In this document: positions 1 through 44,636 of the stretch, one piece after another
Layout of the letters: each line of letters opens with the position of its first letter
How positions within the stretch are numbered: the first letter of the stretch is position 1
Virus genome (UHGV): UHGV-0349104
From: a virus
Direction: 5' to 3' (one strand)
Length of the DNA: 44,636 nt
The notes under the pieces: generated by a model
The model's input: the letters and a program-made list of their open reading frames with translations, nothing else
The model's database searches: none
Told to the model about the DNA's origin: nothing
Translations under genes and position numbers: made by a program

Positions 1-7
1 ATTTTTT

Positions 8-202
8 TTGATGGAGCACAAAATTTCTGCTCGTCGTTTGGCTCTTGAAGCAGGTGTTACCCCGGTAACCGTAACTCGCGTGTTATCTCGTGAAAGGAAA
101 GATATGGTTTCTGCAAAAGCTGATGCGCTGCGGGATGCTATGTCTCGGATAGCCGCTCCCAATACTCCCAGCGAACCCGAAGAGGTAAGCCATGCTGACT
201 GA
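8..202 (+). CDS. small HTH DNA-binding protein (putative early regulator)
   Basis: 64-aa ORF with helix-turn-helix-like segment RRLALEAGVTPVTVTRVL; family not recognised. Confidence 0.35.
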   Translation: MMEHKISARRLALEAGVTPVTVTRVLSRERKDMVSAKADALRDAMSRIAAPNTPSEPEEVSHAD

Positions 203-473
203 TTTTTTGATCGCCATCGGCGTCGTTGTCGTCGTGGCCTTCATCTTTTCCCCGGCGCGCTAGACCCTCAGCGCATCGCCTGACCACAGCCTCGGGCGTC
301 GGGTACTCCGCGACGCGGTACGCCCTCCAGCGGATGACGCCACAGGACAGGATGCGGACGCGCCACACGGGGCCGCGCCGGGTGATAAGCAGGTGAATGG
401 CAGGGGATGACATGAGGCAAGTCTAACTCAACCCCCATTCACGTCATGATGGAAATTTTCAGAGGTTTTCAAG

Positions 474-998
474 ATGCCCGACTACAAGAACATGAGCGCG
501 AAAGAAGCTCTCAGAGAAGCCAAAGACGCCAGCGGCATGACCGCCGAAGAGATCGCGCGCGGGCTTGGCATCTCGGCTTCACACATGCGGCGGTATCTCG
601 ATGCGGGGGACAGCTATTTTCCGAGCCTCAGCACGATCCCGGCGCTATGCACAGTGATGCGGAATACGATCTTGCTCCAGTGGCTTGAAGCCCAAACCGC
701 TCCAGAAGCGCCTATTCCCGTTTCCCCGGCGGAAAGCAGAGCCGATGTGCTCACGTCCGTGGCCTCGGCGGGCGCAGCCCTCGGAACGGTGCAGGGAATG
801 CTTTCCGGGGTGAAGATCATCCATCCGGCGAACGCCCGCGAAATCCGGTCGGCGCTCGGGGACGTGATCACGGCCTGCCGCCGGGTGCAAGTACAGCTTC
901 AACCCGTAGCGTCCGCCCGCGACCGTGCGGAATGCCTTGCTTGTGAGCATCCTGAGCCGAAAAGATCATGGTGGAAAAAGATCAGGGGAGGAAGATGA
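474..998 (+). CDS. putative HTH transcriptional regulator
   Basis: ORF with HTH-like segment MTAEEIARGLGISASHMRRYL; TGA stop overlaps downstream ATGATG start. Confidence 0.4.
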   Translation: MPDYKNMSAKEALREAKDASGMTAEEIARGLGISASHMRRYLDAGDSYFPSLSTIPALCTVMRNTILLQWLEAQTAPEAPIPVSPAESRADVLTSVASAGAALGTVQGMLSGVKIIHPANAREIRSALGDVITACRRVQVQLQPVASARDRAECLACEHPEPKRSWWKKIRGGR

Positions 999-1396
999 TG
1001 CCTATTTTGATCTGCCAACAGTGCGGTCAGATGTTTGAGGTGAAACGGTACTTTGCCGAAACCGCAAAGTACTGCTCAAAAGAGTGCAAGGATAAGGCCG
1101 CACAGACGCGAGGGCCTCAAAAGTGCAAGTGCTGCGGAAAAGAATTTCCAGCGAAAGGGAATGCAGCTTTTTGCGACAAGGCTTGTAGGTATGCTTTCAG
1201 AGCCGGGGTGAGCCGCGAAGAATGGCTTGAAGCTCATCCACAGAGCAATCAGTCAACACTTTTCAAGCGTAAGTGCCATGACTGCGGGAAGCCCACAAAC
1301 AATTACAGGTGTTCAGCTTGTTGGGAAAAGCTCCGCAGCGAATCTGAAACGGGTGGTATCCCGGAATACCAGGTTATGGGGCAGGCATGGGTATAA
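995..1396 (+). CDS. zinc-ribbon protein with repeated CxxC...CSKxC motifs, no HNH domain
   Basis: Repeated pairs CQQCG..YCSKECKDK, CKCCG..FCDKACRYA, CHDCG..CSAC; same ribbon type as the two intein-nested HNH ORFs. Confidence 0.5.
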   Translation: MMPILICQQCGQMFEVKRYFAETAKYCSKECKDKAAQTRGPQKCKCCGKEFPAKGNAAFCDKACRYAFRAGVSREEWLEAHPQSNQSTLFKRKCHDCGKPTNNYRCSACWEKLRSESETGGIPEYQVMGQAWV

Positions 1397-1658
1397 TAGG
1401 CCCGTGCTGCTTGGGTCGGCTTCACCGTGATGGGCGGCGCGTCCTGTGCTTTGCGGACTGGTCGAAAGAATATGGAGTTCCGGCGTGGACGGCCCGGAAC
1501 GGGTTCGTCAAAGACGTGAACTTTTGCCGTCTGTACTGCGAGAAGCGACCAGATATTGTTGAAGTGGAACTTGAAGGTTTCAAGGCATAGGCGAAAGAAA
1601 AGCCCGATGCGGGAACATCGGGCTGAAAAATAAATCAAAAAACTGAGGTGTATGAATT

Positions 1659-2297
1659 ATGCGCTATTATAGCAACAAAGTCAAGCCCATTGAAACACAG
1701 TATCATGGATATCGTTTTCGTTCACGTCTTGAAGCTAGGTGGGCTGTCTTTTTTGATGTAATGGGAATTAAGTATGAATATGAAAAAGAAGGTTTTGAAC
1801 TTTCATCTGGAAGATACCTGCCAGATTTTTGGTTGCCTGAGTGGGAAGTATGGTTTGAGGTAAAGCCTAGCTTCCCGGAAACAGAAGAACTCTATAAGTT
1901 ACAAGAATTATGTATTGAAACAGGATATGCAGCCTTATGTTCAGAAGGTATGCCAAAAGAGGAATTTTCTGGTGTATGTTTTGTATATGGGAGTTTCGTG
2001 GATGATTCTGTCACGGATAACCCGGCTATAGAACCAATATGCCTTAATATGTCTAGCTTCTTTATAAGCAATTATCCAGATGGAGATGAAGAGGCATGGC
2101 TTTTCTTAGAGGGATGGGACTCTCATTATTACTATAAAAAAAATGGCAATAAATATGTTCAATATCCAAAACGTCCTTTTATACAAATTCAAGGTGATGA
2201 AGATTATATTAAATGTGCTCTAAAATATGGACGTTTTGCAAGAGCTATAGAAAAAGCAAAGTCTGCTCGTTTTGAGTTTGGGGAAAGGGGGGAATAA
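1659..2297 (+). CDS. PD-(D/E)xK family nuclease (Hjc/VRR-NUC-like motifs), AT-rich insert
   Basis: Motifs SRLEARWAVFFD, PDFWL and FEVKP fit E..PD..(E)xK; GC drops to about 38-40% over 1640-2300 against about 60% flanks; RBS GAGGTG upstream. Confidence 0.5.
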   Translation: MRYYSNKVKPIETQYHGYRFRSRLEARWAVFFDVMGIKYEYEKEGFELSSGRYLPDFWLPEWEVWFEVKPSFPETEELYKLQELCIETGYAALCSEGMPKEEFSGVCFVYGSFVDDSVTDNPAIEPICLNMSSFFISNYPDGDEEAWLFLEGWDSHYYYKKNGNKYVQYPKRPFIQIQGDEDYIKCALKYGRFARAIEKAKSARFEFGERGE

Positions 2298-3256
2298 TGA
2301 ATACAGATTTTCGCGTATCTGTAGAGTTTTTTGCCCACCATAAAACCAAAAAACTCAAAAAGCGCCTTGGGTCGGATGGAGTTATAGCATTGCTCCAACT
2401 TTGGTCTTATGCCGCAAGATTACGTTCAGATGGGGATTTGTCGGGAATGAGCACCGAAGAGATAGAGCTTGCCGTTGACTGGAATGGGGAAGATGGCCTT
2501 TTGGTTGCGACTTTAAAGGAGGTTGGATTCCTCGATGAAGTAGATGGAACTTTTTCTCTGCATAATTGGACAGAAAACAATTCGTGGGTAGCAGGCGTAG
2601 AGACTCGTTCCGATGCTTCTCGGCTTTCGAGGATGGCTAAAGTGTTCCCTGACGAATACCAAACGCTCGTTGACGCTGGGATAAAGGGGATCAGCAAAAA
2701 AGATTACGAGTCGTTAAAGGTTGTTAACGACCGTTCAGCAGTCGTCAGAAAAATCGTTAACGACCGTTTGACGACCGTTAACGAAATGCCAAGCCCTGCC
2801 CCTGCCCCTGCTCCTGTTCCTGCCCCAATGGCATATAGTACTACCCCTGACGGGGTAGTTGTCGGCGAGAGCACGCCGACCGGACAGCAGTGTGAAGAGC
2901 AGGCTGTTGACGGGCATGGCGTGCCGTCCTGTCCTCATAAGCGCATTGTGGCCTTGTATCATGAGTTTCTTCCTGAACTTCCCGGAGTGAAAGTCTGGGA
3001 AGGGACTAGGCAGCAAAATTTGCAGGCGAGGTGGCGTGAACGTTGGAAGGCTGGGAAATATCGAACACAGGACGAAGGGATAGCGTACTGGGGAAAGCTA
3101 TTTCGGCATGTCTCGGAAAATTGCGACTGGCTTATGGGACGGGTGCAGGGCAGGAAAGGCGATAAGCCTTTCAGGGCATCGCTTGACTGGATTGTGAATG
3201 CGTCGAACTTCGCAAAACTCATTGAAGGTCGCTACGACAACCGGGAGGTGGCTTGA
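2297..3256 (+). CDS. phage replication initiation / replisome organizer protein
   Basis: C-terminal segment CPHKRIVALYHEFLPELPGVKVWEGTRQQNLQARWRE resembles conserved phage replication protein C-terminus; lies directly upstream of dnaB-like gene; PAPAPAPVPAP linker; internal iterons. Confidence 0.5.
   Translation: MNTDFRVSVEFFAHHKTKKLKKRLGSDGVIALLQLWSYAARLRSDGDLSGMSTEEIELAVDWNGEDGLLVATLKEVGFLDEVDGTFSLHNWTENNSWVAGVETRSDASRLSRMAKVFPDEYQTLVDAGIKGISKKDYESLKVVNDRSAVVRKIVNDRLTTVNEMPSPAPAPAPVPAPMAYSTTPDGVVVGESTPTGQQCEEQAVDGHGVPSCPHKRIVALYHEFLPELPGVKVWEGTRQQNLQARWRERWKAGKYRTQDEGIAYWGKLFRHVSENCDWLMGRVQGRKGDKPFRASLDWIVNASNFAKLIEGRYDNREVA
2724..2783. repeat. iteron-like direct repeats (candidate replication origin) inside initiator gene
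   Basis: GTTAACGACCGTT at 2724-2736 and 2756-2768, third ACGACCGTTAAC at 2771-2782; 32-bp spacing between first two; HpaI-like GTTAAC palindromes. Confidence 0.45.
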
Positions 3257-3257
3257 A

Positions 3258-4667
3258 ATGGCAGTCCAGACGCTTGAACGCGGCATTATGCCCCGCAGGC
3301 AGAATGCCCCAGCGCCAAAGCCCGTCATGGCCTCGGAAGCCCGCGCACAGCTTGAGTCCAGCGTCATTGCCGCGACTCTCTCGGGCATGAACCGGGATGC
3401 CCATTTGCTTGGGGATGTACTTGATATCTGCCCCGCAGGTTGTTTTGTGACGCCGGAAGCTGCGCCGCTTGCCGTGGCTCTCGATTTGCTCCGGCAGTCC
3501 GGTCAACGCCCCAACCTCACCGCGTTGGCAACGCAGATGCAATCCCGTTGGGCGAAAGATCCTGAACTTTGGCCTGCCCCGGATATGGCGCGTATGGCTG
3601 AGCTTTCTACGTCAGCGTGGGGGCTGAAAGGCCATGCCGAGAGTTTGGCCCGAAAGCTTGCCGATGAACATCGCCGGGCGGAACTCCATGCCGGATTGCT
3701 CGAAATTGCTGCGGAAGCATCGGTTTACGGCGTGGACTCCGAATACATCGCTGACCGTGCCCGCAAGCTTGTTGAAGCCTCGGGAGGGATTCAGGAAGCC
3801 GTAACTATGTCGAACATCATGGGCCGCATTCGGGCAAAGCTAGATAATCCGCAATCGCTGCGCAAAGTTCAGACTCCATGGAAAAGCTTGAACAGCGTTT
3901 TGCGTGGGGGATTCATGCCGGGGGAATTGATCGTCCTTGCCGCTCGTCCCGGCCTTGGAAAGACGGCCTTAGCCGCAAATGTGGCGTTGGGTGCCGCATG
4001 GCGCGGAATGGGTGTGCTCTTTGTCTCATGCGAGATGAGCGACGAAAGCCTTGGGCATCGCCTCATCTCCCGTGTAGGGCGTATCGATGGGCGGTTTTTC
4101 CGTGAGGGGATGGGCGTCACGCCGCAGATCCGTGGAGCTATTGACACCGCCATAGGGCAACTTGAAGCCCTCCCCCTGTCCATCGTTGAAAAGTCCACGG
4201 TTCCGATGTGCCCTCGTGAAGTCCGCAGGCTGGCGCGGGGCATCAAGGATTTAGGGCTCATCGTAGTGGACTATCTCCAGCTTTTGCATCCCGACGAGAA
4301 GAGCACCAGCAGAGAACGAGAAGTTGCGGAGATGTCACGTTCCTTTAAGCAAATGGCCCTTGATCTGCAAGTTCCTGTACTCCTGCTTTCTCAGCTTAAC
4401 CGCTCAAGCGAAGAAGGCAAGCGGGAACCCCGTGTTTCCGATCTCAGAGAGTCTGGAGCGATTGAGCAGGACGCGGACATCATCATTTTGCTGCACACCC
4501 GCGATCTGGACAGGGCTGATGCCAGACCAGACGTGAAATGCATCGTCGGGAAATCCCGCAGCACGGGAACAGGTGCATCGTTCTTGCGTTTCGAAAAAGC
4601 TTTTTCTGAGTTTACCGAGGGTGAAGCATGGGCCGGACGTCCTGCGGTACAGGAAAACGATTTGTGA
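3258..4667 (+). CDS. dnaB: replicative DNA helicase, DnaB family
   Basis: Walker A ARPGLGKTALAANV; DnaB C-domain-like VVDYLQLLHP...LLLSQLNR; start ATG 3258 behind RBS GGGAGGTGG. Confidence 0.85.
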   Translation: MAVQTLERGIMPRRQNAPAPKPVMASEARAQLESSVIAATLSGMNRDAHLLGDVLDICPAGCFVTPEAAPLAVALDLLRQSGQRPNLTALATQMQSRWAKDPELWPAPDMARMAELSTSAWGLKGHAESLARKLADEHRRAELHAGLLEIAAEASVYGVDSEYIADRARKLVEASGGIQEAVTMSNIMGRIRAKLDNPQSLRKVQTPWKSLNSVLRGGFMPGELIVLAARPGLGKTALAANVALGAAWRGMGVLFVSCEMSDESLGHRLISRVGRIDGRFFREGMGVTPQIRGAIDTAIGQLEALPLSIVEKSTVPMCPREVRRLARGIKDLGLIVVDYLQLLHPDEKSTSREREVAEMSRSFKQMALDLQVPVLLLSQLNRSSEEGKREPRVSDLRESGAIEQDADIIILLHTRDLDRADARPDVKCIVGKSRSTGTGASFLRFEKAFSEFTEGEAWAGRPAVQENDL

Positions 4668-4738
4668 TGTGCCCACGGTACTGTGAAATCTTCGGCCCCG
4701 GAGCGTGTGCAGGGGTGTTTGACGAAAAGGAGTGTGTG

Positions 4739-5158
4739 ATGAGCACGTACAGGGAAGAATCGTTGCCGGAAACACTGCAAGACATGTCCGACCGTTTCGG
4801 AAAGCCCTTTGTCCGGCACATGATTGAACGCTTCGCGGGTATAACTCTTATTATTCCCGCCAAAAGCCGGAAGACGCAGCTAACTCGGGAATTGTGCGCC
4901 TTCTTGGGGCAGGATGCCCTTTCCGACTTTCTGCACACCTATGGCGGTACGAGAATCTATATCCCCACTTTGCGCCGGGCGAAGATCCGCGCACGGGACA
5001 TGGACATCAACGCCGAGCGGGACGAGTTGGCTCGTAAGGGGCTGAGTGAAAGAGCGCTTGTCGCCAGGCTCGCCACGCTGCACGGGCTTTCCGAACGGCA
5101 GGTGTGGCGCATTTTAAAACAGCCGAGAACCTCGGACAACAGGAAGGCGGCGTTATGA
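4739..5158 (+). CDS. Mor/C family phage transcriptional activator
   Basis: Signature FLHTYGGTRIYIPT (GG..hYhP) and C-terminal HTH; start chosen at ATG 4739 with RBS AAGGAG. Confidence 0.55.
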   Translation: MSTYREESLPETLQDMSDRFGKPFVRHMIERFAGITLIIPAKSRKTQLTRELCAFLGQDALSDFLHTYGGTRIYIPTLRRAKIRARDMDINAERDELARKGLSERALVARLATLHGLSERQVWRILKQPRTSDNRKAAL

Positions 5159-5586
5159 CGGTCTTACGCTTCACCTTGTCCTGCACGCCCACGGCACAGG
5201 CCCGAGTCCGGCACACCGTCCGTTGTGGGCACAGCGTGGCTTACAAGTCTGCCGGGCAGAAGAGCGCGGAAGCCGTGCTTGACGATCTCCTTTCTGCGCG
5301 CGCCCCGAAAAAGCCTCTAGAAGGACCTCTCGTGCTCGAATTTGTCGCGGGGATGCCGATTCCCGCATCGACCCCGAAAAAACAACGAGAGGCCATGTTG
5401 CGCGGCGAAATCGCCTATACGAAGAAGCCGGACCTCGACAACATGGTGAAGCAGCTCAAAGACGCCATGACGCGCGCGGGGTTCTGGGGGGATGACAAGC
5501 AGGTGGTGGCCCTACGCTGTTCAAAACGCTACGCCGCCGTCCCGCATTGGGAGGTAGCCGTGTACGCACAGGAGGAAGCGCAATGA
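5155..5586 (+). CDS. rusA: RusA family Holliday junction resolvase
   Basis: KKPDLDNMVKQLKDAMT and GDDKQVV motifs typical of RusA; ATGA overlap with upstream gene. Confidence 0.8.
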   Translation: MTVLRFTLSCTPTAQARVRHTVRCGHSVAYKSAGQKSAEAVLDDLLSARAPKKPLEGPLVLEFVAGMPIPASTPKKQREAMLRGEIAYTKKPDLDNMVKQLKDAMTRAGFWGDDKQVVALRCSKRYAAVPHWEVAVYAQEEAQ

Positions 5587-5765
5587 ATGAACGGAAATTG
5601 CTGCTCGGCTGGAAGGCCATCACAGCCTACACCGGAGTTAGCCGCCTCCTCATGATCCGCTACGCCTACCCCGTCCACGACTGCGACAGGGCAACTCATC
5701 ACGGGTACGGCGTCTGTGCCTATACCGACGAGCTTGACGCCCACAAGGAGGCTACCAGTGCATAA
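5583..5765 (+). CDS. small HTH DNA-binding protein
   Basis: 60 aa; ATGA overlap with rusA stop; HTH-like LLGWKAITAYTGVSRLLMIRY. Confidence 0.4.
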   Translation: MNERKLLLGWKAITAYTGVSRLLMIRYAYPVHDCDRATHHGYGVCAYTDELDAHKEATSA

Positions 5766-6018
5766 CATCGACATCACGATACTTGGTGAAAAGGCTCTTG
5801 CGGCACTCATGCAGCGGCTGTCGGAAGCACGCGGGAAGCACCCTGTTTTCGCGGAGGGCAAATACCACGCGCTCGGTGTTATCGGGGAGGAGTACCGTGA
5901 GCTTGTATACGCCGTTGAGCACGAAACTCCGGAGCGTATCCGCGACGAAGCCCTCGATGTAGCTGTGACCGCACTGCGGCTATGGCTTGGGGAACACAAG
6001 GTTGGTGCTCATGAGTGA
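5758..6018 (+). CDS. MazG-like nucleotide pyrophosphohydrolase (small phage type)
   Basis: EExxE motif in IGEEYRELVYAVEHE followed by ExxD (RDEALD); GTG start behind perfect RBS AAGGAGG. Confidence 0.45.
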   Translation: MHNIDITILGEKALAALMQRLSEARGKHPVFAEGKYHALGVIGEEYRELVYAVEHETPERIRDEALDVAVTALRLWLGEHKVGAHE

Positions 6019-6379
6019 CGTGTGGGTGAGCCAGTTCGAACTGTCAGAGGCCATCGGTGACGTGGGGGCGGTCATCCTCTGCGCACAGTGCGGTGGACGT
6101 TCATACTTTATCCCCCGGAAGCCCACAGGTTTTCTTCTGGAGTTGCTTGGTCGGCAGCGTATGGCGGCCCTCTGCACCGAATTTGGGGGGATGCAGATCG
6201 TCGTGCCCAATTTGCGCCGTGGTGAACCGTTCAAAGGACGTATCCTGTCCCGTCTGGAAGCAGGGGAGAAGCCGGACGCCATCGCCGAAGCCCTTGGCGT
6301 GACCACCAGGTACGTCCGTCGGCTCAAAAAGCAGCTTTGCGGGAACCCGGAACCACAGCAGCAATATCGGCTGTTGTAG
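6011..6379 (+). CDS. Mor/C family phage transcriptional activator (second copy)
   Basis: LCTEFGGMQIVVPN signature plus HTH AIAEALGVTTRYVRRLKK. Confidence 0.55.
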   Translation: MSDVWVSQFELSEAIGDVGAVILCAQCGGRSYFIPRKPTGFLLELLGRQRMAALCTEFGGMQIVVPNLRRGEPFKGRILSRLEAGEKPDAIAEALGVTTRYVRRLKKQLCGNPEPQQQYRLL

Positions 6380-6397
6380 AATCTTGTTCACGGTGAT
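6379..6397 (+). promoter_or_regulatory. conserved boundary motif GAATCTTGTTCACGGTGAT (copy 1 of 4)
   Basis: Shares exact 12-mer TTGTTCACGGTG with copies at 12145, 20736 and 22123; sits between activator gene and lysis cassette. Confidence 0.5.
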
Positions 6398-6444
6398 CCT
6401 CTCTTGTTCTCCTGTGAGAGATTGGACGTAGGAGGATTTTCTTT

Positions 6445-6831
6445 ATGGCTGTTCTTCCCTTGCGTCACTTCTCCCCGGTCGAGTTCCGCTGCAAGTGCGG
6501 GTGCGGCGCGGGCATGGAGAAGATGGACGCCGACCTGCTCCAGATGCTCGACGAGGCCCGCGATCTGGCGGGCATCCCGTTCCCCCTTTCTTCCGCCTAC
6601 CGCTGCCCGAAGCACAACAAGGCGGTCGGCGGTGTGCCCACCTCAGCGCACACTCGCGGCTATGCCGTGGATATCCGCTGTGTGGATTCCCATTCCCGTT
6701 TCGTCATGCTGCAAGCCCTGCTTGAAGTCGGATTCCGGCGCATCGAGCTGGCCCCGACGTGGATTCATGTGGACAACGACCCGGACAAGCCGCGTGACGT
6801 GGCGTTCTACCAGCATGGAGGCAAGTACTGA
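6445..6831 (+). CDS. endolysin, peptidase M15 (L-alanyl-D-glutamate peptidase-like)
   Basis: Motifs SAYRCPKHNKAVGGVPTSAHTRGYAVDI and WIHVD typical of M15A/DUF882 cell-wall peptidases; RBS AGGAGG. Confidence 0.7.
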   Translation: MAVLPLRHFSPVEFRCKCGCGAGMEKMDADLLQMLDEARDLAGIPFPLSSAYRCPKHNKAVGGVPTSAHTRGYAVDIRCVDSHSRFVMLQALLEVGFRRIELAPTWIHVDNDPDKPRDVAFYQHGGKY

Positions 6832-7121
6832 TGGAAGCGACCGTGATTGATTTCATCCTTTCGACCTTGATGAGCCTTTCCGCGCAGTATCCCGATGCGG
6901 CGTGGCTCGTGACCGCCCTGAGCGTGGTCATGACCGTGTGCGGCCTGTGCGCCGTGGCCACCGTCTGGATGCCCGTCCCCAAGGAACAGACCGGGCTTTA
7001 TGCCGCCTTCTACCGTTGGACGCACGCCCTTGCCGCGCACTTCGGGCAGAACAGGGGGGCCGTGGCTGACGGCAAGTCCGAAACCGTGAAGGCCGAAGTC
7101 AAGGCCGTGACGGGAAAGTGA
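6831..7121 (+). CDS. holin-like membrane protein
   Basis: 96 aa with two hydrophobic helices and a charged C-terminus; ATGA-coupled to endolysin. Confidence 0.4.
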   Translation: MEATVIDFILSTLMSLSAQYPDAAWLVTALSVVMTVCGLCAVATVWMPVPKEQTGLYAAFYRWTHALAAHFGQNRGAVADGKSETVKAEVKAVTGK

Positions 7122-7441
7122 TGTGCGGGCCGTCCTTGAGTTCCTCACCTCGTTCGTTGAACTTATCAAGCTGTGGCTGCGTCAACGGTACGGCGAACGC
7201 CGCGAGGCTGATCGTGCTGCTGTTCGTGATGACGCTGGCGGCGAGTGGGTGCAGCACAGTGGCGGAACCGACCGCCGCGACAAGCCCGGCTCCGCTGACA
7301 CCGGGGGCCGTCGTGACGGGTGAGTGGTCCTACACCTACCGGGGCGAGACGTTCACCGAGCCCGGCGAGTGGGTGCACCTGCCCGCAGGAGAGGCCGGGA
7401 ACTTGCTCCTGTGGATCAAGGGCGTTGAGGCTGGAAGCTGA
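7121..7441 (+). CDS. putative secreted/lipoprotein-like protein (possible spanin component)
   Basis: Hydrophobic stretch ARLIVLLFVMTLAASGC ending in Cys; lysis-cassette position; start uncertain. Confidence 0.3.
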   Translation: MCGPSLSSSPRSLNLSSCGCVNGTANAARLIVLLFVMTLAASGCSTVAEPTAATSPAPLTPGAVVTGEWSYTYRGETFTEPGEWVHLPAGEAGNLLLWIKGVEAGS

Positions 7442-7713
7442 TGGAGCATACACTGGACCATGAATCCCGGCTTTCCCGCATTGAGGCATTGCTCGAAGCG
7501 CTCAACCAGCGGCTTGACGACGCGATACTCACGCAACTCCGCGATCATGGAAAACGCATTCGGGATCTTGAGGATCATATCTCGGTTATGGCCGAGACGT
7601 GCGCGCGGGAACGCGGGGAGCGGCAGGGCAGCAGGACAACGGCCATCGCCATTATAACCGCCCTCTCGGGAGTTGGCGGTTGCATCGGTTCCATTGTGGG
7701 CCGGATGTTTTGA
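7441..7713 (+). CDS. coiled-coil protein with C-terminal transmembrane anchor
   Basis: Heptad-like N-terminus RLSRIEALLEALNQRLDD; C-terminal TM TAIAIITALSGVGGCIGSIV. Confidence 0.4.
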   Translation: MEHTLDHESRLSRIEALLEALNQRLDDAILTQLRDHGKRIRDLEDHISVMAETCARERGERQGSRTTAIAIITALSGVGGCIGSIVGRMF

Positions 7714-7730
7714 GAATGCCCTGTGCATGA

Positions 7731-8192
7731 ATGGACACCTACGCGCTCCAGCGTCAGCTTCTTCAGGCGGAACTTCTTCCAACGGAAAAGCTTGTAGGTA
7801 TGGTGCTCGCCCTACACATGGACAAGCGGACCGGAAAAATCCGCGTGCGGCAGGAAACCGTCGCGCAGGAGTGTGGCGTGTCTGCGCGAACAGTGCGCAG
7901 GGCCGTTGCTGCGCTCGTATCCTCCGGGGTGTTCGTCTCCGTGGCAACCGGACGCTCCTCGGTTTTGGTTGCTGGTTCTGGAAAGAGTACTGGAAGAGTG
8001 GACCGGCCACCGGTGTCCTATCAGACCGGTCACGGGTGTCCGCAATTGAAGCGGAAAAGGGCCCCTTGGGAGTATGATTTGGCGCACAGTACGAGGCCCG
8101 AGGAAGAGGAGAAACGAGGGCATGAAAGGTTTTTGAGAGAACAGGAAGAACGCAGGCCAAACGGGGGGTGCGACGATGGCTGCACGATTTGA
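7731..8192 (+). CDS. winged-HTH DNA-binding protein
   Basis: HTH-like ETVAQECGVSARTVRRAVAALV; precedes terminase small subunit. Confidence 0.35.
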   Translation: MDTYALQRQLLQAELLPTEKLVGMVLALHMDKRTGKIRVRQETVAQECGVSARTVRRAVAALVSSGVFVSVATGRSSVLVAGSGKSTGRVDRPPVSYQTGHGCPQLKRKRAPWEYDLAHSTRPEEEEKRGHERFLREQEERRPNGGCDDGCTI

Positions 8193-8721
8193 TTGGGAAT
8201 CCATCCGGGCCGAGTACGAAGTGGGGGCGAGCCAGTCCGATCTGTCCAAGCGGTACGGTGTGAGCCGGACGGCCATCCAGAAGCGCATCCGGGCCGAAGG
8301 CTGGGTGCAGGATATTTCCGGCACCGTGAACCGCATGGCGGAGGCCAAGGTTGCGGGCGTGGTTGCAGGCTGCAACACTCAAAAAAAGGCCGAAGCCCTG
8401 AACCGCGCCGCCGAAGCCAAGGCCGCCGTCATCACCCGCCACCAGCGGGAGTGGGATCGGCATCAGGCCCTCATTGATGAGGCGTTGTCCCTGGGCAGCT
8501 TCGAGAAGGCCAAGCTCGCCAAGATCACCGCCGAGACGATCAAGATCAGGCAGGAATGTGAGCGTAAGGTGTGGGGCATCGTGGACAAGGCCGCAGTGGA
8601 TCATACGTCGTCCGACGGCTCCATGTCTCCGCGTCCGGTCGATCTCTCTCGTCTTTCCCCGGATGAGCTGCTCCGGCTGACGCGGGAGGCGTTCAGGGAG
8701 ACGGGGCGGGATGGCGGGTGA
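8176..8721 (+). CDS. terS: terminase small subunit
   Basis: N-terminal HTH (QSDLSKRYGVSRTAIQKRIR), coiled middle; overlaps terminase large subunit start. Confidence 0.55.
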   Translation: MAARFDWESIRAEYEVGASQSDLSKRYGVSRTAIQKRIRAEGWVQDISGTVNRMAEAKVAGVVAGCNTQKKAEALNRAAEAKAAVITRHQREWDRHQALIDEALSLGSFEKAKLAKITAETIKIRQECERKVWGIVDKAAVDHTSSDGSMSPRPVDLSRLSPDELLRLTREAFRETGRDGG

Positions 8722-11700
8722 AGTGCTTGCGGAAATCCGCCGCGCGCTGGCCCGGAGCTGTCTCGCGGCCTTTGTGCGCTACACCATGCCCGGCTACCGC
8801 ATGGGCTGGGTGCACGAGGAAATCTGTTCCGAGCTGGATGCCTTCCTTGCCGACGTCGTAGCCGGGCGTTCCCCGCGCCTCATGCTGACCATGCCGCCCC
8901 GCCACGGGAAAAGCGAGCTGGCCTCCCGCCGCTTCCCGGCCTACGCCTTGGGCCGCTATCCCGATCTATCCGTCATTTCAACGAGCTACGCCGCCGACCT
9001 GTCCTCGCGCATGAACCGCGACGTTCAGCGCGTCATCGACAGTCCGGAATACCGGGAACTCTTCCCGGGAACAGCCCTTTACGGCAAGAATATCCGCACC
9101 GTGGGGAACGGTTCCTACCTCCGCAACTCGGATATATTCGAGGTAGTGGGGCACGCTGGATGCTACCGTTCCGCTGGCGTGGGCGGCGGCATCACGGGCA
9201 TGGGTGCGGAATGCGTTGTCATTGGAACACAAATTGCGACTCCTGACGGAGATCGCGCTATCGAGACCCTACAAGTCGGGGATAACGTGCTATCATACAA
9301 TCATCAAACGGGGGAAATTGAAACTGATATAGTGATAGCGGTAAAGGATCGATATGCAGAAGAAAGCTACCGATTACGCGATGCCCTTGGCAGAGTTCTT
9401 GAAGTTACAGGAAACCATCCGATCTTTTCACGGGGGGAATATACCCCTGCATCATCAATTGCCACGGGTGATCCTATCTTGTGCCTGGTGTGGCCTGGAG
9501 TTTGTGAGGCCGGCTTATGTGGTGGCCAAAAATATCAGGAAGGGGATGAAAGATTTCTACTGCTGCAAGGAACATTCTTGTGCCCATCATGCAGTCAAGA
9601 ACAGCAAGACGTGCCCCGGTTGTGGACGGATCATCAAACACACAGGGAGAACCAAAGGGGCAAAGACCTGCCCGGAATGTGCCGCAAAATTCAAGAAGCC
9701 GAGCCAGGTCCCTGTCGAGCATCAGCCCAGAGAAAAAATTTGCCCTATCTGCAACAAGCTCTTTATGTCTGCCCACAGGGGACGCGGTATTTTTGCCAAG
9801 TATTGCAGCAAGCGGTGCAGCGAAATTGCACACTCTATTCTGATGTCTGGCAAGGGGAATCCCCGATACCGTCACGGCATGACTCCCTTGCGGGAACAGG
9901 TGCACTCTGCGCGGGCATTCCGACAGTTTCGGCCTTTGATTTTAGACAGGGATCAGCATCGTTGTGTTCTATGTGGCAAGGAGGAAACACGGTTGGAGGT
10001 TCATCACATGGATCTTATTCCGATCAACAATGTTGCGACAAACTTGATTACGCTGTGCAGCAAGTGCCACAGGATCTTGCACGGCATGAAAGAAGAACAG
10101 TACAAGCGGGACATATTGCCAACATTGCGCGAATATACGGAACAGCACGCCGTTTTGTTGATATCCAAGTAGCACGTAATCAGAACTTCTTTGCCGGCGG
10201 TGTCCTTGTCCACAACTGCGCTATCATCGACGACCCATTCAAAGATCGGGCGTCCGCCGATTCCCCGACCATCCGCCAGAACGTCTGGGACTGGTACACG
10301 TCCACGTTGTACACGCGCCTCGCGCCCGGTGGAGGGGTGCTCATCATCAACACTCGCTGGCACATGGCTGACCTTTCCGGGCGGCTGCTTGAGGCCGCCG
10401 CACGGGGGGAGGGCGACCACTGGCGCGTGGTAAACTTCCCGGCCATCGCCACGGAGGATGAGCCGCACCGCAAGGCAGGTGAAGCCTTACACCCTGAACG
10501 CTACCCGTTGGAGCAGCTTCTTGCCATCAAGAAAGCCCTCGGCACACGCGACTGGGAGGCCCTGTACCAGCAGCGGCCTACGCCAGACGGCGGCGCCATC
10601 TTCAAATCCGAGTGGCTGCGGTTCTGGCTCCCCAAAGACCTGCCGGAGCAGTTCGACCAGCTCCTTATCTCGTGGGATATGACGTTCAAGGACGGCGACG
10701 ATACCGACTTTGTTGTGGGGCAGGTGTGGGGCCGCAAGGGGGCAGACCGCTACCTCCTCGATCAGGTCCGGCGGCGCATGGGATTTACGGACACGGTCGC
10801 CGCGTTCCGGGAGCTCGCCGCCAAATGGCCCGGCGCAACCCGCAAGCTGGTGGAAGACAAGGCCAACGGCCCGGCGGTCATCGACGCGCTGAAACATGCC
10901 GTGCCCGGTATCATCCCCGTGGAGCCGGACGGCAGCAAGACGGCTCGCGCCCATGCTGTGACTACGTTCTTCGAGGCCGGGAACGTCCTGCTCCCGCACC
11001 CTGAGCATTGCCCGTGGGCGCGGGAGTACGTCGCGGAACTGACACAGTTCCCCGGTGCGCCCCACGACGATCAATGTTTTGCTGCAGGCACTTTAGTTGC
11101 GACTTTGCGAGGGGGTATCCCAATTGAAAAAGTAAAGGAAGGTGATTTTGTTGTGACTCCTCAAGGGTTTAGGCGTGTGTTGTTCGCTGGAAAAACCGGA
11201 GAGTCTGTGTTATTGTATCGACATGGAATTTTTGCAACTGCGAATCATCCGTTCATGAAAACCAGTGGAGAAGTTTGCAAATTTGCAGAAATAGAAAAGT
11301 CTGAACTTGTTCACATGACTATAAGGGAGTTGCTAGTATGGATATTCCGAAAAGAGTTGAATTTAATGGCGTCACCTATGCCCTCATGGCAGGGGGGAAA
11401 TACTATCTTAGTCAGTCAAAAACAAACGCAGGTAGGAAAAATCCGAAGGGGCTTCATGTCGCTATTTGGGAATACTACAGTGGCAAGAAAGTCCCTAAAG
11501 GGTATGAGATTCATCACAAAGATGGTAATACACATAACAACAATTTTGACAACCTTGAGTGTTTATCACGTTGTGAACACCGCAAAACGGTTAAGCAAAA
11601 CAAAGAAAAATGCCGTAAGCACCTTGAAGAAGTACGCCCTCTTGCTACTGAGTGGCACAGGAGCGAAGAAGGCCGTGCATGGCATCGAGAGCAAAGCAGG

Positions 11701-12139
11701 AAGGCATACGCAAAAAGAGAGTATACTGAGCATGTTTGTGAGTACTGCGGCAAGACGTATAAAACGCGCCATACGGGAAAAAACCGCTTCTGTTCCCATA
11801 ATTGTGAAATCAAATGGCGATATCACAATGAATACGAGCTTGCCGAGGGTGTGTGCCAATGGTGCGGCAAACCGTTCACATACAAGACCGGAACCTGCAG
11901 AAAAAACAAAGTACGTAAATTCTGCAGCAAGTCTTGCAGCACAAGCCACTTCAACGCCCAACGCCGTGCCAGTGTATAACCTCACCGTAGAGGGCGAGCA
12001 CCTTTATTTTGCTAATGGGGTGCTCGTCCACAATTGTGACGCCACCACTCAGGCCCTCCGCGACTTCGACGCCAAACGCCCCATGTCTATCAATCCTGCT
12101 ATCCTCACTCAACCACGTATAGGGTATCGCTTCCGGTAA
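8711..12139 (+). CDS. terL: terminase large subunit precursor carrying two inteins
   Basis: N-terminal ATPase (MPPRHGKSE Walker A-like, IIDDPF Walker B region) and C-terminal nuclease region; 1142-aa ORF leaves about 487 aa of extein after removing the two inteins. Confidence 0.8.
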   Translation: MAGEVLAEIRRALARSCLAAFVRYTMPGYRMGWVHEEICSELDAFLADVVAGRSPRLMLTMPPRHGKSELASRRFPAYALGRYPDLSVISTSYAADLSSRMNRDVQRVIDSPEYRELFPGTALYGKNIRTVGNGSYLRNSDIFEVVGHAGCYRSAGVGGGITGMGAECVVIGTQIATPDGDRAIETLQVGDNVLSYNHQTGEIETDIVIAVKDRYAEESYRLRDALGRVLEVTGNHPIFSRGEYTPASSIATGDPILCLVWPGVCEAGLCGGQKYQEGDERFLLLQGTFLCPSCSQEQQDVPRLWTDHQTHRENQRGKDLPGMCRKIQEAEPGPCRASAQRKNLPYLQQALYVCPQGTRYFCQVLQQAVQRNCTLYSDVWQGESPIPSRHDSLAGTGALCAGIPTVSAFDFRQGSASLCSMWQGGNTVGGSSHGSYSDQQCCDKLDYAVQQVPQDLARHERRTVQAGHIANIARIYGTARRFVDIQVARNQNFFAGGVLVHNCAIIDDPFKDRASADSPTIRQNVWDWYTSTLYTRLAPGGGVLIINTRWHMADLSGRLLEAAARGEGDHWRVVNFPAIATEDEPHRKAGEALHPERYPLEQLLAIKKALGTRDWEALYQQRPTPDGGAIFKSEWLRFWLPKDLPEQFDQLLISWDMTFKDGDDTDFVVGQVWGRKGADRYLLDQVRRRMGFTDTVAAFRELAAKWPGATRKLVEDKANGPAVIDALKHAVPGIIPVEPDGSKTARAHAVTTFFEAGNVLLPHPEHCPWAREYVAELTQFPGAPHDDQCFAAGTLVATLRGGIPIEKVKEGDFVVTPQGFRRVLFAGKTGESVLLYRHGIFATANHPFMKTSGEVCKFAEIEKSELVHMTIRELLVWIFRKELNLMASPMPSWQGGNTILVSQKQTQVGKIRRGFMSLFGNTTVARKSLKGMRFITKMVIHITTILTTLSVYHVVNTAKRLSKTKKNAVSTLKKYALLLLSGTGAKKAVHGIESKAGRHTQKESILSMFVSTAARRIKRAIREKTASVPIIVKSNGDITMNTSLPRVCANGAANRSHTRPEPAEKTKYVNSAASLAAQATSTPNAVPVYNLTVEGEHLYFANGVLVHNCDATTQALRDFDAKRPMSINPAILTQPRIGYRFR
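9212..10216 (+). mobile_element. intein 1 in terL
   Basis: N-terminal Cys (CVVIGTQIATPDG), block B VTGNHPIF, C-terminal GGVLVHN followed by Cys+1; inserted between GMGAE and CAIIDDPF. Confidence 0.75.
9354..10172 (+). CDS. free-standing HNH endonuclease with zinc ribbons, alternate frame inside intein 1
   Basis: HNH motif RLEVHHMDLIPINNVATNLITLCSKCH; repeated Cys ribbons; ends 4 nt before intein C-terminal block; true start may lie downstream of 9354. Confidence 0.65.
   Translation: MQKKATDYAMPLAEFLKLQETIRSFHGGNIPLHHQLPRVILSCAWCGLEFVRPAYVVAKNIRKGMKDFYCCKEHSCAHHAVKNSKTCPGCGRIIKHTGRTKGAKTCPECAAKFKKPSQVPVEHQPREKICPICNKLFMSAHRGRGIFAKYCSKRCSEIAHSILMSGKGNPRYRHGMTPLREQVHSARAFRQFRPLILDRDQHRCVLCGKEETRLEVHHMDLIPINNVATNLITLCSKCHRILHGMKEEQYKRDILPTLREYTEQHAVLLISK
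11075..12034 (+). mobile_element. intein 2 in terL
   Basis: Begins CFAAGTLVATL, block B TANHPFM, ends YFANGVLVHN plus Cys+1; AT-rich interior. Confidence 0.75.
11338..11979 (+). CDS. free-standing HNH endonuclease with zinc ribbons, alternate frame inside intein 2
   Basis: N-terminal NGVTYALMAGGKYYLSQ..GYEIHHKDGNTHNNNFDNLE (HNH_3-like), then CEYCG..FCSHNCE and CQWCG..FCSKSCS ribbons; own RBS AAGGGAG. Confidence 0.7.
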   Translation: MDIPKRVEFNGVTYALMAGGKYYLSQSKTNAGRKNPKGLHVAIWEYYSGKKVPKGYEIHHKDGNTHNNNFDNLECLSRCEHRKTVKQNKEKCRKHLEEVRPLATEWHRSEEGRAWHREQSRKAYAKREYTEHVCEYCGKTYKTRHTGKNRFCSHNCEIKWRYHNEYELAEGVCQWCGKPFTYKTGTCRKNKVRKFCSKSCSTSHFNAQRRASV

Positions 12140-12144
12140 ACTCC

Positions 12145-12161
12145 GAACCTTGTTCACGGTG
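12145..12161 (+). promoter_or_regulatory. conserved boundary motif GAACCTTGTTCACGGTG (copy 2)
   Basis: 6 nt after terL stop and 34 nt before portal start. Confidence 0.5.
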
Positions 12162-12194
12162 TAAATTCTTCTTCGCTCATAGCATGATGCCCTC

Positions 12195-13745
12195 ATGAGC
12201 AAGAAGCGCACTTATCGCAACGCTACCTCCATAGCCCCGCAAGCCGTGCAGCCGTCGCGCCGTCTGAATCTCTCCCCGGGCGTGCGTGACGGCCTTGCTC
12301 AGCCTTTGCCCCTTACGCCCGACGACATCAGCCGGATGTACGGTCCTGCGAAGACGCTCGGCGCGCCCGAAGAAGTGCAGCTTGCAATGGACGCACAGCT
12401 TGCGGATTCCGGCGTCTATTCCCTGCTCCAGCATTCGCTTGAACTTGGCGTAGGCATCGCCCCGCAGTTCATGGGCTATGGCGTCCTCCAGAACCTCGCT
12501 CAGAACGGCTTGATCCGCGCTTGCGTCGAGACGGTATCGGACGACATGACCCGCGTGTGGATTGACTTCAAGCGTGAAGGGGAGGGCGGCGATGACTCAT
12601 TGCTCACCGACCTCGCGCAAACGTGCAAGACGTTCGGGCTCCAACGTCTTTTCCATGAAGCGACGGAACTTGTGGGCTATGAGGGCGGGGCCTTCCTTTT
12701 CATCGACACGGGGGCCATTGGCCAGGAGCTGGAACGCCCTCTGAACATCGGCCCGTACTCGGCCGAACTGCAACCCGGGGCCCCGTTGCGTTTCGTCGTC
12801 ATCGACCCGGTGAATGTCTTCCCCGGGGACTACAACAGTCTTTCGCCGCTGGAACCAGACTATTTCCGTCCCCACTGGTGGTGGGTGCTCGGACAGCGTG
12901 TGCATGCTTCCCGTCTCATCCGGCTGGTGGCCAACGAGTGTCCCGTGCTGCTGCGGCCCGCCTACAACTTTCTGGGGATTCCACAGGCGCAGATTCTCTG
13001 GGATTACGTGCTGCACTTTCAGGAGTGCCGCGCAGCCGAATCCCGGCTCCTGACCAAGTTCTCGCTGACCGTCTTCAAGACGAAGATGGAAGACATCCTG
13101 TATGCGGCTGGGGGCACGGCGCAGCTTGATGCCCGCATCCGGTACATGATCCAGTCCATGACGAATGACGGCGTACTTGCCGTGGACAAAGAGACGGAAG
13201 AGGTGGTGAAGCTGGAAACGCCGCTTTCCGGCGTGACCGACATCGTGCGCCAGTCCCTTGAAATCCTCGCCGCCTTGAACCGTACCCCGGCGGTCAAGCT
13301 GCTCGGCATCAGCCCCTCAGGTTTCAACGCCACGGGCGAATCGGACATCCGCAACTATTACGACCACGTGAGGAGCCAGCAGGAGAAGGTGCTCCGCGAC
13401 GGCATCAAGAAGGCGCTTGATTGTCTTCAGCTTCACCTGCGCGGGGAGATCGATCCGTCCGTGACCTTCGACTTCGCGCCGCTCGGCGAAAAGGACAGGG
13501 CGGCCCTTGCCATGCTCCAGAAGACCAAGGCCGACACCATCGCCGTCTACACGGATCGGGACATCATCTCTCAGGAAGAAGCCCGGCAATCACTTGCCAG
13601 CGACCCGGACAGCGGCTTCTCGGACATTGACCCAGCGGAAGTGCCGCAGGGCAACGGAATGCCTGACGCACTGCCGGAAGCCGGGGAAGAGGGCTTGATG
13701 CCCGACATCGACGATGTGGACAAGGCAGGGGCCGTCTATGGCTAA
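12195..13745 (+). CDS. portal protein (Mu gp29/DUF935-like)
   Basis: 516 aa immediately after terminase; acidic C-terminus; typical size and position. Confidence 0.6.
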   Translation: MSKKRTYRNATSIAPQAVQPSRRLNLSPGVRDGLAQPLPLTPDDISRMYGPAKTLGAPEEVQLAMDAQLADSGVYSLLQHSLELGVGIAPQFMGYGVLQNLAQNGLIRACVETVSDDMTRVWIDFKREGEGGDDSLLTDLAQTCKTFGLQRLFHEATELVGYEGGAFLFIDTGAIGQELERPLNIGPYSAELQPGAPLRFVVIDPVNVFPGDYNSLSPLEPDYFRPHWWWVLGQRVHASRLIRLVANECPVLLRPAYNFLGIPQAQILWDYVLHFQECRAAESRLLTKFSLTVFKTKMEDILYAAGGTAQLDARIRYMIQSMTNDGVLAVDKETEEVVKLETPLSGVTDIVRQSLEILAALNRTPAVKLLGISPSGFNATGESDIRNYYDHVRSQQEKVLRDGIKKALDCLQLHLRGEIDPSVTFDFAPLGEKDRAALAMLQKTKADTIAVYTDRDIISQEEARQSLASDPDSGFSDIDPAEVPQGNGMPDALPEAGEEGLMPDIDDVDKAGAVYG

Positions 13746-14520
13746 GGTCATCCGCGCCATCAAGCCCAACGCGGGCATCCGGGCGAAATACCGGAAGCGG
13801 CTGGTGTCGCTTCTCGACGAGATGCAGCGTTCCGTCGTGTGGTGGCTGCGCGCCGAGTACCGACAGCAGGAAGCTCGGATAGCGCAGGATGCATCCCCGG
13901 CAAGTGACCTGCAAGACCGCCTTAAACGCCTGTTCCGGTACTGGACGAAGCGGTGGAGGGAAAGCGCGGAGAGTTTTGCGCGGGAGTTCGTGGGCAGTAC
14001 GAGGCGGCGCACGGAAGCCAGCATGAAGCAGGCCCTCAAGGATGCGGGCTTTACGGTGAGGATGGATAGAAGCAGGGCCATGAACGACGTGGCGCGGGCT
14101 CTTTTCGAGGAAAATGTCAACCTCATCAAGTCCATCCCGCAGCACTATTTCACGGAAGTGACGGGGCTTGTACAGCGATCCGCCAGCATGGGCCGGGGCG
14201 TGGCCTTTCTTACCGACGAACTGCACAAGAGGTACGAGATCACCCGGCGCCGGGCCGAATTTATCGCCCGTGACCAGTCCAACAAAGCGACTGAGGCTCT
14301 TAAGCGGGTGCAGGACAAAGAGCTCGGCATCACCGAAGGCATCTGGGTGCATGTGCCGGGAAAAAAAACGAGCCGCCATACCCACCAGATGATGAACGGG
14401 AAAAAGTTCGTCATCGCGGAAGGGCTCTACGACTCTGACGTGAAGCGCAAGGTGCTTTGCGGCGAGCTTCCGGGGTGCCAATGCACGTATCGGTCCGTCA
14501 TCCCTGAATTTGGAGACTAG
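13738..14520 (+). CDS. head morphogenesis protein (Mu F / SPP1 gp7 family)
   Basis: C-terminal region ARDQSNKATEAL...GIWVHVPGKKTSRHTHQMMNGKKF typical of Phage_Mu_F domain; ATG overlaps portal stop. Confidence 0.6.
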   Translation: MAKVIRAIKPNAGIRAKYRKRLVSLLDEMQRSVVWWLRAEYRQQEARIAQDASPASDLQDRLKRLFRYWTKRWRESAESFAREFVGSTRRRTEASMKQALKDAGFTVRMDRSRAMNDVARALFEENVNLIKSIPQHYFTEVTGLVQRSASMGRGVAFLTDELHKRYEITRRRAEFIARDQSNKATEALKRVQDKELGITEGIWVHVPGKKTSRHTHQMMNGKKFVIAEGLYDSDVKRKVLCGELPGCQCTYRSVIPEFGD

Positions 14521-16236
<1,716 letters not shown>

Positions 16237-16246
16237 GAGGCACACC

Positions 16247-16885
16247 ATGCCTTTGCAGTCCCAAGTCAATCTCTCCGTCGCTCCCGGCGTCGCTGGCGAT
16301 AAAGCGACGCCCGACCAGAGCATCTACACCCCGCTCAACCCTCTGGCGGCGGTGGCCCTCCCTGTGGGGCGCTTCGTCTTCCCCGTCGTGGATTCCGGCG
16401 TGATCGACAACACGCAGGCCACCAACGTTGCTGGCACCGCCACAGCCGTGCTCGGCTTCGTGGAGCGCGTCATCAACTACGTGAACTACGAACTGCTTTC
16501 TGACGGCACTTTGACCGTCCCGGCAGGCTCGAACCTCACCGTGGCCGTAAAGGGCGACTATTGGGCCGTTTCCACGACCAAGGCCACGGTGGGGCAGGCC
16601 GTCCTTGCCTCCACCGCTGACGGTTCAATCAGCACCGGGACCCCCGACGCCACGCACCTCGATACGGGGTGGGTCGTCAAGACGCCCGGCGAAATCGGGG
16701 AACCGATCATCATCAGCAATTGGGGACAGGCCGCAGCGTCGGGATCCGGCGGCGACACCTCGAACCTGATGCAGAAAGATTTCAGCAACGCCACCGGAGC
16801 GCTCGGCGTGGCCAACGGCGGAACTGGCGCAACCACTGCGGAACAGGACCGCACCAACCTCGGCGCAGCCGCCGCCGGAGCGTAG
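16247..16885 (+). CDS. putative head structural / decoration protein
   Basis: 212 aa Gly/Thr/Ala-rich; strong RBS AGGAGG; sits between scaffold and major capsid. Confidence 0.35.
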   Translation: MPLQSQVNLSVAPGVAGDKATPDQSIYTPLNPLAAVALPVGRFVFPVVDSGVIDNTQATNVAGTATAVLGFVERVINYVNYELLSDGTLTVPAGSNLTVAVKGDYWAVSTTKATVGQAVLASTADGSISTGTPDATHLDTGWVVKTPGEIGEPIIISNWGQAAASGSGGDTSNLMQKDFSNATGALGVANGGTGATTAEQDRTNLGAAAAGA

Positions 16886-16895
16886 GAGGTACTAT

Positions 16896-17909
16896 ATGAA
16901 TCCGACTTTTGAACAGGCCAAGCGCTACGGCTTTATCTTCCCGGGCGCCCGCATGTGGGCAACCCCGGAGAACCGCGCTCGCATCGCGCAGGACGCCGCG
17001 CTCATCACTACTCCGAACACGACCGTCCCCGCCGAGCTTCTGGCGTATATCGACCCGATGGTCATCGAAATCCTGACCGCGCCCCGGCGCGCCCGTGAAA
17101 TCTTCGGTGAAGAGAAGAAGGGCGATTGGACGACCCCGTACATGAAGTGGCGCGTGGACGAAATGACTGGAAAGACCGAGCCGTATTCCGACTATGCCAA
17201 CGGCACGACTTCGGGCGTGAACTCCGAATGGCAAACCCGCGTGCAGTACGTCTTCCAGACGTCCATCACCTACGGAGACTTTGAAGTGGACATGTCGAGC
17301 ACGGCGAAAGTTAACCTCGCTGCCTCCAAGCAGCGTGCGGCCGCCAACGTCATCGACATCGACCAGAACCGTTTCTACCTGCTCGGCGTCGCCGGGAAGG
17401 AAATCTACGGCATCCTTAACGATCCGAACCTCCCTGCTGCGATCACCGCAGGGGCCACGGGCACGGGCGGCTCCACGAAATGGGCCGACAAGACCACGGT
17501 GCAGATCTACAATGACGTCCTCGCCCTGTTCGCGCAGCTTTCCGAGCAGTCCAGCGGCCTCATTGACAAGGACACGCCCCTCAAGCTCTGCCTCTCCCCC
17601 GAACTGGCCGTTCGCCTCGGCGCGGCTACCGATTTCAACGTGTCCGTGCTGGATATGTTGAAGCGGTACTTCACCCGCATTGACATCGTGACCGTCCCCG
17701 AGCTGCACAGCATGACCGCCGGGGAAACCATGTTCCTCATCGCCCCCGAAGTGAACGGGCAGCGATCCGGCACGCTGGCCTTCGGAGAAAAGATGCGTGC
17801 TGGACGCGTCGTGCCCGACCTGTCCAGCTTCCGTCAGAAGTTCGTCGGCACCACCTACGGCGGCATCGTGCTCATGCCCTTTGCCTTTGCGCAGATGACA
17901 GGCATGTAA
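16896..17909 (+). CDS. major capsid protein
   Basis: 337 aa, RBS GGAGG, last head gene followed by strong terminator; size and position typical. Confidence 0.55.
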   Translation: MNPTFEQAKRYGFIFPGARMWATPENRARIAQDAALITTPNTTVPAELLAYIDPMVIEILTAPRRAREIFGEEKKGDWTTPYMKWRVDEMTGKTEPYSDYANGTTSGVNSEWQTRVQYVFQTSITYGDFEVDMSSTAKVNLAASKQRAAANVIDIDQNRFYLLGVAGKEIYGILNDPNLPAAITAGATGTGGSTKWADKTTVQIYNDVLALFAQLSEQSSGLIDKDTPLKLCLSPELAVRLGAATDFNVSVLDMLKRYFTRIDIVTVPELHSMTAGETMFLIAPEVNGQRSGTLAFGEKMRAGRVVPDLSSFRQKFVGTTYGGIVLMPFAFAQMTGM

Positions 17910-17932
17910 AGCTGCTGCCTTCCCCCCATGCG

Positions 17933-17972
17933 AAAGCCCCAACCGTTAAACATGCGGTTGGGGCTTTCTTTA
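17933..17972 (+). terminator. rho-independent terminator after capsid gene
   Basis: 10-bp stem GCCCCAACCG/CGGTTGGGGC, loop ttaaacatg, followed by TTTCTTT. Confidence 0.7.
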
Positions 17973-17984
17973 CGTAGTCAGGCG

Positions 17985-18206
17985 TCATTTTCCAAGCGGC
18001 TGTATATTTGCGTCCAGCCACATCTCGACTGCTTCCCGTACTACCTGTGAGCGTAGGATACCCCTATCCGTACATACATCGTTCAGCCGTTCCCAGACAT
18101 GATCCGGCATAGATACAGTCTTTACTGTTGCACGATTTTCAACCTTTTTTTTACGTCCAGATCCTTTACGGCGTCCACCCTGCTTTTTTTCTTGTGCATC
18201 ATTCAT
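17985..18206 (-). CDS. ribbon-helix-helix (CopG/Arc-like) DNA-binding protein
   Basis: RATVKTVSMPDHVWERLNDVCTDRGILRSQVVREAVEMWL matches RHH pattern; basic N-terminal tail; GC about 50%. Confidence 0.45.
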   Translation of the reverse strand: MNDAQEKKQGGRRKGSGRKKKVENRATVKTVSMPDHVWERLNDVCTDRGILRSQVVREAVEMWLDANIQPLGK

Positions 18207-18300
18207 TTGTTGAATCTCCCCTCATCAAAAAGCTATCTTCTTCCCACTGGCTGCGCCAGAAATACCCGTGTATCCTCTTTTCAGTAGAGACGTATTCTTT

Positions 18301-18345
18301 GACATCCTCCCCCTGAAGGGGGAGGTTTTACGGCGCGTTGGATAA
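18301..18345 (+). repeat. 45-nt GC-hairpin repeat element, copy 1 of 5
   Basis: gacATCCTCCCCCTGAAGGGGGAGGTTTTACGGCGCGTTGGATAA; perfect 8-bp stem CCTCCCCC/GGGGGAGG followed by TTTTA. Confidence 0.7.
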
Positions 18346-18362
18346 GATCGTCGATGTCTATC

Positions 18363-18863
18363 TTAGTCTTCCTCTTCATCGTCTTCCTCCGTTGCCGCTT
18401 CCAGCTTTATGAACTCGGGAAGAACCGCAATGCTGCCGCATTCGTCATCCATTTCAACAGCCTTGAAGCCGAGCTTACGGGCAAAGGCGATCCGCATGGC
18501 CTGAGCCTCCCAACTTGCGTCATCGTCGTCCATATTGAGGAGGTTTACCCAGTCTTCATCTTGATAACCAATTTTCTCTTCAACCACGGCATACCAGCAG
18601 AGATCAAAATACTTTTCGTCTATACCGCGCTCTGCCATAACTTCACGTAGAGCCGTTCCAGCAGCGCCATCTTCAAGATACGGGAGATCCTCGTTCAAGA
18701 AGATGTCCTTGATGTCTATTTCGCACTGGTAGACGTAATTTCCGTATTCCTTTGCATGTCCGTAAGTACGGGCAAAGAACACCGCGCCGAAGTTATACCC
18801 TAACCCTGTTCCTGAGTTAGAGATAGCCAGATGTTCAATCATGCTTCCGTGGTATAGCTTCAT
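18363..18863 (-). CDS. DUF3990-like protein, possible ADP-ribosyltransferase-like fold
   Basis: N-terminus MKLYHGS (H-G-S motif), Tyr-rich FFARTYGHAKEYGNYVY, acidic tail EEDDEEED; start at ATG 18863 behind RBS AAGGAGAAG. Confidence 0.45.
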   Translation of the reverse strand: MKLYHGSMIEHLAISNSGTGLGYNFGAVFFARTYGHAKEYGNYVYQCEIDIKDIFLNEDLPYLEDGAAGTALREVMAERGIDEKYFDLCWYAVVEEKIGYQDEDWVNLLNMDDDDASWEAQAMRIAFARKLGFKAVEMDDECGSIAVLPEFIKLEAATEEDDEEED

Positions 18864-18876
18864 GGTGGCTTCTCCT

Positions 18877-20007
18877 TTACCCTTTCGTTGAAAATACAAT
18901 AGCACCATTTTTTGAAAAAATAAACAATTTTTCAAAAAAAGTTTTATCGTATTTCAAGGCCGTAGCCCGGATTCGATCCGCAAAGGGGATAATATCTTCC
19001 AATTTTTCGATGTCTTCCTTTGCGTCCTTATTCTCCCCATCAAACAGTCCGACCCTCCACTGTTTTCCGTTGAAATACAGACGGCACAGAGGCTTGAGCC
19101 TGTTGTCGTCAAGAAGGATAGAGCAGTAGCTGATACTGTCCCGCATGGCTACGCGCCCCGGATCAACGGTGCCCACCAGAAGCGATTTGACAAGGTAATA
19201 CGCCTCTTTTTCTTCCTCGGTGGTGACTATACGCGAATCCTGCTCTTTTCCTTGTGGGGCATCTTCGGATTCTATCTCTACAATTTCCGGTTTCTGCTGC
19301 GTCATGGCATTTTTCAATCGGTCGTTGATGCGGTCGTTGATGAACTGGTCAAGCGCAGCGGTAAGGATTGGAGTGAAGCGATCCAGAACGTTTTGCGTGA
19401 TACGCCCATCATACGTCTGTCCGATGAAAAAGCGTGCGAAATCTTCGTGGGGCGTTTCCATCTGTTCCCCCATGATGCGCTTGAACTCACGGTTGTACTT
19501 AAGTTCGTTTGCCGCGCTCATGCAGGCGTCTCGATTAAATTTGCCTTTTGCCAGCTTGCGCAGTTCCGGAAGCAGCATTTCATCCATATCGTCAAGGACG
19601 AACTCCATATAGGGTTTGCTGTCCATTTTGTTTGCTGCTTCAAGGTCGGAATAGAACCGGTAACGGTTGCCGTCCGTCAGAATGGCAATGGGGGCTTCCG
19701 TCCCGTGGAAGTAAAGCTGGAGCTGGTTGCAGTGCTTCATGTCAAGAGACGTGCCCAAAGCCTTGCATTCCAGAAGAAGGATAGGCTTGCCGTCAACAAG
19801 AATCGCATAGTCCACGCGGGCGTCCTTATATTCGCCGATGGGGGCTGAAAATTCGGGCACGACTTCCGCAGGGTTGAAAACGTCGTATCCCAGGGCCGCG
19901 ATGAAAGGCATCACCAAGGCGTTTTTCGTGGCCTCTTCGGTCTTGAGGCTATCTCCCAGATTCTTTACCTTTTTCGACAATTCAGCAATTCTTTCCGAAA
20001 AATCCAT
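18877..20007 (-). CDS. HsdR_N-type PD-(D/E)xK nuclease-like protein (stand-alone type I R N-terminal domain)
   Basis: EEATKNALVMPFIAALGYD...ARVDYAILVDGKPILLLECKALG matches type I HsdR N-terminal nuclease-fold pattern; about 250 aa of unassigned C-terminal sequence; GC about 47%. Confidence 0.5.
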   Translation of the reverse strand: MDFSERIAELSKKVKNLGDSLKTEEATKNALVMPFIAALGYDVFNPAEVVPEFSAPIGEYKDARVDYAILVDGKPILLLECKALGTSLDMKHCNQLQLYFHGTEAPIAILTDGNRYRFYSDLEAANKMDSKPYMEFVLDDMDEMLLPELRKLAKGKFNRDACMSAANELKYNREFKRIMGEQMETPHEDFARFFIGQTYDGRITQNVLDRFTPILTAALDQFINDRINDRLKNAMTQQKPEIVEIESEDAPQGKEQDSRIVTTEEEKEAYYLVKSLLVGTVDPGRVAMRDSISYCSILLDDNRLKPLCRLYFNGKQWRVGLFDGENKDAKEDIEKLEDIIPFADRIRATALKYDKTFFEKLFIFSKNGAIVFSTKG

Positions 20008-20042
20008 GGTCCTCTCTCCCTGTTCGGATTCAAGTTAATATA

Positions 20043-20642
20043 TTAAGATTTATATATTTTCTTATAGGTTTTCCAAGAATACAGTCCGGAAAGGATAGTG
20101 AGGATTCCCCATAACAAGGCCCCATTCGTATTGGGCGGCGTTTGGAGGGCACAACTCAGCCACAATACGGCTAGCACTACTGTTATCAGCACTCCAATGA
20201 TAAGGGCAATTTTTTTAGGGGGCGTCTGAGAACGTTCATGATGTATAAGCGGGTTTGGTTCTCCACGCTCTTGGGCCAATTGGTCATCAAAAAGGTGTGC
20301 GCGGATAACCTCCATCATGGGGCTATTCACCTTTGCCAATGCCTTATTTCCATTTTTGAACTCAATAATGACGGTAGACTCAGTCGTCTTGCCTCCAGCT
20401 ACCGCACCCGCAACCGCTCCGATGCCTCCAAGCAAGACGCCGCCGACAAGTGCGCCTCCCAAAGTTCCGCCGAGCTTTTTGACCGATTCTTCATTGGCTA
20501 CTTCGCAAGAGGCAATACTGGAAAGAAAAAGTTCCTTTGCTCCAAACATTTTTGAAGAGCAACGCAACTTGTTTTTATTCTTAATGTAAATATATTCTTC
20601 TTTCCCGTAGTCCCCTGCCAGAAACTTGATGTAGGTAGCCAT
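20043..20642 (-). CDS. glycine-zipper membrane protein
   Basis: LGGTLGGALVGGVLLGGIGAVAGAVAGG glycine zipper plus two C-terminal TM helices IALIIGVLITVVLAVLWL and LLWGILTILSGLYSW; GC about 42%; TATAAT and RBS AAGGGGGA upstream. Confidence 0.5.
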   Translation of the reverse strand: MATYIKFLAGDYGKEEYIYIKNKNKLRCSSKMFGAKELFLSSIASCEVANEESVKKLGGTLGGALVGGVLLGGIGAVAGAVAGGKTTESTVIIEFKNGNKALAKVNSPMMEVIRAHLFDDQLAQERGEPNPLIHHERSQTPPKKIALIIGVLITVVLAVLWLSCALQTPPNTNGALLWGILTILSGLYSWKTYKKIYKS

Positions 20643-20704
20643 ACATCATCCCCCTTATTATAGATGAGGCTATCATGGCATAGGCCGTTCCAAAAATCCA
20701 CCGC

Positions 20705-20727
20705 CGCCGCCCTCCGCCCCGAAAGGG
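20705..20727 (+). terminator. putative small terminator hairpin
   Basis: GCCCC-GAAA-GGGGC followed by TTTTCTTTT. Confidence 0.3.
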
Positions 20728-20735
20728 GCTTTTCT

Positions 20736-20752
20736 TTTGCCTGTACGAACCT
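20736..20752 (+). promoter_or_regulatory. conserved boundary motif GAACCTTGTTCACGGTG (copy 3)
   Basis: Immediately right of island 1 and 65 nt upstream of BRO gene start. Confidence 0.5.
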
Positions 20753-20816
20753 TGTTCACGGTGTGCCCCCACGCCGCCATGCTGCATCATCTCCAAAACA
20801 CTATGGAGGTGCAGCG

Positions 20817-21281
20817 ATGGAAAAATCTCCCTTGGCTTTTTTTGAACATGAAAAGTTCGGTTCCCTTCGCGTCGTCAGAAGCGATCAGGGGACCCAGTGG
20901 TTCGTGGCGAAAGACGTGTGCGGGTGTCTCGGGCTGGATACCAGTAACCTTTCAAAAATGTTGGATGAAGACGAGCTTTCGACCTACCCCGTACAGTATA
21001 CGGATCAGGTCAGGAATCTTTCCGTTGTATCCGAACCGGGCCTGTATTCCCTCATCCTGCGTTCCCGCAAGCCCGAAGCCAAGGCGTTCAAGCGATGGGT
21101 GACGCATGACATCCTCCCCTCCATCCGCAAGACTGGCGCGTATGTGGCGAGCACGAAAGAAAGCCCCCGTTCCTTGACTGGTTCGGGGGCTCATGCTATC
21201 GAAAGGTTGTCACACCAAGAGCCGATAGCATCGGTCTGGTCCTTCAATGAGGCGAATGTGTTGGAGCCTCATCGTCGGTAG
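20817..21281 (+). CDS. BRO-N domain protein (anti-repressor-like)
   Basis: FEHEKFGSLRVV..WFVAKDVCGCLGL..SEPGLYSLILRSRKPEAKAFKRWVTHDILPSIRKTGAY typical BRO-N; start at ATG 20817 behind RBS GGAGGTG. Confidence 0.65.
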   Translation: MEKSPLAFFEHEKFGSLRVVRSDQGTQWFVAKDVCGCLGLDTSNLSKMLDEDELSTYPVQYTDQVRNLSVVSEPGLYSLILRSRKPEAKAFKRWVTHDILPSIRKTGAYVASTKESPRSLTGSGAHAIERLSHQEPIASVWSFNEANVLEPHRR

Positions 21282-21310
21282 AACCAACCAACACGAAAAG
21301 GATAGATGAT

Positions 21311-22120
21311 ATGAATGATTCTGTCAAGTCTCTCGTTGAAGTAAGCACTCGCACCATCAATGGCAAGGAGGTCCTCGCCGTAACCTCGCTTCAGGTGGCC
21401 AAGCATTTTGAGAAAGAACACAAGCATGTCCTGCGTGACATTCGTATAATTCTTGAGGCTGATGAAGATGGATTTAGTGAGTCCAATTTTGGACTCTCCT
21501 CTTATCTGACCGAACAGAATAAGGAAATGCCCATGTATGTCATGAGCAAGGACGGCTTTGTTCTCCTTGTCATGGGATATACGGGGCCTGAAGCTATGCG
21601 GATGAAGAAAGCCTACATCGCCCGCTTCAACGAAATGGAGGAACAGCTTCGCGCCGCGTCGCCGCTTCTCCCCAACTTCCGCGACCCCATCGCGGCAGCC
21701 GAGGCGTGGATTGTGGCGGAACGCGCACGGCTGGCGGAACAGGCTCGTGCCGACTATTACCAGCGCACCAAGGCCGAGATTGGTTCTCGCCGCGAGGCTA
21801 CCGCAATGGCGACCGCATCCGCCGCCGTCCGCAAGGCCGCGGCTCTTGAGAACGAACTTGGGCGGGGCAGGGACTACAAGTCCGTGAAGGGCATCCCGTG
21901 GTTCCTCGAAGTCTTCATCGACGTACCTGCCGCGTACTCGGTCGCGGGGCGAAAGCTCTCGGAACTCTCACGTCGGCTTGGATATGAAATCCGTGAAGTC
22001 GAGGACACGCGCTACGGTATCGTCAAGGCGTACCACGCGGATGTCATTACGGCCTTCCGTGTGGCGCTTCGCGATGACCTGAACATGATGCGCAAGTACC
22101 GCCTTCGCCGTGCTGCATAG
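21311..22120 (+). CDS. Rha family phage regulatory protein
   Basis: N-terminal INGKEVLAVTSLQVAKHFEKEHKHVLRDIRIIL typical of phage pRha domain. Confidence 0.6.
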   Translation: MNDSVKSLVEVSTRTINGKEVLAVTSLQVAKHFEKEHKHVLRDIRIILEADEDGFSESNFGLSSYLTEQNKEMPMYVMSKDGFVLLVMGYTGPEAMRMKKAYIARFNEMEEQLRAASPLLPNFRDPIAAAEAWIVAERARLAEQARADYYQRTKAEIGSRREATAMATASAAVRKAAALENELGRGRDYKSVKGIPWFLEVFIDVPAAYSVAGRKLSELSRRLGYEIREVEDTRYGIVKAYHADVITAFRVALRDDLNMMRKYRLRRAA

Positions 22121-22122
22121 CC

Positions 22123-22139
22123 GAACTTTGTTCACGGTG
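22123..22139 (+). promoter_or_regulatory. conserved boundary motif GAACTTTGTTCACGGTG (copy 4)
   Basis: 3 nt after Rha stop, 56 nt before first tail-module gene. Confidence 0.5.
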
Positions 22140-22194
22140 ATTTCGTCCCGGCTCTTTTGCCATGATGACCAAAACAACGGAGGGATACAGAGAT

Positions 22195-22608
22195 ATGGCC
22201 AGACCCAAAAAGAATACCGCCCCGGAAACAACGCAGGCGACGAAGACGGATACCGTGATGGTCGCCCTGAACCGGACGACCGGGATCACGTTCCCCATGC
22301 CCGACGGACGCAAGGTGCTCATCGAAGGCAACGCCGCCAGCCTGCGCGGAAAGGAAAAGGGCGTGCTGCCCGTGGGCGCGTTCGGGCTGACGCGGGTGAA
22401 CGCCGACGATTGGGCGTACATTGAAAAGACCTATGGGCCGCACATGGAAATCTTCAAGTCCGGGCTTATCTTCGCGCAGGCGCGCAAGGCCGACGCCGTG
22501 GACGAGGCCGACGAAAGGGCGGAACTGCGCAACGGGCTGGAGCCCGTGGATGTGGAGAACGACCCCAAGGCGCAGACCGAACCGCTCCAGAGCAAGGTGG
22601 GGTTCTAA
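22195..22608 (+). CDS. hypothetical structural-module protein
   Basis: First gene after motif copy 4; start at ATG 22195. Confidence 0.35.
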   Translation: MARPKKNTAPETTQATKTDTVMVALNRTTGITFPMPDGRKVLIEGNAASLRGKEKGVLPVGAFGLTRVNADDWAYIEKTYGPHMEIFKSGLIFAQARKADAVDEADERAELRNGLEPVDVENDPKAQTEPLQSKVGF

Positions 22609-22611
22609 CCC

Positions 22612-23043
22612 GTGGCTGTTGTTGTCTTTGACCCGCAGGAGTTCCGGGAGGCCTATCCGCGCTTCTTCGATCCGAAGACCGGGCAGCCCCTCCTGACCGA
22701 TGCACAGCTTCGGCAGGCATTCGACGTCGCCTGTCTGCTCTTGGACAACACAAACTCATCCCCGGTTCCTTATGATCCGGCCCACGGCATCATGATCCGC
22801 AAGACGCTTCTGTATCTCCTCGTTTGCCATCTGGCGACGCTGGCCTTGTGGCCGATGGGGCAGGCCGGGCCAGTGGCCTCGGCGACGGAAGGAACTGTCA
22901 GCATCAGCTTCTCCGTGCCCCAGGACACCGGGAAAGCCTTTTACGCGCAGACGCCGTGCGGACAGACGTTTTGGCAGGCCATCCAGCCCTATGCCGTGGG
23001 CGGTCGCTACTATGCCGCCCGGTATTGGCATCCGTGGGGGTAA
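22612..23043 (+). CDS. putative head-tail connector protein
   Basis: 143 aa; GTG start adjacent to previous stop; position between head and tail genes. Confidence 0.3.
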   Translation: MAVVVFDPQEFREAYPRFFDPKTGQPLLTDAQLRQAFDVACLLLDNTNSSPVPYDPAHGIMIRKTLLYLLVCHLATLALWPMGQAGPVASATEGTVSISFSVPQDTGKAFYAQTPCGQTFWQAIQPYAVGGRYYAARYWHPWG

Positions 23044-23606
23044 TGGTGTCCGGAGAACTCGAAAAGCTGCTCAAGCGGTACATTACCCCCGATATCGTCG
23101 TGAAGGCCGGGGTGCTCGAAAATGCGACGCGGGGCGAAGGTGGTACTCCCGTCGCAGAGTATGCGGCGTACAACGAATACGGCGCAACAATCGAAATCCC
23201 TGAGCGGACGCAAACCTTGTACTTCAAGCGGAAGCGTGACGGCAGCGTCGGGAATCGGTTCGTGAAGAAGGGCAAAAGTGATTTTGCGCAGGATGCGTCG
23301 GTCAAAGCCCACACCGTCACCATCCCCTCACGGCCTTTCCTGCGCTCAACGCTCGATGCCAAGGCAGACGCATGGTGCGATAACCTCGCGGAAGCGTTGG
23401 AAGCCGGACGGACGCCGAAAGAGGCGATGCGGCTTGTGGGACGCCGCATGGCAGACGACATTCAAGCAACGATCAAGAGTAATATGCCCCCGGACAACGC
23501 CGAATCCACCAAGCGCCGCAAGAACGCCAAGGGCGCGGGAAAGGGGACGCTCATCGATTCCGGAAGCCTGCTCAAGTCCATCGATTACGAGGTAGTCAAA
23601 AAATGA
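23044..23606 (+). CDS. putative virion morphogenesis / tail completion protein
   Basis: 187 aa; TAATG overlap with upstream gene; positional inference. Confidence 0.3.
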
Positions 23607-24034
23607 ATCTCCATGAACTTGTGCGTCCGCTTATCAGCATCGTGAACCCTTTCCAGTCGGTCGTGATTCTCGTCTCCACAGGCTTCACCATAACCGCGCA
23701 GTATGAGCAGGTCCCGGCATGGGCCCCCGCCGTTGAAGTCATGGCGCAGCCTCAGCCTGTCGCCGACAAGACGCTGCAATTCCTCGTGCAGCAGCGCCAG
23801 AACACGATCTGGCACGACTTTTATCTTTCAGGGGACTGGTCGGCCCTTGATCGTCCGGCGGAGCAGGGCGGCGATCTTCTCTACTGGGATGGCGCCGAGT
23901 GGCAGGTAGATCAAGTTCTGGAGCGCTGGAATCCCACGGCAGGCTGGACGAAAATCCGGTGCGTGAAGCTCCGGGAAACCGCGCCGCCGGAAGTCGGGGC
24001 CACGGAACCGCCCAAAGGGGGAGACGATGAGTGA
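23603..24034 (+). CDS. hypothetical neck/tail protein
   Basis: ATGA-coupled ORF in tail module. Confidence 0.3.
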   Translation: MNLHELVRPLISIVNPFQSVVILVSTGFTITAQYEQVPAWAPAVEVMAQPQPVADKTLQFLVQQRQNTIWHDFYLSGDWSALDRPAEQGGDLLYWDGAEWQVDQVLERWNPTAGWTKIRCVKLRETAPPEVGATEPPKGGDDE

Positions 24035-24512
24035 CGGCATCCTCGTGCAGGCCCTCGGCGATTTTTGTAAGCGTTACCTCGGCGATTCCGCCGTCGTTGT
24101 GCGCGGCTACGTCAACCGTGTGAGCAAGCCGAAGGCGAAAAACTACGTGCTCGTCACCCCGATGAGCATGACGCGCCTCTCGACGAACCTGCACCAGACC
24201 GAGTGCGGCGGAGAGGCCATCGTGCAGCCGCAGCGCCGCCGTGTCCAGCTTGACGTCTACGGCCCGACCGCCGCCGACCGTGCCCAGACGCTCGCAACGC
24301 TCCTGCGCGACGGCGTCGGGTGCCGTTTCCTGCAAACGTACGGGATTGCCCCTCTGTACGTCGAAGACCCGCAGGACATGACACAGGCGGAAGGGGACGA
24401 GCAGTACAACCCCCGCTTCATGCTCAACGTGCTGGTTCAGGCAAACCGCATTGAACACGTTGAGATGGATACTTTTACCGACGCGGAACTTTCCGTGCAT
24501 CCGCTGGCATAG
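24027..24512 (+). CDS. hypothetical tail protein (possible sheath terminator/initiator)
   Basis: 161 aa, overlapping-coupled, immediately upstream of sheath gene. Confidence 0.3.
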   Translation: MSDGILVQALGDFCKRYLGDSAVVVRGYVNRVSKPKAKNYVLVTPMSMTRLSTNLHQTECGGEAIVQPQRRRVQLDVYGPTAADRAQTLATLLRDGVGCRFLQTYGIAPLYVEDPQDMTQAEGDEQYNPRFMLNVLVQANRIEHVEMDTFTDAELSVHPLA

Positions 24513-24530
24513 CAAACACAGGAGGGCGCA

Positions 24531-26036
24531 ATGAGCGTCAATGCCGACAAACTGGTTCAAATCATCCCCCGCATCATCGAGGGCGGCACGCCGGGCCTGA
24601 CCTTCGCCGGGCTCATCCTTTCGCAGTCCGAGCTTTTGCCCGCAGGTAGAGTCGTTCAGTTCGCCAGCGCGCAGGCCGTGGCGAATTATTTCGGTTCGCT
24701 TTCGGAAGAAGCAAGCATGGCTTCCATGTACTTTTCCGGCTATGTGAACACGACGAGCCTCCCGGACAAGATCTTCTTTGCCCGGTACAACGGCGAGGCC
24801 GTGGGCGCATGGCTGCGCGGCGCGAAGTATACGGGCAATCTCGCCGTGTTGCAGGCCGTCACCAACGGCGCGATGGTTATTTCCATCGACAACACGCCGC
24901 ACACGCTTTCCTCCGTGGATTTGTCCGCTGCAATCAGCTTCTCGCAGGTTGCGGAGGCGATCCAGACCGCGCTCACGACGGCGGGCGCGACCGGGGCGAA
25001 GGTGACGTACTCCAGCCAGACTGGGGCGTTCCAGATCGACAGCCCGACGACCGGGGCAAGTTCCGCCGTGGCCTTTCCGACGCCGCCGGAAGCCGGGACC
25101 GACCTCGGCGCACTTTTGCTGCTCACCGAACAGTCCGGGGCCGTCCAGTCCGTAGGCATGGCCGCGCAGACGCTCCCCGACTGCATGACCAACGTGCTCA
25201 TGTATGCCCGCGACTGGGTGACGTTCTCAACGGTATGGGAGCCCGAGCTTGACGATAAGATCGCGCTCGCACAATGGTGCGCCGGGTATGACACACGTTT
25301 CGCCTATGTGCTGTGGGATACCGACAACGCCGCGCAGGTCGCGGGTTCCACGGCCTCGGCGGGGTATCAGATCGCCAAAATGCTCGAACTTGACGGGACG
25401 GTTCCCGTGTTCAACACGCCTGAGCTCGCCGCGTGGGTCATGGGCACGGCGGCCTCTATCAACTTTGAAGAGACGAACGGACGGCTCACATTCGCCTTCA
25501 AGCAAGGCGAAGGGCTTGCCGTAACCTGCGACAACGACGAGAACTATGATGCGCTGATCGCCAATGGCTACAACTGTTATGCGGACTTCGCCACGGCCTC
25601 CAGCCAGTTCAAGTTTTTCCAGAATGGGCAGGTTTCCGGCAAATGGGGCTGGCTCGACACCTACCTTGACGCCATCGCCATCAAAGACGGCCTCCAGCTT
25701 AACCTCCTTGATCTGTTCAAGGCCGTAAAGTGCATCCCCTACAACGAGAGCGGCTACGGCATGATCCGCACGGCATGTCTCGACACCATCACGCGGTTTC
25801 TCGACTTCGGGGCTATCCGCACGGGCGTGACCCTCTCGAACACCCAAAAGGTGCAGCTCCTCGCGGAAATCGGGCTGGACGTTTCCCAGACGCTTGAAAC
25901 GCAGGGCTGGTATATGCAGGTCAAGGACCCCGGCGCGACCGTACGCGGACAACGCCAGTCCCCCGAATGCAAATTTTACTACATGGACGGCGGCAGCGTG
26001 CAGCAAATCGTCATGCCCGCCACGGCCATTCAGTGA
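24531..26036 (+). CDS. tail sheath protein
   Basis: 501 aa directly upstream of 149-aa tube protein; RBS AGGAGGG; canonical myovirus arrangement. Confidence 0.55.
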   Translation: MSVNADKLVQIIPRIIEGGTPGLTFAGLILSQSELLPAGRVVQFASAQAVANYFGSLSEEASMASMYFSGYVNTTSLPDKIFFARYNGEAVGAWLRGAKYTGNLAVLQAVTNGAMVISIDNTPHTLSSVDLSAAISFSQVAEAIQTALTTAGATGAKVTYSSQTGAFQIDSPTTGASSAVAFPTPPEAGTDLGALLLLTEQSGAVQSVGMAAQTLPDCMTNVLMYARDWVTFSTVWEPELDDKIALAQWCAGYDTRFAYVLWDTDNAAQVAGSTASAGYQIAKMLELDGTVPVFNTPELAAWVMGTAASINFEETNGRLTFAFKQGEGLAVTCDNDENYDALIANGYNCYADFATASSQFKFFQNGQVSGKWGWLDTYLDAIAIKDGLQLNLLDLFKAVKCIPYNESGYGMIRTACLDTITRFLDFGAIRTGVTLSNTQKVQLLAEIGLDVSQTLETQGWYMQVKDPGATVRGQRQSPECKFYYMDGGSVQQIVMPATAIQ

Positions 26037-26047
26037 TGAGGTAAAAC

Positions 26048-26497
26048 ATGGCTGACAACTTCGGCAACATGACGATTACAGCGGCAAATTGCACGCTTTT
26101 CCTGACGGTTCCCGGGCTCTACGACAGTCCCGTGCAGATCGAGGGGTTCAGCACCGACGCGATGGTCAGCGTCGCCACGAATACCCCAGTCGTCGCGGAA
26201 AAGGGCGTTGACGGGCATACCTCTTTTGGTTGGGTCCCGACCAACAAAGAAGTTACGATTACCCTCGCTGCGGACTCGCCCAGCCGCCAGATCATGGAAG
26301 ATTGGGCCACGTATCAGGAAACCGCCCGGGAAGTGATGCTCTGCAATGCCGAGTTCGCCATGCCGAGCATCAACCGGAAGATCACCGGGAAACGGGGCGG
26401 CCTCACCTCCGTACAGTCCAGCCCCAACGCCGCTCAGACCTTGCAGGCGAGCGCCTTCGTCATCACCTTTGACCAGTGGACCGCGAGTCCGCTTTAA
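26048..26497 (+). CDS. tail tube protein
   Basis: 149 aa between sheath and chaperone/tape measure. Confidence 0.5.
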   Translation: MADNFGNMTITAANCTLFLTVPGLYDSPVQIEGFSTDAMVSVATNTPVVAEKGVDGHTSFGWVPTNKEVTITLAADSPSRQIMEDWATYQETAREVMLCNAEFAMPSINRKITGKRGGLTSVQSSPNAAQTLQASAFVITFDQWTASPL

Positions 26498-26512
26498 ACC
26501 GTGGAGGCCGTC

Positions 26513-27010
26513 ATGCTCAACGAAAAGATCATTGCCATCGACAAGGGCCGCGACGCCGGGAAGACCTTCAAGGTCAAGGAAATGCCCGTCACCAAGCTGG
26601 AAAAATGGGCCGCCCGTGCGCTGCTCGCCGTCTTCGGTTCCGAGATGCCCGCCGACATCCGGACGCTTTCAGCGTCTTCGAACACCGCCGCGCTGCTTTC
26701 CGCCGGGCTCCGGGGGCTCTCAGGGCTCCGGTGGGAACAGGCAGAGCCGCTCTATGACGAGCTTCTCGGGCAGATCTATCGCGTCCCGAACCCCCACAAG
26801 CCCGATGATGCCATCAGGCTTACTCCGCAAAACCTCGACGCCCATGTCGAAGACGTGGGCACGATCTATCGTTTGCGTTGGGAGGCCATCGCCGTCTGTC
26901 TGGATTTTTTGCAGGGCGGCGAGGGCTTGACCTCCCGCCTGTCGCAGATCCTCACCCCCTCGGGCTCCGGGACTACGCAAACCTCCCCGGATGCGTCGGC
27001 ATCCCGGTAA
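26513..27010 (+). CDS. tail assembly chaperone (G-like)
   Basis: Sits between tube and tape measure; RBS GGAGG; contains slippery heptamer T_TTT_TTG at 26905-26911. Confidence 0.55.
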   Translation: MLNEKIIAIDKGRDAGKTFKVKEMPVTKLEKWAARALLAVFGSEMPADIRTLSASSNTAALLSAGLRGLSGLRWEQAEPLYDELLGQIYRVPNPHKPDDAIRLTPQNLDAHVEDVGTIYRLRWEAIAVCLDFLQGGEGLTSRLSQILTPSGSGTTQTSPDASASR

Positions 27011-27141
27011 GCCGGAACCTCGCAACGCTGCACGAGATGCAGACAGTGTACGGCCTGTCCGATGCCTACGAGATGCTAGAAATCATCGCCGTGGACGGCC
27101 ATAACCAACGCCTCTGGAGCAAATTCCATGAACGCAGGTGA
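26905..27141 (+). other. -1 frameshift extension of tail chaperone (GT-like product)
   Basis: -1 frame open from the slippery site to 27141 (FFAGRRGLDLPP...AYEMLEIIAVDGHNQRLWSKFHERR), ending inside tape measure start. Confidence 0.5.
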
Positions 27142-28936
27142 ACTCGTCGTCAGCCTCTTGCTGAAAGCAGGGGATTTTAAAGCGCAGGTGCAGTCCGCAC
27201 AGGAGCGGCTGGACGGCGTGCAGGCCGCAGCCGTTGACGCGGGGCGCGCGACATATGACGCAGGCGTCAAGGGGGCCCAAGGTCTTGGCCAGTCTGCCGA
27301 TGTCGCCTCTTCGTTGCAAGCCGCCTTCGAGGAAGCCGTGCAAAAAGGCCGCGAAATCAGCGAGGTGACGAAAGAGTATCAGCGGATGCGCGAGGAGCTT
27401 ATCCGCACCGGAGCGGCAAAAGAACGTCTTGAGGCCCTTGATGATGCAGCGAAAAAACTGGGCGTTTCGCTGGAAGACGCGGCGGACAAAGGCGCGTTTG
27501 GCTTTGAACGGCTCAAGAGCGTGGCAGCGCAGGCCCTCGCCGTCATCGGCGGCGTCTCCATCCTGAAAAGCTCCATAGCGCAGTATTACGAGCAGGCTCA
27601 GGCTATCGAGAAGACTTCGGACGCGCTCGGCATGAGCATTGAAGACTGGCAGGCATGGCAACGGACGGCAGCCGCCGCCGGGGTTGACGCCGAGGAACTT
27701 TCGACTCGGTTTATGGATCTGGGCGACTGGATGCAGGATCTCATTTTGCACGACTCCGGGCCGCTTAAGGACGCGACCAAAGACCTGGGGGTGAGCTTCA
27801 CGGATGCGAAAGGGAAGGCCGTTTCCTTTGAAGAAGGGCTTCTTCGGCTTTCCGACGCCACGTCAAAAATCGACCGCCAGAAGGCGACCTCGATCCTCAC
27901 GCAGATCGGCTTCGACGAAAAAACCATCCCGCTCATCCTCAAGGGCCGCAAAGGGATTGAGGAGCTTCTGAAAGTCCAGAAGGCTCAAGCCATCTACAGC
28001 AAGCAGGACATCGAAAACGCGAAGAAGCAACGGGAGGCGCAGCAGCGGCTCAATGACGCATGGGAGGCCATCTCAGCCCTTTTCGCCAGCACCGTCTCCC
28101 CTGCGATCACGTTTTTGACGAACCTGCTCGGCGATCTCCTCGGGTGGGTGAAAGAAAACAAGCAGTTCGTGATCGTCTTCTTTACGGCGTTAGCCGGGGT
28201 CATTACGACGCTCATGCTCCCGGCGTTGAGCGCGATGGCGACGGCGGCATGGGCTGCGATTGCGCCGTTTACGCCGTTGATTGCGGGCATCGGCGCGATC
28301 GCGCTGGTTGTCGACGATCTCATTACCTACATCAAAGGCGGAGAATCTGCACTTTCCGGGCTCTGGTCGATGTTCGGAACTGGCGATGAAATCGGGGCTC
28401 GTTTCAAGGCTATTTGGGAAGGCATCAAAAGTATTCTCGGGGGCGTCTGGGATGCCCTTTCGGGGGTCGCCAAGCTCTTCAACTCCGTTCTTACGCTGGA
28501 CGGAAAAGGCGTTATCGAAGCCCTCAAAACGATCTGGGGAGGCATCTCCAAAATCAATGATGTGCTTGTCGAAATGCTGAACTGGGTAGCCCAGAAGCTC
28601 TACAATTTGCTTCCCGACTGGATCAAGGATTGGCTCGGCGGCGATGAGTCTTCGCGCCCGGAAGAAACGAAGGCCGAGGCTAAGCCCGGCGGGGTCGCCG
28701 ATTCGATGCGGGTTGGTGATGTCCGCCCGTCTATTCTGCCGCCGCAGGTGCGCGCCGGGGATGCGCGTCCGGGAAGCGTGAGCAACGTCAATAATTCGCG
28801 TCAGATGACATCAACCACCAATGTGGGTGAGGTCAAGGTCTATACGCAGGCTACGGATGCGGAAGGGATGGCCCAAGGAGTGGTTCCGGCACTTCGTAAT
28901 CAAACCGCGCAGGTAGACAGCGCATTCGGGTACTGA
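27128..28936 (+). CDS. tail tape measure protein
   Basis: 602 aa, coiled N-terminus, central hydrophobic segment FVIVFFTALAGVITTLMLPALSAMATAAWAAIAPFTPLIAGIGAIALVV. Confidence 0.7.
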   Translation: MNAGELVVSLLLKAGDFKAQVQSAQERLDGVQAAAVDAGRATYDAGVKGAQGLGQSADVASSLQAAFEEAVQKGREISEVTKEYQRMREELIRTGAAKERLEALDDAAKKLGVSLEDAADKGAFGFERLKSVAAQALAVIGGVSILKSSIAQYYEQAQAIEKTSDALGMSIEDWQAWQRTAAAAGVDAEELSTRFMDLGDWMQDLILHDSGPLKDATKDLGVSFTDAKGKAVSFEEGLLRLSDATSKIDRQKATSILTQIGFDEKTIPLILKGRKGIEELLKVQKAQAIYSKQDIENAKKQREAQQRLNDAWEAISALFASTVSPAITFLTNLLGDLLGWVKENKQFVIVFFTALAGVITTLMLPALSAMATAAWAAIAPFTPLIAGIGAIALVVDDLITYIKGGESALSGLWSMFGTGDEIGARFKAIWEGIKSILGGVWDALSGVAKLFNSVLTLDGKGVIEALKTIWGGISKINDVLVEMLNWVAQKLYNLLPDWIKDWLGGDESSRPEETKAEAKPGGVADSMRVGDVRPSILPPQVRAGDARPGSVSNVNNSRQMTSTTNVGEVKVYTQATDAEGMAQGVVPALRNQTAQVDSAFGY

Positions 28937-28937
28937 C

Positions 28938-29495
28938 ATGGCATTCGGCGCGCTTCCTCCGGGACAGCCCGGAAACTGGTCGATTTTCGATAAAGACGGC
29001 GCCAAGGCCCTCGACTTCGACACGTTCTTTTCCTGCTCGATCAAGTCCGAGAACAAAATCAGCTCCAACCCTGTCGAGAAAGGGAGTTTCGCGGATTACA
29101 ACAAAATCGCTTCTCCCACGGCGGTGTCGGTCGTGCTGGGCCGCACGGGGAAGAGCGACGAGCTTGCGGCGTTTCTGACGGCGCTGGACAAGCTGGCGGA
29201 AAGTACCGATCTCGTGAGCATCGTCACCCCTGAGAAGACATTTCTCGACTACAACCTTGTCTCCTACGACTACGACCGCAAGGCCGAAAACGGTGTGGAC
29301 AGGCTGCTTGTAGGGCTCATGCTGCAAGAGATCCGGCAGGTCGAGCCACAGTACAGCAACGAAACGATAAAGCCAATCAGCAAGGCGCAGGCAAAGAATC
29401 CGACCGACGCAAGCACCACGGATGCCGGGAAACAACAGGGGCAGACGACGCAAAAAAGCACACTGAAAAAGCTGGGCGAGGGGATTTTCGGATGA
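28938..29495 (+). CDS. putative tail/baseplate assembly protein
   Basis: 185 aa immediately after tape measure. Confidence 0.35.
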   Translation: MAFGALPPGQPGNWSIFDKDGAKALDFDTFFSCSIKSENKISSNPVEKGSFADYNKIASPTAVSVVLGRTGKSDELAAFLTALDKLAESTDLVSIVTPEKTFLDYNLVSYDYDRKAENGVDRLLVGLMLQEIRQVEPQYSNETIKPISKAQAKNPTDASTTDAGKQQGQTTQKSTLKKLGEGIFG

Positions 29496-29794
29496 TGACC
29501 GTACCGCTCCGACAGGAGCCGAACCAGAGCCTCCAGATTGTGCTTGGGGAACAGAACTGCACCCTCCGGTTTATCTCCCGAGGCGTGAACCTGTACTGCG
29601 ACCTTGCCATTGACCAGACGGTCATCTGGTCTGGGTTCATCTGCCGTAACCTCGTCGGCTTGAAGCTGTACGACTATCTCGCCTTCCGGGGGCAGCTCTA
29701 CTTTGTCGATATGCAAGGCGAAGAGGATCCGCACTGGTCGGGCCTCGGCGACCGATTCCAGCTCGTTTATGTCGAAGAAGGGGAAACGCTGTGA
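29492..29794 (+). CDS. small baseplate-associated protein
   Basis: 100 aa, ATGA-coupled. Confidence 0.3.
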   Translation: MMTVPLRQEPNQSLQIVLGEQNCTLRFISRGVNLYCDLAIDQTVIWSGFICRNLVGLKLYDYLAFRGQLYFVDMQGEEDPHWSGLGDRFQLVYVEEGETL

Positions 29795-30693
29795 ACACGA
29801 GCTTCACCAAAAAGCTGCTTGAAGCGCACATCACGCTCGCTGGGGGAGGCTTCAACACGGCTACCGGGCAAGGTGCGAACACCAAGATCATCCGGCTCGG
29901 CATGGATGTGGACATACAGAAGCCCGGCGGGAAAGAGAAGAACAAGGCCAAGGTCAAGATCTTCAACATGCCATTGGCGGACATGGAGACTCTGACGACG
30001 CTGGCGTTCAAGCCGTTGCAGGCGTCGAAAAACCGCATTGCCGTGTACGCGGGCGATGAAGAGCACGGGATGTCGCTGGCATTCTCCGGCGATATCGTGA
30101 GCGCCGTCCCGAACTTCAACGCGGCGCCGGACCCTTCTTTCGACGTCGAGTGCATCACGGGATACGTCGCCAGCATTACGCCCGTGCCGCCGTTGACGGC
30201 GCAGGGTGCGCAGGACGTTGCCACGCTCATGCAGGGGCTTGCGAAGCAAATGGGGCTCGCTTTCGTCAACAGGGGCGTGTCCGTTTCCATTCGCAATGTC
30301 GCCATCGTCGGGGGCCCGATGGAACAGGCGCAGCAGCTTGCCCACGATGCCCGCATCGATCTTATCGTGGACGATGGCGAGATGGTCATCTCCCCTCTTG
30401 CGACGCTTCGCAGCGATGACGGCGGCTCGACGCCCGTCTGGTCCGCGAAAAGTGGCATGATTGGCTATCCGAGCTTCGACAACGAGGGCGTGACGGTGAA
30501 AGGCATCTACGATCCGAAGCTTCAACTTGGCGGCCCGGTGCGCATCGAGAGCATCGTCCCCCGCGCTTCCGGCCTCTGGCAGATCGTGAGCCTGAGCCAC
30601 AAATTGCAGGCAGGCTATCCCGGAGCAACGCAGTGGATAAGCCAGATCAAGGCAAGCTATCCCGGCGCGAAGCCGAAGAAGGACAAGAAATAA
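29791..30693 (+). CDS. putative baseplate hub protein
   Basis: 300 aa between tape measure region and spike. Confidence 0.35.
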   Translation: MNTSFTKKLLEAHITLAGGGFNTATGQGANTKIIRLGMDVDIQKPGGKEKNKAKVKIFNMPLADMETLTTLAFKPLQASKNRIAVYAGDEEHGMSLAFSGDIVSAVPNFNAAPDPSFDVECITGYVASITPVPPLTAQGAQDVATLMQGLAKQMGLAFVNRGVSVSIRNVAIVGGPMEQAQQLAHDARIDLIVDDGEMVISPLATLRSDDGGSTPVWSAKSGMIGYPSFDNEGVTVKGIYDPKLQLGGPVRIESIVPRASGLWQIVSLSHKLQAGYPGATQWISQIKASYPGAKPKKDKK

Positions 30694-31415
30694 TGCAGGG
30701 ACAACGCGGTCTTTCAACAAATTCCAGCGAGTACAACGCGCAGGACTTCATGATCAGCCAGATGCTCGGGCGCATCGCCACGGCTGAACCCGTGCGCGTG
30801 GTCGCCGTCTCCGGCTCGGGCGTCTCCCCGGTGGGCTTCGTCGACGTGCAGCCTCTCGTCAACCTTGTGACGGGCGAACAGAAGGCGCAGGAGCAGAGCG
30901 TGCTCTTCAAGCTCCCATACCTGCGCATCCAAGGCGGGAAAAACGCCCTCGTCATCGACCCGCAGCCGGGCGACATCGGCCTCGCCGTCTATGCCATGCG
31001 CGACACGGAATCGCTCAAGGAAAGCCGGGGGAAGGACGGGAACGTCAATCCGGGATCGGCGCGCTCACTGAGCAAAGGCGACGGCTTCTACCTTGGCGGT
31101 TTTCTGAACGATACGCCGGAACGCTATGTGCAGATCGACGACGAGGGCGTCACCATCGAAGGCGTGGCAAAATTGACGATGCACGGGGAAACCTCAGTTC
31201 TGACGGCGGAAAGCGGCCTCACGATCAACGCCGACGTGCGCATTAACGGCAGCCTCACATGGACAGGCACGGCGCAGGGCGACGGCGGCCCGGCCCGGTT
31301 CTCTGGCGGCCTCACGAACGCGGGCGGCACGGTTGAGAGCAACGGCAAGGTCTTGGAAACGCATGTCCATACCGGGGTAGAACCCGGATCAGGCATATCC
31401 GGTCAACCGCAATAA
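30693..31415 (+). CDS. baseplate spike protein (gpV-like)
   Basis: C-terminal GPARFSGGLTNAGGTVESNGKVLETHVHTGV resembles gpV spike C-terminus; TAATG overlap. Confidence 0.55.
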   Translation: MQGQRGLSTNSSEYNAQDFMISQMLGRIATAEPVRVVAVSGSGVSPVGFVDVQPLVNLVTGEQKAQEQSVLFKLPYLRIQGGKNALVIDPQPGDIGLAVYAMRDTESLKESRGKDGNVNPGSARSLSKGDGFYLGGFLNDTPERYVQIDDEGVTIEGVAKLTMHGETSVLTAESGLTINADVRINGSLTWTGTAQGDGGPARFSGGLTNAGGTVESNGKVLETHVHTGVEPGSGISGQPQ

Positions 31416-31425
31416 AGGAAAATTT

Positions 31426-32175
31426 ATGCCCGATTTTCAGTACCAGCCCCCGACAGGCCCGCTGTCCGGCAGCGAGTTCGAGAGACAAACCACACGGTTC
31501 TTTCAACAGGTGCAGGGAGCCGCAGACGCAGCGCAGTCTACCGCGATAGTTGCGCAGAACACGGCAAACGAGGCACTTGAGCGTGCTCAGGCGTCGAACC
31601 TTGTCGACGGGAAGACCACGCGGGCCGACGCGGGCGGCACGATCACGGCGAAGGATGTGGCGATTGGGGGGAACCTTGAGGATCTGGTGAGCGCGCGGGG
31701 AATATTTGACACACTGACCAAGGGTTCCGTTGATTGTAATACGCTTACTGAGCAAGGCGTTTATGCCATCAGTCTTGTGGGAACCGTAAACGGGCCGGGA
31801 TTTTCAGCTAAACTGATTGTCTTCAACGAAAAAAATAGCAAATTTACCAATCAGATGGCCTTAGCTGCAGGTGCAGGAACTTCTGGTGCTGTTCGTGTTG
31901 CATACAGAGCAAAAAATAGTGAAGACATCTGGTCTCCGTGGTCTGAGGGGATTTTAAGCGGGCGCATCGGCGACGGCATCACAGTCAACAACGGCATCAT
32001 CTCCGTCCCCGAATACGAGGGGGCTACGGCATCGGCAGCCGGGACAAGCGGCCTTGTACCGCCCGCAGCCGCCGGGCAGGCCGACTATGTGCTTTGCGGC
32101 GACGGTGAATGGCGCGACATCAAGACGCTTGTCGCCGCTGCGCAGGCTCGGCTTGCAGATAAGGCAGCATCATGA
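31426..32175 (+). CDS. tail fibre-like protein with knob-type domain
   Basis: C-terminus GQADYVLCGDGEWRDI typical of fibre proteins; AT-rich patch at 31790-31930. Confidence 0.4.
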   Translation: MPDFQYQPPTGPLSGSEFERQTTRFFQQVQGAADAAQSTAIVAQNTANEALERAQASNLVDGKTTRADAGGTITAKDVAIGGNLEDLVSARGIFDTLTKGSVDCNTLTEQGVYAISLVGTVNGPGFSAKLIVFNEKNSKFTNQMALAAGAGTSGAVRVAYRAKNSEDIWSPWSEGILSGRIGDGITVNNGIISVPEYEGATASAAGTSGLVPPAAAGQADYVLCGDGEWRDIKTLVAAAQARLADKAAS

Positions 32176-32606
32176 ATTTCCGAACGGTTTTGAACGTACG
32201 CGCGCTGTCCAATATTCGTGATGAAGTGCAATCATCTGCCGAAGTGGTAGATTCGGGGCTCCTGTCATTACGTCTTGATGAACAGTGGGATTTGACGCTC
32301 TCCGTGGGGGGCAATCTTGCTTCGGCAGGGGGGACTATGCGTATCGTGCAGGATGTCGCATCGTATGTACGCACATTCCAAGGAGAACCATACTACGCGC
32401 AGCAAGACGGAATCCCGTACTTCATGCGTGAGCTTGGGTCCCTCCCTCCCGCCGAACTCGTGCGGGCACGCTCAAATGCACGCGCGCTTGAGGTCCCCGG
32501 CGTAGCGCAGGCCAACACGCAGCTTTCCCGGCTTGACCGCCGCGTTTTGACTGGAACAATCCGCATCACCACGGAAACGGGGGAAACCGCAGATGTCGCA
32601 GTCTAG
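32172..32606 (+). CDS. baseplate assembly protein W (gp25-like)
   Basis: 144 aa directly upstream of baseplate J gene; ATGA overlap. Confidence 0.45.
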   Translation: MNFRTVLNVRALSNIRDEVQSSAEVVDSGLLSLRLDEQWDLTLSVGGNLASAGGTMRIVQDVASYVRTFQGEPYYAQQDGIPYFMRELGSLPPAELVRARSNARALEVPGVAQANTQLSRLDRRVLTGTIRITTETGETADVAV

Positions 32607-33849
32607 TATCGATTTTACCGAAAACGGCCCGGTCGTACCCGATACCGCGACCGTCCGGGACGCTGTCGAAACGAATTGGCAGGCGGCATTCGACAATCGG
32701 CTGAACCCGGATCCGGCCACGCCGCAGGGACAGCTCATCACATCCGAAACGGCCATCGTGCAGGACAAGAACAGCCAGCTTTTGTTCCTCGCGAATATGT
32801 TCAACCCCGAGACTGCGGAGGGTATCTATCAAGACGCGCTCGCCAAAATTTACTTTCTGACCCGGCAGCCCGCACGCTCCACGGTCGTCCCCTGTACCTG
32901 TACGGGGCTTCCCGGCACCGTCATCCCCGGCATCGGCAGCGACGCCCCGGCGCTCGCGAAAGATGCGGACGGGAATGTTTTGATCTGCCAGACAGGAGGC
33001 ACGATCCCGCAGTCCGGCAGCATCGCTTTGGAGTTCGCCTGTCAGGTTCCGGGGCCGATTGAAATCCGGCGTGGAACCGTGACGTCCATCGTGCGTACAA
33101 TCCCGGGGTGGGATACCGTTTTTAATGAATCCGATGGGATCACCGGGCAAAACGTCGAGAGCCGGGCCTCGTTCGAGTCCCGGCGCTACGCCAGCGTCGC
33201 GAAAAACGCCCGGAGCGTCGCCGCCGCCGTCTATGCCAACGTCGGCGATCTGGATGGCGTGCTTGATGTCTGTGTGCGCGAGAACAAGACCAGCGCGCCT
33301 CTTGAAGTACAGGGCGTCACGCTCAAGCCGCACTCAATCTATGTGGCGGTCGTCGGCAGCGCGACGGATAGTGATATTGCTGAGTCCATTTACGCCCGTT
33401 GTTCAGCCGGATGTGATTACAACGGCAACACCAGCGTCACTGTGACTGATCCGGTAACCGGAGCGGTCGAGACGGTACTCTTTGAGCGCCCGGAATCGCT
33501 CCCGGTGGGCATTCAGGTGACTATCCGCAAAAATGCCTCAATGCCGAGCAACGTCGAAGAGCTCATCAAGTCCGCCGTTGTCGCCGAGTTCTACGGAGAA
33601 ACCGCCGACGCCTGCGGGAATACGGGCCAGCGCGTTCATATCGGGGATACGGTGTATGCCAGCCGCTTTTATTCCGCCGTGCTCGGAACGGGCGTTACCG
33701 ACTTGGTGAGTATCGAAATCGCGGCGCCCGTCGGTGAAGATTCGCCAATATGGGGCGACTACATCACCATTAATATAGATGAAGCCCCCACGCTCGTCTC
33801 CGATAACGTCACTGTAACCATCATTGAAGCGAGGTCGGGCCGTGGATAA
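32593..33849 (+). CDS. baseplate J family protein
   Basis: 418 aa, N-terminal region resembles Baseplate_J; conserved position W-J-I-fibre. Confidence 0.6.
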   Translation: MSQSSIDFTENGPVVPDTATVRDAVETNWQAAFDNRLNPDPATPQGQLITSETAIVQDKNSQLLFLANMFNPETAEGIYQDALAKIYFLTRQPARSTVVPCTCTGLPGTVIPGIGSDAPALAKDADGNVLICQTGGTIPQSGSIALEFACQVPGPIEIRRGTVTSIVRTIPGWDTVFNESDGITGQNVESRASFESRRYASVAKNARSVAAAVYANVGDLDGVLDVCVRENKTSAPLEVQGVTLKPHSIYVAVVGSATDSDIAESIYARCSAGCDYNGNTSVTVTDPVTGAVETVLFERPESLPVGIQVTIRKNASMPSNVEELIKSAVVAEFYGETADACGNTGQRVHIGDTVYASRFYSAVLGTGVTDLVSIEIAAPVGEDSPIWGDYITINIDEAPTLVSDNVTVTIIEARSGRG

Positions 33850-34507
33850 CTGGCGCGAAACGCTCCTTTCGCAATACGATAACTCGGAGCGGCTGCTGGC
33901 GCTCATCGAATCGATGAATGCCGCCATTGAGCCCACAGCGGATATTGCGGCGTTCTATGAGTCCGTCTTTGACCCCGAAACGGCGTTCGGATGGGGGCTT
34001 GATGTGTGGGGGCGCATCGTAGCCATCCCGCGTACGCTTGAAGTAGAGGCGACGGATATCAAGCCGTTCGGTTTCTCCGGTTCAAACCTCAGCAACTTTG
34101 GGCACGGCCCTTTTGTATATGAGAGCAAATCGAACACGTTCATACTTCAAGATAACGCCTACCATCTTTTGATCTGGATGAAAGCAGCTTCGAACATCAC
34201 CGACGGCAGCCTCCTAGATTTGAACAAGATCGTTCATTGGCTTTTCTCGGATCGCGGTCATATTGCCGTCGTGCATGTCGGAACAATGAAAATACGCTAC
34301 GTCATCGGCTTCAAACTCCAGCCATACGAGCGTGCGCTTCTCCTGCGCGATGATGTTCCCCCAAAGCCTGCGGGCGTCGGCTATGACGTCTATCAAGTCA
34401 TCCCGAAACATACCTTCGGTTTCGCCGGATCCGGCGGTCAGAATTTCAACAACGGCGTTTTTCAGCCGTATGGAGGCCCTGTAGATGCCTATTCCCTCAA
34501 CGCCTAG
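33842..34507 (+). CDS. tail protein I-like
   Basis: GTG start behind RBS GAGGT; position between J and fibre gene. Confidence 0.4.
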   Translation: MDNWRETLLSQYDNSERLLALIESMNAAIEPTADIAAFYESVFDPETAFGWGLDVWGRIVAIPRTLEVEATDIKPFGFSGSNLSNFGHGPFVYESKSNTFILQDNAYHLLIWMKAASNITDGSLLDLNKIVHWLFSDRGHIAVVHVGTMKIRYVIGFKLQPYERALLLRDDVPPKPAGVGYDVYQVIPKHTFGFAGSGGQNFNNGVFQPYGGPVDAYSLNA

Positions 34508-35606
34508 CATCATGCCCAACGTCTTGGGATATGCAGCGGATACCGTGCAGATCCCTGAAACGACCCCCACGGGTCAAGGTATTCCCTCTTTCCGAGATCT
34601 CTTTCCGTTCATCACGCAGGTCGACCCGGACGCGGGCGGCGTCATGGTTGAACGTTCATGGATGAACGCGCTTTTCAACCTGCTTGGTCAACACGCCTTT
34701 TTCCAACAATCCGGATGCGTCTACCCGTGGCAAGATACGCTGAACTATATCACGGGCTCTCATGTCAAAGGTAGTGATGATGTCGAGTACATCGCGTTGC
34801 AACCTTCCGGGCCAGATGTGTCCGGCGTGGGAGCAAAAGACCCTGCACAGCAAGCAAACCGCGCGTACTGGGTTTCGCTTGCATCTTTTGTCTCCGGCGA
34901 CTTTGTTCCAGATTCGCGGCGGGTCATCGCCGGAACGGGGCTCACTGGCGGCGGGCCGCTCTCAGCTGACGTGACGCTTGCTGCGAAGCTGACAAATAGC
35001 GTGAACCTTACTGATTCGACGACGGCAGCGTCCGCCACTGCGGTGAAGACAGCTTACGACTTGGCGAAAACCAAACAACCGAACCTTGGTTTTACACCGA
35101 TACAGCAAGGCGGCGGAACGGGGCAAGGTACCAATAAAGTCTACATAGGATGGGCTACTGACGCGAGTGGGCTCAAGGCGCAGGCTGACAGCACTAACCT
35201 TGGAAACATCGTAACAACAGCAGGGGGAACAATAAAGGCTCCACAAGCTGCGTTGGCTGACCGCGCGCAGGTAGCCAACACTTCTGAAACTCTCTTTGTT
35301 ACGGGCTGGGGAAACACAAAGTGGGGAAGCACTCCGTATGGGCAATCCCCCTTATACGTGTGGTGTTTGCCGAGCGGCGGATATGACATGATGCCTTGTA
35401 GTCCCAGCGTTCTTTCTGCTGGTGCGGCAAACTGGTGCACATACACTCCTAACGTTCGCGTTGGCATGGCTGGTTCAGTCCTCCCAGCCGGAGGAACTTG
35501 GAGGTGCATTACTTCAAGAAACGGCGAGGGTGAGATATTTGATCTCGCTGGAGGCTCTGCTGTAAATACTAGAGGTGGTGTATTTATGGCAATTAGGGTT
35601 GCTTAG
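34485..35606 (+). CDS. tail fibre protein
   Basis: TTAASATAVKTAYDLAKTK motif typical of fibre proteins; Gly/Thr-rich; lower-GC C-terminal third. Confidence 0.65.
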   Translation: MPIPSTPSIMPNVLGYAADTVQIPETTPTGQGIPSFRDLFPFITQVDPDAGGVMVERSWMNALFNLLGQHAFFQQSGCVYPWQDTLNYITGSHVKGSDDVEYIALQPSGPDVSGVGAKDPAQQANRAYWVSLASFVSGDFVPDSRRVIAGTGLTGGGPLSADVTLAAKLTNSVNLTDSTTAASATAVKTAYDLAKTKQPNLGFTPIQQGGGTGQGTNKVYIGWATDASGLKAQADSTNLGNIVTTAGGTIKAPQAALADRAQVANTSETLFVTGWGNTKWGSTPYGQSPLYVWCLPSGGYDMMPCSPSVLSAGAANWCTYTPNVRVGMAGSVLPAGGTWRCITSRNGEGEIFDLAGGSAVNTRGGVFMAIRVA

Positions 35607-35612
35607 AAGGAT

Positions 35613-36035
35613 ATGAACATGAATTACGGACAAATCATCCACCGGACCGCTGACGATTCATACGTCATCACAAAGAACGATATGCCTTACCACGTTTACC
35701 CTTATGCCGCCGAGTTCGCTGAACTTTGGGATGAGGTCTTTGCCTACGCCGAGGCGCACCCCGAATGCGTGACAGAAGAGCAACCTTACGCTGCACCCAC
35801 GCCGACGCAGGAAGAACTCGCGGCGAGCGTACGCGCCGAACGCGATAGGCGCATTACTGCAACAGATTATCTCGTCATGCCGGACTATCCGCTTGATACG
35901 GATAAGCTTGAAGAGATCAAGGCGTACCGCCAAGCCTTGCGCGATCTTCCTCAGCAACCGGGCTTCCCTTGGGGTGGGCCTGACGATCCGGAGTGTCCAT
36001 GGCCTGTGTCGAACCGTGATTTGCAAAAATCTTAG
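35613..36035 (+). CDS. tail fibre assembly protein (chaperone)
   Basis: RRITATDYLVMPDYPLDTDKLEEIKAYRQALRDLPQQPGFPW is the classic Tfa signature. Confidence 0.7.
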   Translation: MNMNYGQIIHRTADDSYVITKNDMPYHVYPYAAEFAELWDEVFAYAEAHPECVTEEQPYAAPTPTQEELAASVRAERDRRITATDYLVMPDYPLDTDKLEEIKAYRQALRDLPQQPGFPWGGPDDPECPWPVSNRDLQKS

Positions 36036-36071
36036 GTATGGCTAGTTTCTTTAGAAACAAGGAGGAAGTCT

Positions 36072-36302
36072 ATGCCACTACCTATGCCAGAGGAAGAGGA
36101 AAAGTTTCGCTGTCCACACGGTGAACGTAATCAGGCGTTGATGCTCTGCTCGCTTGATTGTGATTTGTCCGGTGCTCATCCCGATAGAAAGGCGAAAGCG
36201 GATGGTCGATTCATCATCACGCCGTGGTGGTGCATGAACAAGTGCAGATGGCTGCCTGAGCACAGAGATGAGATCCGATTCGTGGCGAAAAAGTCGGATT
36301 GA
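36072..36302 (+). CDS. small Cys-rich hypothetical protein
   Basis: 76 aa with 6 Cys; RBS AAGGAGG; followed by bidirectional terminator. Confidence 0.4.
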   Translation: MPLPMPEEEEKFRCPHGERNQALMLCSLDCDLSGAHPDRKAKADGRFIITPWWCMNKCRWLPEHRDEIRFVAKKSD

Positions 36303-36310
36303 AGACACAA

Positions 36311-36350
36311 AAAAATCCCCATCCCGGTTCACGCCGGGATGGGGATTTTC
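36311..36350. terminator. bidirectional rho-independent terminator
   Basis: Perfect 13-bp stem ATCCCCATCCCGG/CCGGGATGGGGAT flanked by AAAAA and TTTT, between convergent genes. Confidence 0.75.
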
Positions 36351-36373
36351 GCATTCACACAGCATACCGATGC

Positions 36374-36607
36374 TCACTTTTTTAAGGCGTTGGGAAGACG
36401 CTTTTTGCCGTCTGCACCAAGCTGTTTGGTGCAGCCAGCAAAAAGCGCCTTCCCTGATTCTGGGGATAGCGTATCGCGGGAAGATTTTCTAGTCCCTTGG
36501 TTGAGTTCGAGCAGTTCGAGAAACCGTTGGTAGAGACGTTGGTCTTCAATCTCTAACTCCCGACGCCGCTGTACGATTGAGCGAATTTCCGAGATTGTCG
36601 TTTCCAT
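36374..36607 (-). CDS. hypothetical small protein
   Basis: 77 aa coiled-coil-like; convergent with the plus-strand tail genes. Confidence 0.3.
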   Translation of the reverse strand: METTISEIRSIVQRRRELEIEDQRLYQRFLELLELNQGTRKSSRDTLSPESGKALFAGCTKQLGADGKKRLPNALKK

Positions 36608-36624
36608 CCTTTCTCCTTTCTTTT

Positions 36625-37116
36625 CTACGCGGCCCGCTCATACACCCGCGTCCCGATTTCGGCTATCTGCGGGTCGACCTTTTCGAGCGCATTGCACAGC
36701 GTGGTCAGCGTCTTGAGCAGGTTGTGCCAATGAAGGCCCCGGAAGTAGACGGGGCAGGTGTTCCGGGCGTCTTCGAGGAAGGTGAGCCCGGCCCACATTC
36801 CGGCACCCCATTGCGTCCAGCGGGAAGCGTCGCCGGAAGCCGCCTGAATGTCCCCGACGTGTTCCGCGAGGATATGGAACCTCCTGTCGAGATCTCGCTT
36901 TGCGCCAGCAGACAGCCTGCGCTGGACATCATCGCTACACCGTTCGATCCAGCGGTCGACCTTCTTGACTTGTCTGCCAAGGTCGCCAAGCTGAGGAAGC
37001 GTTTCGGGCTTGAGAAGGGATAGCGCCACGGTAATCATGGACAGGGCCAGAACACAGCGGGTGTGCTGGATGGCCTCGTGCGGGTACGGGATTACGGGGT
37101 TGATGGGTCTTCGCAT
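36625..37116 (-). CDS. hypothetical protein
   Basis: 163 aa; no recognisable motif. Confidence 0.3.
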   Translation of the reverse strand: MRRPINPVIPYPHEAIQHTRCVLALSMITVALSLLKPETLPQLGDLGRQVKKVDRWIERCSDDVQRRLSAGAKRDLDRRFHILAEHVGDIQAASGDASRWTQWGAGMWAGLTFLEDARNTCPVYFRGLHWHNLLKTLTTLCNALEKVDPQIAEIGTRVYERAA

Positions 37117-37205
37117 GTTCTCCTCCAGAAAAAGGAAAAGCCCCTTTCGGGGCTACTTCGGTTCGTGCTTGTTTGCGGGGACGCATACGGCAACTACCGT
37201 ATGAT

Positions 37206-37251
37206 TTATCCAACGCGCCGTAAAACCTCCCCCTTCAGGGGGAGGATATAA
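37206..37251 (-). repeat. 45-nt GC-hairpin repeat element, copy 2 (minus orientation)
   Basis: TTATCCAACGCGCCGTAAAACCTCCCCCTTCAGGGGGAGGATATAA; terminator-like on minus strand just downstream of the Cys-rich operon. Confidence 0.7.
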
Positions 37252-37293
37252 TAGGGCGGCATGATCGCCGCCTTCCTAAGCCGTTCCAGTTCG

Positions 37294-37575
37294 TCAAGAT
37301 ACTCCTGAGCTGTCATTGGTTCGTTCCCCCGGTATATTTGTTTCAAAGTCGTTGCATATCCCTCGTGCAGCCACACAAAAATTGTGCAGGTCGCAAAAGT
37401 AGGTTGTTTGGTGTGTGTAGCTGGAGTAGCGCCCCACGTGCTTGCAAAACCTGCACTCATTCTTTTGACGCGGCCTGTAGCCACATGCATTCTGCCTATC
37501 CCGCACAAGTTCCCGTTCGAGCTTGTGGGCTTCTGTGAGGGAGTTGACCACGATTACGATTTGGGGTTCAGGCAT
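37294..37575 (-). CDS. small Cys-rich protein (third of overlapping trio)
   Basis: Start ATG 37575 behind strong RBS GGAGGAGAGAGG; 7 Cys including CRFC. Confidence 0.45.
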   Translation of the reverse strand: MPEPQIVIVVNSLTEAHKLERELVRDRQNACGYRPRQKNECRFCKHVGRYSSYTHQTTYFCDLHNFCVAARGICNDFETNIPGERTNDSSGVS

Positions 37576-37775
37576 CCTCTCTCCTCCTGCGCGCTGTTCA
37601 ACACTTCTTCCCAAGCTTGAGGCGTTACCCGTCCGCATGTCTTGCATCCTCTCACCCGACAATACGGGTCGGGACATCCCCCGATGGGTACTGTCACATA
37701 AGCCCTGCACATATACGCCCGCGCAATGGCCTCTTTCGAGCACTGTATGATGGATTCAAGCGTGATTTCGTTCAT
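37554..37775 (-). CDS. small Cys-rich protein (second of trio)
   Basis: MNEITLES... with 8 Cys (CPDPYC, CKTC); RBS GAGGAG; overlaps neighbours by about 20 nt each. Confidence 0.45.
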   Translation of the reverse strand: MNEITLESIIQCSKEAIARAYMCRAYVTVPIGGCPDPYCRVRGCKTCGRVTPQAWEEVLNSAQEERGCLNPKS

Positions 37776-38130
37776 TGTCCATCTCCTCTTCAACGTACAA
37801 GCGGGCGTGCTTCAACCCGCAGCGTGTAGCCTGAGTGCCAAATCGGTTATAGTTACCATCACAATTGTCAGGGCAGTCACCAGCATAACCGTAAGGGCAA
37901 TTATAGTCGTATTGGAGACAGGGTTGCGCTCCGTTTGCAGCGACCACCGCCACTCTCGCCTCGAACTCGGCTGCGTCGCGGTAGTCTGGACAAAGAGACA
38001 GCCCGTACAAGCTTCTGGAACGGCAAGAAGAGCACAGTTCATAATAGCCAACCCGATTCGGACAAGTATCACAATGTTGGGTGCGTTTCTTCCGCTCCTC
38101 CAGCCACTTCCTTTCCTGTTCCGTCAGCAT
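37756..38130 (-). CDS. small Cys-rich protein (first of trio)
   Basis: 124 aa with 12 Cys (CDTC, CSSC, CPDNCDGN). Confidence 0.45.
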   Translation of the reverse strand: MLTEQERKWLEERKKRTQHCDTCPNRVGYYELCSSCRSRSLYGLSLCPDYRDAAEFEARVAVVAANGAQPCLQYDYNCPYGYAGDCPDNCDGNYNRFGTQATRCGLKHARLYVEEEMDNERNHA

Positions 38131-38294
38131 ATTTCACCCCGCGCGTTGTTCAGGCAGTCGCGCCCCTGCCTTAAATCATGTGGTCCGACGCCTTAACGGG
38201 CTTCATTGGCATCACCCCCTTCCGGGGCCAATTGCCCATATCATCCACACGAAGAAGGCGACCCACACCCACGTGAGCCGCCTTTCCCATTTCG

Positions 38295-38555
38295 TCATTC
38301 GATGATTTCCCAGTCTTCCGCGAGCATGTCCGTTTGGCTCGCCAGCCAAGGAACGAAACGATAGTCTGCTGTTTTCATCCCGATCCACGGCAACAGGCAA
38401 GGAGGATCGGCGTTGACTTCTTCGCCCCAGAAATCGGAACAGGTGCGAACATCTTCAGAATGAACGAGACGCAACCACATACCTTTGCCGTTCCATCCTG
38501 CCCGCGCAACACGTTTGTCGACTTTTAAAGCTTCAAGAGCTTGTCCGAAGTTCAT
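38295..38555 (-). CDS. DUF2829 family protein (Tad2-like candidate anti-defence)
   Basis: MNFGQALEALKVDKRVARAGWNGKGMWLRL...MKTADYRFVPWLASQTDMLAEDWEII matches my memory of the DUF2829 pattern (memory-based, not searched). Confidence 0.45.
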   Translation of the reverse strand: MNFGQALEALKVDKRVARAGWNGKGMWLRLVHSEDVRTCSDFWGEEVNADPPCLLPWIGMKTADYRFVPWLASQTDMLAEDWEIIE

Positions 38556-38769
38556 GTTTTTCCCTTTCCGCGTGATTCGTATGCGCGGCCCACGGTTTGG
38601 GGTATGAAAAGCCCCGCCGGGGGAGGGCGGGGCGTGGGGTGCTTCTGCAATTTTGACAAGAGCTAATGAAAGCTCTATCCTAAAGTGTCACGTTCAGGTA
38701 GGAGAAGCGAGGCACTATGCCACGTTCTTCTGCTCAAGGCCCCGAACCATAAAGGACTCGGGGCCTTTT

Positions 38770-39021
38770 TCATACTTTCTCAGCAATTCTCAGCTTGCTT
38801 GCCGGGACCGTCCATTTTCCCTCGTAGCCGTACACGTTGACGTACATAGCCTTGCGGCCTTTCCCGAAATCACGGGGATACGGGGCTGTGGAGGCCGTAA
38901 CGGTGATGGTTTGACGTTCGCCGCCTACCTTGGCTCGGTAGAGAAAACGGCGTCCCGGAATTATCGATGCCAAATCAGGACATTTTAGTCTGATGTCTGG
39001 GAGGGCGTCGGTGTCGGGCAT
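38770..39021 (-). CDS. hypothetical small protein
   Basis: ORF in accessory region; start uncertain. Confidence 0.25.
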   Translation of the reverse strand: MPDTDALPDIRLKCPDLASIIPGRRFLYRAKVGGERQTITVTASTAPYPRDFGKGRKAMYVNVYGYEGKWTVPASKLRIAEKV

Positions 39022-39251
39022 GGCGTTACTCCGTTGAACTCTTTCAATGTTCCGTCGCTCCATATGACTCTGTGGGTACTGTTCTCAGAGTCTACAATGA
39101 CGAACACGATGTCCTTCTTCTGCTTCTCTGAAAGTATCCCGCTCATCTCACCAGACCTATACGCAAGATGCATACAGAAAAAGAACATGATGAGCGCGTA
39201 AACCATCCCCATAAATTTTGAGTTCATGAATTTTGCGAAGGAGCTATTCAT
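38985..39251 (-). CDS. small membrane protein
   Basis: N-terminal TM MGMVYALIMFFFCMHLAY; Pro/Thr-rich C-terminus; AT-rich. Confidence 0.35.
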   Translation of the reverse strand: MNSSFAKFMNSKFMGMVYALIMFFFCMHLAYRSGEMSGILSEKQKKDIVFVIVDSENSTHRVIWSDGTLKEFNGVTPCPTPTPSQTSD

Positions 39252-39332
39252 GGTTGCCCTTATTCTTAAGTTTCTTCATCAGCTTATACAGGAGGGGCGC
39301 TTTACCGTCTTCTCTGTCGCGTTCATCTTCTT

Positions 39333-39377
39333 GACATCCTCCCCCTTAAGGGAGAGGTTTTACGGCGCGTTGGATAA
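39333..39377 (+). repeat. 45-nt GC-hairpin repeat element, copy 3
   Basis: GACATCCTCCCCCTTAAGGGAGAGGTTTTACGGCGCGTTGGATAA; two substitutions against copy 1. Confidence 0.7.
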
Positions 39378-39471
39378 AGCGAGTATCTTTACCAACATGC
39401 TGAAATTACTCGGTTATTTTCAATGACAAATGTTCTCGGAAGCCGTGTGCTGACCATTCAAAGGAGGGCAA

Positions 39472-40449
39472 GTGATGATAAAAGATGTTTCCATTGAACT
39501 TATTCAGAAGTGTGTGAACCATTGTATTCATTGCTCTTCCTGCTCAACAGAGGAATCAGTTGCGATGCTGGATATCGACACGATGCGCCGGGTCATTCGG
39601 ACACTCCAAGGGCTGAAGGTCGAGAGGGTCTGCCTTTCCGGCGGCGAGCCGTTTCTACATCCCAATCTGTTGGAAATCGTCAGACAGTTAGTCGGCTGCG
39701 GCATGACGGTGGACGTATACTCTAGCGGGATCCTGAAAGAGGAAGGGGCACCAGAACCGTTGTCCCTTGAGCGGCTGTCCCTTATGAAGGACGCCGGATT
39801 GAGGTCACTCCTGTTTAATGTGCAGTCGGTGGACGACCCCACCTATGATCGTATCACACAGAGCAAAGGGCATTTCCCCTTGCTGCAGATGAGTATTGCC
39901 AACGCCATCGCCTGCGGAATTCGAACGGAAATTCACTTTGTCCCCATGCGGCAGAATGTACATGAAGCAGAGGCAGTGATCCGATTTGCTGAGCGGACAG
40001 GGATAGAACAGGTCAATTTTTTGAAGCTGGTTCCTCACGGGCGCGCCCAGGAAAATGCGCAGAGTCTGATGCTCAGCGATGAAGAGCTGGCGGCACTGTG
40101 TTCCCGCCTGGAGGATTTGCAGACTCAGGGAAAATCCATCCGGTTGGGATTGCCTCTGTCCATTCAGGGAAATACTCCGCCATGCCACGCGGTGAGAAAA
40201 AAATTATACATTAAATTCGACGGTTCGGTTTTTGGATGCGAGGCGTTTAAATATATTCAATTCCAGGATGAAAACGGAAGCCCCGTTTTACCCAGCAACA
40301 TCTTGGAAAAGGACATCGAGGAAATCTATTACAACTCTGAGTACTTGCAGCGGAGCCTCAAACTTGTGGAACATTATGAAGCCTGCAAGATTGGCTGCGA
40401 AAATTGTCCGGTGCAGAAGTATCTGAAAGATGGGGAGTTGTCAAAATGA
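39472..40449 (+). CDS. radical SAM enzyme with SPASM/twitch-type C-terminal Cys cluster
   Basis: CVNHCIHC (CxxxCxxC) at residues 15-22; GGEPFLHPNL SAM-binding-like; C-terminal CHAVRKKLYIKFDGSVFGC (Cx12Gx4C) and CKIGCENC; GC about 48%; RBS AAGGAGGG. Confidence 0.7.
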   Translation: MMIKDVSIELIQKCVNHCIHCSSCSTEESVAMLDIDTMRRVIRTLQGLKVERVCLSGGEPFLHPNLLEIVRQLVGCGMTVDVYSSGILKEEGAPEPLSLERLSLMKDAGLRSLLFNVQSVDDPTYDRITQSKGHFPLLQMSIANAIACGIRTEIHFVPMRQNVHEAEAVIRFAERTGIEQVNFLKLVPHGRAQENAQSLMLSDEELAALCSRLEDLQTQGKSIRLGLPLSIQGNTPPCHAVRKKLYIKFDGSVFGCEAFKYIQFQDENGSPVLPSNILEKDIEEIYYNSEYLQRSLKLVEHYEACKIGCENCPVQKYLKDGELSK

Positions 40450-40976
40450 GCTACGAAATCAATGACCGAACGTTAATCACTGAGCTGCGCGACAAGATCC
40501 CTAGTGCTGTGAAGGTTAGATACGACGAACTTGAGACAGAGCTGAAAGAAAAAAAGCTGAAGTTACCGGAGAATTTCACCCATCCTCTTGATAAAGAAAT
40601 CATCGGGGAAGGCGGGAAATTGGCAAAGCTTTTATCGGAACAGGAGAATGCGATTTCCTATTCCAAAGCGGGCGAATTAGCCCACCTGTGGCGCACACTA
40701 CTCGATAAATCAATTGTATGCCTCCGATATTTAGACACTCGGGAGCCATTTCAGGAGAATCCGAATAAGGTTATTGTGGCCTATGGGATAGACAAATTAG
40801 AAGAATACCACCGGCGATATACAGAATTTGAAAGTCTCATGTACGGCTCAAACGCCCATTATCGGGATCATGTGTTTCACGCGATCCGGGTTTGGATGTT
40901 GGGCGTGTACTGCATGCTGACGGATTTCAATAACAGCGTCGGAAATCAGACGGGTCATGAGGTACATCGTATCTAA
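40446..40976 (+). CDS. radical-SAM partner protein, possibly 3'-truncated (HD- or HEPN-like)
   Basis: ATGA translational coupling; C-terminus HYRDHVFHAIRVWMLG looks like the start of an HD motif or an Rx4H motif; stop overlaps a convergent minus-strand ORF. Confidence 0.4.
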   Translation: MSYEINDRTLITELRDKIPSAVKVRYDELETELKEKKLKLPENFTHPLDKEIIGEGGKLAKLLSEQENAISYSKAGELAHLWRTLLDKSIVCLRYLDTREPFQENPNKVIVAYGIDKLEEYHRRYTEFESLMYGSNAHYRDHVFHAIRVWMLGVYCMLTDFNNSVGNQTGHEVHRI

Positions 40977-41148
40977 ACCATGAAGGACTGGTATTGAAAA
41001 CCTCGTTGTCGACCATCCCGGTTAAGACTGCGTGAATCGTTTTAGAAGAAATTCCGGTTTCTCCGTTGGCTAACCACATCTGTTCCCGCCATTGCTGTGG
41101 AAGCGAAAGTATCTCAGCCGTGTAATCCCCGTACAAATCAACACTCAT
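40927..41148 (-). CDS. hypothetical small protein
   Basis: 73 aa; RBS GAGGTGAG; high GC; last gene of leftward recombination operon. Confidence 0.35.
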   Translation of the reverse strand: MSVDLYGDYTAEILSLPQQWREQMWLANGETGISSKTIHAVLTGMVDNEVFNTSPSWFRYDVPHDPSDFRRCY

Positions 41149-41161
41149 GATTCATCTCACC

Positions 41162-41407
41162 TCATATGCTTGTGAGCCTATACTTTTCATTGAGTACAAA
41201 GGCTTCCCCACGATGACCGGGAAGCCGTTCCGCCGTGTTTGGGAATTTCAAACGAAGAATCACCTTGCGCCCTGTCTGTTTTGAAAAACGTTCGGCTGCG
41301 GGAAGACTATCCCACGCCCTGACGGGCGGAAGAATGCCCCCCGAATCCTTGTAGCGTTTAAGCTTCTTTACCGTGGTCACATGCCATACGATCATAGTCT
41401 TTCCCAA
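41162..41407 (-). CDS. hypothetical small protein
   Basis: 81 aa between Gp157 and last operon gene. Confidence 0.35.
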   Translation of the reverse strand: MGKTMIVWHVTTVKKLKRYKDSGGILPPVRAWDSLPAAERFSKQTGRKVILRLKFPNTAERLPGHRGEAFVLNEKYRLTSI

Positions 41408-41441
41408 AAGAAAGGCCCGGTGGTGAGCCGGGCCGGGGTGG

Positions 41442-41939
41442 TTATCGTACTTGTAAGCTGTAGGTTTTCACCAGAGCACATCCGGGGATGTGCAAACCTC
41501 CCTTGAGGGCTTCTTTGATCGTGGCCTTGTCCGGTTCCATCGTTGTTTTCGTTCTGCGGTACAACTCTGGAAGCTCTTCCGTTTGCGCCGTTACTGCTAT
41601 CGCCTCAGATTCCCGGACGCTGATTGTGTAGGCGTTGCCTGATACTTTCTTGAGGCCGTTTTCCCTGAGAACGATAGTGTAGTGTTCCTTGAGCCATGCA
41701 AGGCGTGATTCCGCTGCCCTCGCCTTGGCTGCAAGGCGTCTAGCCTCTTCCTTGCAAGCTTCGGCAAGTGCAGACTGAATTTTCAAGAACTGCCCGAACC
41801 CATCCACCTTGTCGGCTTCGAGTTTAGCGAGTTCATCCATGTAGGCGTCCATCGCCTCGCGCTGTTCCGGGGTAAGTTCTTCATCGGGAATAGAAAGCAT
41901 CCCGGCGAGTTCTTGCTGAATTTCGTTGAAAGTCGGCAT
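41442..41939 (-). CDS. siphovirus Gp157 family protein
   Basis: Coiled-coil protein with typical Gp157 pattern and position next to SSB/ERF. Confidence 0.5.
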   Translation of the reverse strand: MPTFNEIQQELAGMLSIPDEELTPEQREAMDAYMDELAKLEADKVDGFGQFLKIQSALAEACKEEARRLAAKARAAESRLAWLKEHYTIVLRENGLKKVSGNAYTISVRESEAIAVTAQTEELPELYRRTKTTMEPDKATIKEALKGGLHIPGCALVKTYSLQVR

Positions 41940-41949
41940 GTTTCACCTA

Positions 41950-42345
41950 CTAGAAGGGCATAGTGTCCATGCCGGAAGATTCAGAGGGGAAGGATGAACC
42001 GGATTTTCCTCCATCCTTTTTGTCGAGGAATTGGATGCGCTGCGCTTTGATTTCCGTAGTGTAGCGCTTCTGTCCCTGCTGATCCTGCCATTCCCGCGTG
42101 GACAACGAGCCCTCCACGAATATAAGGCTCCCCTTGCTCAGGTACTGGCCGCAATGTTCGGCGGCCTTCTGGAACACAACGACGCTGTGCCATTCGGCCT
42201 TTTGAACCCGGTTCCCCTCCCTATCCGTGTAGCTTTCGTCGGTAGCGACATTGAGGCGGCAGATCGCCGCGCCGTTCTGGGAATATTTGAGTTCGGGTTC
42301 GCGCCCGAGGCGTCCGATGATTTCAACACGATTGAGGCTGGCCAT
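41950..42345 (-). CDS. ssb: single-stranded DNA-binding protein
   Basis: NRVEIIGRLGREPELKY OB-fold start, FVEGSL..REWQDQQGQKRYTTEI, acidic tail MDTMPF. Confidence 0.85.
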   Translation of the reverse strand: MASLNRVEIIGRLGREPELKYSQNGAAICRLNVATDESYTDREGNRVQKAEWHSVVVFQKAAEHCGQYLSKGSLIFVEGSLSTREWQDQQGQKRYTTEIKAQRIQFLDKKDGGKSGSSFPSESSGMDTMPF

Positions 42346-43006
42346 TGTGTCCTCCGTTGATGGCGTTCAGAAATTCGGAAACATCGGCCTTCGTCAGTTC
42401 ACGGGAACTTGAAAGAGGCCGCCCAAAGAATTGTGAAAGTTCGGAAAGATACGCCTCGCGGCTGTCACCATGCCGTTTTGTCAGATAGGCCATGAGCGCC
42501 TTTGACTGCTCCTGCGTCATCGGGCTGGCGTTTTCCGCCTTCGCCTTTGCCCGTTGCTGTGCGGCCCCGTTTCTGGGGGCGAGATGGTCCGTTTCGGCGT
42601 CCGGGTCGGGCATCTCCTCCGTAGGGATGCAGAACGTCTGGAACATGGCGTACTTCATGGCAATGGACTGCGCCTTGGGCAATGCCTTGTCCCCGCTGTC
42701 CATCGCTTCGCCCACGGTCACACAATGAACGCTGGAACCGTCCTCGGCGTAGAACGTGAAGCGCACCTTCGCGGTCACATAGGCCATGACCGTGCCCTTG
42801 GCGTTCGCCCGTTCCTCGCGTGTCGTTTCCAGCACCTCCGGCACACAGAACACGCCATGTTGGGACATGACCGGATGCAGGGCGTTGTACACATCGTCGA
42901 TCCCCCGGAACTTGAAGGAGGCGAACCCGCTGGTCTGCCTGTCCTTGCCGATGGAGCCGCAATCCCGCATGACCGCGATGATCGCGCTGTAAATCTTCGC
43001 TTCCAT
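42323..43006 (-). CDS. ERF family single-strand annealing protein
   Basis: FKFRGIDDVYNALHPVMSQHGVF and AMKYAMFQTF match ERF pattern; adjacent to ssb. Confidence 0.6.
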   Translation of the reverse strand: MEAKIYSAIIAVMRDCGSIGKDRQTSGFASFKFRGIDDVYNALHPVMSQHGVFCVPEVLETTREERANAKGTVMAYVTAKVRFTFYAEDGSSVHCVTVGEAMDSGDKALPKAQSIAMKYAMFQTFCIPTEEMPDPDAETDHLAPRNGAAQQRAKAKAENASPMTQEQSKALMAYLTKRHGDSREAYLSELSQFFGRPLSSSRELTKADVSEFLNAINGGHNGQPQSC

Positions 43007-43135
43007 ATTTTATCCTTTCACCGCCCATCGGCGGGAACTAAAAAAGCCCCTTGTCGGGGCCGTAGTATTCTGGTTCATCGGGAATCGTGCGGTCTACGCC
43101 TTCCCTCTTCGCGTCGTACATATCTGCTTCTGGTT

Positions 43136-43321
43136 TCATCGCATGGCCTCCATCCCGTACAAGATCTGTGGAAGAATGCAGATACCGAGCATGACAGCCA
43201 TAAAGATGATGACCGCAGCAACTCTAGCCCGGTCAACCTTTTTAGGCCGTTCCAGTGATACCTTGGCGTGCTTCATGTAGACGTTGGAAATCATGCCGTC
43301 GCCTCCATCTTTCTCAGCCAT
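43136..43321 (-). CDS. small membrane protein
   Basis: TM AAVIIFMAVMLGICILPQILYG. Confidence 0.3.
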   Translation of the reverse strand: MAEKDGGDGMISNVYMKHAKVSLERPKKVDRARVAAVIIFMAVMLGICILPQILYGMEAMR

Positions 43322-43554
43322 TGTTCCGCTGCCTCGCGCACGCTGGCCTTTCTTGCCTTGTCACAAATGCGTTCAAGACGTTCCCGGAGCGTCGTTCCCT
43401 TGCGTTCCCCGACGAGCACGGGATGGCTACGGGTGAAATCGTCTGCTTGATATGCGGTAAAATTCATAACCTTCTCTCCTGCGTTGAAGTTTGGATCGGC
43501 GTCCCAATCCCGTTTCCTGCCCCGGAATCCGGGGCAAGTGCGGGGCTAGGCGGC

Positions 43555-43779
43555 TTACCAAGCGCGGTGCAGGGTTGCGGGGAAGTCGATGCCGGGGAGG
43601 ACGCCGAAGTCTTCGCGTCCTGGCAAAACTGCGGGAATCTCGGAAATTCTCATGAGTATGGTCGATGGCATACCATCACTGGCTACAGCCTCCGCGAAGT
43701 CTACCGCCTTCGCCTTCGTCTCGAACTCCTCAACCAATGGGCCGCTTTCCGAATGCGAAATTACGATGAACTGCATCAT
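43555..43779 (-). CDS. hypothetical small protein
   Basis: MMQFIVISHSESGPLVEEFETKAKAVDFAEAV...; RBS AGAGGAGA. Confidence 0.3.
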   Translation of the reverse strand: MMQFIVISHSESGPLVEEFETKAKAVDFAEAVASDGMPSTILMRISEIPAVLPGREDFGVLPGIDFPATLHRAW

Positions 43780-43899
43780 GGCTATTCTCCTCTGTTTTGA
43801 AATTCGTTCCGGCGTCCCAGACGCCAATAAAAAAGCCCGGCGTAGTTCCGGGCTTCGATGATTCAAGGCAAGCACCCGACGGGGCCAATCCCCGCCGGG

Positions 43900-43940
43900 G
43901 CGCGCTCCCATGCGGCACATCTCAACGCATGGGAGCGCGC
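43900..43940. repeat. perfect 15-bp inverted repeat with 11-nt loop
   Basis: GCGCGCTCCCATGCG-gcacatctcaa-CGCATGGGAGCGCGC. Confidence 0.6.
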
Positions 43941-44341
43941 AGCGACAATGCGCGTTGCGCCGAACCATGCGGGGCGGTGAATTGTCAGAAAGTCAACTGA
44001 CCGCCCGGATGTAGAAATTCGTATTTCATCACGTTTCACGGCCCGATCTTTGTGTCGTAACCGTGGGCCCTGTTGGTCGGCTCGGCCCCCGTCGCTTCGG
44101 TGCGCTTTGCGCTTCGGCCTTCTTTTCAGCCGTTTTTCCGTCCCGCCGTCCCTACGCGGCCTGTCTCCACATCACCAGCCTGTTGCCCTTCTTTCTCGCG
44201 TCCTACTGGGGAGCCTTAGCACTGGGGGGCGGCATCGTTCGGTTGCTCCATACTGAGCGGCTGGCTTCCTCCGCCGGGGCTTGTGGCTACTTTCCGGCTG
44301 GTGTGCCGGGCGTGTTCGCCTTCCCCGGGCGTCGTGAAGTC

Positions 44342-44369
44342 ATAATACCAAATGGAAACACAAAGTAAA
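44342..44369 (-). promoter_or_regulatory. sigma70-like promoter on minus strand
   Basis: -35 TTTACT, 17-nt spacer, extended -10 TGGTATTAT. Confidence 0.4.
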
Positions 44370-44396
44370 GCAAAAAGTTTTCTGCCGCCACACGTT

Positions 44397-44455
44397 TTAT
44401 CCAACGCGCCGTAAAACCTCTCCCTTAAGGGGGAGGATATAAGGCGCGTTGGATA
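44397..44455 (-). repeat. 45-nt GC-hairpin repeat element, copy 4, with outer inverted arms
   Basis: ATCCAACGCGCC-GTAAAACCTCTCCCTTAAGGGGGAGGATATAA-GGCGCGTTGGAT; outer 10-bp arms CCAACGCGCC/GGCGCGTTGG. Confidence 0.65.
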
Positions 44456-44504
44456 ATGATACCAATTGGTTGCAAAAAGTCTATGCCACATATGGTATCG
44501 GTAT

Positions 44505-44555
44505 TTACCCAGCGCGCCGTAAAGCCTCGCCCTTCAGGGCGGGGATATAAGGCGC
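44505..44555 (-). repeat. 45-nt GC-hairpin repeat element, copy 5 (diverged, compensatory stem changes)
   Basis: CCCAGCGCGCCGTAAAGCCTCGCCCTTCAGGGCGGGGATATAAGGCGC; stem C-to-G paired with G-to-C; A-to-G gives T:G wobble. Confidence 0.6.
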
Positions 44556-44636
44556 ACCTTAACTGGAATTCTTGATTTTTCCGATACCATAAGGTATGAT
44601 CTGTCGCATGGAAGCACGAATCGTTTCAGAACTCCG

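Follow-up and report, generated by a model that had tools for sequence, protein, structure and literature searches.

Homing endonucleases encoded in a frame other than that of the surrounding intein are already known, from Gorbalenya (1998), from the brucellaphage TerL described in 2015 and from preprints of 2025-26. In the brucellaphages (Tb, Pr, R/C, Wb, Bk, S708 and others), the terminase gene is overlapped by a CDS annotated as 'putative HNH endonuclease' (GenBank KJ133704 and others; Tevdoradze et al. 2015, PMC4422536), and the out-of-frame, intein-associated position of this HNH in TerL was noted in that study in one paragraph, without a dual-coding test. In the TerL inteins of actinobacteriophages, frame 3 encodes a HEN resembling endonuclease VII, for which an origin by invasion of the intein by a free-standing HEG was proposed (Gosselin, Arsenault & Gogarten, bioRxiv 10.1101/2025.01.02.630785). 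In the cyanobacterial DnaX intein, the enzyme encoded in an alternative frame is a LAGLIDADG endonuclease (Gorbalenya 1998, as cited; Phillips, DeSimone & Gogarten, bioRxiv 10.64898/2026.09.14.751524). Further, certain phage DNA methylases contain a 'hidden' out-of-frame HNH insertion of the ShiLan type (Arsenault et al. 2025, PMC11855218), and in fractured genes a free-standing HEG separates the two parts of a split intein (Dassa et al. 2009, PMC2677866). This literature, including the brucellaphage intein homologous to the one analyzed here, went unmentioned in the first-pass annotation of our locus.

The window under study, a stretch of 44,636 nt from the virus genome UHGV-0349104, contains a terminase large subunit precursor ORF (8711..12139, plus strand, as are all features below) of 1142 aa in the ORF list, matching Pfam Terminase_6N and Terminase_6C. 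Two inteins interrupt it, and its predicted spliced extein of 487 aa is 95% identical to intein-free terminases of 491 aa. We consider it very likely that intein 1 is a class-1 intein whose putative homing endonuclease is a separate HNH gene nested within it, on the same strand and one base out of frame, and that intein 2 is organized alike.

Alignment to intein-free alleles placed intein 1 at 9212..10216 (335 codons), directly ahead of the Walker B-like IIDDP motif (GITGMGAE/C...HN/CAIIDDP, slashes marking the intein boundaries). In line with the first-pass annotation, which had reported Hint motifs at both ends, the N-terminal Hint lobe (9212..9484, ending at about GDPIL and kept in homologues) contained Cys1 (9212-9214) and the block B motif TGNHPIF (9407-9427; TGNH at 9407-9418), and the C-terminal blocks F and G (VDIQVARNQNFFAGGVLVHN, 10157-10216) ended with HN (10211-10216) ahead of Cys+1 (10217-10219); the residues of this C-terminal segment (10157..10219) were invariant in homologues. 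Pfam assigned Intein_splicing (PF14890, E=2.1e-14, 54 bits vs. a cut-off of 35.8) and Hint_2 (PF13403, E=2.7e-14) to the intein, with a further Hint profile match to PF07591 (E=4.4e-9). Together with Cys1, TxxH, HN and Cys+1, these Hint matches and an in-frame insertion that is absent from 95%-identical terminases (P0009 and others) assign intein 1 to class 1. Given the intact motifs and an essential terminase, we infer that it undergoes protein splicing. A split intein in a fractured gene was also considered, and was ruled out by the single uninterrupted ORF of 1142 codons. The terminase-frame linker between the Hint parts (9485..10156; about 224 codons, part of which translates as LVWPGVCEAGLCGGQK) is an alternative-frame reading of the HNH gene. 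Pfam found no endonuclease domain in the terminase frame, as the earlier description of a linker free of endonuclease motifs had it; its further description as low-complexity was too strong, the sequence being rich in Q, G, L, A and R and not strictly low-complexity.

The predicted free-standing endonuclease gene of intein 1 (HNH1; 9354..10172, 272 aa) is nested in the +1 frame relative to the terminase, between blocks B and F. The zinc-ribbon plus HNH ORF that had been proposed in another frame was indeed present, with three zinc-ribbon modules of the CxxC type and, at residues 204-243 (nt 9963-10082), an HNH motif; the match to Pfam HNH (PF01844) was barely over the cut-off of 21.4 (22.3 bits, E=1.5e-4). 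In six homologues (37-83% identity), C204, C207, H217, H218, N226, N230, C235, C238, H239 and H243 were invariant, and all zinc-ligand cysteines were retained down to 37% identity. An AlphaFold2 (AF2) model of HNH1, based on an alignment of only six sequences, reached a mean pLDDT of 70. Its best local Foldseek matches in the PDB were the HNH nucleases Cap5, McrA and ScoMcrA, all weak (E>=0.016), and the search returned no match at E<=0.001. A Shine-Dalgarno (SD)-like AAGGA (9344..9348), located within the intein codons V-K-D, precedes the ATG by 5 nt. Comparable motifs were present in the homologous loci L001, L004 and L005, and no obvious SD was found upstream of the nested start of L002. 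The true start could instead be a TTG or GTG just ahead of the first zinc ribbon (near 9460), as in the brucellaphages.

HNH1 overlaps the splicing blocks at both ends, a feature absent from the first-pass description. The first ~131 nt of the ORF (9354-9484) coincide with the N-terminal Hint lobe, block B included, and both readings of this stretch may yield functional protein. At the other end, the ORF had been said to stop 4 nt ahead of the C-terminal block; its TAG (10170-10172) in fact lies inside block F (10157-10216).

Intein 2 (11075..12034; 320 aa), also of class 1, interrupts the nuclease-domain motif (HDDQ/C...VHN/CDATT) and has the architecture of intein 1. Its Cys1, block-B His and terminal Asn were invariant in 51 related enveloping ORFs. 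The predicted nested gene (HNH2; 11338..11979, 213 aa) lies in the -1 frame and encodes an HNH_3-type endonuclease (PF13392, E=1.3e-15). AAGGGAG (11323-11329) is found 8 nt upstream of its start, and its TAA stop arises from the Y and N codons of 'VYN' in block F. The terminase frame contained no stop across HNH2 vs. 2.5-3.4 expected (P=0.007-0.015). This second intein with an out-of-frame HNH in the same gene had been missed in the first-pass annotation.

The brucellaphage system agrees with intein 1 in its insertion site (GITGNRAD/C...ILVHN/CVIIDDP), in the frame offset and in a terminase frame open across the HNH, which is homologous to HNH1 (43% identity over 88% of HNH1). It differs in that the HNH frame of the brucellaphages does not open until the Hint N-lobe has ended, with a GTG start, whereas the window has a conserved ATG 131 nt inside the N-lobe. 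Further, the second intein of the out-of-frame type is a feature of the window, unlike the brucellaphage gene, and phage and host also differ, the closest terminases being named Desulfovibrio MAG terminases. The actinophage inteins share a sense-strand, out-of-frame nuclease ORF between terminase-intein splicing blocks and an in-frame reading without recognizable structure. However, HNH is listed in that survey as an in-frame type only, while here the nucleases are HNH proteins (PF01844, PF13392) and the hosts are not actinophages.

Other described systems match the locus in part. The DnaX intein resembles it in an overlapping-frame endonuclease under purifying selection, an extein-frame overlap free to evolve and a sporadic distribution, and differs in that a LAGLIDADG enzyme sits in a cellular dnaX rather than an HNH in a phage terminase. 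The ShiLan insertion likewise places an out-of-frame HNH in a stop-free host ORF, the HNH frame terminating in the final bases of the insertion; it lacks splicing domains and stays in the host protein, whereas in the window the HNH is bordered by complete Hint blocks and resides in an essential gene. In Dassa's fractured genes the HEG lies between N- and C-intein parts, a form seen in the HNH2 relatives L076 and L081, in which the HNH gene separates the two parts of a split intein. Since the extein frame of the window has no stop, its intein is contiguous and would be expected to splice in cis, unlike that split form. An in-polypeptide HNH intein from 1997 (as cited) combines an HNH-type homing nuclease with Hint at the usual endonuclease insertion point, as here, but its HNH is part of the intein, whereas that of the window is predicted to be a separate translation product.

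The two reading frames of intein 1 were compared in several ways. As had been claimed, the linker contained no stop: across HNH1, the terminase frame had 0 stops, whereas permutation of synonymous codons predicted 12.6 on average and shuffling of codons 14.7 (P<1e-5), none of 100,000 permutations was stop-free, and the third forward frame contained 11 stops. Substitutions fell largely on the third position of HNH1 codons (83/126 and 133/240 in two comparisons), so the HNH frame is under purifying selection, with the terminase frame merely kept stop-free as a linker. In the same DNA, amino acid identity was 83, 66, 42 and 45% in the HNH frame vs. 59, 32, 26 and 35% in the terminase frame. This pattern identifies frame-specific purifying selection, with HNH constrained and the overlapping linker not conserved in amino acid sequence. 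The AF2 model of the terminase frame had a mean pLDDT of 33 (linker 20-30; only the N-terminal Hint lobe at 59-71); being of low confidence overall, it served only as a contrast to the HNH frame, and this contrast is suggestive, not decisive, because the underlying alignment had only four sequences. An ORF between the splicing blocks, a stop-free extein frame and frame-specific selection characterize intein 1 as an intein with an alternative-frame endonuclease. The proposal of dual coding, a read-through linker in one frame and a separate HNH in the other, was thus borne out by stop depletion, third-position bias, the identity contrast, the SD-like AAGGA and the recurrence described below; judged from the sequences, the locus is a case of real dual coding.

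The arrangement recurred in 13 loci related to intein 1 (HNH identity 29-100%), all of which agreed in insertion site and frame offset and kept both frames open. It was present in metagenome contigs at 83%, 63-64%, 38% and 37% HNH identity, in about 11 IMG/VR loci, and in Brucella phage Tbilisi and a Paraburkholderia prophage. A scan of representative genomes with the HNH1 alignment yielded one clear prophage case (Paraburkholderia adhaesiva) and a Polaromonas MAG duplicating an IMG/VR contig. The terminase frame had no stop in any of the 13 loci vs. 4-20 expected in each, and every sampled relative at this site was out of frame; neither the single continuous frame nor the interrupted precursor frame that might have been expected was seen among these relatives. 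Distant IMG/VR matches to HNH1, below ~30% identity (L097-L127), were ordinary HNH genes and none was nested, and a DNA-level search against GenBank phages matched the extein alone (65-75% identity), with no relative of either intein. Adjoining the intein 1 homologue of L004 was an out-of-frame Endonuclease_7 ORF locus, exactly of the actinophage type. In the HNH2 family, the HNH ORF was enveloped likewise in 70 of 80 related IMG/VR loci, and at least 5 nt of SD match preceded 33% of the nested starts vs. 4% of background. HNH2 relatives also occurred as free-standing genes immediately downstream of terminase genes.

The nested HNH might be a decaying, unexpressed relic held open by inertia, with selection acting on the terminase frame only. 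Decay of the endonuclease after fixation is predicted by homing-cycle theory, and it does happen, as a 79-codon deletion that removed two zinc ribbons in L008/P0008 illustrates. Nevertheless, we regard this as improbable: the third-position bias, an HNH-frame identity far above that of the linker frame, the invariant catalytic His and Asn and zinc-ligand Cys residues and an HNH ORF intact in all sampled lineages all speak for a maintained gene. Further, the intein is polymorphic among near-identical exteins, which points to ongoing homing.

This polymorphism was extensive. Most close relatives of the terminase, such as that of P0009 (95% identical), lacked both intein and HNH, and among 90-98% identical exteins the presence of one or both inteins varied. 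Terminase inteins were found at four sites in differing combinations. Intein 2 was 100% identical in exteins only 90-95% identical, and in P0008 a 97%-identical extein contained an intein 1 with only 40% identity. Empty alleles had Ile or Val in place of the Cys+1 of filled alleles (GITGMGGH/IVIVDDP, as in P0009, at the site of intein 1 and HDDQ/VDATT at that of intein 2), and the GC content of the inteins (0.40-0.54) differed from that of the flanks (0.62-0.68). Such a sporadic distribution is typical of homing, and the intein-free close relatives together with the identical intein 2 in diverged exteins indicate that these inteins are probably homing actively.

The same distribution bears on a different role for the nested HNH, that of a terminase-associated packaging factor placed in the terminase gene for co-expression. 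Such a factor was reportedly described by Kala et al. in 2014 in gp74 of HK97. HNH proteins often adjoin terminase genes, as the free-standing HNH2 relatives do, and the idea was raised for the brucellaphages by Tevdoradze et al. However, terminases 95% identical do without intein and HNH, the HNH lies inside an intein at a catalytic motif in 70/80 related loci, exteins that have diverged share an identical intein-plus-HNH unit, and long zinc-ribbon arrays suit sequence-specific target recognition. This is the pattern of a selfish element and not of a core packaging component, and we consider a packaging role as improbable as a relic.

Programmed ribosomal frameshifting (+1 near 9480, -1 near 10165) producing a conventional intein-HNH fusion would agree with the coincidence of frame and domain boundaries. 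It would, however, require two efficient shifts per intein and would leave the stop-free terminase frame across the whole HNH gene and the conserved ATG and SD unexplained, and relatives with truly separate HNH genes (split, or free-standing downstream) also count against it; we hold it to be very unlikely. Still less credit is due to an artefact, in which two sequencing or assembly indels per intein had shifted the HNH of a canonical in-frame intein, even though the frame switches fall where the Hint lobes end, which would also hold for an in-frame domain, and a G6 homopolymer (9432-9437) lies close to the 5' switch. A shifted frame would be expected to hold ~12-15 terminase-frame stops, HNH1 possesses a start (ATG with SD) and a stop of its own, no HNH was in frame with the terminase in any of the 80 HNH2-family or ~13 HNH1-family loci, and at 29-83% identity the offset was identical across separate assemblies, the genomes of Brucella phage isolates and that of a bacterium. 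The absence of stops and the shared offset exclude sequencing frameshifts, which the first-pass annotation had also held unable to explain the arrangement. An HNH-bearing group I or II intron with coincidental Hint motifs, although phage group I introns often carry HNH genes, was dropped as having virtually no chance, because Rfam (introns included, at gathering threshold) and tRNA scans of the whole window found nothing, the Hint/Intein_splicing matches reach E~1e-14 with an exact Cys1/TxxH/HN/Cys+1 geometry, and the reading frame is continuous.

A nested, separately translated HNH gene within a splicing intein would operate as follows. Ribosomes in the terminase frame would read through the HNH gene and produce a ~224-residue, probably unstructured linker joining the Hint halves; intein 1 would then splice in cis through Cys1, TxxH, HN and Cys+1 and restore the Walker-B region, a reaction that this junk linker might slow. 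Other ribosomes would initiate internally at the ATG at 9354, with AAGGA 5 nt upstream, and release a free 272-aa zinc-ribbon HNH nuclease. This putative nuclease would cut intein-free terminase alleles of co-infecting phages or prophages, and repair would copy in the intein with its nuclease gene. Because the terminase is essential, stops in its frame inside the HNH gene would be lethal and purged, and selection for mobility would hold the HNH frame. Intein 2 and its HNH_3 gene would work in the same way.

What is new here is the extent of the arrangement, which is common in metagenomic phages and whose relatives span free-standing, nested and split forms. Recent preprints call alternative-frame endonucleases, and non-canonical architectures in general (Gosselin et al.), rare. 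In contrast, the 70/80 nested loci in one family and every close relative in the other suggest that such endonucleases are the norm among HNH-type terminase inteins of metagenomic phages. That the out-of-frame form dominates among the HNH-bearing terminase inteins of very diverse phages, as an ancient and stable architecture and not as a rare accident, we can propose only tentatively, with the odds somewhat against it.

Gene callers and intein catalogues treat the homing endonuclease as an intein domain, and such loci are therefore mis-annotated: the terminase appears too long, with a central part that nothing accounts for (e.g., C. difficile phage phiCDHM19), two genes are recorded whose overlap is left without explanation (brucellaphages), or a frameshift error is suspected. 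Recognition of the pattern corrects these annotations. It also provides a clean natural case of long same-strand dual coding with a selective cause, in that an essential gene must stay open. For intein engineering, two compact Hint domains that would tolerate arbitrary linkers of ~220 residues, if splicing takes place, are of interest. The findings further bear on how inteins gain, swap and lose endonucleases and on the origin of split inteins. The HNH2 lineage comprises four forms: free-standing right behind a terminase that lacks an intein, free-standing behind one that has a mini-intein at the same site, nested out of frame in a contiguous intein, and placed between split-intein halves. If this holds true, the family would be a natural series in which phylogenetics and experiment could directly test the origins of intein-endonuclease associations and of split inteins ('splicing first', with invasion by free-standing HEGs).

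The gene analyzed here encodes a terminase large subunit of 1142 codons (8711..12139, + strand), in which Pfam Terminase_6N and Terminase_6C accompany Hint and intein-splicing domains, and its neighbours form a tailed-phage set (DnaB helicase, portal, Mu-F-like protein, major capsid and tape measure). By alignment to intein-free relatives, two inteins were delimited on the same strand: intein 1 (335 codons, 9212..10216) between GITGMGAE and CAIIDDP, and intein 2 (320 codons, 11075..12034) between PHDDQ and CDATTQAL, at the HDDQ/C site of the nuclease domain. Without them the extein measures 487 aa and is 95% identical to an intein-free terminase of 491 aa that represents 966 database sequences. 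Intein 1 displays Cys1 (9212), block B TGNHPIF (9407-9427), the terminal HN (10211-10216) and the +1 Cys (10217). The GC content of both inteins is 0.40-0.54, against 0.62-0.68 in the flanking gene.

The first-pass annotation had reported an out-of-frame HNH ORF within intein 1, and the Hint motifs, the ORF and the stop-free terminase frame were all recovered in our analysis. This ORF (HNH1; 9354..10172, +) encodes 272 aa in the frame one base downstream of the terminase frame. The product has three zinc-ribbon modules of the CxxC type, as well as an HNH motif (residues 204-243) whose match to Pfam PF01844 is barely above the cut-off (E=1.5e-4). The ATG is preceded, at a distance of 5 nt, by AAGGA, and the ORF shares its first 131 nt with the N-terminal Hint lobe, block B included. 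Its end, previously placed 4 nt before the splicing block, needs a slight correction: the TAG stop is within block F, made by the V-A codons of 'QVA'. Intein 2 harbours a second nested ORF (HNH2; 11338..11979, +) of the HNH_3 type (Pfam, E=1.3e-15), at -1 relative to the terminase frame, with AAGGGAG 8 nt upstream of its start and a TAA stop made by the Y-N codons of the block F 'VYN'. One gene thus contains two unrelated endonuclease types in different frame offsets.

A protein search with HNH1 retrieved homologues at 83%, 63% and 37% identity, each annotated as a separate gene of ~270-300 aa; their contigs (L001, L002/L003 and L004) share the intein site, the +1 HNH offset and a stop-free terminase frame. 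Two more cases (L005, L008) were reached through the terminases P0098 and P0008, found by an extein search. Further HNH1-type cases came from IMG/VR (~11; L089-L096, L100/101, L128), from Brucella phages in GenBank and from a Paraburkholderia prophage in a representative bacterial genome.

Chance does not account for the open terminase frame. With the HNH1 protein held fixed, synonymous-codon permutation predicted 12.6 terminase-frame stops across the ORF, and a separate whole-codon shuffle 14.7; none is present. Not one sequence in 100,000 permutations lacked stops, and 11 stops occur in the third forward frame. The stop-depletion calculation proposed for the precursor frame thus gave a clear result, and the depletion extended to the 13 HNH1-family loci tested (0 stops vs. 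4-20 expected). For HNH2, whose frame relation makes stops rarer and so lowers the expectation, 2.5-3.4 were predicted (P(0)=0.007-0.015) and the frame is again stop-free. Elsewhere in the window, long antisense ORFs of 320-420 aa (7336-8604, 13564-14532, 15082-16323, 16782-17942 and 18877-20007, - strand) face + strand genes and are most likely stop-poor shadow frames of 62-68% GC DNA, not genes.

The nested HNH could be a relic ORF, a reading that substitution patterns disfavour. Within the HNH-only stretch 9485-10154, 83 of 126 substitutions against L001 and 133 of 240 against L002 fall at HNH third-codon positions, which correspond to codon position 1 in the terminase frame. From the same DNA, amino acid identity in the HNH and terminase frames is 83% and 59% for L001, 66% and 32% for L002, 42% and 26% for L005, and 45% and 35% for L004. 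Such frame-specific selection on HNH argues against a relic, and the zinc-ligand cysteines and H-H...N...N...H...H residues of HNH1 are unchanged down to 37% identity. AlphaFold2 gave a mean pLDDT of 70 for the HNH frame from six sequences only, and 20-30 for the terminase-frame linker, a contrast that is supportive only, the latter model being poor overall; Foldseek returned no more than weak local matches of the HNH1 model to HNH nucleases. Decay does happen, as in L008:2457-3032 (GCA_024181985.1, BRDB01019449.1; protein P0008), where the nested HNH has lost 79 codons and with them two zinc ribbons, a loss seemingly due to a deletion between two YCCK repeats. Neither frame was closed by it, and the endonuclease may be in the course of decay. 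We conclude that HNH is the functional coding frame and that the terminase frame is merely held open.

In the HNH2 family, an ORF of 620-1259 aa envelops the HNH2 ORF in 70 of 80 IMG/VR loci (30-100% identity), with the frame offset of the window in 69 of these 70. Pfam analysis of 51 enveloping ORFs detected Hint_2 in 38, Intein_splicing in 32 and terminases of several types (Terminase_6, Terminase_3, T7-like); their alignment shows no variation at Cys1, at the His of block B or at the terminal Asn. The comparison of homologous inteins proposed earlier gave a uniform outcome, as wherever nested the HNH is out of frame, and no locus of either family has it in frame. The double arrangement is not unique to the window, because an unrelated terminase of 1111 aa on IMG/VR contig 3300020577_006108 has inteins at both sites, the one at site 1 with an HNH1-like gene nested in it and the one at site 2 with an HNH2-like gene; L048 and L094 are one ORF (173-3505) on this contig. 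An HNH2-type nested gene (40% identity) also lies inside an intein in the TerL of Clostridium phage phiCDHM19 (L139; NC_028996.1, TerL 443-2842), where the RefSeq annotation of the region examined lists an 800-aa terminase only and no HNH gene. Another is found in phiCD119, under a 'hypothetical protein'; both are cultured C. difficile phages.

Most nested starts are preceded by Shine-Dalgarno (SD)-like motifs. In the HNH2 family, a match of at least 5 nt occurs at 33% of starts vs. 4% of background positions, often as AAGGAG ~20 nt upstream (e.g. L021, L024, L031, L034, L041). This motif is encoded by a conserved intein-frame L-K-E-L that closes the N-terminal Hint lobe, so that conservation of the peptide may partly reflect that of a ribosome-binding site.

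Inteins of this terminase family occupy four sites in varying combinations, most members being intein-less: the P-loop (canonical in-frame LAGLIDADG), the intein-1 site, the TRWH motif (LAGLIDADG or out-of-frame Endonuclease VII) and the intein-2 site. The Endonuclease VII ORF is in L004:1361-1834 (Logan SRR30303828 contig), whose terminase also has an intein-1 homologue; its stop depletion alone is not significant (P=0.03-0.22), and Gosselin et al. (2025) have reported ORFs of this type from actinophages. Intein 2 is identical (320/320) in P0011 and P0046, at extein identities to the window of 95% and 90%, while intein 1 of P0008 is just 40% identical despite a 97% identical extein. Further, at the intein junctions (9212/10217 and 11075/12035 in the window), the +1 Cys of filled alleles is Ile or Val in empty ones (P0009, P0013 and others), and positions -2/-1 of site 1 are AE in filled and GH/GD in empty alleles. 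Beside the Walker B and nuclease motifs, then, the spliced terminase would not match the empty alleles. The flanking differences probably reflect co-converted sequence and immunity to re-cutting and, together with the identity patterns, are expected signatures of homing and flanking co-conversion. A packaging-type HNH (Kala et al. 2014), as raised for brucellaphage, is disfavoured by the existence of 95%-identical terminases without the element.

Non-nested HNH2 relatives form a series. Free-standing HNH_3 homologues lie directly downstream of, or overlap the end of, intein-less terminases (L071/L077/L078/L080, L074, L083), the L071 type with NUMOD1/I-HmuI-like DNA-binding modules in place of zinc ribbons. 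In L087:1150-3624 (IMG/VR 3300027785_000218), the intein-2 site holds a ~135-aa mini-intein with no endonuclease inside, and a free-standing HNH_3 homologue follows 67 nt after the terminase stop. In the split-intein ('fractured gene') relatives L076:934-3284 (IMG/VR 3300049647_000128) and L081:1-798 (IMG/VR 3300031760_003271), a terminase N-part plus N-intein ORF ending in a stop is followed by an HNH_3 gene and an 85-86-aa ORF opening with C-intein blocks (..VYNMTVD..ILKN/CDGLRY), the three ORFs being in three different frames. The series fits the model in which a free-standing homing endonuclease gene (HEG) invades an intein, proposed in the 2009 (Dassa et al.) and 2025 papers.

Stop depletion, the conserved offset in relatives and HNH-frame selection support the dual-coding interpretation. 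Anatomy, selection signals and distribution are established here, and from them we infer protein splicing, internal initiation and cleavage: translation in the terminase frame would turn the HNH gene into a linker of ~224 residues, the intein with this linker would splice in cis, and separate translation from the ATG at 9354 would yield a 272-aa nuclease homing into intein-free terminase alleles. As the terminase is essential, stops in it would be lethal, which would keep its frame open, and mobility would keep the HNH frame intact. Programmed frameshifting joining the two frames would leave the stop-free terminase frame unexplained, and RNA-level removal as an intron is opposed by strong Hint HMM matches and the lack of any Rfam match. 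Sequencing frameshifts, already doubted in the first-pass annotation, are excluded by the recurrence of the arrangement and its offset in both families with no in-frame locus, besides the missing 12.6-14.7 stops.

Later papers trace alternative-frame intein endonucleases back to the DnaX intein (Gorbalenya 1998), and the window is a further example of a known, thinly characterised arrangement. The closest prior description is that of brucellaphage (Tb, Pr and others), in which Tevdoradze et al. (2015) noted an out-of-frame HNH associated with the TerL intein and where an HNH CDS is annotated nested in TerL and the inteins are direct homologues of the window's. Gosselin et al. (2025) described out-of-frame Endonuclease VII and antisense LAGLIDADG and VSR-like endonucleases in actinophage inteins, but gave HNH as an in-frame type only, in contrast with the window; the out-of-frame HNH insertion of Arsenault et al. 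(2025) lacks an intein, whereas here it lies within one, and Dassa et al. (2009) reported split inteins with free-standing HEGs. New with respect to this literature are the non-nested HNH2 series, the HNH2-type genes of phiCDHM19 and phiCD119, and the presence in one gene of a pair of such inteins that differ in frame offset and whose HNH types are unrelated, as well as the finding that, for these HNH lineages, out-of-frame nesting is the norm.

Follow-up and report, generated by a model that had tools for sequence, protein, structure and literature searches.

Endonucleases encoded within inteins but outside the intein reading frame have already been reported (PMC4422536; bioRxiv preprints 10.1101/2025.01.02.630785 and 10.64898/2026.09.14.751524), and the locus described here is therefore an extension of a known phenomenon and not the discovery of a new kind. 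In the terminase large subunit (TerL) intein of brucellaphages (Tb, Pr, Perisivirus; NC_019447 gp07/gp08) a complete HNH gene occupies a second frame of the same strand (PMC4422536). Inteins of actinobacteriophages carry an endonuclease VII-like gene in 'frame 3', an antisense LAGLIDADG gene or an antisense VSR-like gene; TerL is one of four types of host protein given for these inteins, and such architectures are described as rare (Gosselin, Arsenault & Gogarten, bioRxiv 10.1101/2025.01.02.630785). Another preprint describes an out-of-frame LAGLIDADG endonuclease in a cyanobacterial dnaX intein (bioRxiv 10.64898/2026.09.14.751524; Gorbalenya 1998 as cited there). In 'fractured genes' a free-standing endonuclease gene lies between the halves of a split intein (Dassa et al. 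2009, PMC2677866), and the ShiLan domain is a 'hidden' out-of-frame HNH in a phage DNA methylase (PMC11855218).

The window analysed here is the whole stretch of 44,636 nucleotides from the virus genome UHGV-0349104. Its terL gene contains two inteins, each with a nested HNH gene, and has the following features (insertion points are marked ^).

8711..12139, + strand: TerL precursor ORF of 1142 aa with two inteins inside; matches to Terminase_6N, Terminase_6C, Hint_2 and Intein_splicing.
9212..10216, + strand: intein 1, 335 aa, directly 5' of Walker B (GITGMGAE^C...HN^CAIIDDP); the site is empty in the relatives L029 and P0267.
9354..10172, + strand: nested HNH gene of intein 1, 272 aa, +1 frame, with N-terminal zinc ribbons and a C-terminal PF01844 HNH domain.
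11060..11074, + strand: left half of the predicted homing site; the empty allele reads CCCCACGACGACCAA^GTGGACGCCACAACACAG.
11075..12034, + strand: intein 2, 320 aa, Hint-type, of class-1 type (Cys1, block B T-A-N-H, C-terminal H-N, Cys+1).
11075..11344, + strand: Hint N-terminal lobe, blocks A and B, with a Hint_2 match and a confident fold.
11323..11329, + strand: Shine-Dalgarno AAGGGAG of the nested HNH ORF, 8 nt 5' of its ATG, built from the intein-frame codons I-R-E.
11338..11979, + strand: nested HNH_3 homing-endonuclease gene, 213 aa, -1 frame relative to TerL, with an N-terminal HNH domain and two CxxCG...FCSxxC zinc ribbons.
11345..11959, + strand: read-through linker of intein 2 in the TerL frame, about 205 codons, without a stop or a recognisable fold.
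11960..12034, + strand: Hint C-terminal lobe, blocks F and G, VYNLTVEGEHLYFANGVLVHN.
12035..12037, + strand: Cys+1 of the C-extein, which is Val in intein-less alleles.

A sequence-only reading had placed intein 2 and an alternate-frame HNH gene with its own ribosome-binding site in this region, and all of these features were found at the positions it gave. Intein 2 is a genuine Hint-type intein: the nucleophile, block B, the C-terminal His-Asn and the +1 Cys follow each other in the order CFAAGTLVAT ... TANHPFM ... GVLVHN and Cys+1, there is a profile match, and the insertion is precise. The insertion site is the active-site motif of the TerL nuclease domain (APHDDQ^xDATTQ) and is common to 45 aligned TerLs. 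On intein 2 alone Hint_2 scores 28.4 bits, equal to its cut-off of 28.4, and Intein_splicing gives E 1.8e-5, which is below its cut-off; Hint_2 matches 35 of the 45 homologous TerLs, and C1, T55, H58, H319, N320 and C321 are invariant in the alignment of related inteins. We infer that intein 2 splices, because viable cultured phages hold homologous inteins in terL. The mature TerL would be about 487 aa after loss of both inteins, and the intein-less homologue P0267 has 491 aa. The GC content of intein 2 is 44.7% (39-49% locally) as against 64.6% in the exteins, somewhat above the 42% first estimated. The non-domain-like part is also shorter than the roughly 290 codons proposed, about 210, because the first 90 or so and the last 25 or so residues form the Hint domain.

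The nested gene matches Pfam HNH_3 (PF13392) with E 1.3e-15 and 57.1 bits (cut-off 24.8), and H59, H60, N67, N72 and H81 are invariant across 32 homologues. The protein was folded confidently by AlphaFold2. Its closest solved structure is I-HmuI (PDB 1u3e), an intron-encoded HNH homing endonuclease of Bacillus phage SPO1, and the His-Me finger fold resembles that characterised homing enzyme. However, sequence identity to I-HmuI is 16%, the DNA-binding part of the nested HNH consists of two YacG-like zinc ribbons, and a profile search of PDB sequences with the nested HNH gave no match. When the TerL frame was modelled with AlphaFold2, only the Hint lobes were confident (pLDDT 85-91). The pLDDT was 75-91 over residues 1-90 and below 50 at intein residues 98-137 and 189-294; the read-through peptide had no confident fold.

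Across intein 2 no stop interrupts the TerL frame, and the HNH frame is open at 11305..11976; the third frame contains 31 stops. The HNH stop, TAA at 11977..11979, falls within the codons of Hint block F (V-Y-N-L) and is formed by the Y-N codons. The TerL frame remained open in 0 of 100,000 mononucleotide shuffles. Synonymous shuffling, a conservative null that preserves the HNH protein and its codon usage, left it open in 324 of 20,000 cases (p about 0.016). For the HNH of the window alone the shuffle p is thus only about 0.016, and the strong evidence is comparative.

Intein 1 has its own nested HNH gene with AAAGGA 5 nt 5' of the ATG, and none of 20,000 synonymous shuffles left its host frame open. 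The two HNH proteins had been said to carry the same ribbons. The zinc-ribbon motif is indeed common to both (BLASTP E 0.005), but the likeness ends there, as the genes belong to different Pfam families with opposite domain order and lie in the +1 and -1 frame, respectively. The brucellaphage nested HNH is 43% identical to the intein 1 HNH and has the same +1 frame, and intein 1 belongs to that family. In contrast, intein 2 has an HNH_3 protein with an N-terminal nuclease domain, the -1 frame, and a nuclease-motif site that is not near Walker B. None of the described families (endonuclease VII-like, LAGLIDADG, VSR-like and brucellaphage PF01844 HNH) is the PF13392 HNH_3 of intein 2, and tblastn with the intein 2 HNH gave no actinophage hits at E <= 1e-5. 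The Pfam family, the absence of actinophage hits and the motif-level likeness to the intein 1 HNH together set intein 2 apart from the described lineages, and the HNH_3, -1-frame TerL intein lineage, which appears to be undescribed, is unusually widespread.

Like the actinobacteriophage inteins, intein 2 contains an endonuclease outside its frame, with an in-frame translation that lacks recognisable structure, and the series of relatives found here agrees with the model of those authors, in which an intein is invaded by a free-standing endonuclease gene. The difference lies in the endonuclease family, which is HNH_3 and I-HmuI-like in intein 2, and in the 96 unique nested copies sampled here from hosts ranging from Clostridia to archaea. 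The dnaX intein also has an overlapping-frame endonuclease under purifying selection, a relaxed host frame and a sporadic occurrence with coexisting intein-free alleles, but it combines a cellular host gene with LAGLIDADG, whereas intein 2 combines phage terL with HNH. The fractured-gene layout is found in a relative with the same HNH family (L067: TerL-IntN, HNH, IntC + C-extein). For the window a split intein was ruled out, since the host gene is one continuous ORF (8711..12139) and the intein thus contiguous (cis-splicing). As in ShiLan, the HNH starts just inside the insertion and stops at its end while the host frame is open; the splicing domain is missing in ShiLan, whereas the insertion in intein 2 is flanked by complete Hint lobes able to remove it.

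Comparisons of related loci show that the nesting is conserved. In 78 of 84 loci from viral contigs and cultured phages the HNH ORF lies wholly within an ORF of 660-1190 aa, in 77 of these in the -1 frame, and 32 of 50 loci on genome and metagenome-assembled genome (MAG) contigs from very diverse bacteria and archaea are nested likewise. With duplicates removed, 96 of 117 unique relatives are nested in the -1 frame at a GC content of 27-66%. All 96 nested genes have zero host-frame stops, with a third-frame mean of 19.7, and in the 21 relatives without nesting in that frame 2-13 stops occur in it. The ORFs around the nested genes are TerLs of several Pfam terminase families with Hint domains, interrupted at one common site (...HDDx^C...VYNLxVE...LVHN^CDA). 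Cultured phages with the arrangement in terL are phiCDHM19, vB_AbaM_Highwayman and TJE1, and the environmental complete genome LS06-2018-MD07 has it too. No in-frame Hint or terminase fusion was evident in the best 150 of 994 HNH family clusters (E <= 1e-30), judged by cluster length and match pattern (almost all 170-300 aa), and the PF13392 domain was absent from the intein-containing TerL hits.

Differences among nested HNH genes gather at the third position of HNH codons, which corresponds to the second position in the TerL frame. Per-site differences at positions 1, 2 and 3 are 0.006, 0.006 and 0.028 in pairs with 95-100% identity, and 0.20, 0.15 and 0.46 in pairs with 70-85% identity. The overlap is 39% identical among relatives in the HNH frame and 21% in the host frame. 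Selection at the protein level acts on the HNH frame, and the TerL frame there only avoids stops. Mean identity over 45 loci is 39% for Hint and 39% for HNH but only 17% for the exteins, which indicates that intein and HNH form one unit. The HNH identity correlates with extein identity (rho 0.64), and much of the inheritance is therefore vertical or local.

Intein 2 is 99.5-100% identical and gap-free in five independent assemblies from different samples. An empty allele with exteins about 95% identical (L172) aligns to 11074 and restarts at 12031, so that intein 2 is a clean in-frame insertion of 960 bp or 320 codons; the predicted HNH target site is read from this allele. All four combinations of the two inteins occur in relatives about 95-97% identical: both in the window, only intein 2 in L029, only intein 1 in L090 and neither in L172/P0267. 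The window and L029 differ at 0 of 960 nt in intein 2, 16 of 852 in flanking terL and 105 of 966 in the portal gene. Intein 2 is sporadic and shows signs of recent transfer among close relatives, although its identity in two diverged phages could partly reflect the double-frame constraint rather than recent transfer. The sequence-only reading had argued for a selected architecture rather than an artefact, and this view is upheld by the 96 nested loci, the constraint on the HNH frame, the five assemblies and the clean insertion.

HNH proteins of the HK97 gp74 type are encoded beside terminase genes. The nested HNH might likewise be an accessory nuclease needed for packaging, nested for co-expression and not for homing. 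This idea was raised for the brucellaphages (PMC4422536), and free-standing HNH relatives lie directly 3' of intein-less terL in L037, L039, L072 and L075. It is nevertheless unlikely for intein 2, as site 2 is intact in the near-identical L090 and L172/P0267, whose terL genes lack an HNH of this kind, and P0267 alone represents 966 member sequences. The protein is also an HNH_3 with an I-HmuI-like fold and not the small PF01844 packaging type. In addition, the HNH frame is broken with the host frame still open in L099, L109 and L118, as would be expected from decay if the gene were selfish.

The sequence-only reading had proposed internal initiation or frameshifting as possible routes to the HNH protein. 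Internal initiation is favoured by the Shine-Dalgarno with its ATG, by an HNH-frame stop 11 codons 5' of this ATG and by a Met start at the same alignment column in most aligned homologues. An AAGGAG-like motif is found at the same position in many related loci. A simple scan found no recognisable Shine-Dalgarno in about half of the related loci, and initiation may therefore work differently in different hosts. The translation signals of the HNH_3 family appear to derive from conserved Hint codons: K/R-E codons where the N-lobe ends for the Shine-Dalgarno, and Y-N/D or V-E codons of block F for the stop.

Programmed -1 frameshifting from the TerL frame, giving an N-extein-HintN-HNH fusion or, after a second shift, an in-frame intein endonuclease, is highly improbable. 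The HNH does lie in the -1 frame at nearly all loci, the direction of the commonest programmed frameshifts, and there is a G_GGA_AAT heptamer at 11395. However, this heptamer is not conserved and sits 19 codons into the conserved HNH N-terminus, and the permissive stretch of the window, bounded by the upstream stop, has no slippery heptamer. Such heptamers are not enriched in the unique loci (6 of 76, with about 9 expected from background), which leaves the frameshifting route unsupported. There is no stable RNA structure near the HNH start (z = 0.52), the shared Met column and the frequent Shine-Dalgarno speak for separate initiation, and in L057 and L127 the HNH gene is nested in the other alternative frame.

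It is scarcely credible that the insertion leaves the transcript by RNA splicing, as a group I or group II intron with an HNH ORF would, and that the open TerL frame is incidental. Phage introns commonly hold HNH genes, and the RefSeq note on the brucellaphage homologue of the intein 1 HNH says 'intron-encoded', but a search of 8600..12300 against Rfam gave no intron or other RNA family at E <= 1. Canonical Hint blocks (Cys1, TxxH, HN, Cys+1) border the insertion and do not vary among relatives, the insertion length is divisible by three, and the host frame open in 96 unique loci would be needless for an intron. A dead or mis-assembled terL with a double open frame by accident of composition or sequencing can be dismissed just as firmly: gene callers do fail on the TerL ORF of related contigs, but five independent assemblies agree, the arrangement recurs in cultured phages, the catalytic residues of Hint are conserved and no mononucleotide shuffle kept the frame open.

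Intein 2 is thus most probably a bicistronic selfish element, in which a spliced intein is combined with a separately initiated, out-of-frame HNH that drives its homing. In canonical inteins the insertion loop is the seat of an in-frame endonuclease domain. In intein 2 this loop instead accommodates a whole HNH_3 (I-HmuI-like) homing-endonuclease gene, which has the same orientation as terL and lies in the -1 frame. Ribosomes translating terL would pass through the HNH gene in the TerL frame and produce an unstructured linker of about 205 residues, of which the sole demand would be the avoidance of stop codons. The flanking Hint lobes would then excise the whole 320-residue intein and ligate TerL. 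Initiation at the internal Shine-Dalgarno and ATG (11323/11338) would give the 213-residue enzyme, which may cut or nick intein-less terL at or near CCCCACGACGAYCAA^GTGGACGCC in co-infecting relatives, and repair would copy the intein with its HNH gene into the intein-less allele.

A more tentative proposal is that the HNH_3 family might represent an ancient and stable lineage of obligately out-of-frame intein endonucleases, among the commonest TerL intein types in bacterial and archaeal viruses. If true, overlapping-frame nesting would be a long-lived, co-adapted solution and not the rare transient intermediate assumed in current papers, and the free-standing, split and nested relatives would be a living series of endonuclease acquisition by inteins.

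On related contigs, public gene callers miss the TerL ORF and call the HNH and spurious antisense ORFs instead. Recognising an out-of-frame HNH in terL corrects phage annotation where callers miss the essential terminase. Furthermore, the insertion loop of a Hint domain appears able to take up about 200 residues of in effect arbitrary sequence. One endonuclease family is found free-standing, between split halves and nested in either alternative frame, with no in-frame fusion seen among the clusters compared, and these layouts provide material to test whether the splicing element comes first and the endonuclease invades later.

The precursor of the terminase large subunit (TerL) contains two inteins in a single open reading frame, each with a nested HNH gene. 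The features are as follows.

8711..12139, + strand: TerL precursor ORF with two inteins, 1142 aa, matching Terminase_6N, Terminase_6C, Hint_2 and Intein_splicing
9354..10172, + strand: HNH gene nested in the +1 frame within intein 1 (9212..10216)
11075..12034, + strand: intein 2, 320 codons, with Cys1 (CFAAGTLVAT), block B TANH and C-terminal GVLVHN followed by Cys+1
11323..11329, + strand: AAGGGAG, 8 nt upstream of the HNH ATG
11338..11979, + strand: HNH ORF nested in the -1 frame of intein 2, 213 aa, Pfam HNH_3 (E 1.3e-15, 57 bits, cut-off 24.8)
11977..11979, + strand: HNH stop TAA, formed where Hint block F (VYNLTVEG) encodes Y-N

Intein 2 is inserted about 105 nt short of the 3' end of terL and looks foreign to the genome, with 44.7% GC compared with 64.6% in the exteins. 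Over the intein the TerL frame has no stops and the third frame has 31, while the HNH frame is open at 11305..11976; the nearest HNH-frame stop 5' of the ATG is only 11 codons away. An earlier sequence-only reading had described a second-frame HNH ORF with its own ribosome-binding site, ending by the C-terminal Hint block, in an interior of about 42% GC where the precursor frame stayed open for about 290 non-domain-like codons. The HNH_3 match and the AAGGGAG bear out the gene and its ribosome-binding site, and the gene does end at that block, with its TAA inside the block F codons. The precursor frame is indeed open, but the stretch in which no domain can be recognised comes to about 210 codons, and the GC content is corrected to about 45%. 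Details of the Shine-Dalgarno sequence and the stop codon show that the HNH gene is tightly packed into the intein. In many related loci the former is AAGGAG, supplied by intein-frame K/R-E codons, and in most of 68 unique loci, compared by the sequence context of the stop codon, the stop arises from block F codons Y-N/D (TAT AAY / TAT GAY) or V-E (nnT GAR).

The double open frame could be an artefact, but contigs of five different samples contain the 960-bp intein 2, gap-free and 99.5-100% identical. An artefact is also contradicted by an intein-less allele, L172 (encoding P0267, 491 aa, 966 member sequences), with exteins about 95% identical to the window. Its alignment runs to 11074 and picks up again at 12031, which gives a clean insertion at CCCCACGACGAYCAA^GTG(TGT)GACGCC; the empty site in L172 or L090, another relative, is CCCCACGACGACCAAGTGGACGCCACAACACAG. 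At the protein level the junction is APHDDQ|VDATTQ in the empty allele and APHDDQ|C...HN|CDATTQ in the window. When the overlap was shuffled 100,000 times by single nucleotides, the TerL frame never remained open. Synonymous-codon shuffling is a deliberately conservative null in which the HNH protein and codon usage are held fixed; over 20,000 trials per intein, the frame stayed open 324 times for intein 2 and never for intein 1. It is the comparative evidence that is decisive against chance.

Searching with the HNH protein by tblastn gives matches under the annotated TerL genes of four cultured phages (Clostridium phage phiCDHM19, Acinetobacter phage vB_AbaM_Highwayman, Tetrasphaera phage TJE1 and Rhodobacteraceae phage LS06-2018-MD07), all in the -1 frame of the TerL coding sequence, where the HNH is either unannotated or annotated as a stand-alone gene. 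IMG/VR holds relatives in at least 365 stretches. When the four phages are combined with 80 viral loci among the matches listed from a profile-guided scan of viral contigs, the HNH ORF is fully enclosed by an ORF of 660-1190 aa in 78 of 84 loci, in the -1 frame in 77 and in the other frame in one (L057). Genome and MAG contigs contain 50 full-length relatives, from Sutterella, Nostoc, Clostridia, Mycobacterium, Bacteroides, Patescibacteria and several archaea, and 32 of these are nested in the same frame. After deduplication, every one of 96 genes in the -1 arrangement (GC 27-66%) has zero stops in the host (+1) frame and the third frame has a mean of 19.7, whereas 21 genes not nested in that frame have 2-13 host-frame stops per gene and a variable number in the third frame. 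The enclosing ORFs are TerLs of several Pfam families (Terminase_6, Terminase_3, T7-type) carrying Hint domains, with a constant intein site in the nuclease motif (...HDDx|CFVxGT...VYNLxVE...LVHN|CDA...).

An endonuclease encoded in frame with the intein, which the sequence-only reading had set against its own interpretation, was not encountered. When 1.84 billion cluster representatives were searched by profile, the HNH family gave 994 clusters at E <= 1e-30, and judged by length and match pattern no in-frame fusion is evident among the best 150. Nearly all of these are 170-300 aa; the two exceptions, of 1662 and 1134 aa, align solely through many repeated zinc-ribbon stretches of the profile. 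The HNH_3 domain is also absent from intein-containing TerL proteins in the database. The lineage is notable mainly for its wide spread and strict out-of-frame nesting.

Differences between pairs of nested HNH genes accumulate at HNH codon position 3. This corresponds to TerL-frame position 2, at which any substitution changes the TerL-frame amino acid. Differences per site at positions 1, 2 and 3 are 0.006, 0.006 and 0.028 in pairs whose HNH proteins are 95-100% identical, and 0.20, 0.15 and 0.46 in pairs whose HNH proteins are 70-85% identical. Averaged over 45 loci, the HNH protein and the Hint lobes each show 39% identity, the HNH DNA translated in the host frame shows 21%, and the exteins show 17%. 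Judged from these substitution patterns, the HNH frame is constrained at the protein level and the TerL frame in the overlap need only stay open; by the same comparisons the intein and HNH are far more conserved than the surrounding terminases. The codon-position spectrum thus joins the comparative evidence, the five samples and the clean insertion in favour of a selected architecture rather than an artefact, and the first interpretation was essentially right about a real finding.

The best reading of intein 2 is a bicistronic selfish element. Translation of TerL would pass through the HNH gene in the TerL frame, the Hint lobes would splice out the junk linker, and the HNH, made separately from its own start, would cut intein-less alleles. 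AlphaFold2 gives a confident model of the HNH ORF (mean pLDDT 90.4), and in the TerL frame the Hint lobes (residues 1-90 and 296-321) reach pLDDT 85-91 while the values drop under 50 at residues 98-137 and 189-294. A profile search of the PDB with the HNH alignment returned zero matches.

Programmed -1 frameshifting was offered beside internal initiation in the sequence-only reading as a means of expressing the HNH. Initiation is the better candidate, since slippery heptamers are not enriched (6 of 76 unique loci, about 9 expected). The permissive stretch of the window lacks such a heptamer, and RNA folding of 11290..11370 around the HNH start is no better than in shuffles (z = 0.52). A promoter scan gave a single promoter-like match, over the HNH start codon and not above chance, and no terminator was found. 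That the insertion is an intron is contradicted by the canonical Hint blocks, by the open host frame and by an E-value search of 8600..12300 without a match in Rfam. A packaging-accessory nuclease of the HK97 gp74 type is opposed by near-identical phages without the HNH and by a family and fold that are those of homing enzymes.

Close relatives, with exteins about 95-97% identical, carry different sets of inteins.

Intein combinations in terL (LAGLIDADG intein in Walker A; intein 1; intein 2)
Window: absent; present; present
L029: present; absent; present
L090: present; present; absent
L172 / P0267: absent; absent; absent

The third intein is a canonical in-frame LAGLIDADG intein in the Walker A motif (GK|LCADD...THN|SELASRR; L029:1284-4799 and L090:2290-5823), and the corresponding site in the window is 8911/8912 (PPRHGK|SELASRR). 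The differing combinations imply that the three inteins segregate independently of one another within a single terL lineage. Compared with L029, a 95%-identical relative, the window has 0 mismatches in 960 nt of intein 2, 16 in 852 of upstream terL and 105 in 966 of the portal gene, a contrast that suggests recent gene conversion. Window 12035..12218 (3' extein and intergenic DNA) is identical to L029 and about 84% identical to L172, and may have been co-converted along with the intein. Another near-identical relative (L086:6183-9485, compared with 12140..13745) carries an additional P22_AR_N (antirepressor-like) gene, which separates terL from portal, and a portal protein of 758 aa with an LPD3 domain compared with 516 aa in the window.

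Four arrangements of the HNH family are seen. The gene is free-standing directly downstream of intein-less terL in L037, L039, L072 and L075, and it lies between two split-intein halves in L067; in the majority it is nested in the -1 frame, and in L057 and L127 it is nested in the other frame. In L067:2461-4806, TerL-IntN ends at 4014, the HNH lies at 3995-4600, and an 82-aa ORF of IntC and C-extein (4558-4806) is in the frame of the N-terminal part; this layout is the intein 2 element in split-intein ('fractured gene') form. Because the intein site is about 105 nt from the terL 3' end, a free-standing endonuclease gene downstream of terL is a near neighbour. The series would fit a model where such a gene invades an intein (Dassa et al. 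2009, PMC2677866; Gosselin et al. 2025). In three loci (L099, L109, L118) the HNH frame is broken, with only 13-31 codons open at the match, inside an open host frame of 783-824 aa. They look like decaying endonuclease genes in still-intact inteins, the decay stage expected of a homing cycle.

The HNH proteins of the two inteins, earlier described as having the same ribbons, do share a zinc-ribbon motif, but only that (BLASTP E 0.005). A single-sequence search of viral contigs with the intein 1 HNH gave one identical locus only, and tblastn of cultured phages gave homologues in brucellaphages, where a 43% identical HNH is nested in the identical frame in TerL of all of them. The intein 1 HNH begins only 47 codons into the intein (block B TGNHPIF at about 9407), and over its initial ~20-45 codons the DNA also encodes part of the structured Hint N-lobe. 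Two folded regions are truly dual-coded there, unlike in intein 2, where the HNH begins right after the N-lobe.

This kind of arrangement has already been described. Actinophage inteins have been reported with an endonuclease VII-like gene in another frame, or with antisense LAGLIDADG or VSR-like genes, and TerL is one of four host protein types given for them (Gosselin, Arsenault, Gogarten, bioRxiv 10.1101/2025.01.02.630785). An out-of-frame LAGLIDADG gene is reported in a dnaX intein, such cases being termed a rarity (2026 preprint), and an out-of-frame HNH in a phage methylase where the splicing domain is absent (PMC11855218). No report of the HNH_3, -1-frame TerL lineage was found in the literature, and it is an added case. 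For two relatives (L085, L086), the nested HNH genes and spurious antisense ORFs stand in public gene calls instead of the TerL precursor, which is omitted. Systematic under-annotation is probable for terminases with the nested-HNH architecture.

Follow-up and report, generated by a model that had tools for sequence, protein, structure and literature searches.

The window analysed here is the whole 44,636-nucleotide stretch of the virus genome UHGV-0349104, and between its head and tail modules lie four open reading frames on the minus strand, all within 17985-20642. GC content is 0.479 across this cassette (0.46-0.49 for each of its genes), whereas the capsid gene has 0.611 and the window as a whole 0.566. 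The original prediction had described an AT-richer cassette of four minus-strand genes in an accessory hotspot beside the capsid terminator, with one copy of a hairpin repeat inside it; base composition, gene positions, the terminator hairpin found at 17932-17968, the repeat at 18299-18345 and the variable cargo of related loci all agree with that description. The features of the locus are:

17932-17968, no strand: bidirectional terminator hairpin with a 14-bp perfect stem, common to the capsid gene (plus) and the RHH gene (minus)
17985-18206, minus: ribbon-helix-helix (RHH) protein of 73 aa, with a basic N-terminal arm (GGRRKGSGRKKK) and weak RHH matches at residues 30-66
18207-18362, minus: deletion scar of a Cas5f/Csy2-like gene, from blastn against the related locus L001 and the junction alignment
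18299-18345, minus: half copy of a palindromic repeat, core CCTCCCCC-TTCA-GGGGGAGG
18363-18863, minus: AcrIF11-family ADP-ribosyltransferase of 166 aa, with His5 (MKLYHGS), D140/E141 (EMDDECG) and an acidic tail
18864-18954, minus: acr promoter and leader, with inverted repeat, promoter-like hexamers and leader TTTTCAACGAAAGGGTAAAGGAG
18908-18939: perfect 12-nt inverted repeat, TTTTTTGAAAAA-N8-TTTTTCAAAAAA, AT-rich, putative RHH operator
18877-20007, minus: stand-alone HsdR_N-type PD-(D/E)xK protein (phrog_4225, 8.9e-114)
20043-20642, minus: PH_gly_zipper membrane protein of 199 aa; a glycine zipper is inserted in its PH-like domain, and two transmembrane (TM) helices lie at the C-terminus
20643-20813, no strand: divergent intergenic region between the glycine-zipper gene (minus) and the BRO-N gene (plus)

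The terminator hairpin forms the right boundary of the cassette. Within the divergent intergenic region there is a GC hairpin at 20716-20729, and the BRO-N gene probably starts at 20814. Bilophila wadsworthia is the recorded source of all four proteins and of the capsid protein, on contigs of up to 3.4 Mb. The glycine-zipper and HsdR_N genes (18877-20642) are referred to below as Module A, and the AcrIF11-family and RHH genes with their promoter (17985-18954) as Module B.

The enzyme gene of Module B begins at MKLYHGS, which is its true start and is preceded by a good ribosome binding site. Judged by sequence, its product belongs to the AcrIF11 anti-CRISPR family: it matches the equivalog model NCBIfam NF052490 at E 1.5e-30 over model positions 1-140 of 142 (107 bits vs. 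a curated cutoff of 50), its precomputed Pfam family is PF26151, and phmmer aligns it to the AcrIF11 structures 8DWQ (3.9e-6) and 6KYF. In the alignment to AcrIF11Pae2 (8DWQ), D140 and E141 fall on D146 and E147, which are the catalytic pair (PMC12421852). Both residues, along with H5, Q121, G132 and G143, do not vary among the 30 sequences of a family alignment that includes 8DWQ, and there the H-G-S motif noticed earlier supplies the NAD-binding histidine. The label that first went with this motif, DUF3990-like, was lost, as Pfam gave no DUF3990 match at E ≤ 0.1; the NAD-using fold and the acidic tail were retained, and the sole Pfam match in the search was a weak one to ART-PolyVal (E 0.0026), which points towards a diphtheria-toxin-like ART fold. 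A single-sequence AF2 model for prediction of the ART fold had a pLDDT of 41.8, which is unusably low.

The characterised AcrIF11 proteins of Pseudomonas phages and plasmids (Pae1, 6KYF; Pae2, 8DWQ) are similar in size to the window protein and share with it an N-terminal M-x-L-[YF]-H-[GT]-S and a C-terminal G-[FY]-x-[AG]-V-x-M-x-D-E-x-G containing the catalytic D-E, and the setting in a variable anti-defence locus of a temperate phage is also alike. However, identity to the characterised members, Pae2 included, is only ~27%, the acidic C-terminal tail (EEDDEEED) is specific to the Bilophila lineage, and a Y replaces the H of the family S-H-G motif, a histidine that Pae2 also lacks. The host is a gut member of the Desulfovibrionaceae, and the regulator is an RHH protein rather than an HTH Aca. 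An identical copy of the protein is indexed in 577 blocks of a public assembly collection; a search of genome contigs gave, among the matches listed, only a 39%-identical Bacteroidales fragment, and PLSDB plasmids gave no match. The family also occurs as a domain in giant polyvalent proteins, in which many of its 143 representatives at 50% identity are embedded.

In most relatives, a Cas5f/Csy2-like gene of 463 aa lies between acrIF11 and the RHH gene (Pfam Cas_Csy2, 41 bits vs. a GA of 25; NCBI name type I-F Csy2), and its product carries a ~200-aa N-terminal extension. The window retains the first ~13 and last ~33 codons of this gene, with a remnant ORF of 32 aa. In blastn, window positions 18954-18341 correspond to 5909-6523 of L001 and 18298-17802 to 7777-8273, and the half-copy repeat at 18299-18345 takes the place of 1253 bp of the gene. 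The repeat, a palindrome of ~61 nt in its full form, has four further copies elsewhere in the window (0 expected by chance). It lacks a U-tract in the mRNA sense and so is unlikely to terminate the acr-RHH transcript. No Rfam family matched it or any other part of the window. The possibility of a CRISPR-repeat mimic or solitary repeat unit was rejected on the grounds of its palindromic form, its irregular spacing and the lack of an Rfam CRISPR-DR match, and the repeat is treated here as a REP-like or terminator-like element. A mini CRISPR array was likewise considered for 60-nt tandem repeats that precede a divergent csy2-like gene in locus L072; the apparent spacers are conserved between contigs and palindromic, and these are probably a regulatory repeat.

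The Cas5f-like partner has been lost repeatedly and is therefore dispensable, and because it is lost here, the evidence for a type I-F connection comes from the relatives rather than the window. A known system that comes close is AcrIB3, a viral Cas5 homologue that is an anti-CRISPR (bioRxiv 10.1101/2023.06.24.545427). The sister loci resemble it in having a Cas5f/Csy2-like protein within the acr operon, although that protein is of type I-F rather than I-B and bears the N-terminal extension, and the window keeps only the scar of the gene.

These relatives also bear on what the enzyme modifies. It could be a counter-defence enzyme aimed at something other than type I-F Cascade, such as another CRISPR type, an immune protein or a host factor. 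The diversity of the family, the low identity to characterised members and the Bilophila-lineage tail all leave room for this, and the helical specificity region of the family is poorly conserved, so that the target could differ. Moreover, literature searches yielded no report of a type I-F system in B. wadsworthia, and a metagenome scan with a csy2-like profile, aimed at a host I-F cas operon, returned only mobile-element copies. We nevertheless consider a different target unlikely, as the operons of most relatives place the Cas5f/Csy2-like gene directly next to the enzyme gene and NF052490 is of the "equivalog" model type. Type I-F Cascade is thus the target we favour.

Matches of the 73-aa protein to RHH families are all weak and converge on residues 30-66. 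They include Pfam RHH_1/RHH_3 (E ~0.02; 15.4 bits, below the GA of 20.5), a PHROG repressor (1.3e-4), NCBIfam aCcr1 (4.5e-4) and the PDB entry CopG 7BY2 (6e-3). The sole match in a phage collection, a Sulfolobus virus, was at chance level. Comparison of about 40 related loci from Bilophila phages shows the RHH gene at a fixed place beside the capsid gene, with changing cargo upstream of it (AcrIF11, Cas5f/Csy2-like, GNAT, 56-aa, 103-aa and BRO genes). The RHH family is narrow, with relatives found at 81% identity or above plus one at 33%, which keeps this place downstream of a csy2-like gene on a different mobile element. The second RHH protein of related acr operons shows no similarity to that of the window.

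The inverted repeat at 18908-18939 shares positions with both the promoter-like hexamers and an extended -10 (TGcTATTGT), and it occurs once in the window (0 expected). It was found in all loci seen with the RHH protein of the window, including upstream of an inserted GNAT gene. In loci without this protein the repeat is absent, and variants of TTGACA-17-CATAGT with the same leader are present instead; the exception is L054, which has the repeat and whose contig ends before the RHH position. The co-occurrence of repeat and RHH protein was seen in close relatives (at least 93% identity) and may reflect shared descent.

Both traits by which an Aca gene is judged are present at the locus, namely a small DNA-binding protein in the acr operon that is kept while the cargo varies, and an inverted repeat over the acr promoter. 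An RHH anchor, variable cargo and a repeat over the acr promoter together form the anatomy of an acr-aca operon. The nearest parallel is Aca14 of Pasteurella multocida, an RHH Aca acting as repressor both of its own operon and of one encoding AcrIF6 and a Cas5f homologue (PMC13551039). Compared by description, the two cases agree in that the RHH protein is small (66 vs. 73 aa) and belongs to an anti-defence operon, the promoter is overlapped by an inverted repeat rich in AT, and the neighbouring cargo contains a type I-F Acr and a Cas5f homologue; a difference is the narrowness of the family to which the window protein belongs. Module B is therefore probably an acr-aca-type anti-CRISPR operon of an AcrIF11-family enzyme and the 73-aa RHH protein, in which we infer the latter to be an Aca-type autorepressor with the 18908-18939 repeat as its operator.

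An enzyme gene beside a small DNA-binding protein might also suggest a type II toxin-antitoxin pair for abortive infection or prophage maintenance. RHH antitoxins are common, the window protein weakly matches CopG-type regulators and MazE6, ART toxins exist, and the H-G-S motif of the enzyme supplies the NAD-binding histidine. However, the obligate adjacency of such a pair is broken by the 463-aa gene between ART and RHH in most relatives, and in L042, L051 and L052 the ART is present and no other query gene, RHH included, was detected within 6 kb. The RHH protein has a basic N-terminal arm but lacks an extension for toxin binding at its C-terminus, the cargo nearby, being Cas5f-like, relates to CRISPR, and the ART scores well above its AcrIF11 cutoff. 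With these points taken together, a toxin-antitoxin pair seems very unlikely, and an acr-aca operon remains the preferred reading of Module B.

The two modules separate freely in relatives. In loci L034-L038 the glycine-zipper/HsdR_N pair occurs where acr and RHH are lacking, the reverse holds for L007, L045, L057 and L062, and in L046 HsdR_N was lost through an internal deletion. Between Module A and Module B, L001 carries a terminator as well as a separate promoter. The window is a reduced variant, in which the Cas5f-like gene is replaced by the hairpin repeat and the BRO/103-aa segment is missing. PADLOC (PADLOC-DB v2) found no defence system, giving only weak partial matches to a CorA-like model (1.9e-4) and to the HSDR_N part of MTase_I and IIG models (~2-5e-3). 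INPHARED phages, searched at the DNA level and by tblastn with the region, the AcrIF11-family protein and the glycine-zipper protein, gave no matches.

The four folds named in the original prediction (a nuclease fold of HsdR_N type, an NAD-using enzyme, here an ADP-ribosyltransferase, a glycine-zipper protein with two C-terminal TM helices, and an RHH regulator, on which several sub-threshold matches agree) have stood up, but their union into one unnamed defence or toxin system has not. Adjacency on one strand, low GC and the hotspot position speak for a single system of nuclease, NAD-using toxin, membrane effector and RHH control, and in the window the terminator between the modules is deleted, so that they may be co-transcribed here. 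However, the genes separate in relatives, HsdR_N homologues of other phyla have unrelated neighbours, and the modules of L001 are parted by a terminator and a promoter; the supposed toxin belongs to a named anti-CRISPR family and would thus act in counter-defence. For the four-gene unit the outcome is the one that the original prediction had named as refuting it. The comparative data already largely refute a single system, which we regard as highly improbable. The cassette is instead likely to be a mosaic accessory island of a temperate B. wadsworthia phage, made of two independent modules.

In Module B, a promoter under the AT-rich perfect inverted repeat would drive the AcrIF11-family gene and then the RHH gene. 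By analogy with characterised AcrIF11, the enzyme would act early in infection, transferring ADP-ribose from NAD+ to a subunit of the host's type I-F Cascade (Csy). The residue modified in Pseudomonas is N250 of Cas8f, and an analogous modification here would block target-DNA binding. An RHH dimer would then bind the inverted repeat and silence the strong acr promoter, which is how Aca proteins work, the RHH-type Aca14 among them. Two deletions account for the present arrangement. The first removed the Cas5f/Csy2-like gene between acr and RHH, leaving the palindromic repeat in its place, and the second removed the BRO-N/103-aa segment with its terminator, fusing the HsdR_N 3′ end to the acr promoter region.

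Module A opens with the glycine-zipper gene, followed by the HsdR_N gene. The 199-aa membrane protein (precomputed Pfam PF27000, PH_gly_zipper) has its glycine zipper at residues 57-84, and of its two TM helices the one at 144-166 is strong and the one at ~174-190 weaker. In the HsdR_N protein, a helical region lies between the N-terminal PD-(D/E)xK nuclease domain and a small C-terminal domain of alpha/beta type; residues 1-351 are native, and the last 25 aa are a read-through into the acr promoter region that was created by the deletion, the relatives being 356 aa long. Its nuclease domain is in common with type I and IIG restriction enzymes (3H1T; BpuSI, 3S1S; DrdV, 7LO5). However, the protein lacks a helicase/translocase domain, and neither the window cassette nor any of 40+ related loci yielded a gene for a methyltransferase or specificity subunit. 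The adjacency of the pair is kept in L038 at another genomic position, at 57% and 40% identity, and in another phage the pair sits in the tail module. Elsewhere, HsdR_N homologues stand alone, beside prophage repressors or tRNA/tmRNA sites.

Module A is a separate two-gene moron; our best guess, held with low confidence, is that its nuclease-like protein is expressed from the prophage and would act against competing incoming DNA. A possible analogy is SNIPE (PD-lambda-1), a nuclease that sits in the membrane and cuts phage DNA as it is injected (PMC13190303). Membrane anchoring and a nuclease are common to both, and a PH domain occurs in some homologues of SNIPE; SNIPE differs in being one polypeptide of DUF4041 and GIY-YIG, whereas the window has two proteins and a PD-(D/E)xK fold. 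A bolder proposal, quite unlikely in our estimation, is that the pair would be a new two-component exclusion system, a split SNIPE analogue in which the membrane protein positions or gates the HsdR_N nuclease at the inner membrane, with the stand-alone HsdR_N family as widespread anti-phage nucleases that work as one gene or a few, and that a new Aca family, in control of an AcrIF11/Cas5f-mimic operon in gut Desulfovibrionaceae, would have the RHH protein as its first member.

The enzymatic anti-CRISPR AcrIF11, so far studied in Pseudomonas, is thus carried with an RHH-type regulator by prophages that are common in B. wadsworthia, a human-gut pathobiont. The relatives provide a natural series of operons, with or without the Cas5f mimic or GNAT and with alternative promoter/operator modules, that could be used for studying acr operon regulation and decay. 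The glycine-zipper/HsdR_N pair and the stand-alone HsdR_N family are candidates for prophage-encoded immunity, which bears on phage-host dynamics and on phage-based manipulation of Bilophila. The stand-alone family spans more than 5,800 clusters and many phyla, with a prophage repressor as the usual neighbour. A conserved gene-free stretch 3′ of its chromosomal members was considered and discarded, the sequences being unrelated to one another. Downstream of one such member lies a tmRNA gene, and near another there are a tRNA-Phe gene and BRO-like remnants.

The low-GC island predicted at 17950-20730 is real and was accurately described: the cassette within it (17985-20642) has a GC content of 0.479, with its four genes at 0.46-0.49, lower than the 0.611 of the adjacent capsid gene and the 0.566 of the window as a whole, and all four minus-strand open reading frames were confirmed. 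The original prediction took these genes for a single candidate defence or toxin system. In related loci of other contigs and genomes they are separable, the glycine-zipper and HsdR_N genes occurring together where acr and RHH (ribbon-helix-helix) genes are absent (L034-L037), and the presumed toxin belongs to the AcrIF11 family of anti-CRISPR ADP-ribosyltransferases (ARTs). On both counts, the four genes do not form a single system. Judged by sequence, the cassette divides into a right half, an anti-CRISPR operon of the acr-aca type with a new AcrIF11-family member, and a left half, a two-gene moron independent of it.

20043-20642, minus strand: glycine-zipper protein, 199 aa
18877-20007, minus strand: HsdR_N protein, 376 aa
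18908-18939: perfect 12-nt inverted repeat TTTTTTGAAAAA-N8-TTTTTCAAAAAA, directly upstream of acrIF11
18363-18863, minus strand: AcrIF11-family protein, 166 aa
17985-18206, minus strand: RHH protein, 73 aa

Against the NCBIfam equivalog "AcrIF11 family anti-CRISPR ADP-ribosyltransferase" (cutoff 50) the 166-aa protein scores 107 bits; it is also assigned to Pfam PF26151, and phmmer aligned it with both solved AcrIF11 proteins, 8DWQ (3.9e-6) and 6KYF. Its D140/E141 align with D146/E147, the catalytic residues of AcrIF11Pae2 (PMC12421852). An exhaustive HMMER search yielded 143 representatives of the family, and in a 30-member alignment H5, Q121, G132, D140, E141 and G143 are invariant; together with the family match, this identifies the previously noted H-G-S motif as containing the NAD-site histidine of an ART. 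The DUF3990-like label must be dropped, as the protein has no DUF3990 match, and of the proposed NAD-using toxin the guess at the fold survives while the toxin function yields to the equivalog assignment. The open reading frame as listed begins further upstream (190 aa); the MKLYHGS start that gives 166 aa is preceded by a good AAGGAG ribosome binding site. In the assembly collection the exact protein occurs in 577 indexed blocks. Bilophila wadsworthia is the recorded source of identical or nearly identical versions of the four cassette proteins and of the capsid protein, in contigs of up to 3.4 Mb; assemblies of this species with the prophage include those that contain WP_417023523.1 or WP_308771167.1. 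The putative target of the enzyme would be a predicted type I-F system of Bilophila, and the inverted repeat at 18908-18939 is the putative binding site of the RHH protein.

Sub-threshold matches of the 73-aa protein agree with one another, all falling on residues 30-66 (Pfam RHH_1/RHH_3, a PHROG repressor, NCBIfam aCcr1, and the CopG regulator 7BY2 in the PDB). Wherever it occurs among the approximately 50 related loci mapped, its gene occupies the capsid-proximal end while the upstream cargo differs, and such a fixed position beside variable cargo is the hallmark of acr-aca loci. On another element, which has a serine recombinase, a homologue with 33% identity (BLASTP 2e-10) likewise follows a csy2-like gene, itself 74% identical. 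The protein is probably a new RHH-type anti-CRISPR-associated repressor (Aca). A direct precedent is Aca14 of Pasteurella multocida, accession HDR1349883.1 / WP_005725436.1, an RHH Aca that acts on promoter-overlapping inverted repeats to repress both the operon it belongs to and a neighbouring one with genes for AcrIF6 and a Cas5f homologue (PMC13551039). The RHH and capsid genes share a terminator, a hairpin with a perfect 14-bp stem at 17932-17968. In L018, L050 and L055, another, unrelated RHH protein of 63 aa is encoded at the operon 5′ end.

The inverted repeat upstream of acrIF11 occurs once in the window and overlaps promoter-like hexamers with an extended -10. It stands at the operon 5′ end in every locus seen with this RHH, L039 and L041 included, where a GNAT gene has been inserted downstream of it. 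In loci that lack this RHH, the promoter is TTGACA-17-CATAGT, the leader, GTGTTTTCAACGAAAGGG, is the same and the inverted repeat is absent; the exception is L054, where the repeat is present and the contig ends before the RHH position. This co-occurrence is as predicted for an operator-repressor pair, with the caveat that the loci are closely related.

The commonest layout in relatives, from tail genes to capsid, is BRO-N(-) / PH_gly_zipper - HsdR_N / BRO-N - 103 aa / [GNAT - 56 aa] - AcrIF11 - 463-aa Csy2-like - RHH / capsid(-). Compared with the related locus L001, the window lacks two segments (L001 4146-5908 and 6524-7776) and is a reduced variant. The first carried BRO-N and the 103-aa gene together with their terminator; an 11-nt microhomology marks its junction. 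Its loss replaced the last 5 HsdR_N codons with 25 read-through codons of the acr promoter region, so that window 18877-18954 is a non-native 3′ end in which codon 351 is fused to that region, adding 25 foreign residues; the native protein has 356 aa. In L001 the terminator precedes the acr promoter, making the acr operon a separate transcription unit there; with that terminator deleted, transcription of the glycine-zipper/HsdR_N pair could continue into acrIF11 in the window phage. The second segment comprised most of the csy2-like gene; a 42-nt hairpin half-element now fills precisely this gap, and the left junction has a 5-nt microhomology (TTATC).

L001 6485-7876, also L039-L079: 463-aa Cas5f/Csy2-like gene, between acrIF11 and RHH in most sister phages (scar at window 18207-18379)
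L018 3268-3624 and 3077-3247, minus strand; L039/L041 5431-5975: GNAT gene and 56-aa open reading frame

The 118-aa GNAT acetyltransferase (Pfam Acetyltransf_7/_1 above GA) and the 56-aa frame lie just upstream of acrIF11 in some sister operons. Since AcrVA5 is a GNAT, the acetyltransferase is a possible second enzymatic anti-CRISPR. The 463-aa protein, of which WP_417023524.1 is an example, exceeds the Pfam Cas_Csy2 threshold (41 bits, GA 25), is named type I-F Csy2 by NCBI, and has an N-terminal extension of ~200 aa and weak PDB matches to Cas8/Csy2 chains of 640-695 aa. It is a candidate Cas-mimic anti-CRISPR; AcrIB3 is a viral Cas5 homologue that acts as an Acr (bioRxiv 10.1101/2023.06.24.545427). 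At least four independent events removed or disrupted the gene of the 463-aa protein: the deletion in the window; one in L046, which has different breakpoints, lacks the hairpin, and has also lost HsdR_N through an internal deletion; the reduction to a 35-aa remnant in L018/L050; and a frameshift in L014.

In the left half, residues 57-84 of the 199-aa protein (precomputed Pfam PF27000, PH_gly_zipper) form a glycine zipper, and the protein has two transmembrane segments, a strong one at 144-166 and another that is weaker. For the 376-aa protein the Pfam match is HSDR_N (4.8e-13), and PHROG 4225 "endonuclease" covers its full length (8.9e-114); D66 and E80-C81-K82 are invariant in a 40-sequence alignment. 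In its AF2 model (pLDDT 85) the nuclease fold is N-terminal, and after it come a long helical region, a linker that is disordered and, at the C-terminus, a small alpha/beta domain. It is not a type I R subunit, having no helicase and, in the window cassette and 40+ related loci, no methyltransferase or specificity partner. The two genes are also adjacent inside a tail/baseplate module in L038 (57% and 40% identity), a different genomic position, which indicates that they move as a unit. Full-length HsdR_N homologues form more than 5,800 clusters and stand alone in several settings, so pairing is not a property of the family. Homologues in L010-L013 and L024-L033 (36-75% identity) directly adjoin a CI-type repressor or integrase in Fusobacterium, Enterococcus and Corynebacterium phages; in Desulfovibrionaceae chromosomes one has a tmRNA gene alongside and another a tRNA-Phe gene nearby. 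Lone homologues also lie beside the CI-type repressor or integrase of a metagenomic prophage, and in an island with HicAB and an "acr candidate" in Porphyromonas phages. The family is very large, uncharacterised and linked to lysogeny modules. DUF4236 proteins share the C-terminal transmembrane part of the glycine-zipper protein; at L007 3466-4134, a 67-aa frame and a 151-aa DUF4236 protein, 43-45% identical in that part, replace the whole pair, which resembles a swap of domains on a membrane anchor common to both. Neither the glycine-zipper nor the HsdR_N protein has a PADLOC model. Because the cargo is linked to lysogeny and its nuclease site is intact, one may speculate that the nuclease might act against incoming DNA, and SNIPE offers an analogy for the membrane-nuclease combination (PMC13190303).

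The window carries five copies of a palindromic hairpin repeat, against a chance expectation of zero.

18299-18345: hairpin-repeat copy
37205-37251: hairpin-repeat copy
39331-39377: hairpin-repeat copy
44396-44456: hairpin-repeat copy
44504-44550: hairpin-repeat copy

The full form, ~61 nt, is TTATCCAACGCGCC-GTAAAACCTCYCCC-TTMA-GGGRGAGGATATAA-GGCGCGTTGGATAA; in one copy the stem carries compensatory changes (CCTCGCCC/GGGCGGGG), and the half copies terminate with TATAA(T/G) or TGTCAA. The repeat has no match in Rfam, is found in 8 IMG/VR contigs, and is a candidate REP-like element, terminator or protein site. One copy lies just upstream of a gene for a radical SAM/SPASM-domain protein at 39472-40449 (Pfam Radical_SAM 8.4e-17, SPASM 1.7e-4). 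The IMG/VR contig L016 runs from window 44577-44636 straight into window 1-385, joining position 44636 to 1, and the window is thus a complete, circularly permuted 44.6-kb phage genome; beside structural genes it encodes CII-like, DnaB, ERF and SSB proteins. L072 7630-7895 (also L073 and L076) holds a tandem array of five units of ~60 nt whose hairpin core is CCCCAC-GGAT-GTGGGG, directly upstream of a divergent csy2-like and RHH pair on a non-phage element. Their likeness to a CRISPR array is probably superficial, as the inter-repeat segments are palindromic and conserved between contigs.

Follow-up and report, generated by a model that had tools for sequence, protein, structure and literature searches.

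The question raised by this locus is why a short, GC-rich hairpin repeat should recur at five places in one virus genome, UHGV-0349104, whose 44,636-nt sequence was analysed whole and is referred to here as the window. An earlier note, drawn from the letters of the sequence alone, had read the repeat as a selected RNA hairpin, resembling an intrinsic terminator and flanking cargo genes. The repeats are very probably non-autonomous left-end derivatives of an IS605-type insertion sequence (IS) of the IS200/IS605 family, and the parent IS lives in gut Desulfovibrionaceae and their phages.

The five copies and the strand on which they fold

All five copies were recovered where the earlier note had placed them. 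A search of the window with the 20-nt hairpin core, at no more than three mismatches, returned nine strand-matches at five loci, against 0.00 expected from 100 dinucleotide shuffles, and the flank ACGGCGCGTTGGATAA was found at the same five places and in the second arm of copy 4. In their whole extents the copies occupy 18299-18345 (copy 1, in the earlier note's + orientation), 37206-37251 (copy 2), 39331-39377 (copy 3), 44397-44456 (copy 4, a 60-nt near-palindrome whose 30-nt arms are 87% complementary), and 44505-44576 (copy 5). The best-pairing orientation of every copy reads TTAY/CCARCGCGCC-GTAAAR-hairpin, where a slash marks a junction, and this is the opposite of the orientation that had been likened to a terminator.

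The stem change of copy 5, from CCTCCCCC/GGGGGAGG to CCTCGCCC/GGGCGGGG with an additional T:G pair, had rightly been called compensatory, and it is supported throughout the family. Among 21 distinct sequences, pair 25-36 is U:G in 11, G:C in 6, and C:G in 2, while pair 23-38 is U:A in 14 and U:G in 7; the covariation sought across homologues is present, with 96.3% paired cells overall against 53-69% in slid controls, in an alignment where many sequences are related by descent. Folds of the single-stranded DNA support the hairpin as well, copy 4 reaching -23.5 kcal/mol (z = -7.5). The repeat is a genuine hairpin element under structural selection, and its compensatory changes are real.

Such a hairpin could also be an intrinsic terminator or insulator that closes transcription units beside cargo genes. 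In one orientation, the GC-rich 8-bp stem and 4-nt loop are followed by TTTT, much as in Rho-independent terminators; in the parent IS a hairpin so oriented directly follows the tnpA stop codon, where it could end the tnpA transcript, and copy 2 faces a convergent minus-strand gene. However, the variant stems yield C.A mismatches in this 'GGAGGTTTTA terminator' orientation, which is 87.5% paired, as opposed to 96.4% on the other strand, the wobbles pairing on the top strand alone. Unlike Rho-independent terminators, the element has a tail (TTTTACGG or UUUUACGG) with only four Ts, and conserved sequence runs 16 nt past the hairpin; neither these 16 bases nor the TTAY rule described below has a role in termination. 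A consensus scan with a threshold of five Ts in eight called none of the five copies, whereas the phage's own GCCCCGAAAGGGGCTTTTC-type terminators were called. Location argues in the same direction: copy 1 lies within a minus-strand operon and is transcribed there as the non-terminator strand, a palindrome belonging to the capsid gene is already present at 17932-17968, copy 3 lies upstream of a gene start rather than at the 3' end of a co-oriented unit, and the copies are missing from the same sites in relatives. A terminator is thus very unlikely, and what survives of the selected RNA hairpin is its compensatory substitutions, not the RNA or terminator role.

A reading frame shared by the copies had further suggested a conserved 13-aa peptide tail or micro-ORF, (D/Y)ILPLKGEVLRRVG. 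The frame is indeed open, two substitutions among the window copies are synonymous, and copy 2 has it joined to an ORF of 100 codons. Against this, copies 3-5 have stop codons 17-35 codons upstream of the frame, which there does not end a real ORF, and no sign was seen of a conserved start or of a consistent ORF upstream; the family as a whole would encode 11 different peptides, with non-conservative changes among them, the fusion at copy 2 is an accident of truncating a longer gene, and what looks like a stop codon is simply TTAY, the target, on the complementary strand. A peptide is scarcely conceivable, and the frame is a by-product of nucleotide conservation.

Other candidates were considered and rejected. 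A sigma-70 promoter, with TTGACA or TATAAT at the element edges, has unfit spacing as judged by eye, and scans place none on the elements, save for weak matches near copy 4. The ideas of a DGR hairpin and of a parS site were dropped, there being no TR/VR repeat pair.

The parent insertion sequence and its target rule

The parent IS is 1,758 nt long and carries divergent tnpA, for a Y1 transposase, and tnpB. Its top strand runs from TTAY through the left end, or LE (CCARCGCGCC, guide GTAAAR, 8-bp hairpin, ATATAAGGCGC..), to tnpA (antisense), tnpB, and the right end, or RE (GAAT, hairpin CCCCCG..CGGGGG, AGGATGTCAA/), whose boundary, ..GGGGGAGGATGTCAA/, was defined from seven aligned copies. The ends are subterminal imperfect palindromes, not terminal inverted repeats: the LE hairpin is CCTCNCCC-TTCA-GGGNGGGG and the RE hairpin CCCCCG-N8-CGGGGG. 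In L010 (L numbers denote the compared loci), an ORF adjoining the shared end (5990-6406) matches Pfam Y1_Tnp with E = 2.7e-44, and the divergent ORF (4767-5975) matches OrfB_IS605, Cas12f1-like TNB, and HTH_OrfB. Homologues of tnpA lie next to the same end in L008, L011, L017, and L022, and tnpB was also found in L005, L008, L011, L015, and L017. Members of the family fall into size classes of 1757-1758, 1350-1351, 317-359, 71, and 43 nt, and the 317-359-nt class consists of palindrome-associated transposable elements (PATEs), found in L007, L013, L019, L028, and L048.

A 24-nt end is shared with 19 loci in Desulfovibrio and Mailhella MAGs (one of them labelled Desulfobulbus and one an uncultured Clostridia). 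Several of these loci break off exactly 77 nt from the element boundary, a hallmark of repeats present in multiple copies; copy number in the host MAGs is low, at five hits or fewer in each. The earlier note had set its phage-associated element against a generic host repeat, and the second description is essentially what was found: the repeat is one end of a host IS whose multiple copies are dispersed across Desulfovibrio genomes and interrupt their assemblies. Together with the 56.6% G+C of the genome, the repeats point to Desulfovibrionaceae as the host of the phage. A near-identity search with window positions 17000-20000 found nothing in the phage and E. coli collections, and the window and four IS/PATE loci gave no Rfam match at gathering thresholds, so that no known ncRNA or omega-RNA family was recognised. 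Within the window, tblastn with TnpA and TnpB detected no transposase.

The copies themselves are gene-less derivatives of this IS: copies 1 and 3 keep the TTAT-adjacent LE, the hairpin, and a terminal GTCAA/, while copies 2, 4, and 5 consist of LE alone. Copy 1 is a terminal-only element (type 1) of 43 nt (18299..18341, minus strand) with the same boundaries as copy 3, and its target tetranucleotide TTAT, the TAM or left cleavage site (18342..18345, minus strand), lies outside the element proper. Its top strand, which is the window's minus strand, reads CCAACGCGCC-GTAAAA-CCTCCCCC-TTCA-GGGGGAGG-ATGTCAA/, or LE through the 3' arm of the hairpin joined to the right-end terminus GTCAA. Copy 3, of the same 43-nt type (39331..39373, minus strand; TTAT at 39374..39377, minus strand), is intergenic, about 95 nt upstream of the start of a radical-SAM gene. 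The 43-nt form has identical boundaries at eight sites with eight different flank pairs (copies 1 and 3, L002, L004, L006, L100, L101, and L103); in this sampling it was found solely in phage contigs, while host MAG copies all keep the full LE.

Among the LE-only copies, copy 2 (37210..37251, plus strand) follows a TTAT at 37206..37209 (plus strand), and it consists of a 38-nt LE core (37210-37247) and an ATAA (37248-37251) that is common to the flank in relatives; the same type is found in L008 at 6015-6056. Copy 4 (44397..44456) is arranged as TTAT/52-nt LE-only hairpin/ATAA, its LE being readable on both strands. Copy 5 (44509..44576, plus strand) is a 68-nt LE of the 'host-type' subfamily, CCAGCGCGCC-GTAAAG-CCTCGCCC..GGGCGGGG..CTGGAATT, and over the 70-71 nt that align (window 44504-44574) it shares 98.6% identity with the LE of complete ISs from Desulfovibrio MAGs. 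Its target TTAC (44505..44508, plus strand) pairs with its guide AAAG.

The target rule holds well beyond the window. Of 40 scan hits, 36 have TTAC or TTAT as their left flank; three of the remaining four are palindromic copies read on their second strand, and the fourth, L048, is shifted by one C. Guide and TAM also vary together in their final bases, as seen at 31 of the 32 distinct insertion sites (TTAC/AAAG 15, TTAT/AAAA 16, TTAC/AAAA 1, TTAT/AAAG 0; Fisher p = 5.7e-8). In IS608, CL is TTAC, GL is AAAG, and CR is TCAA, 10 nt 3' of the hairpin (PMC3201880), and the match between the two rules supports an IS605-type identity. The target tetranucleotide thus appears, from the sequences at these sites, to be read by pairing with the guide 5' of the hairpin, following the logic of IS608. 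Two subfamilies of one IS, with AAAG and AAAA guides, insert beside the matching TTAC or TTAT, and this naturally confirms a laboratory result: IS608 integration is reported to have been retargeted through changes to the guide sequence (PMC5934647).

The closest known system is therefore the 'peel-and-paste' single-strand transposition of IS608 and IS605 of Helicobacter pylori, with a Y1 TnpA plus TnpB and subterminal imperfect palindromes in place of terminal inverted repeats. Divergent tnpA and tnpB genes are the IS605 arrangement. As in IS608 (PMC3201880), insertion occurs 3' of TTAC without target duplication, the guide AAAG lies directly 5' of the LE hairpin, and TCAA closes the right end at a distance of 10 nt 3' from the RE hairpin. 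In sequence the family is no more than a distant relative, with about 64% identity over the whole IS in the best annotated hits, and unlike IS608/IS605 it has 16 rather than 19 nt from the cleavage site to the hairpin foot, a natural second subfamily (TTAT with guide AAAA), and hosts among the Desulfovibrionaceae and their phages.

Short hairpins of this kind also bring to mind REP/BIME-type repeats mobilised by RAYTs (REP-associated Y1 transposases). RAYTs are related to the TnpA of IS200, and the likeness extends to short single-hairpin repeats acted on by a Y1 HUH enzyme as folded single strands, a conserved tetranucleotide beside the hairpin, and a palindromic, BIME-like copy 4. The differences weigh more heavily: no 5' GTAG motif appears in the alignment, the repeat forms the end of an extant, genuine tnpA-tnpB IS whose LE and RE are both defined, the window contains no RAYT or other Y1 gene, and hits in a host MAG number a handful at most rather than hundreds. 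A REP/RAYT system is extremely improbable here.

Insertion and deletion junctions in the phage genome

Direct evidence of insertion comes from L001, a near-identical phage that also contains copy 4 and has an empty site for copy 5, ..GGTATCGGTATTTAC/TTTACCGATACC. Its alignment to the window skips exactly 44509-44576, a clean 68-nt insertion after TTAC with neither duplication nor rearrangement. The insertion point is the loop (TTTACTT in L001) of a phage hairpin whose left arm, GGTATCGGTA, lies at 44494..44503 (plus strand) and whose right arm lies at 44579-44588. The insertion of copy 5 is recent. For the other copies, no empty site was found for copy 3, whose neighbouring radical-SAM protein is without close viral relatives, or for copy 4 in viral contigs, leaving copy 5 with the single clean empty site. 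An RE-LE circle junction (GGATGTCAA/CCAACGCGCC) was absent from assembled viral contigs, where such junctions are not expected to assemble.

Relatives do not share the copies. At the window's positions for copies 1, 2, and 3, no copy was found among 43 MCP-linked and 25 Gp157-linked related loci, and this absence from dozens of close relatives lends no support to the idea that the element is a conserved piece of the phage. Much as the earlier note had observed, the copies all fall in variable, accessory stretches of the genome; its suggestion that they mark the boundaries of cargo islands is not supported, as copy 1 interrupts a minus-strand gene, copy 2 cuts a gene short, and copy 3 lies within a window-specific segment.

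Integron attC-like sites, folded recombination sites flanking gene cassettes, would also place hairpins beside accessory genes. The sites of integrons likewise act as folded single strands, and copy 4 superficially resembles RYYYAAC...GTTRRRY (ATCCAAC...GTTGGAT) around a folded core. Both outer arms occur in copy 4 alone, however, no integrase was found among 24 distinct window ORFs scanned (a subset of those in the window), and all copies are accounted for by the parent IS, the rule that links TTAY to the guide, and the empty site, which makes attC-like sites exceedingly unlikely.

A composite transposon was also considered, with the minus-strand LE of copy 4 and the GTCAA end of copy 3 bracketing the radical-SAM island. 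It was rejected: the interval holds the core SSB and Gp157 genes, which are in the same place in relatives lacking copies 3 and 4, and the window-specific segment (39027-41423) does not coincide with the copies.

Two of the copies, as parts of the IS605-type family, sit exactly at deletion or replacement junctions within accessory genes. Copy 1 replaces 1,253 nt of a gene for a 463-aa accessory protein that is present in L030-L033, L039, L049, and L066; homology to these seven relatives ends at 18298 and restarts at 18341, the missing 1,253 nt lying between. A C-terminal remnant (..EYVSTEKRIHGYFWRSQWEEDSFLMRGDSTNE, then stop; 18199..18298, minus strand) and an N-terminal remnant (MKRKTKIDIDDL..; 18346..18378, minus strand) of the gene flank the element. 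At the left junction of copy 1, the intact gene of L031 reads ..GATCTTAT/CGATTTC, and just before the C-terminal remnant the intact gene reads ..GGCATTAC/, a second TTAY site. Copy 1 is thus bounded by the TTAT/ and TTAC/ of an otherwise intact gene, and with a TTAY density in the window of 0.35% per position per strand, a TTAY at the second junction has a chance probability of about 0.35%.

At copy 2, the left flank resembles L075 up to TTAT/, where homology stops exactly at ..CCGTATGGTTTAT/, and the right flank resembles L072 and L082 from ATAA/TAGGGCGGC onward. Relatives hold about 1.9-2.3 kb (three to four genes) at this site that are missing from the window. The gene at 37252..37508 (minus strand) is truncated: it runs into copy 2 and takes the tail ILPLKGEVLRRVG and stop from the element, while the L082 version continues ..AAIMPPYY-LRKKLFFGEDEE... 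Copy 3, for its part, lies 300 nt inside the 2.4-kb window-specific segment 39027-41423. Elsewhere, homology to the window begins 17 nt from the end of the element in L008 (6015) and about 2 nt from it in L103, the other flank being unrelated in each case.

The deletions at copies 1 and 2 may have been made through the element. Two routes can be imagined, in one of which TnpA would join the right end to a downstream TTAC/ site, and in the other of which recombination would occur between two copies. More generally, the IS-derived copies could serve as portable homology or as TnpA substrates that create deletions, mosaic junctions, and turnover of accessory genes, an added consequence of their identity rather than an alternative to it. 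Such remodelling is suggested by the TTAY/ sites at both junctions of copy 1, the differing relatives to either side of copy 2 and the roughly 1.9 kb of genes gone there, the breaks in homology near the element in L008 and L103, and the SSB and Gp157-type recombination module that the phage encodes. On the other hand, insertions may merely survive in dispensable regions that are already mosaic, copy 5 is a plain insertion, and L043 lost the same 463-aa gene without any element, indicating that the gene is deletion-prone anyway. The sample comprises about six junctions, with no phage pair found to hold copies at both parental positions, and remodelling by the copies is possible but rather doubtful.

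Possible mobility and significance of the short forms

Mechanistically, a Y1 TnpA would bind the folded hairpin on single-stranded DNA, as in IS608, and the four bases 5' of the hairpin foot would pair with the cleavage or target tetranucleotide, a pairing that would lead to insertion 3' of TTAY without target duplication. Transposition in this family is strand-specific and passes through a circular single-stranded intermediate, for which the pairing of the wobbles on the top strand alone is at most indirect evidence. The donor joints left behind would read GATCTTAT/AGAATACG for copy 1 and TTTAT/GAAGATGA for copy 3. Because the window has no transposase, any movement of its copies would depend on TnpA supplied in trans, either by the host chromosome or by another phage resident in the same cell.

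Copies 1 and 3 would most simply have arisen by deletion between copies of a 10-nt direct repeat, GGGGGAGGAT, present in both LE and RE. To judge from its constant boundaries, the resulting 43-nt form may have been mobilised in trans as a unit. The RE guide GAAT is missing from this form, whose hairpin has AAAA directly on its 5' side (ACCT in an alternative register), so that cleavage of its GTCAA end by TnpA is questionable. As for the LE-only forms, copy 5 ends in ..CTTGAT rather than GTCAA and copy 2 ends in ATAA, and canonical right-end cleavage explains the origin of neither. It is conceivable, if on balance unlikely, that the 43-nt form (TTAT/..GTCAA/) is an active, trans-mobilised transposon. 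On this view TnpA would give rise to 'adjacent deletions' too, by linking the right end of the form with a TTAY/ site farther downstream.

There is precedent for such extreme reduction. In Haloquadratum walsbyi, ISHwa23, a 1,500-bp IS605-type element, was cut to a 52-bp terminal-only PATE by repeat-mediated deletion, and the presence of this 52-bp form at several strain-specific sites suggests that it can still move (PMC3119063); PATEs or PATE-like elements have also been found in Geobacillus (PMC10055086). The present repeats likewise are gene-less and keep only the near-terminal palindromes of an IS605-type element, and for the 43-nt form, as for the 52-bp PATE, an origin by deletion between direct repeats is proposed. 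Unlike its archaeal counterpart, the 43-nt form is bacterial, has a single hairpin that serves both ends, and belongs to a set of copies of which two lie at deletion junctions. The repeats are a PATE-like IS605 derivative, and hence selfish DNA of a known kind, for which the suitable annotation is IS605-family ends or PATEs rather than terminators, peptides, or cassette boundaries.

For the phages concerned, debris of a single-strand transposon piles up in the variable regions of a gut lineage, and at least twice it lies exactly at a gene-deletion junction, a possible route by which insertion-sequence ends remodel accessory content. If the 43-nt form is indeed active, it would be the smallest member of the IS200/IS605 family and a still-living link from IS ends to repeats of the REP kind, and an element of only 43 nt would directly drive the loss of accessory genes and the formation of mosaic junctions in Desulfovibrio phages.

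The phage genome and its five repeat copies

The window (G+C content 56.6%) codes for a DnaB-like helicase, the large terminase (8711-12139), the head protease (14524-16236) and the major capsid protein (16896-17909), as well as tail sheath, tape measure and baseplate proteins, an SSB and a Gp157-type protein. This gene set identifies it as a myovirus-like phage genome. A near-identical viral contig, L001, is continuous from window position 44636 to position 1, and the genome is therefore complete and circularly permuted. No close relatives were found in the phage and E. coli collections.

Several other features of this genome deserve mention. At 1,142 aa, the large terminase ORF is longer than usual, with terminase PHROG matches in separate stretches and a helicase-like PHROG match at residues 164-256; it could contain an insertion or intein, or be a fusion. 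An 89-nt direct repeat (15463-15551 and 15610-15698; 76% identity, spacing 147 nt) within the head-protease/scaffold gene is probably an internal domain duplication. A 19-nt plus-strand motif, CGAACCTTGTTCACGGTG(T/A), occurs four times (6378-6396, 12144-12162, 20746-20764 and 22122-22140) and is also kept in the viral contig L008. Likely gene starts at 6404, 12195 and 22162 each have a copy 8-33 nt upstream, the one at 12195 belonging to the gene that immediately follows the terminase gene; the fourth copy, at 20746, comes right after the terminator at 20716. The motif could serve as a late promoter or in some other regulatory capacity.

An earlier note described a five-copy, terminator-like hairpin flanking cargo genes. 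The repeat is real, since its 20-nt core (up to three mismatches) matches five loci in the window against 0.00 expected from shuffled sequences; a 16-nt flank is found there too, and once more in the second arm of copy 4. Alignment and a repeat finder place copies 1 to 5 at 18299-18345, 37205-37251, 39331-39377, 44397-44456 (a 60-nt near-palindrome) and 44504-44550, with the stem differences originally described. The terminator reading did not hold: a consensus scan reports none of the five copies, yet it reports the phage's own terminators (e.g., GCCCCGAAAGGGGCTTTTC at 20716 and 37154). An Rfam search gave no match. All copies keep the peptide frame of the note open, but in copies 3-5 it is preceded by stops 17-35 codons upstream and hence does not represent gene ends.

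The parent insertion sequence and its target rule

The repeat was found in nine IMG/VR contigs with a degenerate 30-mer and at 19 loci in species-representative genomes with a 24-mer, and the genomes bearing it are nearly all Desulfovibrio, Mailhella or other Desulfovibrionaceae MAGs. In the MAG copies, conservation ends exactly at ..GG(A/G)TAA on one side and runs on at the other. Several MAG contigs end exactly 77 nt from this boundary, a pattern typical of a multi-copy repeat at which short-read assemblies break. A 400-nt alignment of the conserved side revealed a gene ending ..EFDGEDDHVHLLV..LWGGSLWSPSYFAGSCGGAP..YIE, which encodes a Y1 transposase (Pfam Y1_Tnp, E = 2.7e-44); a divergent gene for TnpB (OrfB_IS605, Cas12f1-like TNB and HTH) adjoins it. 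The other (right) boundary, defined from seven copies, is ..GGAATCCCCCGACTTTAGGCGGGGGAGGATGTCAA|.

With tnpB sense as the conventional top strand, the left end (LE) of the parent reads TTAY | CCARCGCGCC GTAAAR CCTCNCCC TTCA GGGNGGGG ATATAAGGCGC.., followed by antisense tnpA, tnpB and the right end (RE), ..GAAT CCCCCG..CGGGGG AGGATG TCAA|, for a length of 1,757-1,758 nt. A parallel layout is known from IS608, in which CL (TTAC) lies outside the element, GL (AAAG) directly 5′ of the hairpin, and CR (TCAA) 10 nt 3′ of the right hairpin (PMC3201880). Distant annotated relatives (~64% identity) are IS200/IS605 elements with tnpA and tnpB, carried by plasmids of enterobacteria and Xylella and by a few phages. 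The note's interpretation is supported in part: the hairpin is real, covarying and situated in variable regions, but its nature differs from that first proposed, as the repeat is the LE of an IS605-type insertion sequence seen from the bottom strand, and the "TAA stop codon" of the peptide frame is the complement of the target tetranucleotide.

The guide, the 4 nt 5′ of the hairpin, agrees with the flanking tetranucleotide across 32 distinct insertion sites. TTAC accompanies AAAG at 15 sites and TTAT accompanies AAAA at 16, while TTAC with AAAA occurs once and TTAT with AAAG never (Fisher p = 5.7e-8). The tetranucleotide is part of the target rather than the element, and so is picked anew at each insertion; at the sequence level, this covariation is good evidence for guide-directed targeting.

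Compensatory change in the hairpin is also genuine (96.3% pairing versus 53-69% in slid controls). U:G/T:G wobbles pair on the top strand only (96.4% paired versus 87.5% on the bottom). Single-stranded DNA folds agree with this, that of copy 5 being -15.0 kcal/mol on the top strand and -12.8 on the bottom. Selection on the structure thus acts on the top strand and not on that of the proposed terminator, which fits a single-stranded DNA substrate of TnpA.

Miniature derivatives

Neither tnpA nor tnpB was found in the window. A full-length 1,758-nt IS with both genes lies at 10126-11887 of L008 (IMGVR_UViG_3300045988_131946), between the gene for the large terminase and the one that follows. The flanking genes share 96-99% identity with the window, where this position is without an IS. 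A tnpB-only copy is present in another viral contig, L005, and a 359-nt palindrome-associated transposable element (PATE) in L007.

By LE-to-RE distance on the top strand, the family comprises full ISs (1757-1758 nt), tnpB-only copies (1350-1351 nt), PATEs keeping the last 79 tnpB codons (317-359 nt), a 71-nt variant in L003, and a terminal-only form of 43 nt. The last consists of LE positions 1-38 plus GTCAA, without the GAAT guide of the RE. A direct repeat, GGGGGAGGAT, is common to the LE and RE of the IS type found in L010, and core deletion mediated by it gives exactly the 43-nt form. The same process was described for ISHwa23 of Haloquadratum, where a 1,500-bp element gave rise to a 52-bp terminal-only PATE still found at new sites (PMC3119063). 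The 43-nt form has identical boundaries at eight sites (copies 1 and 3, L002 = L102, L004, L006, L100, L101 and L103), all in phage-like contigs, whereas host MAG copies all have the full LE.

At one insertion site, ..TATTGTGCTTAT|, L101 (4178-4224) carries the plain 43-nt element and L003 (5490-5564) the 71-nt variant with an extra partial LE/RE segment; mini-elements thus vary in place. Related phage contigs also carry 40-nt palindromes of the RE hairpin (TTGACATCCTCCCCCG..CGGGGGAGGATGTCAA), reading ..GTCAA| on both strands (L007 11815-11854; L048 573-612; L073 4287-4326 and 8029-8068). None occurs in the window, and no RE-LE circle junction was found in viral contigs.

Insertions, deletion junctions and possible phage remodelling

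Copy 1 (element 18299-18341, top strand minus) replaces most of a gene. Seven relatives align to the window up to 18298 and again from 18341, with 1,253 nt in between that form the body of a 463-aa minus-strand gene (L031 7304-8695; no PHROG match). Out-of-frame N- and C-terminal stubs flank copy 1 (remnants at 18199-18298 and 18346-18378). The junctions in the intact gene, ..GATCTTAT|CGATTTC on the left and ..GGCATTAC|AGAATACG on the right, show that both deletion ends follow a TTAY, a motif with a density of 0.35% per position. The deletion could have arisen by recombination between two copies inserted at the two TTAY sites, or in a one-step TnpA reaction joining a cleaved RE to a cleaved downstream TTAC|. 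This capsid-proximal island is highly variable among relatives: L043 has an independent internal deletion of the gene without an element, and in L029 the minus-strand island from 17971 to 20725 is missing altogether.

At copy 2 (element 37210-37251, top strand plus), homology to L075 extends up to TTTAT| on the left, and homology to L072 and L082 resumes from ATAA|TAGGGCGGC on the right. These relatives have ~1.9-2.3 kb here, including two small genes and a 258-aa ORF that looked PAPS-reductase-like by eye. The copy ends at ATAA rather than GTCAA, and a minus-strand gene running into it is truncated, its last 13 aa being supplied by the element. Copy 3 (39331-39373) is intergenic, ~95 nt upstream of a radical-SAM gene and 300 nt inside a 2.4-kb segment (39027-41423) specific to the window among the relatives retrieved. 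The best IMG/VR match to the radical-SAM/SPASM protein (39472-40449) is 49% identical, on a 125-kb contig, so that the protein lacks a close relative there; relatives are uninformative for this copy.

Copy 4 (44397-44456), an LE-only palindrome also present in L001, lies in a variable, operator-like intergenic region; no empty site for it was found in viral contigs. Copy 5 (element 44509-44576), the only copy with an empty site found, is absent from L001, where the sequence ..GGTATCGGTATTTAC|TTTACCGATACC identifies a clean 68-nt insertion after TTAC, with no duplication. It entered the loop of a 10-bp hairpin and ends ..CTTGAT rather than GTCAA. The intergenic region holding both copies (44340-44636 and 1-20) is rich in short GGTATC/GATACC-type inverted repeats (ATACCAAATGG, GATACCAATTGGTTGC, GGTATCGGTA..CCGATACC and CATAAGGTATGA), relatives diverge there right after the conserved GCCTTCCCCGGGCGTCGTGAAG, and its make-up suggests an immunity or operator function.

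No copy occurs at the window's positions in any of 43 loci sharing the capsid gene or 25 sharing the Gp157 gene. Mini-elements in L008 and L103 are bordered on one side by homology to the window, starting 17 nt and ~2 nt away, respectively, and on the other by unrelated sequence. The tie to accessory regions claimed in the earlier note is real, but it is better explained by insertions surviving only in dispensable DNA, and perhaps by elements, or TnpA acting on them, causing deletions, than by a flanking of cargo.

The window's repeats are thus IS605-type LEs and PATE-like miniatures acquired from the Desulfovibrio mobilome. The IS200/IS605 and PATE class is already known, and these copies are a further example of it; the notable points are the natural covariation of target and guide, the 43-nt single-hairpin form, and the exact match with deletion junctions.

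Follow-up and report, generated by a model that had tools for sequence, protein, structure and literature searches.

A candidate Tad2-type signal sponge encoded by a temperate-type phage of Bilophila wadsworthia

A small gene in the accessory region of a gut phage most likely encodes a stand-alone Tad2 signal sponge of a temperate-type phage of Bilophila wadsworthia, with 3'cADPR as the most likely ligand; we put the probability of this reading at roughly 0.72. The gene occupies positions 38295..38555 on the minus strand of the 44,636-nucleotide stretch of viral DNA analysed here (the window, UHGV-0349104) and consists of 86 codons and a TGA stop, giving the 86-residue protein MNFGQALEALKVDKRVARAGWNGKGMWLRLVHSEDVRTCSDFWGEEVNADPPCLLPWIGMKTADYRFVPWLASQTDMLAEDWEIIE. 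Its ATG is the first start codon past an in-frame stop upstream, and the gene call is backed by the reading frame itself, a Pfam match, matches to solved Tad2 proteins, a structural model and the pocket residues. A preliminary description of this DNA had placed an 86-residue ORF at exactly these coordinates, leaving the strand unstated, and had equated it with DUF2829 and the Tad2 family, an assignment on which sequence, predicted fold and pocket residues now agree. The sequence pattern it quoted is present in the segments FGQALEALK, GWNG, MKT and PW.ASQTD.LAEDWEI, but the stretch given as K.GK actually reads K-V-D-K. A second frame on the opposite strand (38334..38528) has no support.

Membership of the protein in the Tad2 family is as good as certain. 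The DUF2829 profile search that the preliminary description had proposed returns a significant match to Pfam PF11195 (94 bits against a cutoff of 25, E 8.3e-27) that spans the entire profile (1-73 of 73), and Pfam's current name for this family, formerly DUF2829, is 'Thoeris anti-defense 2-like domain'. A phmmer search of PDB sequences matches every solved Tad2 with E values from 1e-16 to 3e-13, namely SPO1 Tad2/Gp34.65 (8SME, 9.5e-17), ModTad2 (8V3E/9EIB, 4.6e-16), HgmTad2, which is AcrIIA7 (8KBI, 2e-14), SptTad2 (8WJD, 2.7e-14) and pdAcrIIA7 (9KZR, 3.3e-13). Among 5.8 billion proteins searched there are 7959 homologs at E<1e-5, and PF11195 is found in all 120 among the matches listed. The C-terminal parts of PHROG 872 and PHROG 1048, both of unknown function, also match the protein. 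No match was obtained in NCBIfam or in PADLOC, whose models are described as defence rather than anti-defence systems. Family, fold, mechanism and Pfam name are thus already established and databases already label the protein DUF2829; the new part is modest, a further Tad2 candidate about 50% identical to characterized ones and coming from common phages of a gut pathobiont.

What the protein does is graded more cautiously. It is very probable that it serves as a sponge for a TIR-derived ADPR signal, and probable that 3'cADPR, and with it type I Thoeris, is specifically the target. We keep these grades apart from that for family membership because the Tad2 family is functionally plastic and pocket residues predict ligands imperfectly, as seen in the E. 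coli UM149 homolog, which is active on type I Thoeris despite carrying SIGD in place of SQTD. 'Candidate' is therefore the right word for the sponge role, since family membership leaves the ligand unfixed and the function is predicted from sequence and model.

The predicted fold is that of Tad2. An AlphaFold2 monomer model built with 61 homologs (pLDDT 88, pTM 0.76) contains helices at residues 3-11, 40-43 and 74-78 and strands at 15-18, 27-31, 57-61, 67-69 and 82-85, and the resulting order α1-β1-β2-α2-β3-β4-α3-β5 equals the topology published for SPO1 Tad2. The model thus shows an N-terminal helix, an antiparallel sheet and short helices in the β2-β3 and β4-β5 loops, with the β2-β3 insertion predicted at a pLDDT of only 64-78. 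When the model was compared with the PDB by Foldseek, all 24 matches at E<1e-3 were Tad2-family chains (query-normalised TM 0.68-0.79), and the next match after them followed at E 1.2. The protein is a stand-alone Tad2/DUF2829 domain that has a short β2-β3 insertion and no N-terminal head domain. Residues F3, G4, A6, K11, W27 and L28 of helix α1 and strand β2, the elements that form the interfaces of SPO1 Tad2, are well conserved in the alignment. Neither Tad1 nor Acb2 was returned by the sequence (phmmer) and fold (Foldseek) searches of the PDB. Both follow the strategy of Tad2, in which a small phage protein assembles into homo-oligomers and sequesters immune nucleotides without breaking them down; Tad1 has no relationship to Tad2 in either sequence or structure, and Acb2 forms a sponge family of its own.

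Since some relatives are 126-130 residues long, we considered whether the gene is a truncated form of these and rejected the idea, as the stand-alone SPO1 Tad2 and ModTad2 are active. In two relatives (P0002 and P0003) the N-terminal extensions come from start codons called too far upstream, so that the frame runs across the intergenic region. Three others from different gut contigs (P0004, P0006 and P0008), whose cores are 84-89% identical to the protein, carry a genuine 43-residue N-terminal extension, MTTLKELVEKLEWYGFTDKHGHHLENCVDFLNLKASTETVSSIGS, so that head-less and head-bearing versions coexist in the clade. Helix α1 differs in these three, and their extension recalls the 'head domain' forms of AcrIIA7.

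In SPO1 Tad2, gcADPR is contacted by W25, N26, I63, T65, D67, H71, W73, S76, T78 and D79 (Yirmiya et al.), and in HgmTad2 by W21, N22, G23, M76, A78, V84, W87, L88, S90, T92 and D93, where the W21A/N22A and S90A/T92A/D93A mutants lose binding (Li et al.). Transferred through HMMER alignments, these contacts fall on W21, N22, G23, M60, T62, D64, V68, W70, L71, S73, (Q74), T75 and D76 of the protein. Each mapped residue is identical to that of SPO1 Tad2 or HgmTad2; where the two disagree, T62 is SPO1-like while M60 and V68 are Hgm-like. In the 61-homolog alignment each pocket column is either invariant or conserved to at least 95%, and natural variants within the 90% identity cluster seldom alter these positions. 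A defective gcADPR site is predicted for only about 1% of Tad2s (Li et al.); judged from the alignments, the pocket of this protein is conserved.

Among the closest known sponges is the founding member, SPO1 Tad2 (Gp34.65; 8SME/8SMF/8SMG/8WJE). It is likewise a stand-alone protein of about 86-89 residues with an equal order of secondary structure elements, it shares the short β2-β3 insertion and the acidity (net charge -5), its Foldseek TM to the model is 0.74-0.79, and 8 of its 10 published gcADPR contacts (W, N, T, D, W, S, T and D) are identical. The other two, I63 and H71, are replaced by Met and Val, as in HgmTad2. SPO1 is, however, a virulent myovirus of Bacillus, whereas the phage described here is of temperate type and has a Gram-negative host of the Desulfovibrionaceae. 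HgmTad2/AcrIIA7 (8KBI-8KBM, 8WJC) and SptTad2 (8WJD) have the core fold and the gcADPR pocket in common with the protein, the motif WLASQTDMLA-DW is identical, and Met and Val occupy the adenine-contact positions; HgmTad2/AcrIIA7 is basic, whereas the protein is acidic.

Experiments on homologs favour type I Thoeris as the target, as 4 of 5 diverse Tad2 homologs inhibited this system (Yirmiya et al.). We aligned the sequences of the tested homologs (Supplementary Table 12 of Yirmiya et al.) to the protein and found identities of 55% for the Tad2 of Ruminococcus callidus, 51% for that of Nitrosospira sp. Nsp1, 48% each for those of Maridesulfovibrio bastinii and SPO1, and 39% for the E. coli UM149 homolog, all of them type I inhibitors; the identity to ModTad2, a protein without activity on type I, is 42%. 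The three closest tested relatives, the prophage Tad2s of R. callidus, Nitrosospira and M. bastinii, have the same or nearly the same string of pocket residues. Their β2-β3 insertion sequences differ from that of the protein and none is from Bilophila. The M. bastinii Tad2 contains a 15-residue stretch, VPWLASQTDMLAEDW, that is identical in the protein, while its loop is shorter and rearranged in comparison. M. bastinii and Bilophila are both Desulfovibrionaceae.

It is possible that the protein is a Tad2 sponge that uses the same pocket for another main ligand, either His-ADPR (type II Thoeris) or N7-cADPR (type IV), or for several ligands as Tad2_71 does, although we regard this as unlikely. 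Such ligand diversity is known experimentally in the family: ModTad2, which forms one clade with CcaTad2 and TmoTad2, binds His-ADPR and also cUMP/cCMP and does not inhibit type I Thoeris, Tad2_71 blocks types I, II and IV, and some Tad2s block Pycsar, CBASS or type IV Thoeris. ModTad2 (8V3E, 9EIB), a sponge for His-ADPR and cUMP, is also alike in length class and fold, and the phmmer similarity of the protein to it (E 4.6e-16) nearly equals that to SPO1 Tad2 (9.5e-17). However, the protein is 48-55% identical to four type-I-active homologs as opposed to 42% to ModTad2, and at 13 of 13 pocket positions its residue is found in at least one homolog proven to inhibit type I Thoeris. ModTad2 differs at five of these positions (M60/L, V68/A, L71/T, Q74/V and T75/S), so that none of the five residues of the ModTad2-type pocket variant (L, A, T, V and S at 60, 68, 71, 74 and 75) is present. 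A more unusual arrangement, which we consider rather improbable, would be a Bilophila-phage Tad2 that is tuned to other or multiple signals (His-ADPR, N7-cADPR or an uncharacterized TIR product of Desulfovibrionaceae), or one that forms a two-gene module with the 28-residue peptide encoded next to it.

A dual sponge, in which a further pocket located at the dimer interface would take up the cyclic di- or mononucleotides that act as CBASS/Pycsar signals, seems very unlikely. Several Tad2s, HgmTad2, SptTad2 and ModTad2 among them, do have second pockets. In HgmTad2 and SptTad2 the cyclic-dinucleotide pocket is built from a 35-41 residue insertion between β2 and β5 (Li et al.), and this insertion is missing here, the spacing from GWNGK to xKTAD being 40 residues in the protein compared with 56 in HgmTad2 and 39 in both SPO1 Tad2 and ModTad2. 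SPO1 Tad2 binds no cyclic nucleotides. The cyclic-dinucleotide contacts of HgmTad2 (R31, P32, D34, L36, K46, S47, F70, T71 and N85) are missing at 8 of 9 positions, with only the equivalent of D34 kept and the F70/T71 segment and N85 deleted. The protein therefore lacks the insertion and all but one of the contacts of an HgmTad2-type dual sponge.

An anti-CRISPR of the AcrIIA7 type, in which a head-less DUF2829 tetramer binds tracrRNA/sgRNA in a positive groove and blocks assembly of the Cas9 RNP, is very improbable. Binding of tracrRNA and inhibition of SpyCas9 in vitro have been reported for AcrIIA7 forms without a head, the protein is itself head-less, the annotation 'anti-CRISPR protein' occurs among GenBank phage homologs, and 2 of 3 lysines required for RNA binding (pdAcrIIA7 K58, K66 and K71) are present as K11 and K24. 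These two do not discriminate, since hardly any family member lacks them, while Ala19 stands in the place of K66, and the activity is disputed, none having been seen for HgmTad2 in vitro or in vivo (Li et al.). The acidity that the protein shares with SPO1 Tad2 (net charge -5, pI 4.7, against a pI of about 8.9 for the known part of the Hgm/AcrIIA7 core) likewise argues against AcrIIA7-like RNA binding.

If the protein is a Tad2 sponge directed at type I Thoeris, then by analogy with SPO1 Tad2 four copies would assemble into a homotetramer with two pockets at the non-dimeric protomer interfaces. Each pocket would enclose one TIR-made alarm molecule derived from ADP-ribose, most likely 1''-3' gcADPR (3'cADPR), the type I Thoeris signal. 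Inside the pocket, Trp21 and Trp70 would hold the ligand between them, with Asn22/Gly23 and Ser73/Thr75/Asp76 making further contacts. With the signal sequestered, the ThsA effector would stay off, and the infected cell would consequently not abort the infection. Since the gene belongs to a leftward early operon, the sponge could build up ahead of the signal.

The window is a phage genome encoding a DnaB helicase, a large terminase, a portal protein, a DUF2213 protein, a major capsid protein, a DUF3383 sheath-like protein, a tape measure protein and a tail-fibre assembly chaperone. The region with the tad2-like gene lies between the chaperone gene (35613..36035) and an early gene for a Gam-like/Gp157 protein (41442..41939), in a minus-strand early operon whose last part holds the Gam-like/Gp157 gene, small ORFs, the tad2-like gene and Cys-rich ORFs. 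In six contigs encoding the identical protein (L001-L006) the gene resides between a recombination module and an integrase gene; the phages are temperate and mosaic, and in each the gene belongs to the early-left operon. The recombination module consists of RecT/DUF3799 genes in five of the six loci and of an AAA_24 protein gene in L003, usually with an HU-like gene as well; it is on the same strand as the tad2-like gene and the integrase gene, except in L003, where the integrase gene has the opposite orientation. The tad2-like gene has variable small genes around it, among them those for a Lar anti-restriction protein (L002 and L005), a PAPS reductase (L006) and a methyltransferase (L003), and the surroundings are those of a typical early accessory/anti-defence stretch. 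The gene is thus phage-encoded and sits where early expression would be expected; its transcription is probably early.

The preliminary description had also located the gene in an accessory region beside a Cys-rich trio, and this holds: three overlapping Cys-rich ORFs (124, 79 and about 93-149 residues) lie on the minus strand at 37294..38130, directly downstream of the tad2-like gene. Searches of Pfam, PHROGs, PADLOC and NCBIfam gave no match for them. In L003 the block 37245-38643 as a whole is 99.9% identical, and gene calling there kept only the second and third of these ORFs.

Comparison of the six related contigs with the window by blastn delimits a conserved cassette of 410 bp (38236..38645, minus strand) that contains a hairpin, the ribosome-binding site, the tad2-like gene and the start of a small overlapping ORF. 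It is 98-99.9% identical in all six, while its flanks are 88-93% identical or unrelated. The cassette begins a few bases upstream of the hairpin, which forms its 5' edge, and just upstream of the hairpin the seven sequences split into three unrelated contexts. Given this conserved block, the divergent flanks and the three upstream contexts, the hairpin and the tad2-like gene behave as a mobile cassette. The seven copies of the cassette differ by three synonymous and no non-synonymous changes, a count that we dropped as evidence since the loci were retrieved by exact identity of the protein.

A Shine-Dalgarno-like purine run, GGAAAGGGA, can be read 5 nt upstream of the ATG (38561..38569, minus strand) and is kept in the six related loci with one G/A change. 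The hairpin (38611..38633, minus strand), 55 nt upstream of the ATG, is G+C-rich and terminator-like, with eight G-C pairs, a 7-nt loop and a T-run in the following TTTTCAT, and it is identical in all six related loci. A scan for terminators and promoters found such sites to be no commoner than in shuffled sequence, and the hairpin is notable only through its conservation and because it marks the cassette boundary. It presumably works as a terminator. Since no recognisable sigma-70 promoter lies between this terminator-like hairpin and the ATG, expression of the gene would need read-through, presumably from an early promoter.

At its 3' end the gene is overlapped by a 28-residue ORF for a hydrophobic, Trp-rich peptide, MTKWERRLTWVWVAFFVWMIWAIGPGRG (38212..38298, minus strand), whose ATG overlaps the stop codon of the tad2-like gene (ATGA). 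This ORF is open in the window and in the six related loci, and its C-terminus occurs as two different hydrophobic alleles, …WMIWAIGPGRG and …WVVWMVCRGAAA. It may encode a translationally coupled membrane micro-protein and can be counted only tentatively as part of the tad2 unit.

Bilophila wadsworthia is a sulfite-reducing human gut pathobiont. We identify it as the host because the genes that border the prophage in L001, for Tex and carbonic anhydrase, encode products identical to B. wadsworthia proteins, and because the 90% identity cluster of the protein includes WP_418719755.1 ('DUF2829 domain-containing protein [Bilophila wadsworthia]'). The same cluster includes DAT64538.1 ('MAG TPA: Protein of unknown function (DUF2829) [Caudoviricetes sp.]'), and the G+C content of the window, about 55-62% over most of its length, agrees with a B. 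wadsworthia host. The exact 86-residue protein occurs in 682 indexed blocks of an assembly collection and on hundreds of contigs from gut metagenomes. A protein search of genome contigs gave a best match of only 64% identity and no match from Bilophila. Among 50,697 GenBank phage records, 293 have homologs, the best being that of Pseudomonas phage phiAH14a (60.5% identity), and Bilophila is absent from the homolog records listed and from their named hosts. Megablast of positions 30000-44636 against GenBank phages returned no match, and since these last 14.6 kb have no related record, the phage has no near relative among the deposited genomes. Literature searches gave no usable match for Bilophila together with Thoeris, defence systems or prophages and no paper linking Bilophila with Thoeris, and peptide strings of the protein were not found in full texts.

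If it works as predicted, the protein would supply very common temperate phages of B. wadsworthia with a ready-made inhibitor of Thoeris. Immunity of the TIR/Thoeris signalling type would then be a relevant barrier in Desulfovibrionaceae, and the protein would add a data point to the map from Tad2 sequence to ligand. The occurrence of an identical hairpin-tad2 cassette in different phage backbones is an illustration of anti-defence genes moving as small modules. Current understanding is left unchanged; the annotation is sound, and the protein could reasonably be included in a screen of sponge specificity.

Other features of the window concern the phage itself. The tyrosine integrase gene that in relatives follows ORFs of 163 and 70 residues is cleanly absent at the junction 36434..36436 (compare L002:13634-14692 and L004:13248-14306), and tblastn over the whole window with the integrases, RecT and HU of the relatives gave no homolog. 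The phage variant in the window may be non-integrating or may use a different integration system. The DNA from about 39022 to 43038 has no blastn match to any of the six related loci, which at the equivalent place carry another module (RecT/DUF3799/HU, or AAA_24 in L003). Within this region an insert of lower G+C content (46-49%) at about 39250..41400 is encoded on the opposite strand, chiefly by 39472..40449 (plus strand) and 40404..40976 (plus strand), and specifies a radical SAM/SPASM enzyme and a 190-residue ORF product without a family. The enzyme is generic, with NCBIfam matches far below the cutoffs and a weak pVip-like similarity in PADLOC (E 3e-12), and the insert may represent a moron or defence gene carried by the phage. 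A low-G+C island (46-51%) at 18363..20642 on the opposite strand (minus) separates the capsid module from the tail module and includes a gene for a 376-residue protein with a nuclease domain resembling the HSDR_N domain of type I restriction enzymes; this has the appearance of a moron or defence gene that entered the structural region. Finally, the large terminase subunit (8711..12139, plus strand, 1142 residues) contains a Hint/intein-splicing domain at about residues 168-502, inside its Terminase_6N ATPase domain.

Follow-up and report, generated by a model that had tools for sequence, protein, structure and literature searches.

Among the closest described counterparts of the locus analysed here is Ophion, an anti-jumbo-phage system that combines a radical-SAM protein (OpnA), a PHP phosphoesterase (OpnB) and a PRTase (OpnC) and whose proposed targets are nucleotides or nucleic acids (bioRxiv 10.1101/2025.09.30.679545). 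A radical-SAM enzyme also matures the effector of the HXS defence system (PMC13128918), and M6 gp53, an SPL-like radical-SAM enzyme, acts on a modified thymidine bound in DNA (PMC8989533); according to the latter paper, the 5-hmU DNA kinase was originally predicted by comparative genomics. The SPASM/twitch maturases, such as anSME, PqqE, SuiB, SkfB and HxsC of HXS, have the fold and the C-terminal Cx12Gx4C motif in common with the radical-SAM enzyme described below. However, the clade of this enzyme carries five C-terminal cysteines, no precursor peptide was found for it, in agreement with the initial annotation of this DNA, and its constant partner is an HD enzyme of 500 aa. Viperins possess neither an auxiliary-cluster domain nor an obligatory HD partner.

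The window, by which we mean the whole stretch of 44,636 nucleotides that was analysed (UHGV virus genome UHGV-0349104), represents a temperate phage of ~44.6 kb of Bilophila wadsworthia, and its region 39331-40929 is foreign DNA inserted into this phage (Table 1). The insert is composed of two parts, a 43-nt hairpin element (39331-39373), which the initial annotation had rightly noticed directly left of the island, and 1,556 nt of host-derived DNA (39374-40929). The latter comprises an upstream leader of 98 nt, the radical-SAM gene in full length and the 5'-terminal 484 nt of the gene of its HD partner. It is 100% identical to the B. wadsworthia defence-island contigs L005-L010, with zero substitutions relative to the host chromosomal copy, and the two mismatches in the BLAST alignment with these contigs both fall beyond 40929. 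The related phage L069 shows the empty site, in which the mini-element is absent: window positions 38563-39330 match L069 6311-5544 with 99.6% identity, the homology ends at 39330 and it restarts at 40930. In comparison with L069, a phage ORF has lost 105 nt in exchange for the insert; cluster relatives of this ORF have 83 or 133 aa. The inserted segment had been described as an AT-rich island of about 48% GC between flanks of about 62%; the first value holds (48.1%), but the flanks have 53.5% and 55.3% in a window of 56.6% overall, and ~62% is reached only within the ERF gene (42501-43000). A scan of 39100-41200 for promoters and terminators revealed nothing above the shuffled background, and the phage structural region gave 0 matches by megablast against 50,697 phage records. 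A Tad2-like anti-Thoeris gene is located at 38295..38555, about 800 nt from the insert.

Table 1. Features of the insert and of the phage ORF that it interrupts (window coordinates; L007, B. wadsworthia contig; L069, related phage with empty site).
Feature	Position	Strand	Remarks
Non-autonomous IS200/IS605-type mini-element, 43 nt	39331..39373	-	identical to IS end, L007 12205-12242
Captured chromosomal segment	39374..40929	+	1,556 nt, 48% GC; 100% identity to L007 8929-10484
Intact radical-SAM gene, reduced SPASM domain	39472..40449	+	325 aa from GTG 39472; 324 aa from ATG 39475
Truncated partner ORF, 176 aa	40446..40976	+	ATGA overlap with radical-SAM stop; own stop 40974-40976
5' remnant (73 aa) of interrupted phage ORF	40927..41148	-	intact in L069 with 138 aa, L069 5214..5630
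3' remnant of the same phage ORF	39244..39330	-	L069 5544-5630, end of the 138-aa ORF

On the minus strand the mini-element reads 5'-CCAACGCGCCGTAAAACCTCTCCC-TTAA-GGGGGAGGATGTCAA and forms a hairpin with a stem of 8 bp and TTAA as its loop; it joins the left-end start and hairpin of a full IS to the terminus of the right end. The full IS is a chromosomal element of 1,758 bp (L007 10485-12242) that encodes TnpA of the Y1 type and TnpB, with the Pfam domains Y1_Tnp and OrfB_IS605/Cas12f1-like_TNB on record, has hairpins at both ends and splits the partner gene in B. wadsworthia. Comparison with the intact allele P0021 places it between ...TTTCA and ATAAAG... with no target duplication. By these features the chromosomal element belongs to the IS200/IS605 family, and 39331-39373 is a non-autonomous derivative of that family, the mobilisation of which by TnpA is putative. 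With IS200/IS605 elements the chromosomal element shares Y1 TnpA plus TnpB, subterminal hairpins, insertion 3' of a fixed tetranucleotide and the lack of target duplication, and the window hairpin, comparable to the transposase-less derivatives of this family (PATE/MITE-like), corresponds to its two ends fused together. The window holds six copies of the mini-element, five after TTAT and one after TTAC, and no TnpA or TnpB gene; three further exact copies at unrelated metagenome sites each lie 3' of TTAT, which likewise precedes the left end of the chromosomal full IS. The IS in contig L002 was considered as a test of the TTAT rule and rejected, as it is another element, inserted elsewhere in the partner gene.

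All four breakpoints lie directly 3' of TTAT on the strand bearing the left end of the element, that is, of the tetranucleotide that precedes the full IS and the external mini-element copies, and one breakpoint is the exact nucleotide at which the IS interrupts the chromosomal gene. The position of the breakpoints at TTAT together with this coincidence points to cleavage and joining by a Y1 (HUH) TnpA, and we infer that the segment may have been moved by single-strand cleavage and joining, with the transposase supplied in trans. The composite intermediate of such a capture would be an allele with the hairpin or the IS placed directly after CGCTTTAT upstream of the radical-SAM gene; an exact-junction search of metagenome and viral contigs for a donor allele in which the hairpin immediately precedes this gene returned 0 matches. 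Both junctions also show microhomology of 4-6 nt (ATAAAG and ATAA), and template switching or short-homology recombination could yield the same product without TnpA. Unlike in IS200/IS605 elements, it is 1.56 kb of ordinary flanking DNA, not an IS, that lies here between two target-type sites beside the mini-element, and we know of no described case of an IS200/IS605 element moving ordinary flanking DNA between such sites.

The radical-SAM gene of the insert is intact, and a 100% identical homologue from B. wadsworthia is annotated at NCBI with 324 aa, consistent with a start at ATG 39475. The protein belongs to the radical-SAM superfamily (Pfam Radical_SAM, PF04055, 8.4e-17) and exceeds the Pfam SPASM cut-off with 22.2 versus 21.5 bits; with the best structural matches being SuiB, SkfB and PqqE, its initial placement in the SPASM/twitch group was confirmed. 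The CxxxCxxC motif expected at residues 15-22 is present, but at 14-21 (counting the GTG codon as residue 1), and the two C-terminal motifs predicted at the same time correspond to C238-x12-G-x4-C256 and C305-x3-C309-x2-C312. Members of the SPASM subfamily are defined by seven cysteines in the arrangement CX9-15GX4C ... CX2CX5CX3C ... C, serving two auxiliary 4Fe-4S clusters. Since after C256 the window enzyme has only the C305/C309/C312 group, so that the seven-cysteine set is incomplete, and since the SPASM match is barely above the cut-off, the enzyme is, as far as its sequence tells, a reduced, twitch-like SPASM derivative. Across the family of this enzyme only C238, C256 and C312 are invariant, and full CX2CX5CX3C sets are kept in Desulfobacterota, Asgard and fusion members.

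The comparison with anSME and cofactor families that the initial annotation had suggested ended with none of the curated NCBIfam cut-offs reached: the best score was 76.4 bits against 380 for the tungsten-cofactor maturase, while PqqE gave 73.3 against 381 and MoaA 57.5-65.4 against 231-325 bits. The best sequence matches are protein/peptide maturases (tungsten-cofactor enzyme maturase, PqqE, ScmF and mycofactocin maturase). PADLOC-DB v2 (2023) gave a weak pVip match only, which covers the generic radical-SAM core. A pVip is recognised by a full-length match to the viperin profile, the absence of an auxiliary-cluster domain and, often, a linked kinase; the window enzyme does not show this combination and scores higher against SPASM/twitch enzymes, and a viperin identity was rejected, in accordance with the SPASM-type rather than viperin architecture first proposed. 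In a tblastn search against 50,697 phage records, the radical-SAM enzyme had distant matches only (20-23% identity).

The partner ORF had been recognised correctly as a 176-aa frame coupled through ATGA to the radical-SAM gene, but it does not encode a whole protein. Its codons 1-162 (40446-40931) correspond to the native gene for 527 aa, and phage DNA supplies residues 163-176 (NSVGNQTGHEVHRI). The intact homologue P0021 shows the same residues 1-162 and then continues with ...DFNKDGKIF...ALCHDLGYPLEK...; precise removal of the IS from the chromosomal gene also restores an ORF of 526/527 aa. Homologues for which enough sequence is available reach about 500-530 aa. Stop-codon recoding as the cause of the short ones was rejected, as the L001 copy is frameshifted, those of L002 and L005-L010 are interrupted by IS and the others run into contig ends. 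Full-length homologues of the partner form >1,140 clusters at the 90% identity level, and a profile search gave 808 family representatives at 50% identity. No match to the partner was obtained in Pfam, NCBIfam, PHROGs, PADLOC or PDB sequences, its model found nothing significant in PDB with Foldseek, and it was found neither by tblastn in the 50,697 phage records nor in a scan of IMG/VR. PADLOC-DB v2 (2023) likewise had no match for the full-length partner, the window fragment or the UDG protein, and we found neither literature nor Pfam, NCBIfam or PADLOC models covering the partner.

Proteins of the HD/PDEase superfamily are defined by H...HD...D metal-binding residues in an all-helical core. 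The invariant pattern of the partner family, H142/H145...H200-D201...H306...H355...D376, leads us to predict that the full-length protein is an HD/PDEase-type metal-dependent phosphohydrolase of a family previously without a name, which would fit the early guess of a nucleotide-directed partner. The window fragment keeps R140, D141, H142 and H145 and has a helical N-terminal region (pLDDT 82-92 over residues 1-100). However, it ends at native residue 162 and thus lacks the HD dyad and the downstream ligands, namely H200-D201, H306, H355 and D376, or five of the seven invariant metal-site residues. Because the partner is cut before its HD dyad, the UDG gene of the operon is missing and the host DNA was copied at transposase-type breakpoints, the cassette in the window is most likely a non-functional remnant that is inactive as a system, and not the two-gene island that it had been taken for. 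Within the window, only the radical-SAM enzyme would still be capable of catalysis, and with its gene intact it could act alone.

In B. wadsworthia the native operon encodes the radical-SAM enzyme, the 527-aa HD protein and a UDG-family protein, of which the last has no counterpart in the window; an intact version, with the radical-SAM gene, P0021 and UDG, is that of L070/L071. Its neighbours in Bilophila are DpdE/DrmD-, DrmMI-, MNT/HEPN- and type I RM-like genes, and in its vicinity PADLOC identified DpdE/DrmD, DrmMI/type IIG, PDC-S09 and type I methyltransferase genes. The search for similar two-gene cassettes elsewhere, recommended in the initial annotation, showed the pair to be strongly conserved in defence-island and mobile-element contexts: the radical-SAM gene adjoins the partner gene, in either order, in 21 of 26 non-redundant loci from bacterial phyla and Asgard archaea, and natural fusions of the two exist (P0327, P0396, P0409 and P0421). 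The third component varies between UDG, DUF2284 and a 5-hmdU-kinase helical domain with TIR and Nmad2. Other neighbours of the family are HMUDK_hel, TS-like, ThsB-TIR, Nmad2, SLOG-TIR, XRE plus ImmA and DUF2284 genes. The pair also occurs in ICE, integrase and plasmid settings, and its phyletic spread is patchy, with a location on mobile elements and atypical GC. An ORF of 69 aa upstream of the pair in Firmicutes, included in the Lachnospiraceae ICE version of the operon (L011 6822-10207), was rejected as a precursor peptide, being not Cys-rich, only weakly Phd/YefM-like and absent in Bilophila and the window. In the literature we found no paper combining radical SAM, HD and UDG in defence, and papers on DUF2284 were uninformative.

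With Ophion this operon has in common the three-gene plan and the defence-island setting, as well as a radical-SAM protein, a putative metal-dependent phosphoesterase and a putative enzyme handling the base-sugar bond. In contrast to Ophion (10.1101/2025.09.30.679545), the phosphoesterase is of the HD/PDEase and not of the PHP type, the third protein is UDG or DUF2284 instead of a PRTase, and the radical-SAM enzyme carries a SPASM-derived C-terminal domain; the operon copy in the window is, moreover, truncated. The hosts differ as well, being Bacillota, Desulfobacterota, Bacteroidota and archaea here and Gammaproteobacteria for Ophion.

Bacterial clusters of HMUDK_hel, thymidylate-synthase-like, Nmad2 and TIR genes are Pfam-defined and come from comparative genomics. 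Distant members of the HD-partner family reside inside such clusters, with or without a radical-SAM gene, whereas the clade of the window lacks the genes of these clusters and has UDG instead, and the HD-partner family has no Pfam model.

The radical-SAM and HD proteins may act as one unit, since their genes are adjacent across phyla and fused in some genomes. In the intact system, the radical-SAM enzyme would chemically modify a nucleotide of the pyrimidine type or a nucleic-acid base, and hydrolysis of a phosphoester, as the next step of this pathway, would fall to the binuclear HD enzyme. The variable third module (UDG, DUF2284, or an HMUDK helical domain with TS-like, TIR and Nmad2) would handle the base or the DNA, and the system may serve in conflicts with phages or mobile elements. 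Judged by gene context, the intact operon is a plausible new nucleotide-directed anti-phage system, a proposal that we make tentatively; the particular mechanism outlined here is no less tentative.

That the radical-SAM enzyme is nearest in sequence to protein/peptide maturases speaks against a nucleotide-directed mechanism and would suit a system in which the SPASM enzyme acts post-translationally on the HD protein or on a small peptide, in the manner of anSME, PqqE or HxsC. This is possible although rather unlikely: the structural matches agree with it, as do the strict adjacency, translational coupling and occasional fusion of the genes and the precedent of the radical-SAM-matured HXS effector (PMC13128918). 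A search for the signature of a maturase substrate, namely a cysteine or another residue of the HD protein conserved only in radical-SAM-linked clades, yielded no such residue. Somewhat less probable is that the intact system hypermodifies pyrimidines in the DNA of its own carrier, in a pathway related to thymidine hypermodification, for self-marking or protection and not for an attack on the phage. In its favour, proteins of the UDG superfamily are base flippers, and the links with 5-hmdU DNA kinase helical domains, with a full P-loop kinase fusion and with thymidylate-synthase-like genes point in the same direction. M6 gp53 provides a precedent for radical-SAM chemistry on DNA-bound thymidine (PMC8989533), but it is SPL-like and not of the SPASM type; furthermore, these loci showed neither an aGPT-Pplase nor a PLP enzyme, the clade of the window lacks the kinase and TS-like genes, and inducible immunity is the better fit for the TIR, SLOG and XRE/ImmA neighbours.

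As for the cassette in the window, we regard it as quite likely that the account given above is correct as a whole, with host DNA and a mini-element in the phage, a broken cassette, and the route and mechanism that we infer for its transfer. The open frames of both genes, their ATGA coupling, the conservation of the pair in defence contexts and the recurrence of the same arrangement in a phage lineage from five samples could also be explained by an intact two-gene defence island, with the radical-SAM/SPASM enzyme and a 176-aa nucleotide- or RNA-directed partner working as a phage moron. This is very improbable in view of the length of the homologues, the shorter of which are broken by IS, frameshift or contig end, the loss of most metal-site residues, the phage origin of the last 14 residues, the missing UDG gene and the destruction of a phage ORF by the insertion. 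Hardly better is the prospect that the phage uses the radical-SAM gene and the N-terminal 162 HD residues as a decoy that disturbs the chromosomal radical-SAM/HD/UDG system of the host, for example by dominant-negative assembly or substrate competition. The identity of the fragment with the host copy, the nearby Tad2-like gene, the persistence in five samples and the well-modelled helical N-terminus are in its favour, but the breakpoints resemble accidental transposase products and disrupt a phage ORF, zero substitutions give no indication of selection, nothing comparable is present in related phages and the IMG/VR scan yielded no relative of the partner. In the same way, it is improbable that the phage keeps a transposase-captured piece of a host immune operon, consisting of the working radical-SAM enzyme and the N-terminal third of the HD effector, as counter-defence, with a Y1 transposase moving host DNA from TTAT to TTAT. 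Nevertheless, the exact 176-aa product is on record from five samples, and the persistence of the fragment-bearing lineage means that the fragment could have a use. Finally, a housekeeping or cofactor-biosynthesis gene of the anSME, MoaA or PqqE type beside an unrelated ORF would account for the generic similarity to these families (E 1e-15 to 1e-21), yet scores of 55-76 bits stand against curated cut-offs of 231-650, a sulfatase, PqqA-D or Moa context is missing, the two genes stay together up to the point of fusion, and the patchy spread on mobile elements with atypical GC also speaks against it; this explanation is effectively refuted by these results.

As a probably broken host copy, the cassette of the window is unsuitable for cloning as it stands. 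The transfer from host to phage, with all four breakpoints at the target site of an IS200/IS605 element, is a clean natural example and suggests that DNA other than the IS may be carried between chromosome and phage by Y1 transposases. The gene pair itself is widespread and undescribed, with hosts ranging from Bacillota to Asgard archaea, where it resides in defence islands, on ICEs and on plasmids. If it defends against phages, the small number of known immune systems based on radical-SAM enzymes, namely viperins, Ophion and HXS, would gain a member with a new effector chemistry.

Both ORFs of the two-gene island proposed in the initial annotation, the radical-SAM gene and the 176-aa ORF coupled to it, were located where it had placed them, with a hairpin repeat directly to their left. 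The 325-aa product matched Pfam Radical_SAM (8.4e-17) and, at 22.2 bits, lay marginally over the 21.5-bit cut-off of Pfam SPASM. All cysteine motifs that had been noted (CxxxCxxC, Cx12Gx4C and CxxxCxxC) are present, the N-terminal one, however, at residues 14-21 (GTG codon as residue 1), one residue off the earlier count, and the others as C238-x12-G-x4-C256 followed by C305-x3-C309-x2-C312. Five C-terminal cysteines occur in the window's clade and three are invariant family-wide, the full seven-cysteine SPASM set being retained in some relatives and fusion proteins; the enzyme is a reduced SPASM or twitch-like one. Assignment to a housekeeping family found no support, since no curated NCBIfam cut-off was reached (top score 76 bits vs 380), and the match to PADLOC pVip was weak and confined to the core. 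The structures nearest to an AF2 model of the enzyme (pLDDT 91) were SuiB (26.6), SkfB (25.9), BlsE (25.8) and PqqE (25.2), with anSME (23.3), viperin (23.2) and MoaA (22.5) further off. Fold alone cannot distinguish a peptide from a nucleotide substrate.

The 176-aa ORF had been taken for the whole partner, and this view had to be abandoned. In a homologue search, a 175-aa B. wadsworthia protein (P0001) was 100% identical to it but ended in another C-terminal tail, and longer relatives continued beyond residue ~162, where they have the HD motif ...ALCHDLGYPLEK.... In the B. wadsworthia defence-island contigs L005-L008 the partner gene is interrupted after codon 162 by a 1,758-bp IS200/IS605 element, whose precise excision in silico restored a single long ORF; the intact allele P0021 has 527 aa, of which residues 1-162 are identical to the window ORF. 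The split gene and the comparison with P0021 show that the window ORF consists of native residues 1-162 and a tail of 14 residues (NSVGNQTGHEVHRI) encoded by phage DNA. The full-length partner has no match in Pfam, NCBIfam, PADLOC or PDB sequences and belongs to a discrete family with more than 1,140 matching clusters at 90% identity; when 1.84 billion representatives were searched with a profile, 808 matched, 404 of them with E <= 1e-10. Down to the most divergent members, R140-D141-H142, H145, C199-H200-D201-LGYP, H306, H355 and D376-E377 are invariant, and we read them as the H...HD...H...H...D arrangement typical of binuclear HD enzymes. Judged by these residues, the full-length protein is probably a phosphohydrolase of the HD/PDEase type. 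In the window fragment, all ligands beyond H145 are missing.

The partner gene has been disrupted separately in several lineages, by a frameshift in L001, another IS in L002-L004 and the 1,758-bp IS in L005-L010. These disruptions hint that the gene is costly to carry, although the evidence is anecdotal, since most partner homologues are intact. In L002 the gene ends after residue ~239 at a different TnpB-bearing element and its remainder and the UDG gene are absent, a truncation independent of that in the window; the contig has phage-type genes (YopX), with HipA further downstream. In L024 a fusion of UDG with a SocA/Panacea antitoxin lies directly upstream of a full-length HD-partner homologue, an arrangement hinting that the HD protein may act as a toxic effector under restraint.

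The captured segment is identical to part of the B. wadsworthia contig L007, the two BLAST "mismatches" falling past window position 40929. There, the radical-SAM gene and the 527-aa partner are followed in one operon by a 223-aa UDG-superfamily protein (PF03167, 9e-11). PADLOC and Pfam identified as neighbours a DpdE/DrmD SNF2 helicase (766 bits), a DrmMI/type IIG methyltransferase, an MNT protein (PDC-S09) with a HEPN-type (HepT-like) partner and a type I methyltransferase. The operon has 47% GC, against 52.5% for its contig. The complete operon is found in the chromosome alone; transfer was therefore from chromosome to phage.

Positions of features in the window and in comparison loci
Feature	Sequence	Position	Strand	Remarks
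Radical-SAM ORF	window	39472..40449	+	325 aa from GTG start; next codon ATG
Partner ORF	window	40446..40976	+	176 aa; ATGA overlap with radical-SAM stop codon
Hairpin element	window	39331-39373		43 nt; directly left of captured segment
Captured segment	window	39374-40929		100% identical to L007 8929-10484
Matches to empty site L069	window	38563-39330, 40930-43551		99.5-99.6% identity
Hairpin copy or variant	window	18299..18341	-	
Hairpin copy or variant	window	37210..37251	+	
Hairpin copy or variant	window	44401..44452	both	near-perfect palindrome; left-end-type arm on both strands
Hairpin copy or variant	window	44509..44570	+	preceded by TTAC; retains more IS-interior sequence
Tad2-like ORF	window	38295..38555	-	86 aa; Pfam 8.3e-27
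337-aa ORF	window	16896..17909		
Second low-GC island	window	18350..20650	-	44-51% GC
Other low-GC stretches	window	1501..2500, 11001..12000		39-40% and 46-47% GC vs 57% average
Truncated partner gene	L002	6716..8030		
UDG-SocA/Panacea fusion	L024	69..1211		380 aa
69-aa ORF	L011	6822..7031		

The related phage L069 represents the empty site: in it, the two matching stretches are separated by 105 nt belonging to a 138-aa ORF, where the window has the hairpin and a 1,556-nt chromosomal segment. The hairpin is identical to one terminus of the chromosomal IS and carries the opposite terminus (TTGACATCC) at its other end; it is therefore a fused-ends, transposase-less derivative. Neither TnpA nor TnpB is encoded in the window; the chromosomal IS carries TnpB in L005-L008 and Y1 TnpA also in L007 and L008. 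Compared with the intact allele, the IS lies between ...GATTTCA and ATAAAGACG... without target duplication, and thus directly 3' of TTAT on the strand reading 5'-CCAACGCG... into the element. TTAT likewise precedes five of the six hairpin copies in the window (TTAC the remaining one) and three exact copies at unrelated sites in metagenomes. All four exchange breakpoints (slash) are TTAT sites as well: TCTTTAT/TGAAATC, also the IS insertion point, and CGCTTTAT/GTAATCC in the chromosome, and CTGTTAT/CTCTTGC and TCTTTAT/GAAGATG in the phage. Leaving aside the order of events, we infer a capture of the Y1-transposase type, in which single-strand cleavage and joining would have been performed by a transposase acting in trans. 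Microhomology-mediated recombination is an alternative, given that both junctions carry 4-6 nt of microhomology. A search of metagenome and viral contigs found no donor allele in which the hairpin precedes the radical-SAM gene.

The window is a temperate phage with ERF, SSB and Gp157 genes, an integrase in related prophages and ORFs whose relatives are annotated in B. wadsworthia genomes. The GC contrast of the island had been overstated: the inserted DNA has indeed 48.1%, but the flanks have 53.5% and 55.3% (whole window 56.6%), and ~62% is found only within the ERF gene. Apart from this and the one-residue offset, the initial annotation described ORFs, motifs and hairpin largely correctly; overall, its observation is confirmed in part and its interpretation supported in part. 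In the Bilophila prophages L069 and L062-L068 the ERF-SSB-Gp157 modules are near-identical (99.3-99.9%), and the stretch from Gp157 to the integrase is strongly mosaic, with differing DNA methylases, HU-like protein and Lar-like genes. This places the insertion in a recombination-prone early region. The second low-GC island adjoins the hairpin copy at 18299-18341, just after the 337-aa ORF. Its ORFs encode 190 aa (weak ART-PolyVal match), 376 aa (HSDR_N nuclease-type domain, 4.8e-13) and 199 aa; an exact-protein look-up returned no record. The island may be further cargo tied to the hairpin mobile element.

A scan of GTDB species genomes yielded 46 loci in Bacillota, Desulfobacterota, Spirochaetota, Bacteroidota, Planctomycetota, Cloacimonadota, Asgard archaea and Methanomassiliicoccales. 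The radical-SAM gene adjoins the partner gene, in either order, in 21 of the 26 non-redundant loci, and single-chain fusions are known (P0327, P0396, P0409, P0421), which shows that the pair is a unit. The initial annotation would have been refuted by a housekeeping affiliation together with an unconserved pair, and neither applies. Third components are UDG (the window's clade and the L024 fusion only), DUF2284 (13 loci), HMUDK_hel (9), ThsB-type TIR (6), Nmad2 (5), thymidylate-synthase-like proteins (4 + 4), XRE with ImmA (4) and SLOG-TIR (2). On a Parabacteroides plasmid, genes for TIR, Nmad2, HMUDK_hel, the radical-SAM enzyme and the partner follow one another, with an integrase gene ~1.5 kb upstream, and a Lachnospiraceae operon is surrounded by ICE-type genes. 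The pair thus resides in conflict and mobile-element loci, with neighbours centred on pyrimidine, nucleotide or DNA chemistry. A 69-aa ORF, coupled translationally to the radical-SAM gene start, is conserved in Firmicutes operons (L011, L001, L016-L018, L021, L023) and not present in Bilophila or the window; its match to the Phd/YefM antitoxin is weak (E 0.029, under cut-off).

Tentatively, and as somewhat less probable than its negation, we propose a scheme of three steps: the radical-SAM enzyme would modify a nucleotide or a nucleic-acid base, a phosphoester in the same pathway would be hydrolysed by the HD enzyme, and the third module would handle the base or DNA. The radical-SAM enzyme could instead be a maturase that modifies the HD protein, but a residue of the HD protein conserved solely in radical-SAM-linked clades was sought and none found. 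A pathway for hypermodification of self-DNA is a further rival. The closest described analogue is Ophion (radical-SAM enzyme, PHP phosphoesterase and PRTase), which has an analogous architecture, although its partner domains are of different families.

In the window, only the radical-SAM enzyme can have its predicted catalysis. The HD stump has lost its active site and the UDG gene is missing; the insertion has also destroyed a phage ORF. The exact 176-aa product was recorded in five samples, and the phage lineage therefore persists. By its Tad2-like (Thoeris anti-defence 2) match the phage has a probable anti-Thoeris sponge, and this gene, ~800 nt from the fragment, would favour a counter-defence role of the fragment as a decoy, which we nevertheless consider very improbable. 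We regard the feature as, most probably, a non-functional piece of a host operon captured by a transposase. The intact operon is a widespread, so far unnamed radical-SAM/HD module and a credible candidate for a new form of radical-SAM-based immunity.
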